From NCBI GenBank assembly GCA_964372275.1, contig CAYJRR010000047.1, positions 1 to 32,145 of the forward strand: a stretch of 32,145 bases of DNA. Reading direction: 5' to 3'. Shown in pieces: positions 1 through 32,145 of this stretch. This stretch comes from an uncultured bacterium (lineage in GTDB: Bacteria > CAYJRR01). Position 1 is the stretch's first letter. Every line of letters begins with the position of its first letter. The notes beneath the pieces were generated by a model, which worked only from the letters and a program-made list of their open reading frames with translations, had not been told where the DNA came from and made no database searches. The position numbers and the translations under genes are program-made.

Positions 1-6
1 TATAAC

Positions 7-39
7 ACACTCGTTCCCCCCCCGACGCCCTTCCGATCT
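7..39 (+). other. Illumina TruSeq adapter remnant (technical artefact)
   Basis: Bases 7-39 (acactcgttccccccccgacgcccttccgatct) match ACACTCTTTCCCTACACGACGCTCTTCCGATCT at 28/33 positions without gaps, including the terminal CTTCCGATCT. Confidence 0.9.
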
Positions 40-41
40 GC

Positions 42-1481
42 CCCACCGGCGCGGTCGGGCCCGACGGCGTCGCCTGCGTCGGCGTCGATCCCGCCGGCGA
101 TCCGACCTGCTCGTCGAGTGACCCCGACCTTTCCCTCGTCGCCTTCGTCGAGGCGGCGAGCGAGCCGACCTCCTGGGCCAGCGTCGTCGGCGCCGACGCC
201 GCGACCCGGCTCGTGAACCTGGAGATCGTTCCCTCCTCGCAGTCGGGGTCGGCGATCCTCGTGCCGCGCACCATGGCGGAGGCGCCGATCGCGCTGCGGC
301 CGGCGCACGACGTCCAGAGCGGCGACTACCTCTCGCCGATCTTCGAGACCGGCGGCCTGCTGCACGCGTCGCTCGACGGGTCGGCGCAGTCGCCTCCCGG
401 TGAAGCGGGGGAGGTGGTCGTCTCCACGGCGGCGGACGCAGGGAAGTTCTGGGTCGTGGTCGACGAGCCGGCCGGCCCGCACCACCTCGTCCGGGGCGGC
501 GGGAGCGCCGGGTCGCCGGTGCTGGTCCGGTTCGCGCGGCCTCCCGGGAGCGCGCGCGTCGCGCAGGATCCGTCGTCGGGCGATCTCTGGACCGGCGATC
601 TGTTCGCGCGCGCCGTCTTCCGGGTGACGCCGTCCGGAGCGCGGGCCGACGTCTTCACCGAGGTGCGACCCGGCACCGGCGAGTTCCCGGAGCCGCTCGG
701 CCCGGTGTGGCAGGTGATCCCCGACCACGAGACCGGCCGCGTCTGGATCCTGCTCGGCGACTACGCGCGGGCGGAGCGGCTGCTGGTCGCCGATCCGGCC
801 GACCGGGGAGGGGTCGGACCGGTGCGGTCCAGCGACTTCGTCGACCTGACCATGGGCGGCGCCGAGACGATGGTGATCGCGGGTTTCCAGCCCCGCCCGT
901 CGAACGAGCCGGGTCGCCTGGTCGGGCTGTCGATCGACGAGGCCGACGGATCGGCGCGAATCCGGACCTTCTCCACCGACACCGACGACCGATGGGCGAT
1001 CGTCGAGGGTCCCGGGTACGGGCCGTGGTCGGTGTCCGGAGGGGCGGAGGACCTTTCGCTGGCGGTCGATCCGCACGACGGCGGGATCTGTGTCGCATCG
1101 CCGTCGGACACCTTCTCGGTGGTGGTGAAGAGGTTCGACGCCGATCTGCTCCCTTCGCCCGAATATTCGATCGGCGGCACGGTCGCGGTCCGTGCGTTGG
1201 CGGCGGCCGGCGGCGATTGCTGGGTCGGCGTCGGTGTCGGTTCGACCGAGTCGAAGGTGGCCGTGGTCCGCGCCGGTCTCGGTCCGATCGTTTCGGATCC
1301 ACTCGGAGGATCGGTCGCCGCGGTGGCGCCGCTCGCCGTGCCGCCGTCGCAAGGCGCTCCGGGCGAGGCATGGGCCACCGTCGACTCCGCCTTGGTCCAC
1401 CTCCGGCTCATCGCCCCGACCGGCCCGCTCGAGATCGGCGATCGCACGGAGATCGCGCCCGATCTCTCGCTCACTCAATAG
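42..1481 (+). CDS. 5'-truncated hypothetical protein, probably an extracellular beta-propeller (NHL/YVTN-like)
   Basis: The frame of ORF 213..1481 stays open back to the adapter junction (PTGAVGPDGVACVGVDPAGDPTC...). Blade-like repeats: VAQDPSSGDLWTGD, IPDHETGRVWIL, LAVDPHDGGICVA. Confidence 0.65.
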   Translation, partial: PTGAVGPDGVACVGVDPAGDPTCSSSDPDLSLVAFVEAASEPTSWASVVGADAATRLVNLEIVPSSQSGSAILVPRTMAEAPIALRPAHDVQSGDYLSPIFETGGLLHASLDGSAQSPPGEAGEVVVSTAADAGKFWVVVDEPAGPHHLVRGGGSAGSPVLVRFARPPGSARVAQDPSSGDLWTGDLFARAVFRVTPSGARADVFTEVRPGTGEFPEPLGPVWQVIPDHETGRVWILLGDYARAERLLVADPADRGGVGPVRSSDFVDLTMGGAETMVIAGFQPRPSNEPGRLVGLSIDEADGSARIRTFSTDTDDRWAIVEGPGYGPWSVSGGAEDLSLAVDPHDGGICVASPSDTFSVVVKRFDADLLPSPEYSIGGTVAVRALAAAGGDCWVGVGVGSTESKVAVVRAGLGPIVSDPLGGSVAAVAPLAVPPSQGAPGEAWATVDSALVHLRLIAPTGPLEIGDRTEIAPDLSLTQ

Positions 1482-1507
1482 CGCGCGCCGCCCTCGCCGG
1501 GGATTCG

Positions 1508-3058
1508 TTAGGGCGTTTGCGCGAGCACCTCGGCGGCGGCACGCTCGCCCGACTGGAGCGCCCCTTCGATGTAGCCGGTCCATTCGGTCGCCGTCTCGGT
1601 GGAGGCCCAGTGGATCCGTCCCTCCGGGCGGCGGAGCGCAGGCCCAAGGGAGGTCCAGACCCCGGGTGGGAAGTAGCCGAGGAAACAGCCGCGCGACCAC
1701 TCCTCGTCGGCCCAGGAGTGCTCCACGAAACGGGTCGGCGCTTCGGCCTTCGGTCCGAACAGCCGCGCGTATTCGGCGAGGACGGTCCGCCGGCGCTCTT
1801 CCGGAGGCAGCCGCCGCGCCTCTTCCGCGGCGCGCCCGACGCAGAAGCCGAGAAGGATTCCCGGCTTTCCGCCGGGGGGCGAGTTGTCGAACGTCGCGAA
1901 GACCGGGCCGTGCGTGGAGACCATCTGGCCGTTCAAGCCGTCGGCGCGCCAGAACGCCTCCGGATAGATCGTCATCGACTTGATCACCGAGCCCATCGGC
2001 ATCGACTGGGTCAGCTGATCGCGGTCGGCGGAGAGGACCGGCCGGTAGTCGATGCGGCCGGCGAGCGCGGGGGGGACGGCGACGATCGCCCGCGTGGCGG
2101 CGATCGTGGCCCCCGTTGCCGCGCGGACCACGACGCCGGCCACGTCCTGCGAGATCGACGCCACCGGTTGCGACAGGTGGATCGACGGGCCGATCGGCTC
2201 GGCGTAGCGGCGCATGAGCTCCCCCATCCCCCGCTCGAGGCGCTCCTGCTGGGCGCCGTTCTTCACCGCCAGCAGCGGGTCGAGGCCGCCGGCGGCACGG
2301 ATGAAGAAGAGCGCGTGGAGGAGCGAAACGCGCGCCGGGTCGGCCGCGAGCAACATCTCCAGTCCCCCCGAAAGGAGCGCCCTGGCGTCCGAGAAACGAA
2401 CGCTGCGCGAGAGCCACGTCGCGAGCGTCGTGGCGTCGAGCGTGCGCGCGCCGCGCGCCGTCCACGGCGTCTCCGGGTCGACGGCGCGGGCGAGGCGATC
2501 GAGCTTCGACATCGAGCTCCCCAGGCTCATCAGGGAGAGGATCCCGAGCTTGGGGATGGTGCCGGCGTAGGCCCGGCGGCGGCCGCGCATCTCCAGCAGC
2601 GCCTTCCCCTCGTCGTAGGTGGGGACGGTGGCGAGCCCAAGCTCCTTCGTCAGGCGCGTGATGCGTCGCTGCGTCGGCCCCAGGTACTGACCACCGACGT
2701 CGAGCGGCAGTCCGTCGAACGTCTCGGTGCAGGTGCGCCCGCCGATGCGGTCGCGCGCTTCGAGCACCGCCACGCGGCGGCCGGCGCCGGAGAGGATCCG
2801 CGCCGCGGCCAGCCCCGACGCGCCGGCGCCGACCACGACGACGTCGACGCGCTCGGGCAGCTCCCGGCCGGACGGCGCGATCGGCGGGACCGCCGTCGAC
2901 GCCGGTTCGGCGCGCGCGATTCCGGCGAGGAGATCCCAGGCGATCGGCGCGGCGGCGGCGGAAAGTGCGCGCGCGAGGAATACCCGGCGATCGACCGCCG
3001 ACGTGCGGTCGCGGGCGGGGTGTCGATGCCGGGCGGTGGGCGCTTTCTTCCTGCTCAT
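1508..3058 (-). CDS. Tat-exported flavin monoamine oxidase family protein
   Basis: ATG at 3058 overlaps the upstream TGA (ATGA). Twin-arginine signal DRRVFL...IARA. FAD-binding DVVVVGAGASGLAAA...LEARDRIGGR and DVGGQYLG. MAO-like C-terminus SRGCF...RIHWASTETATEWTGYIEGALQSGERAA. Confidence 0.92.
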   Translation of the reverse strand: MSRKKAPTARHRHPARDRTSAVDRRVFLARALSAAAAPIAWDLLAGIARAEPASTAVPPIAPSGRELPERVDVVVVGAGASGLAAARILSGAGRRVAVLEARDRIGGRTCTETFDGLPLDVGGQYLGPTQRRITRLTKELGLATVPTYDEGKALLEMRGRRRAYAGTIPKLGILSLMSLGSSMSKLDRLARAVDPETPWTARGARTLDATTLATWLSRSVRFSDARALLSGGLEMLLAADPARVSLLHALFFIRAAGGLDPLLAVKNGAQQERLERGMGELMRRYAEPIGPSIHLSQPVASISQDVAGVVVRAATGATIAATRAIVAVPPALAGRIDYRPVLSADRDQLTQSMPMGSVIKSMTIYPEAFWRADGLNGQMVSTHGPVFATFDNSPPGGKPGILLGFCVGRAAEEARRLPPEERRRTVLAEYARLFGPKAEAPTRFVEHSWADEEWSRGCFLGYFPPGVWTSLGPALRRPEGRIHWASTETATEWTGYIEGALQSGERAAAEVLAQTP

Positions 3059-5478
3059 GGGAGCCTCCGTGCGCGGATCCGCGTGGAGCCGTCGCGGTCG
3101 TCCTCGAAGAGCACCACCGCGCCGCCGCCGTCCGGCCGCGCGGCGAGCCGGGGTCGGGACTGCGAGACGGCCGCCGTCCCGGAGTCGTCGGCGCGCGCCG
3201 GCGTCGGATCGCCGTCGAGGGAGGAGAACGACAGCGCCGGCTTCGACGGTCCGGTGTCCTGGAAGACGACCACACGCCCCGACGCCGTCGCCGCGATCGA
3301 CGGGCGGAAGCGGCTGGCGAAGGCGCCGGTCTCGGCGCCGCCGGGGATGACGGGATCGAGGATCCAGGCGCCGCCGCCGGACGGGATCGTCGCGGAACGG
3401 ACGTCGGCGTGTCCCCGCCGCGCGCGCACCTCCTCCCACACGACGCTCACCTCGTCGCCGGTGGCGAGGACCGACGGATCGGACGCCAGCACCTCCACGC
3501 CGTTTCCGGAGGGGGAGACCGGCGCCGCGGCGCCGAAGGCGAACACGCCTCCCGTGCCGATCGCCGCCCAGACCGACCAATCGCGCGCGCGGTAGTCGAT
3601 CCAGGCGATCGCCGGGCCGGCGGGACCGAACGCCAGCGACGGCTGGACCTGCGACCCCTCGGGCCGCGACGTCTCGGCGTTCGACGGGTCGACGCGCAGA
3701 CTCTGGGCCCACGAGATCCCGCCGTCGGTGGAGACCGACGCGCGGACCTTCGGGGCCCAGGCACCCTCGCGGAAGTCGCACCAGGCGACGGCCAGGCGCA
3801 ACGACGTCCCCTGGAACGCGATCGACGGCATCCACTGCGTGGCGGTCACCGCCTCCACGTCGACCGCCGGCGCGAAGGAGGTGCCGCCGTCGAGCGAGGT
3901 CGCGACCCGGACGCGGTCCGACTCGCCGTCCTCCTGCCAGGCGAGAGCCACTCTCCCCGACGCGCCGGCGGCGATCGACGGCAATCGCTGGGCCGCCGTT
4001 CCCGTGCCGTCGACCTCGACCGACGCCGACCAGGTCGCGCCGGCGTCGTCGCTCGTCGCGAACCGGATCCGGGCGGTCCCGCTTCGCGTGTCGGTCCAGG
4101 CCGCGTAGAGCCGGCCCCCCGCGTCGTAGGCGGCGGTGGGGGACGACTGGTCCCCGCTCTCGGCCGGCGCGACCGCGGCGCTTTGGTTCGCCGCCGATTC
4201 GACGGCGATCGAGTCACGGCGAAGCGCGAGATCGGCGCCGATCACGGCGTCGGCGTATCGACCTTCGTCGGGATCCCCCGATCCGGCGAGAAGCGCCTCG
4301 CCCTGCTCGCGGAGGAGGGCGCGACGCTCCTCGAGCGAAAGGCTCGGGTCGTCGATCCCCGGATCGGGATGGGCCCAGGGGCCGATCGAACGCCAACCGG
4401 TCGATTCGAGGCTGCCCACGAATCCCGATGGCGCGTCGTCGGGGGAGGCCTTCACCGTGACCCACGGTTGGCCGTCGAACGCCTGGTCGAACAGGTTCCC
4501 GGCGAGCATCGGCGCGACGGTGGCGACGATCCCTCGATACTTCTGGTTCGCCGACCATCCGGACGCGAGGATCGCGTCCGGCTCCCAGACCCCGGGCATC
4601 TCCTCGATCGTCCACCCGCTCCACGCCTCCGGCTGCGCGAAGATCTCGGTCCCGAGCGTCTCGAGTCGTTGGGTGAACGGCGCGTAGAAGGCGTCACGCG
4701 AGATCGCCACACCGATCTTCGCGAACGGCGTCTCCAGGAGCGGCATCCGGTCGAGGCGTGCGCGCGACAGGTCGAGGATCTGTTCCTCCGGATCGGTGAG
4801 GTAGACCTTGTCGACCCGGCCGGCGAGCGCGCCGTCGGGGCCGTAGAGGAGCGCGGTGTTGTAGACCTCCGAGTCGTCCGCCACCCACGCCCCGTCGCCG
4901 CCGTCGAGGTCGGGGTCGGCGAGGAGCGCGACGAGCGCGGGGTCGGTCGTCCGGGTGGCGTAGGGGAGGTTCGCCCCGGTGATCACCCACGCCCCCGTCT
5001 CGAGGGCGATCCCGCCGAACGTCTCGTCCATCGCGCGGCGGGCCGGGTCGCCGAGCGCGAGCGTCAGCGCGCGCGCCGCCGAGATCGACGGGTCGCGGTC
5101 GAGATAGAACTGCGCCGCTCCGGACCACTGTCCGTAGATGTTGTAGAAGGCGACCTCGGAGTCCGTCTGTTGGCGCGCGTCGGATCCGCGCGTTCCCAGG
5201 AACCACGCCAGGAGCCCGGCGTCCTCGGGGAAGACGATCAGGTTGGGCCGGTCGTTCGCCAGGCAGGGTTCGATCTCGCCGAGATGCCGCCGCCACGAGC
5301 GCCGGAAGCTTCCGTAGGTCTCGGCGTCGTCGAGCGTGAAGCGGTGCACGACGGCGAAGACGCGAACGTCCCCGTCCCCCGAGAACGGGAGTTCGCAGCG
5401 AGCCTTCCGGCCGCCGCCGTCGCAGGCGGCGAGCGCCATGGCCGAAACGACGAGGGCGACCGATCGAAGGAGTTTCAT
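3055..5478 (-). CDS. Lipoprotein: nitrilase/carbon-nitrogen hydrolase domain (E-K-S triad) fused to a BNR/Asp-box beta-propeller
   Basis: Start MKLLRSVALVVSAMALAAC with lipobox LAAC. Nitrilase motifs LIVFPED, YNTALLYGPDG...DKVYL and GVAISRD. Asp-boxes SDDAGATW, SLDGGTSF and STDGGISW. Confidence 0.85.
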   Translation of the reverse strand: MKLLRSVALVVSAMALAACDGGGRKARCELPFSGDGDVRVFAVVHRFTLDDAETYGSFRRSWRRHLGEIEPCLANDRPNLIVFPEDAGLLAWFLGTRGSDARQQTDSEVAFYNIYGQWSGAAQFYLDRDPSISAARALTLALGDPARRAMDETFGGIALETGAWVITGANLPYATRTTDPALVALLADPDLDGGDGAWVADDSEVYNTALLYGPDGALAGRVDKVYLTDPEEQILDLSRARLDRMPLLETPFAKIGVAISRDAFYAPFTQRLETLGTEIFAQPEAWSGWTIEEMPGVWEPDAILASGWSANQKYRGIVATVAPMLAGNLFDQAFDGQPWVTVKASPDDAPSGFVGSLESTGWRSIGPWAHPDPGIDDPSLSLEERRALLREQGEALLAGSGDPDEGRYADAVIGADLALRRDSIAVESAANQSAAVAPAESGDQSSPTAAYDAGGRLYAAWTDTRSGTARIRFATSDDAGATWSASVEVDGTGTAAQRLPSIAAGASGRVALAWQEDGESDRVRVATSLDGGTSFAPAVDVEAVTATQWMPSIAFQGTSLRLAVAWCDFREGAWAPKVRASVSTDGGISWAQSLRVDPSNAETSRPEGSQVQPSLAFGPAGPAIAWIDYRARDWSVWAAIGTGGVFAFGAAAPVSPSGNGVEVLASDPSVLATGDEVSVVWEEVRARRGHADVRSATIPSGGGAWILDPVIPGGAETGAFASRFRPSIAATASGRVVVFQDTGPSKPALSFSSLDGDPTPARADDSGTAAVSQSRPRLAARPDGGGAVVLFEDDRDGSTRIRARRLP

Positions 5479-5524
5479 GGAGAGCTCCGGAAACGCGTAC
5501 CGATACGCGCCTCGCGCGGGTCCG

Positions 5525-6952
5525 TCAAAGCGGGGAATCGGTCGCACGTGGGACGTAGAGTACCGGTCGTTCGTTCCCCACCCGTTCCGGACACGCCGTT
5601 CGCACCGGGACGTATCCCTCGATCTCCAGCGGGTGGAAGAGAAGCAGCGCCGCGACCCGACCGTCACGCAGCCGCCGCCGCAGCGCATCACGCACGTCGG
5701 GCGGGCCGGAAAGGTACATCCAGAGATCGCTGAACCAGAGGGGCCGGGCCGCGTCATAGGCGACCGTCGGGTATTGGGTGGCGATCGGGTCCGCGGGCGG
5801 CACTCGGCGGGCGATCTCGTCCACCATGCACGGCTGCCACGTCGACATCGCGGATGCGTGACGCCGCTGCGCCAGGAGCTGCGGCCGTCCTTCGGCCGCG
5901 ACGTCGAGCAGCAGCAGCGACGCGACGAGACCGACCGCCACCCCCTTCTGACGCTCGCCGCCTCGCAACGCCACCTCCAGGCCGAGTGCCGCCACCCAGG
6001 CCAGGGCCACGGTCGATTCGGTGAAGTGGTTCACGCTCGCCCCCACGCGGCCGGCGGTGATCGCGTTGAGTGCGACCGAAAACGCCAGGTAGAGGAGCGG
6101 AAGGCGTCGCCGTTCGGATCGGTCGGCGACGGCGAACGACGCGCAGACGACCGCCGCCCACCACGACGGCCGCGACACGTTCACCAGGATCAGCGCCAGC
6201 GCGTGGCCGGGACGATACGGGGCCCCCGCGTGCACGCGGAGCGTGTAGAGGAGGTCGATCCCCGTTCCGGGATCGAGGACGGCCGCCAGCGCGGCCGCTC
6301 CGAGGCCGGCGGTTGCCACGAACGCGGCGAGGCCTTTCCACTCCCGGCGGGCGGCGAGCCACAGCACGGCGGTCGCCGGTCCGGCCACCAGGCTCGGCTT
6401 GACCAGGAGTGCGGCCAGCGCGAGCGCGCCACCGGCCGCGCCGCGCCGGACGGTGATCCGCTCCGGGGCGACCTGGAGCAGCGCGCCGAACGCGAACAGG
6501 GCGCCGACCAGGTCAGGACGGAGGATCCCGAGCCAGCGGGAAACGGCCGGCAGGGTGAGGAACAGGCACGCGCCGACCCAGGCGGCCACCGGTCTCGCGC
6601 CACGCTCGCGACCCGCGCGATAGATCGTTCCGGCGATCGCGAGCCCCGACACGGCGGACAGCGCCCTCGCCGGCCCGAATCCCGGACCGAACGCGCGGAA
6701 CAATCCCGCGATGCCGGCGTAGAAGAGAAGCCCGTAGGCGGCGAAGAGGTAGGGGGGCGTGAGCGCGGCCGACGGTCCGAAGATCGGTTCTCCGGCCGCG
6801 AGCGCCATCGCCGGCGGGAACGCCACGCCTTCCGAGCGGCCGAGGTCGAACGGCGCCGTGATCGATCCGATCGCCTGGAGCAGCACCGTCCCCACCGCGA
6901 GCGAGGACGGAACGACCAGCGCGATTCGAAGGCGGCGAACGGAGCGGGACAC
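5525..6952 (-). CDS. Polytopic membrane glycosyltransferase, GT-C fold (ArnT/GT39/GT87-like)
   Basis: Many hydrophobic segments, an acidic first loop (FDLGRSEG) followed by PPYLFAAYGLLFY and ARALS, then RPD and KPS motifs typical of ArnT/PMT-like proteins. GTG start. Confidence 0.7.
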   Translation of the reverse strand: MSRSVRRLRIALVVPSSLAVGTVLLQAIGSITAPFDLGRSEGVAFPPAMALAAGEPIFGPSAALTPPYLFAAYGLLFYAGIAGLFRAFGPGFGPARALSAVSGLAIAGTIYRAGRERGARPVAAWVGACLFLTLPAVSRWLGILRPDLVGALFAFGALLQVAPERITVRRGAAGGALALAALLVKPSLVAGPATAVLWLAARREWKGLAAFVATAGLGAAALAAVLDPGTGIDLLYTLRVHAGAPYRPGHALALILVNVSRPSWWAAVVCASFAVADRSERRRLPLLYLAFSVALNAITAGRVGASVNHFTESTVALAWVAALGLEVALRGGERQKGVAVGLVASLLLLDVAAEGRPQLLAQRRHASAMSTWQPCMVDEIARRVPPADPIATQYPTVAYDAARPLWFSDLWMYLSGPPDVRDALRRRLRDGRVAALLLFHPLEIEGYVPVRTACPERVGNERPVLYVPRATDSPL

Positions 6953-7101
6953 CCGGTGACGCCGATGATAGCGGAACGCCCGGCGAGCCGCCGGTGCCGC
7001 CGCGCGCGCGGCATGATCGCGAAGCGCTTGCCCGCGAACGCGCGGCGCGGTAGCAACCTGTTTCGGCGTGCCCTTTGCGGGGCGCCGAAGCCGGAGGTTC
7101 C

Positions 7102-8391
7102 ATGGCCGCCCGAAGAGTCGCCATCGTCGATGGAGTCCGAACGCCGTTCGCCCGCGCGTTCGGCGTCTACAAGAAGCTGCCGGCGGCCGAGCTGGGACGG
7201 ATGGCCGCCACCGAGCTCCTGAATCGCACCGAGCTCGATCCGGAGGAGGTCGACAACGTGGTCTTCGGCTGCACGCTCGCGCCGACGAGCGGTCCGAACG
7301 TGGCGCGCGAGGTGCAGTTCCGCACCGGGATCCGCCGATCGGCGGCCGCCCACACCGTGCAGATGTACTGCGCGTCCGGCGCGCGCGCGATCGTCGACGG
7401 ATGCCACGAGATCTTGAGCGGCGACGCCGACGTGGTGGTCGCGGGCGGGGTCGATTCGACCTCGTCGATGCGGGCGCTGTTCTCCGAGCCGCTCACCGAC
7501 GCCCTGCAGAAGGCCTCCAAGGCCAAGACATTGGGAAGCCGCGTCGCCGCCTTCAAGGGGATCCGTCCCAAGCACCTGGCGCCGGTCGTCCCCGGCCTCG
7601 ACGAGCCGACCACCGGGCTCACCATGGGGCAGAGCGCCGACCGTCTGGCGAAGGAGGCGGGCATCTCCCGCCACGACCAGGACGAGTGGGCGCTGACCTC
7701 CCACCGGCGCGCGGCCAAGGCGACGGCGGAAGGCCGGCTGAAGAAGGAGATCGTGGCGGCGGTGGTGCCGCCGAAGTTCGATCAACCGCTGGAGAGCGAC
7801 ACCGACATCCGCGCCGACGGCTCGATGGAGAAGCTGGCGGGCTTGAAGCCGGTGTTCGACCGGCGCTACGGCACGGTGACGGCGGGGAACGCCAGCCCCC
7901 TGACCGATGGCGGCGCGGCGGTGCTCTTGATGAGCGACGAGAAGGCGAAGGCGCTGGGATACCGGCCCAAGGGCTACTTCCGGGCCTACGGGCAGGCGGG
8001 GCTCGACCTGGCGAAGGAGCCGCTGCTGATGGGACCGGCCTACGCCACGCCGATCGCCCTCTCCAAGGCGGGGATGAAGCTCTCCGACATCGACTACATC
8101 GAGATGCACGAGGCGTTCGCCGCGTCGGTGTTGGCGGCGATCCGCGCCCTGGAGTCGCCCCGCTTCGCCGAGGAGAAGCTGGGCCGCGCCGGCGCGGTCG
8201 GGAAGATCGATCTCGAGGCGCTCAACGCCAACGGCGGCTCGATCGCGTTGGGACATCCCTTCGGCGCGACCGGGGCGCGGCTGGTGATGACGCTGTTGAA
8301 CGAAATGATTCGTCGGAAGGTGTCGACCGGCATGGCGACGATGTGCGCCGCGGGTGGGCTGGGCTTGAGCGTCATCGTGGAGCGGGAGTGA
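7102..8391 (+). CDS. fadI: Acetyl-CoA C-acyltransferase (3-ketoacyl-CoA thiolase), FadI/TFE-beta type
   Basis: GGAGG just before ATG 7102. Motifs GVRTPF, MYCASG, TAGNASPLTDGG, MHEAFA (HEAF variant of FadI/TFE-beta), GHPFGATG and TMCAAGG. Confidence 0.93.
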   Translation: MAARRVAIVDGVRTPFARAFGVYKKLPAAELGRMAATELLNRTELDPEEVDNVVFGCTLAPTSGPNVAREVQFRTGIRRSAAAHTVQMYCASGARAIVDGCHEILSGDADVVVAGGVDSTSSMRALFSEPLTDALQKASKAKTLGSRVAAFKGIRPKHLAPVVPGLDEPTTGLTMGQSADRLAKEAGISRHDQDEWALTSHRRAAKATAEGRLKKEIVAAVVPPKFDQPLESDTDIRADGSMEKLAGLKPVFDRRYGTVTAGNASPLTDGGAAVLLMSDEKAKALGYRPKGYFRAYGQAGLDLAKEPLLMGPAYATPIALSKAGMKLSDIDYIEMHEAFAASVLAAIRALESPRFAEEKLGRAGAVGKIDLEALNANGGSIALGHPFGATGARLVMTLLNEMIRRKVSTGMATMCAAGGLGLSVIVERE

Positions 8392-8393
8392 AC

Positions 8394-10559
8394 ATGGCGG
8401 CCAGGAAGGACACGAAACCCCCGGAGTCGAACGACGAGCGGACGGCCGGCGAGGTCGCCACGATGGCGATCCAGGAGGGGGTGGCGACGATCACCCTCGA
8501 CCTCCCCGGCAAGAAGCTCAACACCCTTTCCAGCCGCCTGTTCGGGTTCTTCGAGCGTGCGGTGGCGGAGCTCGGAAGGAACAAGGGTCTGAAAGCCGTC
8601 GTCCTGATCTCGGGGAAGCCGGACAACTTCGTCGCCGGCGCCGACATCGACGAGCTCAAGGGCCTGACCGCGCGACACGAGATCCTGGAGATGATCGAGC
8701 GCGCGCACAAGCTGCTCGGAAGCTTCGAGGCGCTTCCGGTGCCCAAGGTCGCGGCGATCCACGGCGCGGCGCTCGGCGGAGGCCTCGAGCTGGCGCTCTG
8801 CTGCGGCTACCGGATCGCCACCGAGTCGAAGTCGACCAAGATCGGCCTGCCGGAAGTGAACCTCGGGCTGATCCCGGGCGCCGGCGGAACGCAACGGCTG
8901 CCTCGCCTGGTGGGGCTGACCGCCGCGCTCGACCTGATCCTCACCGGCAAGCAGCTCGACGGCCGCCGCGCGAAGAAGATCGGACTGGTCGACGAGGTGG
9001 TGCATCCCGCCGACCTTGGGCCCCGCGCGCGGGCGGCGGCGCTGGAGCTCGCCGCCGGGACCTTGCGCGCCGAGAGGCCGGGGCGCGGGATCGCGGGGCT
9101 CCTGCTGGAGAAGACGCCCGCGCGACGCGTCGCCTTCCGGCAGGCGCGCCAGCAGGTGCAGGAGAAGTCGGGAGGGCACTACCCGGCTCCGTTCAAGGCG
9201 ATCGAGGTGCTCGAGCGCACCGCCGGGATGACGCTGGAGGACGGCTTGCGGGAGGAGGCGTTGGCCTTCGCCGACCTCGTCGTCACCCCGGTCGCCAAGA
9301 GTCTGATGACGATCTTCTTCCTCCAGAACGACGTGCAGAAGGAGAAGCACGGCGATGCCCCTCCGATGGAGGTCAGGAAGGTCGGCGTGCTCGGCGCCGG
9401 ACTGATGGGGGCCGGGATCGGACAGGTATTGGCGCAGAAGGGATTCACCGTCCGCTTCAAGGACGTCGACCTTCCGGCTCTGGGCCGCGGCTACAAGTAC
9501 GCCTTCGATCTTTTCCAATCCCAGGTGGATCGCCGGCGGATGACGCCGGTCGAGCGCGACCTCGCCATGTCGCGCCTCTCCGGGGGCACCGACCACACCG
9601 GCTTCCGGCGCGCGGAGGTGGTGATCGAGGCGGTCTTCGAGGACCTGGAGGTGAAGCGCAAGGTGCTGGCCGAGACCGAGGCGGCGACCTCCGATCGCTG
9701 CATCTTCGCCTCGAACACCTCCAGCCTGCCGATCACCGACATCGCCAAGGGGTCCAGGCGGCCGGAACGCGTCATCGGGATGCACTTCTTCTCGCCGGTG
9801 CACAAGATGCCGCTCATCGAGGTGATCCGCACCAAGAAGACGGACGACGAGACGGTGGCGACGATCGTCGATCTCGGCCGCAAGATGGGGAAGACGGTGA
9901 TCGTGGTCAACGATGGCGTCGGTTTCTTCACCACCCGCGTGCTCGGTCCGTTCATGAGCGAGGCCGCCTTCTGCCTGCAGGAGGGGGCTTCGATCGAGGA
10001 GATCGACGCGGCGTTGACCCGGTACGGCTTCCCGGTCGGTCCGATGACGCTGCTCGACGAGGTCGGCATCGACGTCGGGCAGAAGGTCGGCAAGATCCTC
10101 CACGACGCCTTCGGCGACCGCCTCGCGCCCCCCTCGGTGATGGCGAAGGTGATCGAGGACGGCCGGAAGGGAAGGAAGAACGGCCGCGGCTTCTACACCT
10201 ACACCGACGGCAAGAAGGGCCCGGTCGACGGCACGATCTACCCGCTGGTCGGGTGGTCGCACAAACCGATCCCCGCGGGCGAGATCGCCGACCGGCTCTG
10301 GCTGCAGATGCTGGGCGAAACGGTCCGTTGCATGGAGGAGGAGATCGTCACCTCCCCGCGCGACATCGACATCGGGACGATCTTCGGGTTCGGCTTCCCC
10401 CCCTTCCGCGGCGGCATCCTCCGCGCCGCCGACACGATGGGGATCGGCGCGGTCGTCCGCCGGCTGGGCGAGTTCGAGAAACGGTACGGCCGCCGCTTCG
10501 CTCCGCCCCGCAAGCTGCTGGAGATGGAGCGCAAGGGCGAGCGCTTCTTCCCCGCCTAG
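8394..10559 (+). CDS. fadJ: Fatty acid oxidation complex alpha subunit (enoyl-CoA hydratase / 3-hydroxyacyl-CoA dehydrogenase)
   Basis: ATG 2 nt after the thiolase stop. Crotonase motifs ISGKPDNFVAGADI, GGGLELAL and LPEVNLGLIPGAGGTQRLPR. HACD motifs GVLGAGLMGAGI, IEAVFED, ASNTSSLPI and GMHFFSPV. C-terminal GFPPFRGG. Confidence 0.93.
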   Translation: MAARKDTKPPESNDERTAGEVATMAIQEGVATITLDLPGKKLNTLSSRLFGFFERAVAELGRNKGLKAVVLISGKPDNFVAGADIDELKGLTARHEILEMIERAHKLLGSFEALPVPKVAAIHGAALGGGLELALCCGYRIATESKSTKIGLPEVNLGLIPGAGGTQRLPRLVGLTAALDLILTGKQLDGRRAKKIGLVDEVVHPADLGPRARAAALELAAGTLRAERPGRGIAGLLLEKTPARRVAFRQARQQVQEKSGGHYPAPFKAIEVLERTAGMTLEDGLREEALAFADLVVTPVAKSLMTIFFLQNDVQKEKHGDAPPMEVRKVGVLGAGLMGAGIGQVLAQKGFTVRFKDVDLPALGRGYKYAFDLFQSQVDRRRMTPVERDLAMSRLSGGTDHTGFRRAEVVIEAVFEDLEVKRKVLAETEAATSDRCIFASNTSSLPITDIAKGSRRPERVIGMHFFSPVHKMPLIEVIRTKKTDDETVATIVDLGRKMGKTVIVVNDGVGFFTTRVLGPFMSEAAFCLQEGASIEEIDAALTRYGFPVGPMTLLDEVGIDVGQKVGKILHDAFGDRLAPPSVMAKVIEDGRKGRKNGRGFYTYTDGKKGPVDGTIYPLVGWSHKPIPAGEIADRLWLQMLGETVRCMEEEIVTSPRDIDIGTIFGFGFPPFRGGILRAADTMGIGAVVRRLGEFEKRYGRRFAPPRKLLEMERKGERFFPA

Positions 10560-10569
10560 AGGTCGACCG

Positions 10570-11043
10570 ATGATCGTACTCGTCGCGGCATTGTCGTGGA
10601 CGATCGCCGCTTCGGCCGCGGCGTCGCCTCGGCCCAAGGCGGCGCTGGCCGACCTCGCCTGGCTCGAGGGCTGCTGGTCGGACGGCGCGTACGAGGAGTG
10701 CTGGAACGCCCCGGCGGGGGGCGCCATGCAGGCGTTCGGCCGCCGCGTGAAGGGGGCGGAGACGGTCGAGCGGGAGGCGATCGAGATTCGCGCGGCGGCG
10801 GACGGATCGCTCACCTACGTCGCGCTCCTCCTCGACCCGGGGCTCGCGGTGAAGCAGGCGGCGACCGTCTTCGCGCTGGTGTCGGCGTCGAAGGACCGCT
10901 GGGTTTTCGAGAACGCGTCGCACGACTTCCCGCAGCGGATCGTCTACGAGCGCAAGGGGGACCGGCTGAACGTCCGCATCGAGTCGATCGACGGCGCCAA
11001 GACGATCGATTTTCCGCTGGCACGGACCCGGCGACCCCGCTGA
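10570..11043 (+). CDS. Secreted DUF6265-like protein
   Basis: Signal peptide, LAWLEGCW...EECW..PAGGAM and FENASHDFPQRIVY. Family assignment is from memory. Confidence 0.75.
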   Translation: MIVLVAALSWTIAASAAASPRPKAALADLAWLEGCWSDGAYEECWNAPAGGAMQAFGRRVKGAETVEREAIEIRAAADGSLTYVALLLDPGLAVKQAATVFALVSASKDRWVFENASHDFPQRIVYERKGDRLNVRIESIDGAKTIDFPLARTRRPR

Positions 11044-11066
11044 GCGCGCGGCGATACAATGGCGTC

Positions 11067-11762
11067 GTGCGCGTACGCCACCCTGCCTTCGCCGCCGTGG
11101 TGCTCGGGGTCGCGGCCCTGTTCGTCGTGGCGCCGCTCTTGCCGGGACCGGCGCGCGCGCAGGACCCGTTCGAGATCTGGACCGACGCGACGGTCCTCGG
11201 GGCGCTCAACCGGGCCGAGCAGGCCCTGGAGGAGGAGCTGGGGTCACGGCCGGCGAAGCGGCCGCGCGTCCTCCTTTCTTCACGCGAGTTCTTCGAAGGG
11301 ATTTCCTACAAGGCGATCGAGCGGATCGCGGGGAAGCGCGGCCCGGAGGACGAGCGCGCGATCGCCGCCCAAGCCAAGGTGCTGGCCCGCTCGGCGTTCG
11401 GCTACTACGAATTCGGCAAGAACACCGTCCACCTCCTGCCCGAAAACTTCCACGCCTTCGCCCGGAACCGGAACAGACCGGCCTTCCTCGGAGAGGAGTT
11501 CCTGACGATCGTGCTCGCGCACGAGCTGACGCACGCGTGGGACAGCCAGCGGTGGACCACCCTGGCCCGCGCGGAGCAGACGAAGGACGAGGAGTACAAG
11601 ATCTGGTACCCGCTGATCGAGGGGCACGCCATGTGGGTGACCAAGCGAGTGTCGACGCGCCTCGGGCTCTCCAAGGAGTACCAGTCCTTCGTCGACGCCT
11701 CGTTCAACCCGCCACCATGCTCCCGTCGACCGCCACCACGCGGACGCTCTCGAACTTCGTGA
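11067..11762 (+). pseudogene. Secreted zincin-like (HExxH) protein, N-terminal part, apparently frameshifted near 11710
   Basis: GTG 11067, signal peptide ending PARA|QD, and AHELTHAWD...LIEGHAMWV. Codon usage collapses after aac ccg (cca cca tgc tcc cgt cga). Confidence 0.6.
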
Positions 11763-12172
11763 AAGGGGCGGCCCGCGTCGCGCGGGATCCGAAGTCGGAA
11801 ACCCTGGCCTTCTGCACCACGGCGCAGATGACCGATGCCGCCAACGCCAAGGACCTGTTCGACGCGATCCGCGAGGGGGAACGGCTCGAGGACGAGTCGA
11901 TCGCGAAGCTTTCCGGTGGACGCGCCGAGAAGCCGGTCCGGGGACTGTTGCGACCGGGCAGCCCGATGGCGCACCAGCGGACGATCCGCTTCCTGGGCGT
12001 CGGGCGAAAGCTGGTCCCGGAGTTCACGGCGCTGTTCGCCGCCGGTCCGTACGTCGTGGAGTGCGCCCTGGTCGGCCGGAAGGTGCACGACGAGCACCTC
12101 GAGGGACTGATCACGCGACTGCGCGGCGACCTGGCGAACGCCCCTGCGGCCGCCGAATCGTCGGCCCGTTAG
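11708..12172 (+). pseudogene. C-terminal part of the interrupted HExxH protein, or a separate small hypothetical protein from ATG 11717
   Basis: GC3-rich codons resume in the -1 frame exactly where the upstream frame degrades (ccc gcc acc atg ctc ccg tcg acc). No Shine-Dalgarno before ATG 11717. Confidence 0.5.
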
Positions 12173-13626
12173 CGCCCTTCGACGCGGGCTTCGCCCCCGA
12201 GGTCGGGGCGAAAGATCACCTGACCGCCCGCAATCTCCATCACCGACCATTCGCCGACGCGGACGCTGACCGAATCGAACGGCTGGCTCGCGAGGCTCTC
12301 CAGGGCGCTGGCTCGGCGCGCGCGCTCCGCGGCGTCGACCGCCGACCACTGCTGCGGAATCCAGACCACCAGGTCACGCATCCCACCCGCCACCGTCAGC
12401 TCGGCGCGCTCGACGAGCTCCGCGGCGACCCCCAACGAGGAGGGCGGGACCTCCTCGATGCGGTACTCCGTCGGTCGCTGGTGAGCCAGGAGCGCACCGC
12501 CCCCGAGGAGGACGAGCGCCGCGAATCCGTAGTAGACGATCGCGCCCGTGGATCGGCGCGCGCGCGGCACGGTGCCGGGCGCCGCTTCGGCGTCCGTCGC
12601 CGAAAGCTTGTTGCGGAGCGGGCGGGGGTCGAACCGGGCGGTTTCGGAGCCGGAGTCGGCGCGGGTGTCCCGAAACAGCTGCTGAATCCGCTGCTCCTCC
12701 TGCTGGATCCGCCGGAACGACGCCGTCCGTGCCGCACCGTCGGTGATCCGTTCCAGCAGGTTTCGAACCTCCACGTCGCAACGGACGGCGGCGTAGAGCA
12801 CCTCGGCCGACAGCAGGTCGTTCCGAAGCGAGCGTTTGAACGCGTAGAGATCTCCGTAGAGCCCCGCGTCGAACAACCCCTCCGGGCCCGCGAGCGCCGC
12901 GATCCGCTGGGCGCTCTCTTCGAGGCTCCTCGCGTCTTCGGCTCGCCGTTCCGGGCTCGACGAAGGGGCCGGAAGGATCGGCTCCAGTGCGGGCCTGACC
13001 TCGTCGAACGGCCGGAGCGCGAGTCGCCCGGTCGCGCCCCGGACCGACAGGGCGATTGCCATCAGGAGCTCGGTCCGCTCGGCACGCGCCCAGGAGTCGG
13101 CGGCGGTTCGCGCGAGAAGGCCTGCGGCGTACCAGGCGGTGACCTCGGGCAGCGCGAGGGTGTCCAGCCCCTCCCGGAACCGGTCGGCGGGGATCGACGC
13201 CTCGAGCGCCAGGACCGACGCCGTCGCCGTCTCCAGTGCCTGCTCCAAGGCGCCGATCGCATCGACCCGTCCGAGGTCCCCGGGCGGCATCGACGAGAGT
13301 CGCGCCGCCGCGGCGATGGCCGCGTCGCGCGAGGCCCTGGCGGCCGCGAGCCCGTCGGACTCCGGAAGCATCGCCGCGATCAGGTCGAGGCCGGCGACGC
13401 ATTCGAGGAACCGATTCCACGCGCTCGAGGCGCGCGCGACGAGGGCCGAATCGACCCCGGCGGGGAATGGCGCCGGGGCCGGCGGCACGGGGGTCGGAAC
13501 GACCGCCCGTCCGGCGCCGGCGGCGATTGCGCCCGGTGGGGGAGGTGCGGGATCCCCCTCCCCGATGATCTCCTCCATCGAGCGGGCGATCTCGTCGAGG
13601 GCGTTTCGGGACGAAGAGTCGCTCAC
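12169..13626 (-). CDS. Hypothetical helical protein with one late transmembrane segment
   Basis: 485-aa ORF starting 13 nt after the pilin stop. Pro-rich N-terminal linker, a coiled-coil-like stretch (RIQQEEQRIQQLF) and TM GAIVYYGFAALVLLGGGALLA. Confidence 0.7.
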   Translation of the reverse strand: MSDSSSRNALDEIARSMEEIIGEGDPAPPPPGAIAAGAGRAVVPTPVPPAPAPFPAGVDSALVARASSAWNRFLECVAGLDLIAAMLPESDGLAAARASRDAAIAAAARLSSMPPGDLGRVDAIGALEQALETATASVLALEASIPADRFREGLDTLALPEVTAWYAAGLLARTAADSWARAERTELLMAIALSVRGATGRLALRPFDEVRPALEPILPAPSSSPERRAEDARSLEESAQRIAALAGPEGLFDAGLYGDLYAFKRSLRNDLLSAEVLYAAVRCDVEVRNLLERITDGAARTASFRRIQQEEQRIQQLFRDTRADSGSETARFDPRPLRNKLSATDAEAAPGTVPRARRSTGAIVYYGFAALVLLGGGALLAHQRPTEYRIEEVPPSSLGVAAELVERAELTVAGGMRDLVVWIPQQWSAVDAAERARRASALESLASQPFDSVSVRVGEWSVMEIAGGQVIFRPDLGGEARVEGR

Positions 13627-13639
13627 GTCCGGGGGGCGC

Positions 13640-14173
13640 TCATTGCAGGGGATAGGACTGCGTCTGGTTGACGAGGTCGTTCTGGCGGACCTTCACGCCG
13701 GTCATCGTCACCAGGCCCGGCCAGTGTCCGACCTGCAGCTCGTCGGAGTAGGTGTCGTTGTCGATGTTGCCGGTCGAGACGACGCGCCAGGTCTGGGCGT
13801 TCGGCGCGTTCGACGGCGGATAGGTCGATCCGCCGGGCGAGGCGTAGAACCAGGCGTCGGGGTAGGCGCGGCTGCAACCGGCTCCGGTGCCGCTTTGCGA
13901 AGCGTGCCAGTGGTCGTAGTAGCTGCACGGCGTGCAGCGCGCGTCCATGCCGTAGCCCAGCTTGAGGTAGTTGGCCGCGAAACCGTTGTTCTCGGCGAAG
14001 TAGGCGCGTTGCGCCGCGAGCAGCGGCGCGAGCATCGCGATACCGTTCGAGCGCTGCGATTTGGAGGTCATGATCTGGTAGTTCTGGATGGCGAGCGCCG
14101 ACAGGATGGCGACGATCGCCACCGCCGTCATCAGTTCGAGCAGCGTGAACCCGCGCTGCGACCGGACGCGCAT
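13640..14173 (-). CDS. Type IV pilin (PilA-like, type IVa prepilin)
   Basis: GGGGAG RBS. MRVRSQRG|FTLLELM class III signal with F1/E5 and hydrophobic helix. AQRAYFAE and GNIDND segments resemble myxobacterial/deltaproteobacterial pilins. Confidence 0.9.
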   Translation of the reverse strand: MRVRSQRGFTLLELMTAVAIVAILSALAIQNYQIMTSKSQRSNGIAMLAPLLAAQRAYFAENNGFAANYLKLGYGMDARCTPCSYYDHWHASQSGTGAGCSRAYPDAWFYASPGGSTYPPSNAPNAQTWRVVSTGNIDNDTYSDELQVGHWPGLVTMTGVKVRQNDLVNQTQSYPLQ

Positions 14174-14195
14174 CGTCTCCCCCGAAGTGCGCAGT

Positions 14196-14927
14196 CTACC
14201 CGATCTGGCGCGTCCAGCCGAACGGGGGCTCCTCGGAAAGCCACCGCTGCACCTCCGGGATCGTCGTCGGCGTCCGTCCGTCGATGGCGCGTGCGATGCT
14301 GGCCAGGTCGTAGCCCGTCCGCACGAGGCCAAGCACGCGCGCGAAGGTCTGGCCGGTTCCGCGCGCGCCGCCGCTGCCAGCGACGCTGTCGGCGATCCGC
14401 TCCACCTCGGCGGCCGCTTCGCGCGCAACCTCTGCGCGGGGGTCGAGGAGCTGCAGGAGCGTCCACCGACCGAACGAGAGCGTCATCGCCGCCGGCGGAA
14501 CCAGGGTAAGGCCCATCTCCCGCACCAGCGTCTCCACGGGGTCGAGCTTCAGCGACCAGTGCCGGTCGGGGGTCATGCGCTCGTAGGTCGGGCGGCCGTG
14601 GGCGTCGACGACCGCCACCTCCCAGTGGACCAGCGATCCGCCAAAAACCGCCGACGCGAACTCGACCCGTTCCCGCTCGGTGCGGACGCGGAGGAAGACG
14701 CGCTCGTGGTTCGGGTCGTTGGGATTCCAGAGCTGCGGCCAGGCCGGCTCGGACCGCAGGTCGGGGAGATAGAGCACCTCGCGCAGGTCGTGACGGCGGA
14801 GTTTCTCCGCGAACTCCCGCCCTGAAAGGTCTTCCGGCCAGGGGCGGGCGTCCGGCGCCCAGCGGGAGAGGAGCGCGGCGATCCCCTCGGCGACGCGGCG
14901 CGCGAGATCGGGATCGAGGACCGGCAT
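14196..14927 (-). CDS. Hypothetical cytoplasmic protein
   Basis: 243-aa ORF with a GAGGGGAGG RBS, protein-like composition, ending 22 nt before the pilin start. Confidence 0.7.
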   Translation of the reverse strand: MPVLDPDLARRVAEGIAALLSRWAPDARPWPEDLSGREFAEKLRRHDLREVLYLPDLRSEPAWPQLWNPNDPNHERVFLRVRTERERVEFASAVFGGSLVHWEVAVVDAHGRPTYERMTPDRHWSLKLDPVETLVREMGLTLVPPAAMTLSFGRWTLLQLLDPRAEVAREAAAEVERIADSVAGSGGARGTGQTFARVLGLVRTGYDLASIARAIDGRTPTTIPEVQRWLSEEPPFGWTRQIG

Positions 14928-14968
14928 CGACCCTCCCCTCGTAGCGCGCCGCCGAGGCCCATCGCAAG

Positions 14969-14997
14969 TTGACTCGGGAGGTCGGGTCCGATAGAGT
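14969..14997 (+). promoter_or_regulatory. Sigma70-type promoter for pcnB
   Basis: TTGACT (14969-14974), a 17-nt spacer and TAGAGT (14992-14997), located in the divergent intergenic region. Confidence 0.7.
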
Positions 14998-15110
14998 CCG
15001 GCCCCTCATGGACCCCCCTGGGGTCCGCCCGATTTGCTTCTCGTGATCGGCCGTTCGCGCCCTGGAGTGGGCGCTCGCAAGGGCCGGTCGCCACAACCGA
15101 AAAGGATTCT

Positions 15111-17372
15111 TTGAACCCGACTTCCTCTTCCACCGTTTCGACCGAGCGAACGCATCGAGATCCGCCGCAACCCATCCCGATCGACCGAATCGACCCCGAC
15201 GCACTGAAGGTCGTTCGACGCCTCAAGCGATACGGTCACACCGCTTACCTGGTCGGCGGCTGCGTCCGCGATCTGCTCCTCGGACGCACCCCGAAAGATT
15301 TCGACATCGGCACCACCGCGCGCCCGCGGCAGGTGAAACACCTTTTCCGCAACTCGCGGATCATCGGCCGGCGATTCCGGCTGGTGCACGTCGTCTTCGG
15401 ACGGAAGGTGATCGAGGTCGCCACCTTCCGCGCCACGCAGGAGCCTCCCGAACTTCCCGAGCTTCCCGAGGAGATGTCCGCCGAGACGCCGGAGGCGGGC
15501 GAGCCGGAGGCCGCCGAGTCCGCCGAAGCGGCCGATAGGGACGGAGAGGATCTCCTGATCCGGTCCGACAACGTCTTCGGAACGCCGGTCCAGGACGCCT
15601 TCCGCCGCGACTTCACCGTCAACGCGCTCTTCTACGATCCCGAGACGGAGCAGGTGATCGATCACGTCGGCGGGCTCGCCGATCTCGAGCGCCGCGTGCT
15701 ACGCACCATCGGGGACCCGGACGTCCGCTTCAAGGAGGATCCGGTCCGCATCGTGCGCGCGGTGAAGTTCGCCGCCCGGCTCCACTTCGCCATCGAGCCG
15801 AGGACGTTCGAGGCGATGGTCCGGAACCAATCGGAGATCGCCAGGGCGGCCGCGCCGAGACTGGCCGAGGAGGTGGTCCGTCTGGCGCAAGGGGGGGCGG
15901 GCGCCGAGTCGTTCCGGCTCGCGCACGACCTCGGAATCCTGCCGCGGATCGCGCCGGCGGTGGCGCAGGCGTTGACCCGGGCCGGCTCCGGCTCGCCGGA
16001 CCACGGACCGCACGGCCTGTTCTGGCGGCATCTCGAAGCGATCGACCGCTGGCCCCGGGGCCCAAGCGATCTCTCCCGCGCGACGATCCTCGCCTGCGTC
16101 TACGGTCCGGTCTACCGCTCCGCGCTCGACGGGTCTCCCCAGGCGATGCGCGACCCGGGGGCGGCGTTCTTCAACGCCATCCGTCCGGTGATCGGAGATC
16201 GACTCCTCTCGCGTCGGGAGGCCGACCGGATCAAGCTGATCTACGTCGCCCAGCGGCGTCTCGACTCCGCCCCCGGACCCGGCGAGATCGCGGCGCAGGG
16301 GATGGTTGCGCCCGTGTCGCCGACTCCCGGAGGTCGGCGACGTCGCCGGCGGCGCGGCGGCGGGGGCCGCGGGATGGCCGGGCGGGACTACTTCCGCGAG
16401 GCGGTCGCATTCTTCCGGCTCGATGCCGTGGCGCGCGGGAAGCCGCCGGAGGCGTGGCAGCCGTGGGAGGCGCTCCTTCCGCAGGCGCCGCCCACGCGAG
16501 AGGTGTTGCCGTTCCGACGGCGCGCCGAGGAGCGGGTGCCGGATGCGGAGGCGCACCTGCCGGAGGACGAAGGTCCACCGCCCAGCCCGGAGGAGATCGA
16601 GGCCCTCAACCGGCTTCCGGACGACGAAGAGGCTCCGTTCCGCCGCCGCGGCCGCTTCCGGGAGCGCGGCCGCGATCGCGGCACCGTGTCCGAACGCGGA
16701 CCGGCGGCCGAATCGGCGGCGGCCGGCCCGCCCGAGGCGGGCGCCGCTGCCCCGGCGAACGAGCCCCGTCCGGAGCCGCTCGTCGCGCCGGCGACCGGGC
16801 CGGACGGCCAACCGCTCCCGAAGCTGAAGAAGCCGCCGCGTGAGCCTCGACCGGAGCGCCACGTCGCGGCCCGTGCGCCGGCGCCCCCGCCGGCGCCGCC
16901 CGCGCCGAAGCTGCCGCCGTCGGAGCGGGTCGCGCGGGCCATGGCGTCCGACGTCCCGCTGATCAATCCGTATACCGGCCGCGTCTACGTCCCACGGAAG
17001 ATCTACGACGAGCCCCCGGCCGCTCCGCCGTCGACGGGTGGGATGGGCGAGATCTCCGTGGCCAACACCATGCCGACGGCTCCGGTCTACACGCTCGCGG
17101 AGTTCGACCGTCGATCGGACGAGGAGACGACGCCGGTCACCCCGCCTCCCGTCGACGTGGGGGCCGCGGCGGATCGACCGGTGCCCGCTCCCGAACCCCG
17201 GGCCGCGCGATCGGCGACGGCGGCGGAAGCGTCTCCCGAGCGGCCGTCGCCGCATCCGGCCCCGAACGGCGCGCCGGGCGAAGGGCGTCGCCGTCGCCGC
17301 CGCCGTGGCCGCCGCGGCCGCGGCCGACGTGGACCGGGCGGCGCCCCTTCCGCCGGCGGCGGCTCCGCATAG
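15111..17372 (+). CDS. pcnB: Poly(A) polymerase I with a long disordered C-terminal extension
   Basis: AAAGGA RBS and TTG start. GGCVRDLLLG..PKDFDI, the PAP-diagnostic IIGRRFRLVHV, DAFRRDFTVNAL and EDPVRIVRAVKF. Confidence 0.92.
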   Translation: MNPTSSSTVSTERTHRDPPQPIPIDRIDPDALKVVRRLKRYGHTAYLVGGCVRDLLLGRTPKDFDIGTTARPRQVKHLFRNSRIIGRRFRLVHVVFGRKVIEVATFRATQEPPELPELPEEMSAETPEAGEPEAAESAEAADRDGEDLLIRSDNVFGTPVQDAFRRDFTVNALFYDPETEQVIDHVGGLADLERRVLRTIGDPDVRFKEDPVRIVRAVKFAARLHFAIEPRTFEAMVRNQSEIARAAAPRLAEEVVRLAQGGAGAESFRLAHDLGILPRIAPAVAQALTRAGSGSPDHGPHGLFWRHLEAIDRWPRGPSDLSRATILACVYGPVYRSALDGSPQAMRDPGAAFFNAIRPVIGDRLLSRREADRIKLIYVAQRRLDSAPGPGEIAAQGMVAPVSPTPGGRRRRRRRGGGGRGMAGRDYFREAVAFFRLDAVARGKPPEAWQPWEALLPQAPPTREVLPFRRRAEERVPDAEAHLPEDEGPPPSPEEIEALNRLPDDEEAPFRRRGRFRERGRDRGTVSERGPAAESAAAGPPEAGAAAPANEPRPEPLVAPATGPDGQPLPKLKKPPREPRPERHVAARAPAPPPAPPAPKLPPSERVARAMASDVPLINPYTGRVYVPRKIYDEPPAAPPSTGGMGEISVANTMPTAPVYTLAEFDRRSDEETTPVTPPPVDVGAAADRPVPAPEPRAARSATAAEASPERPSPHPAPNGAPGEGRRRRRRRGRRGRGRRGPGGAPSAGGGSA

Positions 17373-17422
17373 CAGGGGTTCGGGGAGGCCCCGACCAAGC
17401 CCGAAGGGCGAATGATCCGGCG

Positions 17423-18034
17423 CTATTCCGGGGCGATCTCGTCCGCCGCCTTCAGGATCTGCGAGGCGCAATCGGCGGGGAAGATCTGCACGCACTCGCT
17501 GAGCGGGAACCCTTCGAGCGAAAGGACGACCGGCAGGATGATGATCCGCGTATTCGTCGGGATCGCCTTCTCGATCTCCTTGGTCCAGGCCACCTTCAGG
17601 TGATCGGTGCTTTGCGAGACGCGGAGGTGTTTCCCGATCTGGTCGAAGGCGCGGTTCGCCGAGCCGCAGATCTGGTTGGCGATCTCCCGGAACTCGTCCA
17701 GCTCGCGCTCGTTCGGCGGGAACTTCCGCCGCTCCTCGAGCACCTCCTTGGGGAGCAGCACCACGCTTCCGATCATCGTCATCGCGTCGGCGTTCTTGAA
17801 GACGAAGCGGGTGGTGTAACGCAGCGGCCTTCCGGTCGGCACGCCGGCCTCGATCACCGTCGTGGCGGCGACCCCCGGCCCGCGGAAGGTCTTGATCACC
17901 GCGGCCTGCCCGTCGGCGAACGGCTTGGGCGCCATCTTCACCTTGATCTGCAGCAGCGCCTCGAGGTCGTTGGAGATCGCCTGGAAGGCGTCGCAGAACA
18001 GGAGCCAGAGCTGGGACTGGGCGTCGTCGCTCAT
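17423..18034 (-). CDS. CheC/CheX-like phosphatase-family protein
   Basis: ATG 18034 is 5 nt after the cheY stop. Contains an ExxN motif in ELDEFREIANQICGS. Last gene of the che operon. Confidence 0.65.
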   Translation of the reverse strand: MSDDAQSQLWLLFCDAFQAISNDLEALLQIKVKMAPKPFADGQAAVIKTFRGPGVAATTVIEAGVPTGRPLRYTTRFVFKNADAMTMIGSVVLLPKEVLEERRKFPPNERELDEFREIANQICGSANRAFDQIGKHLRVSQSTDHLKVAWTKEIEKAIPTNTRIIILPVVLSLEGFPLSECVQIFPADCASQILKAADEIAPE

Positions 18035-18039
18035 CGGTC

Positions 18040-18405
18040 CTAGGCCACGCCTTTCATGATCGGGCCGATCGTGCTCTTGAGCGTCTCCGGCGTGAACGGC
18101 TTGGTGAGGTATCCGGTCGCGCCGGCCTCCTGCGCCGTCGACATCTTGGCCTCGGTCGCCTCGGTGGTGATCATCACCAGCGGCGTCTTCAGCGACTTGC
18201 GCACTTCGCGGATGAAAGCCAGGCCGTCCATGTTCGGCATGTTCCAGTCGCAAAGGATCAGGTCGACGCGTTCCGCCGCAAGCTTCGCCAGCGCGTCGGC
18301 GCCGTCCTTGGCCTCGACGGCCGTCGCGTCGAATCCCGCCTGCCTCAACCCCCTCCGTAGCAAGCCGCGCATCAGCGCGGAGTCGTCGACGATCAGTACC
18401 TTCAT
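18040..18405 (-). CDS. cheY: CheY-like single-domain response regulator
   Basis: LIVDDS, CDWNMPNMDG, MITTE and YLTKPF; 121 aa. Confidence 0.9.
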   Translation of the reverse strand: MKVLIVDDSALMRGLLRRGLRQAGFDATAVEAKDGADALAKLAAERVDLILCDWNMPNMDGLAFIREVRKSLKTPLVMITTEATEAKMSTAQEAGATGYLTKPFTPETLKSTIGPIMKGVA

Positions 18406-18408
18406 GCG

Positions 18409-18885
18409 CTAGCCCTTCCGATGGTCCTTCCAACCGACGTGGATCGAAAACGGCTCCCCTTCGGCATCGAACACGCGCACCGCCGCTCCGGCGGGGGTCT
18501 TGCCCGCGGGGCTGGCCTCGACGACCGGGAGCGAGAGTCGCAACGAGAACCCCTCCTGCGCCAACGCGGCCTTGGCGCTTCCGGCGATCATGTTCGCGCA
18601 CTCCCCGACGCCGTCCCGCAGGTCGGAGGCCAACACCTCGCGCGGCTCGATCCCGGTGACCCGCGAGACGAAGGTGCGGGCCAGCCCCTCGCGCACCAGG
18701 ACCGCGACGTAGCCGTCCGCATCGCCGGTCATCCCGACGGTTGCCATCAGGTCGCCGGCGGGGGCCGGCGTCGTCGCGTCGACCGGCCGGACCTCGGTGT
18801 CGGCCATGGTGCGGAAGACCTCGACGGTCGCCTCGACGAAGGGGTCGAGTCGGGCGGCGCTCGCGTCGTCGCGTCGGAGAGTCAC
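18409..18885 (-). CDS. cheX: Chemotaxis phosphatase CheX
   Basis: DPFVEATVEVFRTMA, VGMTGD..G, DGVGECANMIAG (ExxN) and LSLP. Probable GTG start at 18885. Confidence 0.88.
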   Translation of the reverse strand: MTLRRDDASAARLDPFVEATVEVFRTMADTEVRPVDATTPAPAGDLMATVGMTGDADGYVAVLVREGLARTFVSRVTGIEPREVLASDLRDGVGECANMIAGSAKAALAQEGFSLRLSLPVVEASPAGKTPAGAAVRVFDAEGEPFSIHVGWKDHRKG

Positions 18886-18889
18886 GTCG

Positions 18890-19270
18890 TCACGCCCCCT
18901 GACCCAGGCCCAGGCACTCCAGGATCCGGGTGGAGAGGTCGGCCTGGGCGAACGGCTTGGTGAGGTAGCTCTTCGCACCGGCGGCGATGGCGCGAACGAC
19001 GTTGGAGCGCTCGGATTCGGTGGTGACCATCATGACCGGGATGTGCCGGAAGCGCTCGTCCGACCGGAGACGGCACAGGACATCATAGCCGCTCAAGTTC
19101 GGCATGTTCCAGTCGAGCAGCACCAGCGCCAGGTCGCCGGCATTCTTCTCGATCAGCCGCAACGCCTCCCGCCCGTCCCGCGCTTCGATCGGCTCGTAGC
19201 CCAGAAGCTCGATCGCCTGCACGACGATGCGCCGGATCATTCGCGAATCGTCGGCGTGGAGGATCTTCAA
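18890..19270 (-). CDS. cheY: CheY-like single-domain response regulator
   Basis: Probable TTG start at 19270 (KILHADDS), LLDWNMPNLSG, MVTTE and YLTKPF. Confidence 0.88.
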   Translation of the reverse strand: MKILHADDSRMIRRIVVQAIELLGYEPIEARDGREALRLIEKNAGDLALVLLDWNMPNLSGYDVLCRLRSDERFRHIPVMMVTTESERSNVVRAIAAGAKSYLTKPFAQADLSTRILECLGLGQGA

Positions 19271-19277
19271 GCGGTTC

Positions 19278-20105
19278 TCACCCTTCGCGGCTCCGCCGAT
19301 AGTATACCGCTCCGTCCCGCTCCAGCCGGTTCCAGCGGCTGCCCGCGAGGAGCGTCGGATAGACTTCGGTCCCGCCAAGAAAGAGGAACCCCCCGTCGTC
19401 GACATTGCGCCACAGCCGATCGAACAGCTCCGCCCGGCAACGGTCGGAGAAGTAGATCGCCACGTTCCGGCAGAAGACGACGTCGAAGCGGCCGAGCCGC
19501 GACGGATCGTGGAGCAGGTTGAAACGCTGGAAGCGGACGAGCGCGCGCACCTCGGGCCGGACGACCGCCGCCGGACCCTCTTCGTCGAAGTAGCGGCGGC
19601 GCATCTCCGGATCCATCCCCCGGCTCATCGACAGCCGGTCGTAGCGGCCGCCTTGCGCCAGGTGAAGGGCCGGTGCGGAGATGTCGGTCGCGACGATCTC
19701 CACCGCCGGCGGCTTCGGGGTATCGAGGACCGCCATCGCGATCGAATACGGTTCCTGGCCGGTGGAGCAGGCCGCCGACCAGATGCGCACCGCCGGACGG
19801 CCCGCGAGCTCCGGGAGCACCGCGTTTCGAAGCGCCTCGAACGGCGCGCGGTCCCGGAACCACAGCGTTTCGTGCGTCGCCATCGCCTCGATCACGCGAT
19901 CGCGCAGATCGGAGCGCCGGGGATCGGTCAGGCGCAGGTAGAGCTCGCCGAACGTTTCGCATCCTTCGGCGGCCATCACCGGAGCCAGCCGGCTCTCGAC
20001 CAGGTAGGTCTTCACCGAGGCGAGGTTCAGGCCGCACTCGCGCTCGAGGAAACCGCGCAGGAGCGCGAACTCGTCCTGGGTGATCGTCCCCGGTGTCCGG
20101 CTCAC
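19278..20105 (-). CDS. cheR: Chemotaxis methyltransferase CheR
   Basis: KTYLVESRL, THETLWFRD, IWSAACSTGQEPYS, ATDIS and FDVVFCRNVAIYF. GTG start overlaps the cheB stop (GTGA). Confidence 0.93.
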   Translation of the reverse strand: MSRTPGTITQDEFALLRGFLERECGLNLASVKTYLVESRLAPVMAAEGCETFGELYLRLTDPRRSDLRDRVIEAMATHETLWFRDRAPFEALRNAVLPELAGRPAVRIWSAACSTGQEPYSIAMAVLDTPKPPAVEIVATDISAPALHLAQGGRYDRLSMSRGMDPEMRRRYFDEEGPAAVVRPEVRALVRFQRFNLLHDPSRLGRFDVVFCRNVAIYFSDRCRAELFDRLWRNVDDGGFLFLGGTEVYPTLLAGSRWNRLERDGAVYYRRSREG

Positions 20106-20695
20106 GGTCTCCGCCGCCCGACCCAATCGCCGACGCGCGTGGCGAGCGCCGCCAGCTCGACCGATTCGTCCGAAAGCCCCTCTTCGTCGATCGACCGCGC
20201 CATTCCGTAGACGGAGCTGGAGCGCGGGCTCTGGGTGAGGCAGACGCCCCCGGCCTCCTTCACCGCTCGGACGCCGCGGAGTCCGTCGGAGCCCATCCCG
20301 GTCATGATCACGACCAGGACGCCGGAGCCGTAGACCGGCACCGCCGACCGGAGCAGGACGTCGACCGATGGGCGGCAGCCGTTCTCGGGGGGATCGTCGG
20401 AGAGCAGCGCGCGCGGCTCCGGGCCGCCCACCACCTTCAGGTGCCGGCCCCCGGGGGCGACGTGGACCCGGCCGGCGGCAAGCGTCTCGCCGTCGACCGC
20501 TTCGCGCACGTCGAGCGCCGAGGTGGCGTCGATGCGCGTGGCCAGGTCGGCGGTGAAGGTGGCGGGCATGTGCTGGACGACGAGAACCGGGACCGGGAGG
20601 TCGGCGGGGAGGGCCGGGATCACCGTGGCGAGCGCGTCGGGACCGCCGGCGGAGGCGCCGAAGACGACGAGGCGGATGGGGCGGACGACGGGCAT
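20102..20695 (-). CDS. cheB: CheB methylesterase, catalytic domain only
   Basis: GASAGG, QHMP, RPSVD and MTGMGSDG give the Ser-His-Asp triad. 197 aa with no receiver domain. Confidence 0.9.
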   Translation of the reverse strand: MPVVRPIRLVVFGASAGGPDALATVIPALPADLPVPVLVVQHMPATFTADLATRIDATSALDVREAVDGETLAAGRVHVAPGGRHLKVVGGPEPRALLSDDPPENGCRPSVDVLLRSAVPVYGSGVLVVIMTGMGSDGLRGVRAVKEAGGVCLTQSPRSSSVYGMARSIDEEGLSDESVELAALATRVGDWVGRRRP

Positions 20696-20714
20696 GCGGA
20701 GGGAACGACTACGT

Positions 20715-22769
20715 CTAGACGATGAAGCGGGAGACCTTCGCGCGCAGACCCGACGACAGGGCCGCCAAGTCCTCCGATGCGCCGAGGCCGCTGCGGGAGC
20801 TTTCGTGGGTGGTGTGGACCGCCTGTTTCACGGCGGTCAGGCTGGTGGAGATCTCGGTGACGGCGGTGGATGCGGCGCGGCAGGCCGCGTCGAGGGAGAC
20901 CATCAGCTCGCGGATGGCGCGGGCGTTCTCGGTGACGTCCCGGGCTCCGGTCGCGGCCGACTTGATCCGGCCGGAGATCCGGTTCGCGCTGTCGGCGGCG
21001 AGCACGATGCTGCGCGCGATCTCGTTGGTGGTGGCGGTCTGCTCCTCGACCGCGGCGGCGACCGTCCCCGCCATGTGGTTGAAGGTGTCGATCACCTTGG
21101 CGATCCCTTCGATCGCCCCCACCATCCGGTCGGTGCTCGACTGCATCTCGTCGATCAGGGTGGTGATGTCCTCGGTCGCCGACCCGGTCTGCTTGGCCAG
21201 CTCCTTCACCTCGTTGGCGACGACGGCAAACCCCTTTCCGGCCTCGCCGGCGCCGGCCGCCTCGATGGCGGCGTTCAGCGCGAGGAGCTTGGTCTGGTCG
21301 GCGATGTCGCGGATCACCTCGATCACCTTGCCGATCTTCCTCGCCGACTGGCTCAAGGACTCCATCGCGGCGCGCGTCGTCTTGGCCTGACTGCCGGCGT
21401 CGACGGCGATGCGCGCCTCCTCGGAGGCGGTGCGCGCCACCTCGGCGAGCGACGAGTTCATCTCTTCGATCGCCACGGCGACGGTGCTCACCGTCTTCGA
21501 CATCTCCTCCGCCCCCTTGGAGACCTCCTCGATGTTGGACAGCGTCGATCCCATCATCGCGGCCGCTTTGTCCATGTCGGTGCTGGCGCTGTTCGCTCCG
21601 GAGGCCGCGGTGCGGATGTTCAGCAGGCAGCTGTCGACCCCCTTGGCCATCACCTCGGCGCTGCTGTTCAGGCTGTTGGCGTTGCCGGTGAGGGAGCGAG
21701 CCGCCGACGCCAGCTCCTCCGACGAGCGCGCCACGCGGTCGGACGACTCCCGGCTCTCTTTCAGCGCGTCCTGCACCCGGTCGAGAAGCTGGTTCATCGA
21801 GCGCGCCACCTCGCCGATCTCGTCGTCGGACGCGCGGTCGTCCTCGCTCCACGGGATGCGGCGGGTGAGATCGAGGTCGGACGCGGTCTTGAGGATCGAG
21901 CTGCTCGCCCGGGCTAGACGGCGGGTGATCGATCGGGAGAGGAGCCAGGCGGAGGTGAAGCCGAGGAGGAGCGCCAGGGCGGCGGCTCCGATGACGATCC
22001 CGCGGGCGCGCGACTCGAGCTTGGTGGCCGCCTCGGTCGCCCGGTTGGTCACCGACGTGACGGCACGGAAGACACCGTCGATGCGGCGGTCGAGGTCGAC
22101 CTGCTGGTCGGCGAACGCCTTCGCCAGGGTCGTGGCCGACGAGGAGTTTCCGCTCCGTACCGCGGCCAGGATCCGGCGCGCCGTTTCCGCCTGCGATGCC
22201 TGGGACTGCTGCGCGCTCTGCAGTTCGTTCAGGGCGTTGGTCAGGCTCTGCCGCTGCTCGTCGGAGGTCTCCTTCTGCGCGAGCTTCGCCGTCACCAGGT
22301 CGCGGCTCTGCTGCACGTTCTCCTCGACGAGCTTGGCGAATCGTTCCAGCCGCGTCTCCTCCTCCGACAGGTCGGAACCGGATCGCCGCAGGGAGCGCTC
22401 CACGATCAGCGCCTGCTCGAGGCGGTTCTTGGAGATCTCGGTCAGCTTGTCGCGCAGCGGGAGGTCCTCCGCCACGATCCGTCCGTAGGTCGAGCCGAGC
22501 TCCCCAAGCTTCCAGTAGGCCATGCCCGCCGTCGTCGCCAAGAGCGCCAGCAGCGCAATGAAGACGGCCGGCAGCTTCAGCGCGATCGGTCGGCCGGTGA
22601 ACAGGCGGCTGCGGAGGAAGGAGGTGCAGGCGACCCACGCGGCCAGCGCGCCCCCGAGGCTGATCCACTGGTATCCACGGCTCAACGCGCGGCGGATCTC
22701 GTCGTCCTCGGCGGACGCCGCCGCCGGGATCAGCAACAAGGTTGCGAGCAGCCCCAGTCTTCGTCGCAT
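20715..22769 (-). CDS. Methyl-accepting chemotaxis protein (TM, four-helix sensor, HAMP, long signalling domain)
   Basis: ATG overlaps the cheW stop. [17 protein letters not shown], tip [37 protein letters not shown], and methylation-type AIEEM and [12 protein letters not shown]. Confidence 0.93.
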
Positions 22770-23317
22770 CACGAGTCTTCCTTGCGGGCCGCTCCGCCGG
22801 CGCGGAGGACCTCCTTGAGGTTGAGCATCACCAACAGACGATTCGGGAACCGTACCACGCCCGAGATCGCCTTTCCTTCGGGACCGAGGTGGCGCGGGAC
22901 GGCCTCGACGTCCGGTTCGGCCACCTCGACGACGTCGCCGATCTCGTCGACGCGCAGCCCCACGAGCTCGGACGACTCGCCGGGGGCGTCGGCGTCGCCG
23001 GCGGCGGGGCCGTCGTCCGTCGCCGGGTCGGGCTTCAGGATCACGCAGGCCGCGGAATCGCCGGCGGCGAGGCTGGGACCGCCGCCGACGCCGACACAGC
23101 TGCCGAGGTCGAGGATCGTCACCAGTTGTCCGCGCAGGTTGCACAGCCCGAGCACCGCCGCCGCCGCGCGCGGGACGGGCGCGATGTGGTCGAACCGTCC
23201 GATCTCTCGCACGCGACGGATGTCGACCCCGAACCAGTAGTCCGGTTCGCCCGCCGCCTCCGCGGTAGAGGTCGGGTTACGCCGGTCGCGGGTGAGGAAG
23301 GTCGCGAATCGCGCCAT
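22769..23317 (-). CDS. cheW: Chemotaxis adaptor CheW
   Basis: [43 protein letters not shown] and ISGV. Confidence 0.93.
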
Positions 23318-25985
23318 GTTCCAGGAGCCTCTCGGGATCGACGAACAGGGTCAGCCGGCCGCGCATCGGGGCCGATCCTCGCACGCCGGGCTGTTGCACC
23401 GACGCCGGGGCGAGATCGCCGGAGAAGTCGTCGGTGTCGAGCACGCGCGAGGCGAGGAATCCGGTCGGCGGTCTTCCCTCCGGCTGTCCCTTGGGCAACA
23501 GGAGCACCGCCGGTCCGGAGCGGGCGTCGATCGGCGTGAGCGGCAGGTGGTCGGAGAGCCGCGCCACGCGCACCGTCCCGCCGCTCCACTGCACGAACGG
23601 TTCCCCGCCCACGACCTCGATCTTCGCCAGGTCGATCTTCTGGATCCTCGCCAGCGAGGCGAGCGGGAAGGCGAGCTGTTCCTCCGCCGTGTGCGCGAAC
23701 AGAAGGACCGTCTCGCGCGGCTTGATCGCCGCAAGCGCTTCGGCGCGCGCCTGCCGCCGACGCTGCTCCTCGCCGCGCACCGTCGACGAGCGCAGCCCCG
23801 CGAGGACCGCGACTCCGGGGGCGTCGAGGATCATCGCCACCGCGCCGTCGCCCAGGATCGTCGCCCCGGCGTAGCAACGCGCCTCCTTGGCGTAGCCGGA
23901 GAGCGGCTTCACCACGATCTCCTGGTGGTCGTAGAGCTCGTCGACGATCAGCCCGAAGCGGTCGTCGCCGGCCTGCAGGGTGAGGACGTTCTGCGCGCGG
24001 ACGTTCCTCCGCCGGTCGTTCTTCACCCGCTCCGGCTCGATGCGCCGGTCGGCGATGTTCTTCCGGCGATCGACGCGGACCTCGCCGGTCGCCGGGTCGA
24101 CGTAGGGCCGCGCGAGCGAGAGGACGTCGGCCAGGCGGGTCAGCGGCAGCAGGTGATCGCGCAGGCGGAGCACCGGCGCCCCCTGGATCTTCTCGAACTT
24201 GTGGATCACCTCGGTGGCGCGCACGCGGATGATCTCGCGCAGACAGATCTGCGGCACGGCGAAGCGCTGTTCGCGGCTGCCAAGCTTCCCGTCCTTTCCG
24301 ACGAACGCGTCGCGGACGCCGACCACCAGCGCCGGAATGATCGCCAGCGTCAGCGGCAGCCGGAGCCGCACCGCCATCCCTTTTCCGAGCTCCGAGCGCA
24401 GCGTCACCGTCCCGCCGAGCCGCTCGACGTTGGTCGCCACCACGTCCATCCCCACTCCCCGGCCCGAGATCTGCGACACTTTCTCCGCCGTCGAGAAGCC
24501 CGGGGTGAAGATCAGCCGCAGGGTGTCGGTCTCGTCGAGCTTGGCGGCGTCGGCGGCGGTGAGCAGCCCCCGCTCGATCGCCTTCTTTCGCACCTTCTCC
24601 GGATCGATGCCGCGCCCGTCGTCCGAGACCTCGACGTGGACCTGCCCCCCCTCGTGGAAGGCGCGCACCGAGATCCGCCCGCGCTCCGGTTTTCCCGCCG
24701 CGCGGCGGACATCGGGGGTCTCGATCCCGTGGTCGGCGCTGTTGCGGAGGAGGTGGGTGATCGGATCGGAGAGCTGCTCCAGGATCGAGCGGTCGAGCTC
24801 CACCTCGTTGCCGGCGATCTCCAGCTCGATCTCCTTTCCGAGCTGGCGCGAGACGTCGCGGACCAGGCGCGGGAGCTTGGCGAACAGCTGCTCCATCGAC
24901 TGGATCCGCAGCCGGGTGATGCGGTCCTGCATCTCGGTGGTGACCAGGTCGAGCTTCTGCAGCACCCCTTGCAGCCCCGGCACCCCGCCGCGCCCGCCGA
25001 GGAGCGTCAGCGCCTGGTTGCGGCTCAACACCAGCTCCCCCGCCAGCTCCAGCAGGCGACCCAGCGGGCCGGTTCCGATGCGGACGAACTCGACCGGTCC
25101 CTTCGATCGGGCCTCGGCCGCGGGAAGCGGGCTCTGCGCGGGGGCGGGAGCGGCGCCGGGCGTGAGCGACTGCGCCTTGATCCGCGCCGGCGGCAGCGCC
25201 AGCGCGTCCCCGAGCAGGTCGGTCTCCAGCACCGTGAGGCAGGTGAGCTGGGTGCCGCCCGGCTCGTCGCGCCGCGAGAGCAGCTCGCCGATGCGTCCGA
25301 TCGTCGCCGCGAACTCGTCGGCGCTGCGGGTCGAGAGGTCGTCGCGCGTGAGCGAGACCGCGTAGAGGCGGAGGCCGTGGGCCTTCGCCCGTTTGACGAG
25401 GTCCGGCGGCAACGGCGCGCCGAAGGGGAGGGCCGGCGAGGGGAGTACGGGAGCGGGGCGTTGGGGGGATCCGAACCGACTCGGATCGGTAGCGGTTTCG
25501 GATCCGATCCGATCGGATCCGATCGGACCGGATACCGCTACCGACTCGGATCCGTCCGGACTCGCCGCGACTGCGGGTCGCGGTTTCCCGCCGTCCGCGG
25601 TCGCCCCCTCGGCCAACGCCGTCGCCCGCTGGATGTCGGCCTCGACGTCGATCGAGTCGCTGTTGGCGAGATCCTCGATCAGCGTGCTCAGGCGGTCGGC
25701 GCCGGCGAGGAGCAGGTCGATCAGCTCGGAGGTGATCGGAAGGGTCTTCTCCCGCACCCGTCCGAGCAGGTCCTCGAGCACGTGGCTCAGGCGCTTGACG
25801 TTCGAGAACTCGAAGAAGCTCGACGAGCCCTTGATGCTGTGAAGGGCGCGGAAGATCCGGTTCACCAGCTCCGGATCGGCCCCCTCCTTCTGCTTCTCCA
25901 ACGCCACCAGGTCGGGGACGAGGGTGAGCAGGTGCTCGCGCGATTCACTGATGAACTCCGCGAGCAGGTCGTCGTCGAAACCCAT
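23277..25985 (-). CDS. cheA: Chemotaxis histidine kinase CheA with two C-terminal CheW-like (P5) domains
   Basis: HPt IFRALHSIKG, dimerisation LAGELVLSRNQ, HATPase LRNSADHGIE, DDGRGID, GFSTAE and GRGVGMDVV. First P5 ends EIVVKPL...GATILGDGAVAMILD and is followed by a second CheW-like segment. Confidence 0.95.
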   Translation of the reverse strand: MGFDDDLLAEFISESREHLLTLVPDLVALEKQKEGADPELVNRIFRALHSIKGSSSFFEFSNVKRLSHVLEDLLGRVREKTLPITSELIDLLLAGADRLSTLIEDLANSDSIDVEADIQRATALAEGATADGGKPRPAVAASPDGSESVAVSGPIGSDRIGSETATDPSRFGSPQRPAPVLPSPALPFGAPLPPDLVKRAKAHGLRLYAVSLTRDDLSTRSADEFAATIGRIGELLSRRDEPGGTQLTCLTVLETDLLGDALALPPARIKAQSLTPGAAPAPAQSPLPAAEARSKGPVEFVRIGTGPLGRLLELAGELVLSRNQALTLLGGRGGVPGLQGVLQKLDLVTTEMQDRITRLRIQSMEQLFAKLPRLVRDVSRQLGKEIELEIAGNEVELDRSILEQLSDPITHLLRNSADHGIETPDVRRAAGKPERGRISVRAFHEGGQVHVEVSDDGRGIDPEKVRKKAIERGLLTAADAAKLDETDTLRLIFTPGFSTAEKVSQISGRGVGMDVVATNVERLGGTVTLRSELGKGMAVRLRLPLTLAIIPALVVGVRDAFVGKDGKLGSREQRFAVPQICLREIIRVRATEVIHKFEKIQGAPVLRLRDHLLPLTRLADVLSLARPYVDPATGEVRVDRRKNIADRRIEPERVKNDRRRNVRAQNVLTLQAGDDRFGLIVDELYDHQEIVVKPLSGYAKEARCYAGATILGDGAVAMILDAPGVAVLAGLRSSTVRGEEQRRRQARAEALAAIKPRETVLLFAHTAEEQLAFPLASLARIQKIDLAKIEVVGGEPFVQWSGGTVRVARLSDHLPLTPIDARSGPAVLLLPKGQPEGRPPTGFLASRVLDTDDFSGDLAPASVQQPGVRGSAPMRGRLTLFVDPERLLEHGAIRDLPHPRPA
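25467..25553. repeat. GATC-rich palindromic/tandem repeat inside the cheA linker
   Basis: 11-bp inverted repeat tcggtagcggt (25486-25496) / accgctaccga (25534-25544) surrounds five tandem GATC[C/G] units (25501-25525). 13-bp direct repeat accgactcggatc at 25475 and 25540. Confidence 0.75.
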
Positions 25986-26006
25986 CGGCCCCGGCAGTAT
26001 ACGATG

Positions 26007-26450
26007 CTAGCCGACGGGGACCTCGCCGAGGTCGTAGTAGGCGGTGATCACCCCCAGGCTCGAGAACGACTCGGTCACGACGATCACCCGGCCGCGAAAC
26101 ACGTAGGCGTTGCCGGCGACCATGCCGATGCCCGTCTCCTGGATCTCTTCGGGCGTGAGTGGGAACGCGCGGAGCGCCGACGGATCGAACCCGGCCGGCC
26201 GCTTCACCTCGAGCGGTCCGCGCTCCGAGCCGAAGACCTGCCGAACCAACGCCCGGATTCCTTGCTCCCGAGCGTTCGCGTCCTGGAGCGCGATCGCGTT
26301 CGACAACGCCCGGATCGAAACGGAGCCCGGTTGGAACGCAGGGTCGTCGACGTCCCGCCGATCGCAGTCGGCGAGCGCGGTGCCGGAGGCGAAGAAGGAG
26401 CAGGCGGCGGCGAGCAGGAGCGGTCGGACGTTGGGTCGACGGATGCGCAT
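26007..26450 (-). CDS. Small secreted hypothetical protein
   Basis: GGAGAG RBS and Sec signal MRIRRPNVRPLLLAAACSFFASGTALA|D. Ends 21 nt before cheA. Confidence 0.75.
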   Translation of the reverse strand: MRIRRPNVRPLLLAAACSFFASGTALADCDRRDVDDPAFQPGSVSIRALSNAIALQDANAREQGIRALVRQVFGSERGPLEVKRPAGFDPSALRAFPLTPEEIQETGIGMVAGNAYVFRGRVIVVTESFSSLGVITAYYDLGEVPVG

Positions 26451-26503
26451 GTTTCTCTCCCGAATCGGTTGGGCGCCGGATGTGTCCGCGCGCCGCGCCG
26501 GAA

Positions 26504-26518
26504 GCACCCGCCGTGCCA
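26504..26518 (-). promoter_or_regulatory. Sigma54 (-24/-12) promoter
   Basis: Minus strand TGGCACG-GCGG-GTGC(T) with exact GG-N10-GC spacing, about 54 nt upstream of ATG 26450. Confidence 0.75.
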
Positions 26519-26680
26519 CCGGTGTCGCACGGTCGCTCGTCAACGCGCTACTACGCGATTCGCCGGCGGTTGCGCCGAGGATCGGTGGGCCTGAGTCAAC
26601 GGGCGGAGACGGGACCCGATCGATTCCGGATTACACGGGTGGAAGGGCCGTGAGTCTATCCTTCGCCTTCATCGCGTCCG

Positions 26681-28840
26681 TCACGGAACCTGGACGCCGC
26701 TGTCGTAGATGCGGAAGATCGGCCCCTGCTCGCGGGCCACGGCGATCACATAGCCCATGGCGTGCGCGCCGAGGTCGGCGGTGCAGGCGCCGGAAAACCG
26801 GCCGCCCGCGGCCGCGATCGCGCGGCGCACGACGGGCTGGCCGTCGGCGGTCCGGACGAGCTGGCCGGCGGCCGGATCGGCGAACTCGAAGATCTGGCAC
26901 GAGGCGTAGCCGGTCCCGTAGCCGACGGCGGGGTCGGATGGGAAGGCGAGATGCCCGTCGGGAGTCGCGCTGAGGAACAGCCTCGCGCCGGCGGTGAGCA
27001 GACTTGGCGCGTTGATGCGCCCGTTCACCGAACCCACCGCGCGCGCGTCGTCGTTCGACAGCAGGCGCGAGACATGGACCCACGACGCGCCGTGCGTCTC
27101 CGACCGGAGCAGGTCGATGCGGATCCCGGAATCGGCGGTCACGCAGCCGAGGGCGAGGTAGATCGAATCCCCCAGCACCGCCGCCCCCGGCTCGGTGACG
27201 GCGAGGCAGTCCTCCATCCCGAGGATCGCGTTCACGTTGGTCGGCGCGGTGCCGCCGCCCAGTGTCTGCGTGGTGCGCCGGAAGAAGTCCCAGTCGAGGA
27301 CGCGCGAGCCGGTCCAGGTCTGCTCGGGGGAGCGCGCGGTGAAGAGCGAGATCCACCCGAGGTGGTAGAAGATCTTCTCCCCCTCCTGGAAGTAGGTGTG
27401 GGTGAAGACCTTCCAGACCTTCGCCGGATCGGGATCGGTCGGGTCGTAGACGATCGACGAGACCTCGTGCGTCATCCGGCCGTCGCACGTCCTGCCGACG
27501 ACGCCGCCGCAGAGCGCCGGGTCTCCGTCGAGGTTGGTGATCGATGCGGGGGTGTTCGCGTTCACGTCCCGGACGTAGTGCCAGCTCGCGCCGCCGTCGA
27601 CCGAGGCGGCGAGCCGCGTGAGGACGTTCCCCGGGACGCTGGAGTAGGTCATCAGGCCGATCGGCGAGCCCGCCGGGTACCACAGGGCCGCGTCGAAGAT
27701 CCCATGCGTGCTCCCGGCATCGCCGGCGACGGTCACCTCCGGCGCGATGAGCGGATCGACCTCCCGCGGCGACGCGATCCGCACCGGACCGACCAGGCGG
27801 CCGTCGAGATGGATGCGGAACGCCCCACACCCGTCCCAGGTGAGCGAGAGCACGTGCGTTGCGTCCGCGTCCTGGGATGCGAGCGAGACCGTGCCCTGGT
27901 CGATCGAGCCGTCGCAGCGAGGATCGAACGACAACGTTCCCCCCGCCGACCCGGCCGTGGTGGCGACGGCGACGATCCTCCGCCCGTCGACCGTGACGTC
28001 CGCGGTGCCGGCCAGCGCGAGTCGGCCGGCAACCAGGGCCGACCCGGGCGCCCACGGCCCCGACGGCGTGTATCCCTGGGCGAGCCCGACGCGCTCGTGT
28101 ACGTCGTGGACGTCGCCGGTGATCGAGTCGGATAGATGGAGGTCGGACGATCTTGCGATCGTCATCCCGAAGGCCTGACCGGCGACCGTTCCGGCCCCAG
28201 CGTCCACCGATTCGGCCGTATGGAGGGCCAGCCGGGCGTCGTCCGCGTCGGCGCCGACCGTCAGGTTGGACTCGTACCGGAAAGCCAGCCCCGCCACCGC
28301 CGGATCGAGATCGCGGAGGACGACGAATCCGTCGAGGCCGACGGTCACCGATCCCTGCACGGAGAGACAACCGGCGTAGGTGATCGAGAGGGTGGTCGGT
28401 ATCCCGTCGCCGTCCGGATCGGCGGCGCCGCCGTCGACCGTCATCGATCCGCCGGCGGGACAGACGGCGCTCTCCGGCGCGAATCCGAGCAGGACCTCGC
28501 CGGCGCGGCGGCCGAGGTCGTCCACGGCCCTACGCAATCGGGACGGCACCGGCGCGGACGGTCGCGCCATCGACGGCGCGAAGGCGGCGCCCAGCGCGAC
28601 ACGGGGCTCCAGGTAGGCGAGATTGGAGAGCAGGCTGGCCGCGATCTCCTGCCCGACGAGATCGCCATCCGCCGCGTCGATCGACGGACGCAGGTCGGTG
28701 ATCCGCGGCTCGCCGCAGCCCGCGATCGCGCCCGACAGGACCAGCACGAGAAAGATCCGTCGCGCCCCGGCGCGCGTCGATCCCGGATGCGTCGCGTCGA
28801 TCCCTTCGCACGGCGGATGCTGCTCCCTCGACCGATTCAT
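26681..28840 (-). CDS. Lipoprotein with a C-terminal Asp-box (sialidase-like) beta-propeller
   Basis: GAGGGGG RBS, lipobox IFLVLVLSGAIAGC, a CPAGGS...ITYAGC domain with DPDGDG, and Asp-boxes SVDGGASW and SETHGASW. Confidence 0.75.
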   Translation of the reverse strand: MNRSREQHPPCEGIDATHPGSTRAGARRIFLVLVLSGAIAGCGEPRITDLRPSIDAADGDLVGQEIAASLLSNLAYLEPRVALGAAFAPSMARPSAPVPSRLRRAVDDLGRRAGEVLLGFAPESAVCPAGGSMTVDGGAADPDGDGIPTTLSITYAGCLSVQGSVTVGLDGFVVLRDLDPAVAGLAFRYESNLTVGADADDARLALHTAESVDAGAGTVAGQAFGMTIARSSDLHLSDSITGDVHDVHERVGLAQGYTPSGPWAPGSALVAGRLALAGTADVTVDGRRIVAVATTAGSAGGTLSFDPRCDGSIDQGTVSLASQDADATHVLSLTWDGCGAFRIHLDGRLVGPVRIASPREVDPLIAPEVTVAGDAGSTHGIFDAALWYPAGSPIGLMTYSSVPGNVLTRLAASVDGGASWHYVRDVNANTPASITNLDGDPALCGGVVGRTCDGRMTHEVSSIVYDPTDPDPAKVWKVFTHTYFQEGEKIFYHLGWISLFTARSPEQTWTGSRVLDWDFFRRTTQTLGGGTAPTNVNAILGMEDCLAVTEPGAAVLGDSIYLALGCVTADSGIRIDLLRSETHGASWVHVSRLLSNDDARAVGSVNGRINAPSLLTAGARLFLSATPDGHLAFPSDPAVGYGTGYASCQIFEFADPAAGQLVRTADGQPVVRRAIAAAGGRFSGACTADLGAHAMGYVIAVAREQGPIFRIYDSGVQVP

Positions 28841-28870
28841 GGCGTGCCCCCCCTCGCACCGACGAAGGGG

Positions 28871-28885
28871 GCACGCGGCGTGCCA
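28871..28885 (-). promoter_or_regulatory. Sigma54 (-24/-12) promoter
   Basis: Minus strand TGGCACG-CCGC-GTGC with exact spacing, 30 nt upstream of ATG 28840. Confidence 0.72.
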
Positions 28886-28982
28886 CGGGCGCCTCGATGA
28901 TTTCTCGAGCGAATTCAACGCGCCCGAGGCCCGAGACGGGCCGCGGATCCGGGGGATCGCCACCCCCGCTGCACGAAATGCT

Positions 28983-31256
28983 TCAGCCGTTCGGACGGGT
29001 TTCCTGGAGCGAGACCCGCACCGGGATCCCCGACGAGCCGGCCCGGTAGCTCTTGATCTTCTCGGTGATCACGCCGACGAACGCCGGGTCGTCGGGCATC
29101 AGGATCTCTTCGTCGAACTCGGTGAACGTCTCCCGCATCTTGGCGTAGGTCATCCGCTCGTCGATCGCGCGGACGATCTGGAAGCTGTGCTCTCCGTCCG
29201 CCATCCCGTACCAGAACCCCGGCCAGAAGTGCGCCATCTTGTCGGTCGGGAGGTACTTCACCTTCCTGTTCCGGATCCCGTCCATCTCGAACGCGGTCTT
29301 CCCGTCGCTCCAGCAGGAGAGGTTCCCCACGAACAGGTGCGAATCGCCACGCGCCGCCATCACGTCGAAGAAACGGGCGTAGTCGACCGTTTCGAAGCCG
29401 TCGGGGCCGCCGTGCCGCCCCTCGCCGTCCTTGTTCCCGAGGACGGTGATGCGGTGCGGCTTGCCGTCGTCGGTCCGCTTCTCCAGGACGATCTCGTCGC
29501 CCGTCTTGTTGGCGCGGAACATCCCCGCGTCGTATGCGTATCCGTTGGCGTGCGCGTGCTTGATGAAGTAGTCGATCACCGGCTTCCCGTCGGCCCGCTT
29601 CTGGCCGAGCACCTCGAAGAACCGATCGCGGATCGACACGCCGCTCCTCCGGGAGACCTCACGGAAGCCCATCGACTTGAGCGCCCGGACCACGGTGTCG
29701 GCGTCCCGGGTGTGGTAGCCGCTCACCATCAGGCCGTCGACCTTTCCGTCGGCGTAGATGTCGGCGTGGGGGGGCGCCGCGTCACGGGTGACGAAGTCGA
29801 TCGCTTCGTCGGAGGTCGCCGGCCGCGGAGGAAGCGACAGGCGCACCTTGCGGATCCGGTCGCCGCACGTGAGGGTCACGTCGTAGCTGCGGTTCTTGTT
29901 CGGATCGGTGGTCGACGTCTCGCGGAACACCAGCTCCGAGATCGGGAAGCTCTCGTCGGTCTTGAAGCTGTCGGGCCAGTAGATCCCGCGCCGATCCCAG
30001 TCGTGGTCGGTGAGGATCTCGCCGGTGGTGCCGTCGGCCTTCACGTGACGGACCGAGTCGAGCACGCATTTGCCGGGGAAGACGACGCGCAGGTTGGCGT
30101 TGGAGTCGAAACGCGAGCCGGCGAGCCCCATCGCCTCTCCGGTCGCTTCGGTCGACGCGGGCGCCGGCGGAAGCCCGAGCTTCTGGCGGACGGCGCCGTT
30201 GACCAGCCGCGCCAGCTCGCGCGCCATCTCCGGCGGGACCTCCCGCACCTTGTCGTCGCCGGCGAAGTAGGTCTTCTTGACGTACGTCGACATCGCGGCG
30301 CCGGTCAGCTCCGTGCCGAACGCCTGTTCGGCCCGCGACCAGACGTTGAACGAGCCCTTGATCGCGTCGACGGCCGCGTCCAGCTTCTGCAGCTCCTTCG
30401 GTCCGTTCCCCAGCAGGTGCATCGCCCATCCCAGCGCCAGCCCGTCGGCGAGCGCATCGTCGTTCGCCGCCGCGGCGTCGCAGGCCTCGGTGTGGAAGCC
30501 GGCGGCGCCCGAAAGCCGGATCGGGCGGTTCGCGGCGAAGGTCCGGAGCAGCTCGGCCGGGACCGGATCCGCGGAGGGCGTCTGGATACGGGCGAAGAGG
30601 TCGTTGAGCAGCTTCCGCCGCGGGTCGTCCTCGCCGGCGCCGGAGAGCCGCTCGAACCGCTCGATGCGCGTCTTCGCCGGCGAGAGCGCGTAGTCGGAGC
30701 CCGCCTTCAGGTAGTCGCGGGCGGCGTCGAGCAGGGCGCCGACCGCCTCGGCGTAGGCCGCCTCCTTCTTGTACCAGCCGGGTAGCTTCTCGGCGGCGAG
30801 TCCGTCCCCCCAGCTCGAGGTGATCGTTTCGCGATAGGCGCGGAGATCGGCGTCGACCTTCACGCCGTGGATGGTGAGGTCGTCGCCCCATCCGCTCGAC
30901 GGGCCGGCGAGCCAGGCGTGCAGGTAGGACTGGGTCAGAACCGACTCGCGCGCCAGCGCCGCCTGCCCGCAGTCCTTGGCGACGGCGCCGAAGTCGCGCG
31001 CCAGCTGCTCCTCGGCGGCGCGCGTCGCGGGCGACGACGGGTCGGAGCAAAGGCGGGTTCCGAGCGCCTGGATCCGGGTCTCGACCTCGATCACCCGGGC
31101 GACGCAGAGGTCGTCGCTGGAGATCGCGAAGCCGTTGCCGATCGTGCCCGGCGCGCACTCCTCCGCGGCCGGCTGCGCCAGGGCGGCGGGGGCGAGGAGC
31201 GCCGCCGCGACCGCAAGGCCAAGTCCAGGGAACGACAGACGAAGACGAGCGCGCAC
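28983..31256 (-). CDS. Large secreted hypothetical protein, possible C-terminal His-Cys peptidase-like domain
   Basis: GGAGG 9 nt before GTG 31256. Signal RARLRLSFPGLGLAVAAALLAPAALA|Q. C-terminal DYFIKHAH and FVGNLSCWS. Confidence 0.72.
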   Translation of the reverse strand: MRARLRLSFPGLGLAVAAALLAPAALAQPAAEECAPGTIGNGFAISSDDLCVARVIEVETRIQALGTRLCSDPSSPATRAAEEQLARDFGAVAKDCGQAALARESVLTQSYLHAWLAGPSSGWGDDLTIHGVKVDADLRAYRETITSSWGDGLAAEKLPGWYKKEAAYAEAVGALLDAARDYLKAGSDYALSPAKTRIERFERLSGAGEDDPRRKLLNDLFARIQTPSADPVPAELLRTFAANRPIRLSGAAGFHTEACDAAAANDDALADGLALGWAMHLLGNGPKELQKLDAAVDAIKGSFNVWSRAEQAFGTELTGAAMSTYVKKTYFAGDDKVREVPPEMARELARLVNGAVRQKLGLPPAPASTEATGEAMGLAGSRFDSNANLRVVFPGKCVLDSVRHVKADGTTGEILTDHDWDRRGIYWPDSFKTDESFPISELVFRETSTTDPNKNRSYDVTLTCGDRIRKVRLSLPPRPATSDEAIDFVTRDAAPPHADIYADGKVDGLMVSGYHTRDADTVVRALKSMGFREVSRRSGVSIRDRFFEVLGQKRADGKPVIDYFIKHAHANGYAYDAGMFRANKTGDEIVLEKRTDDGKPHRITVLGNKDGEGRHGGPDGFETVDYARFFDVMAARGDSHLFVGNLSCWSDGKTAFEMDGIRNRKVKYLPTDKMAHFWPGFWYGMADGEHSFQIVRAIDERMTYAKMRETFTEFDEEILMPDDPAFVGVITEKIKSYRAGSSGIPVRVSLQETRPNG

Positions 31257-31287
31257 CGGTCGGGCCCTCCAGGGGCGCCCCGAACGA

Positions 31288-31302
31288 GCAATCGACGTGC
31301 CG
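31288..31302 (-). promoter_or_regulatory. Sigma54 (-24/-12) promoter
   Basis: Minus strand CGGCACG-TCGA-TTGC(T), near consensus, 31 nt upstream of GTG 31256. Confidence 0.78.
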
Positions 31303-31406
31303 CACCTATCGGTCCGGAATTGCGGGGGATCGCACCCACGTGGGGCGGCGATTTCCCGCTCCGCCGGGAGATCGCTGCCGCGGTGCGCCACGCCGGTCCG
31401 ACGCGC

Positions 31407-32145
<739 letters not shown>

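Follow-up and report, generated by a model that had tools for sequence, protein, structure and literature searches.

Nitrilase-superfamily enzymes are built on a domain of ~260-300 aa, and Cys-to-Ser mutants of the characterised members are inactive or stalled. Vanin and biotinidase, secreted amidases of this fold that split an amide into acid and amine, keep the catalytic Cys and are eukaryotic; we know of no oxidase partner for vanins. In Pseudomonas aeruginosa, a neutral ceramidase (CerN) is secreted (PMC5150637), and sphingosine is acted upon by a Tat-exported periplasmic oxidoreductase, SphC, termed an FMN-linked oxidoreductase, together with the cytochrome c SphB (PMC11398299). A study of twin-arginine-exported amine oxidoreductases, including the NicA2/Pnao-type amine dehydrogenases, places MAO A/B-type oxidases far from the dehydrogenase clades and describes Tat-bearing enzymes without an adjacent cytochrome c as mostly fast with O2, one Tat-only enzyme being slow (PMC12224317).

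The locus described here lies in a window of 32,145 nucleotides (the whole stretch of DNA that was analysed), in which the gene for a lipoprotein hydrolase overlaps that for a Tat-signal flavoprotein of the MAO family. The order of steps predicted for it resembles that of the P. aeruginosa system, where an extracytoplasmic N-acyl-amide hydrolase yields fatty acid and amine and a Tat-exported enzyme oxidises the amine in the periplasm (PMC5150637, PMC11398299). It differs in that the ceramidase belongs to PF04734 and not to the nitrilase fold, SphC is set apart from the present oxidase by its description, and the cytochrome c partner present there (PMC11398299) has no counterpart in window positions 1-12500. 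The original prediction had not recognised a described pathway, which holds for the protein families and not for the logic. The features discussed below are as follows.

1508-3058, minus strand: Tat-signal MAO-family flavoprotein gene (516 aa)
2909..3058, minus strand: twin-arginine signal in the N-terminal ~50-65 aa of the oxidase, with D-R24-R25-V-F-L, a hydrophobic stretch and ARA followed by E (motif inspection)
3055..3058, minus strand: ATGA stop/start overlap of hydrolase and oxidase, CCATGAGC; GGAGG precedes the ATG by 7 nt
3055-5478, minus strand: lipoprotein hydrolase gene (807 aa), with ATG at 5478 and GGAG 7 nt upstream
3058..4131, minus strand: putative C-terminal BNR/Asp-box repeat domain, ~residues 450-807, from repeat motifs and sub-cut-off Pfam BNR and BNR_2 matches
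4159..5391, minus strand: catalytic-type domain, ~residues 30-440, with Glu85, Lys224, Glu231 and Ser260; CN_hydrolase match at residues 173-315
4699..4701, minus strand: Ser260 codon, at the place of the nitrilase-superfamily nucleophile Cys (alignment with Nit2)
5422..5478, minus strand: signal peptide and lipobox L16-A-A-C19, N-terminus MKLLRSVALVVSAMALAAC (motif inspection)
5525-6952, minus strand: gene for a 475-aa multi-pass membrane protein, perhaps GT-C/PMT_2-like, lying 46 nt upstream of the hydrolase gene
7102..8391, plus strand: fadI-like thiolase, NCBIfam PRK08963 (FadI) 518.4 bits (cut-off 560); ATG 7102 is the most likely start
8394..10559, plus strand: fadJ-like enoyl-CoA hydratase/3-hydroxyacyl-CoA dehydrogenase, NCBIfam NF008363 (FadJ) 859.3 bits (cut-off 869); start at ATG 8394 or GTG 8388

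Both the hydrolase and the oxidase genes are intact. At their junction the minus strand reads ...CGG AGG CTC CCA TGA and the oxidase begins ATG AGC AGG, ATGA being common to both. Unitig X1 (2963-3574), from one public run, bridges the junction with no differences; as the assembly may itself derive from this run, the support is not independent. The elements on which the original prediction was built, namely a lipoprotein C-N hydrolase, the ATGA overlap, a Tat-signal flavin amine oxidase and divergent fadI/fadJ-like genes (each scoring just under its equivalog cut-off), are all present. The export it foresaw for both products agrees with the Sec/lipoprotein signal of the hydrolase and the twin-arginine signal of the oxidase.

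The exported hydrolase

The hydrolase belongs to a diverged line of nitrilase-superfamily proteins that bear export signals, and is fused to a BNR-type propeller. It matches Pfam CN_hydrolase (PF00795) at 27.0 bits (cut-off 23.2, E 3.4e-6), and a profile of its family retrieves Nit2/omega-amidase (2w1v) from the PDB at E 8.8e-7, with the Lys and Cys/Ser motifs aligned ('vgvaiSrDAf' in the hydrolase family, 'vGLGICYDMRF' in Nit2). A Glu-Lys-Glu set is conserved among the homologues. It departs from the superfamily in having Ser260 in place of the catalytic Cys, in being exported and lipid-anchored, in its propeller (or GDPD in relatives), and in a domain length of ~400 aa. It resembles vanin and biotinidase as an extracellular nitrilase-fold protein with an extra C-terminal domain, whereas the pantetheinase entries 4cyf, 7slv and 9izl reach only E ~0.6 with the hydrolase-family profile.

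Ser occupies the nucleophile position in 75 of 77 close homologues, which keep the two Glu in 75 and 77 and the Lys in all 77, and in 116 of 151 representatives, where Glu85, Lys224 and Glu231 are kept in 125, 133 and 142. A sub-group of 850-900-aa relatives (14 of the 151) carries Gly, Ala, Thr or Arg there, so that some branches have probably lost catalytic function. Short relatives that keep the Cys still match PF00795 (12 of 13 tested, 11 above cut-off). Because the defining nucleophile of nitrilase-superfamily amidases is replaced by Ser, the label 'amidase' given in the original prediction is weakened and has to be regarded as uncertain; given the behaviour of Cys-to-Ser mutants, amide hydrolysis by this protein is therefore only putative.

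The C-terminal domain of ~360 aa holds three Asp boxes (476, 528, 583) and seven W-x-[DE] repeats; its BNR matches are below threshold and limited to the Asp boxes, and PF13088 is precomputed on many homologues. Neither this domain nor the loss of the catalytic Cys had been noticed earlier. Among 77 homologues, 53 have a lipobox-like motif in their N-terminal 70 aa. The family was detected in one of 40 unrelated genomes (E 1e-58) and in none of 400 other Gammaproteobacteria searched, and no characterised member was found in the literature searched.

The flavin amine oxidase

The oxidase matches Pfam Amino_oxidase (PF01593) at 255.6 bits (E 1.6e-75) and carries GAGASG at residues 77-82, Cys458 and Tyr496. 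It aligns over its full length with PDB entries of MAO type, best with the bacterial 8p84 ('Monoamine oxidase', E 5e-112), then with MAO A (~1e-91), putrescine oxidase (~1e-80) and cyclohexylamine oxidase (5e-77). The Cys of SGGCY and the Tyr of WSGY, which we take to be the flavin-linking Cys and the aromatic-cage Tyr, are aligned and conserved between the oxidase and these entries, Cys458 lining up with the Cys to which MAO A attaches FAD covalently. The twin-arginine signal distinguishes it from MAO A/B-type enzymes: an N-terminal extension of at least 35 aa occurs in 9 of the 119 best homologues, all 9 with an RR motif, and is missing from all 30 Myxococcota homologues. The superfamily and the twin-arginine export are shared with NicA2/Pnao-type dehydrogenases (PMC12224317), from which the window oxidase differs in having no adjacent cytochrome c gene; no CxxCH motif occurs in any frame of positions 1-12500. 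The PDB also lists 5ttj, 7kho and 7c49 as 'Amine oxidase', presumably NicA2-type enzymes, and the window oxidase matches these weakly (~E 1e-17).

Recurrence of the pairing

From the hydrolase side the pairing was found at 2 of 80 loci. From the oxidase side it was found at 2 of 80 metagenomic loci and at none of 30 Myxococcota and 29 other Actinomycetota loci. The 78 unpaired hydrolase loci include all of the ~20 closest, from Myxococcaceae and Archangiaceae, and many of the 78 unpaired metagenomic oxidase loci are short. The pairing is an occasional arrangement, not a conserved operon, and we infer that the oxidase is an optional add-on to the hydrolase family, because the latter works without it in most of the organisms that have it. 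The original prediction had made synteny among homologues its check; most homologues proved to be unpaired, but the two families do meet elsewhere.

In L054, an Algiphilus MAG, the oxidase gene precedes the hydrolase gene with a 7-nt overlap; the hydrolase there has a signal peptide and the oxidase no recognisable one, so the two would occupy different compartments. In L061, an Actinomycetota MAG (genome G041, flagged unpublished, as applies to all that is said of this locus), a Tat oxidase is divergent from the hydrolase, an aldehyde dehydrogenase gene lies directly downstream and an MFS transporter gene adjoins the oxidase. On two metagenome contigs, L097 and L148, a Tat oxidase adjoins a lipoprotein or secreted fusion of GDPD with a hydrolase-like domain, with an ATGA overlap in L097. 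The run-on ORFs P0351 and P0352 each comprise a signal peptide, a hydrolase-like domain, an internal RR motif and a MAO domain. Among the five linked loci available at the DNA level, stop and start codons overlap in three (the window, L054 and L097), the oxidase is of Tat type in four and the hydrolase bears a signal in all five. Counting the run-on ORFs, the two families meet at seven sites or more, in three gene orders; the hydrolase shows three architectures, of which two are GDPD fusions.

The paired oxidases belong to at least three separate lineages. In a FastTree phylogeny of 254 sequences rooted on the ceramidase-fused forms, five linked oxidases fall in one clade of 10 (support 0.91), in which five of the nine informative members are linked and four oxidases have no hydrolase within 8 kb; those of the window and of L054 are placed outside this clade.

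Among 301 Myxococcota genomes, 34 have a MAO homologue at E<=1e-90, and among 401 Actinomycetota genomes 57 do, which corresponds to a few such genes in every 100,000. The hydrolase loci, 80 in number, cover 1.07 Mb and ~1000 genes, in which ~0.05-0.2 MAO genes would be expected. There are two, each immediately next to the hydrolase gene (Poisson P ~0.001-0.02). The hydrolase family is scarcer than MAO homologues, yet it appears at the two metagenomic oxidase loci given above. By this estimate, the pairing exceeds chance.

Readings of the pair and its neighbours

The recurrence of the pairing in unrelated bacteria is suggestive of an extracytoplasmic degradation in two steps, in which hydrolase and oxidase would act as a small co-translated unit. 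The lipid-anchored hydrolase would attack a conjugate in the periplasm or at the membrane, cutting an acyl-N bond, or perhaps acyl-O, and freeing a compound with a primary amine, which the periplasmic flavoprotein would turn into an aldehyde or ketone and ammonia. The electron acceptor would most likely be O2, giving H2O2, as supported by the absence of CxxCH from positions 1-12500 and by the mostly fast reaction of Tat-only oxidoreductases with O2 (PMC12224317). As a best guess, the substrate may be a lipid amide (ceramide-like or an N-acyl-amine lipid), a lipid ester or a lipid head group. That the two proteins share such a pathway of releasing an amine and then oxidising it is advanced tentatively, with a probability somewhat short of even. 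By analogy, two proteins in which a MAO-family domain is joined to an N-acyl-amide hydrolase (P0353, P0355) would show the same combination of amide hydrolase and amine oxidase; their hydrolase is a neutral ceramidase (PF04734), they are 29-31% identical to the window oxidase, and they have no signal peptide, because the oxidase domain begins at residue 7-15.

Alternatively, two exported proteins may be merely co-located and co-expressed with no common substrate, the recurrences reflecting a shuffling of exported-enzyme genes. Such a view accords with a pairing frequency of only ~2.5% from either side, with the otherwise heterogeneous neighbours of the hydrolase and with the quite different neighbours of unlinked oxidases of the same clade; it is nevertheless unlikely, since two rare families meet in so many places, architectures and gene orders, with stop/start overlaps at three loci and the low Poisson probability.

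It is also conceivable, at a rather low probability, that the hydrolase, still coupled to the oxidase, works as an esterase or a lipid deacylase instead of an amidase, its Ser nucleophile removing acyl chains from a phospholipid-type substrate, with a phosphodiesterase freeing a head-group amine such as ethanolamine for oxidation. The replacement of Cys by Ser would fit, as would the GDPD domains (PF03009) fused to the hydrolase-like domain beside Tat oxidases in L148 and L097 and precomputed on the relative P0080. Lipid-type neighbours are found too: a lipase, alpha/beta hydrolases and an enoyl-CoA hydratase in L054, an acyl-CoA dehydrogenase and a glutathione peroxidase in L148, a PF04185 phosphoesterase in L082 and MlaE in L036. 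However, the window has neither a GDPD gene nor a GDPD domain in its hydrolase, and the oxidase is most like aromatic-amine and diamine enzymes, with nothing pointing to ethanolamine.

The original prediction also tied fadI/fadJ to the module, as burning the acyl chain freed by the hydrolase, a link that stays putative. The genes are divergent from the unit with ~150 bp between the starts; beta-oxidation-type genes lie near three of the four other linked loci (enoyl-CoA hydratase or acyl-CoA dehydrogenase within ~6 kb in L054, L061 and L148), and FadJ-like matches occur in both linked and 6 of the 78 unlinked hydrolase loci, all very small numbers for families abundant in such genomes. The L061 hydratase, however, adjoins a PaaA/PaaC-family gene, and L097 has no beta-oxidation-type match. 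As the window holds the only full-length FadJ-type genes of its genome, a housekeeping role is suggested, and participation in the pathway is judged improbable.

Very unlikely, too, is a role of the nitrilase-like domain as a binding module, pseudoenzyme or Lnt-like acyl-transferase, with the propeller as the working part. The loss of the Cys and the sub-group without Ser would favour it, but the Glu-Lys-Glu is near-invariant wherever Ser is present, the conservation of that Ser is a mark of active-site selection, the propeller's BNR matches are as limited as noted above, and propeller-less GDPD-fused relatives are still paired with an oxidase. There is equally little to be said for a dehydrogenase of the NicA2 and Pnao kind, which would hand its electrons to a carrier in the periplasm instead of forming H2O2: the Tat signal, shared with cytochrome-c-dependent members of the superfamily, and the one slow Tat-only enzyme would agree with it, but the absence of CxxCH frames and the closeness to MAO A/B-type enzymes, far from the dehydrogenase clades (PMC12224317), argue against it.

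The upstream gene had been called GT-C. It encodes a multi-pass membrane protein with five strongly hydrophobic 19-mers, which has no Pfam match even at E 10 and no homologue at any of the 80 hydrolase loci. Its language-model (Atlas) features score 0.99 to clusters with PMT_2, a GT-C family, in 22-58% of members, so that GT-C membership is kept as a lead. The hydrolase-oxidase unit may begin with this gene.

Gene arrangement of the window

The G+C content of the window is about 71% and open frames are abundant; genes were placed by combining third-position G+C with family searches.

Features placed in the window (coordinates, strand, description)
33–1481, plus strand: coding-like frame of about 480 aa, convergent with the oxidase gene and ending 26 nt from the oxidase stop
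1508–3058, minus strand: flavoprotein oxidase, 516 aa, overlapping the hydrolase gene by ATGA
3055–5478, minus strand: lipoprotein hydrolase, 807 aa, 46 nt after the membrane protein gene, with residue 1 the Met at 5478
5525–6952, minus strand: multi-pass membrane protein, 475 aa, first of three consecutive minus-strand genes
7102–8391, divergent from the minus-strand genes and about 150 bp away: FadI-like thiolase, starting at ATG
8394 or 8388 to 10559, divergent: FadJ-like multifunctional enzyme with a full-length profile match
17423–26000, minus strand: chemosensory cluster (response regulators, CheX-like, CheR, CheB, MCP, CheW and a CheA-type kinase)

The arrangement of hydrolase and oxidase genes with an ATGA overlap, as described in the original prediction, is confirmed and extended. 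On the minus strand the junction reads ...CGGAGGCTCCCATGAGC..., the hydrolase TGA and the oxidase ATG having three bases in common and a GGAGG lying 7 nt upstream. A unitig (2963–3574) of a public sequencing run that may itself be the source of the assembly bridges this junction with no differences. The fadI-like gene probably starts at ATG 7102, preceded by GGAGG at 7093–7097, rather than at TTG 7075, and the fadJ-like gene probably at ATG 8394, a GTG at 8388 overlapping the fadI stop. A promoter and terminator scan of 1300–7300 returned zero sites. The membrane protein at 5525–6952 has no Pfam match at E ≤ 10, and it resembles (atlas feature score 0.99) clusters in which 22–58% of members carry PMT_2, a family of GT-C glycosyltransferases, so that it is a candidate GT-C protein. 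As a conserved partner of the hydrolase it is ruled out, a homologue being present in 0 of 80 hydrolase loci. The frame at 33–1481 has no Pfam or NCBIfam match, even at E 10. Elsewhere the window encodes a DUF6265 protein, a pilin-like protein, a poly(A)-polymerase-family protein and an acyl-AMP ligase fragment, and no connection is seen between these genes, or the chemosensory cluster, and the hydrolase–oxidase finding. In a genome search, even the nearest relatives listed for the source genome (4.6 Mb, 94.6% complete) share only its domain, whereas the closest similarity of its hydrolase is to Myxococcota proteins; the genome may represent a deep or poorly sampled lineage.

The hydrolase and the oxidase as predicted exported enzymes

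The hydrolase begins with MKLLRSVALVVSAMALAAC, a lipoprotein signal with the lipobox ...AMALAAC19, and by inspection of the signal peptide and lipobox Cys it is a predicted lipoprotein. CN_hydrolase (PF00795) matches residues 173–315 only, at 27.0 bits, just above the cut-off of 23.2. Among 77 homologues of similar length, most of them from Myxococcota at 30–53% identity, PF00795 is precomputed on 24, and some sources label members of the group 'predicted amidohydrolase'. A profile built from 37 homologues matches mouse Nit2 (2w1v) at E 8.8e-7, with the family motif 'DKvyL' aligned on 'RKiHL' and Lys224 on the Nit2 Lys. In the same alignment 'vgvaiSrDAf' falls on 'vGLGICYDMRF', Ser260 standing opposite the Cys of GICYD; the position of the nitrilase-superfamily catalytic Cys is therefore taken by Ser260, and the Cys nucleophile of the superfamily is absent from the hydrolase. 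Across the 77 homologues, the nucleophile column holds Ser in 75, Cys in one and Gly in one, the Glu85 column Glu in 75 and a gap in two, and the Lys224 and Glu231 columns are invariant (77 Lys and 77 Glu). By motif position (FPE for the former, seven residues beyond the Lys for the latter), Glu85 and Glu231 are assigned as the catalytic Glu residues.

When the catalytic part by itself was used in an exhaustive HMMER search, the number of representative clusters recovered was 514 at E ≤ 1e-3, falling to 291 at 1e-10 and 125 at 1e-30. In the 150 best representatives plus the query (n = 151), the nucleophile column contains Ser in 116, Cys in 17, Gly in 11 and another residue or a gap in seven, with Glu85 kept in 125, Lys224 in 133 and Glu231 in 142. 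Most Cys forms are short, at 350–480 aa, and have a single domain with the canonical motif 'IAICFDAF'; CN_hydrolase is matched by 12 of the 13 tested, 11 of them above the cut-off, which ties the whole hydrolase group to the nitrilase superfamily. Signal-like N-termini occur in 11 of the 12 Cys forms that have an N-terminus, so that the entire branch is predicted to be exported and the change from Cys to Ser is not simply an adaptation to export, an explanation that these Cys-bearing relatives rule out. A tree built on 135 catalytic domains places most of the Cys forms together and the forms with Gly or another residue in a cluster among proteins of 850–900 aa. Relatives of 850–910 aa with Gly, Ala, Thr or Arg at the nucleophile position (P0250, P0255, P0264, P0267, P0293, P0299, P0302, P0314, P0320, P0333 and P0335) are, judged from this residue, likely to be catalytically dead offshoots.

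The C-terminal 360 residues of the hydrolase contain three Asp boxes and seven W-x-[DE] repeats spaced about 55 residues apart. Profile matches of this part are below threshold (BNR_2 at 18.7 bits against a cut-off of 31.4, BNR at 23.5 against 27), its PDB matches are confined to the Asp-box stretches, and it is taken for a putative propeller. The literature searched holds no characterised member of the hydrolase family and no report on the pairing; within it, the exported Ser-for-Cys nitrilase branch, fused to a propeller or to a GDPD domain, appears uncharacterised.

The oxidase is a full-length match to PF01593 (255.6 bits, residues 81–512 against profile positions 2–443), with the dinucleotide-binding motif GAGASG at residues 77–82, and it is present as a single copy in the genome. 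Its nearest solved structure is 8p84, named 'Monoamine oxidase' (E 5e-112), on which no literature was found; structures of MAO A and MAO B follow at E about 1e-91 to 1e-88, putrescine oxidase at about 1e-80 and cyclohexylamine oxidase at 5e-77. In alignments with the MAO A-type structures 1o5w and 2bxr, Cys458 ('wsrgCf' on 'ysggCy') and Tyr496 ('wtgYiega' on 'wsgYmega') fall on the positions of the 8-alpha-S-cysteinyl FAD-linking Cys of MAO A/B and of one aromatic-cage Tyr, respectively.

A 65-residue extension precedes GAGASG in the oxidase, with D-R-R-V-F-L at 23–28 followed by the hydrophobic stretch ARALSAAAAPIAWDLLAGIA, and by inspection it carries a predicted twin-arginine (Tat) signal. 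Extensions of at least 35 residues before GxGxxG are found in 9 of the 119 best homologues, all nine with an RR motif, and the extension is missing from 30 of 30 fetched Myxococcota homologues, which start a few residues before the motif. According to a 2025 study of the superfamily (PMC12224317), Tat-bearing amine oxidoreductases with an adjacent cytochrome c gene are dehydrogenases, and most of the Tat-bearing ones that lack such a neighbour react rapidly with O2. The oxidase locus lacks the adjacent Sec-exported cytochrome c gene of NicA2/Pnao-type dehydrogenases, and a CxxCH motif occurs in none of the six frames of 1–12500; by analogy with the pattern in that study, the protein is read as a predicted periplasmic oxidase.

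Recurrence of the hydrolase–oxidase pairing

Related loci were recovered with alignment queries, single-protein queries having given no matches, and 80 genome loci carrying hydrolase relatives (up to 8 kb on each side, 1.07 Mb) were searched with the proteins of the window. A MAO homologue is present in 2 of the 80, directly adjacent to the hydrolase in both. At the first of these (L054, from an Algiphilus MAG), the oxidase gene precedes the hydrolase gene and overlaps its start by 7 nt; the hydrolase has a signal peptide, and none is recognisable on the oxidase. At the second (L061, from an Actinomycetota MAG whose genome is marked unpublished, on which all statements about this locus rest), the hydrolase gene and the gene of an oxidase with a Tat signal (TRRTFLGG) are divergent. 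An aldehyde dehydrogenase gene comes immediately next, the oxidase gene has an MFS transporter gene beside it, and about 2–4 kb further on are genes for a PaaA/PaaC-family protein and for an enoyl-CoA hydratase. None of the roughly 20 closest relatives of the hydrolase (Myxococcaceae and Archangiaceae, 43–52% identity) has the oxidase. A universal neighbour of the hydrolase family is likewise ruled out, neighbour clustering across the 80 loci reflecting lineage-specific synteny only.

The pairing is also seen from the side of the oxidase. Among 80 fetched metagenomic oxidase loci, many of them short, two (L097 and L148) have a distant relative of the hydrolase domain, at 25–26% identity, adjoining the oxidase. 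In both, this domain follows a GDPD domain within one protein that has a signal (L097:8509–11244 and L148:3810–6236, the latter with a lipobox); the nucleophile motif, 'ATSLPAF', likewise has Ser. An RR motif is present on each of the two oxidases, and the genes of L097 show an ATGA overlap. At L148, the gene directly upstream encodes a glutathione peroxidase, and a 180-aa protein that belongs to no Pfam family (...HDLG..., ...GHH...) is encoded between the fusion and the oxidase. MAO homologues at E ≤ 1e-90 occur in 34 of 301 sampled Myxococcota genomes and 57 of 401 Actinomycetota genomes; the hydrolase was found in 0 of 30 fetched Myxococcota MAO loci (1.5 kb on each side) and, among 30 fetched Actinomycetota loci, at L061 only.

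Five proteins were recovered as longer relatives of the oxidase. Two of them, P0351 (988 aa) and P0352 (930 aa), combine a signal peptide, a Ser-type hydrolase-like domain with the motif 'GFATSLPAF' (BLASTP E 4e-12 to the hydrolase of the window), an internal RR motif and a MAO domain. Whether these are genuine fusions or neighbouring genes run together through a frameshift or in gene calling, they add two cases of adjacency, with the gene order of the window. In P0351, the stretch between the two domains looks like out-of-frame translation.

By a rough estimate, these counts exceed chance. MAO homologues amount to a few per 100,000 genes, by our own arithmetic from the Myxococcota and Actinomycetota counts, so that the 80 hydrolase loci, with approximately 1000 genes, would be expected to hold about 0.05–0.2; the observed number is two, both immediately adjacent (Poisson P about 0.001–0.02, a rough calculation of our own). 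The hydrolase family is rarer than the MAO family, being found in 0 of 400 other Gammaproteobacteria and, at a convincing E-value, in 1 of 40 unrelated genomes, and its presence in 2 of 80 oxidase loci is thus even less expected. The association is concluded to be real but occasional, an optional addition to a hydrolase family that mostly works alone.

In an oxidase tree of 254 sequences, rooted on the ceramidase-fused forms, the oxidases of L061, L097, L148, P0351 and P0352 fall in one clade of ten (support 0.91). Its other five members comprise one contig too short to judge and four that have unrelated neighbours and lack the hydrolase within 8 kb. The oxidase of the window groups with nine metagenomic proteins, all with the RR motif (the contig of one, L089, is too short to judge), and the L054 oxidase lies at another place again. 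Such scattered positions of the linked oxidases mean that the two families were joined at least three times, or that an old pairing was patchily kept.

Six of the 80 loci (L012, L015, L027, L037, L049 and L070), which come from Archangium, Myxococcaceae, Polyangiaceae and Actinomycetota, have a gene for a GMC-family FAD oxidoreductase at most two genes away from the hydrolase, accompanied in L015 and L037 by an AAT/peptidase-C45-like gene. As periplasmic partners of the hydrolase these oxidoreductases are ruled out: their frames start just before GxGxxG, with no signal.

Substrate class and the fadI–fadJ question

The best reading of the locus is a functional extracytoplasmic hydrolase-then-oxidase pair, to which we attach a confidence just short of even. 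The original prediction was of an exported amidase acting with an amine oxidase; this interpretation is partly supported, its 'amidase' chemistry being uncertain because the nucleophile is Ser.

Several observations concern the substrate. P0353 and P0355 (1245 and 1159 aa), two more of the five long oxidase relatives, have an N-terminal MAO domain fused to a neutral/alkaline ceramidase domain (PF04734, about 135 bits) and no signal peptide. This architecture, which appears uncharacterised, suggests oxidation of sphingoid bases, and it means that in some bacteria an amine oxidase of the superfamily forms one polypeptide with an enzyme for the cleavage of N-acyl lipid amides. GDPD, a family of lipid head-group phosphodiesterases, is fused to the hydrolase-like domain in L097 and L148, and GDPD domains are also precomputed on the relative P0080, a further fusion of this kind. 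The neighbours of the hydrolase are heterogeneous overall and some are of lipid type: a neutral ceramidase with the GMC oxidoreductase at L070, a phosphoesterase and an aldehyde dehydrogenase at L082, alpha/beta hydrolases at L055, L065 and L088, a lipase, a P450 and an enoyl-CoA hydratase at L054, and an acyl-CoA dehydrogenase and glutathione peroxidase at L148.

A described counterpart exists in Pseudomonas aeruginosa, which has a secreted ceramidase (PMC5150637) and the Tat-exported periplasmic oxidoreductase SphC and cytochrome c SphB, both needed for sphingosine metabolism (PMC11398299). The pathway logic is the same as that proposed for the hydrolase–oxidase pair; the protein families differ. 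The fuller proposal would be that an exported nitrilase branch swapped Cys for Ser while remaining an active Glu-Lys-Glu-Ser hydrolase and that, in this organism and a few others, it was joined with a Tat-exported, covalently flavinylated MAO in the periplasmic splitting of lipid amides (ceramide-like or N-acyl-amine) and oxidation of the amine; taken as a whole, this is doubtful. If true, it would make the pair a functional counterpart of Pseudomonas CerN/SphBC built from entirely different folds.

Aromatic amines are an alternative substrate class. Escherichia coli metabolises phenylethylamine by means of a periplasmic amine oxidase, phenylacetaldehyde dehydrogenase and paa genes, and the aldehyde dehydrogenase and nearby paa genes of L061 recall this route.

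Should the hydrolase–oxidase pairing prove functional, it would provide the first activity for the hydrolase family (514 clusters at E ≤ 1e-3, 291 at E ≤ 1e-10), show that the nitrilase fold can use a Ser nucleophile, and constitute a second, independently built case of extracytoplasmic amide cleavage followed by amine oxidation, a combination that bears on the use or detoxification of lipid amines by soil bacteria and predators. Should it not, the Ser-for-Cys clade would still caution against the amidohydrolase annotation.

The original prediction had also tentatively assigned beta-oxidation of the acyl part to the divergent fadI and fadJ genes. Both products are full-length matches just below their NCBIfam equivalog cut-offs (FadI-like, 518.4 bits against 560; FadJ-like, 859.3 against 869), and the FadJ of the window is the only full-length FadJ/FadB-type gene in the genome, which favours a housekeeping role. 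L054, L061 and L148 each have an enoyl-CoA hydratase or acyl-CoA dehydrogenase gene no more than about 6 kb from the pair, and L097 has none; in the set of 80 hydrolase loci, FadJ-like matches occur in both linked loci and in 6 of the 78 unlinked ones. As beta-oxidation families are common and the numbers tiny, participation of fadI and fadJ in the hydrolase–oxidase pathway is left as improbable.
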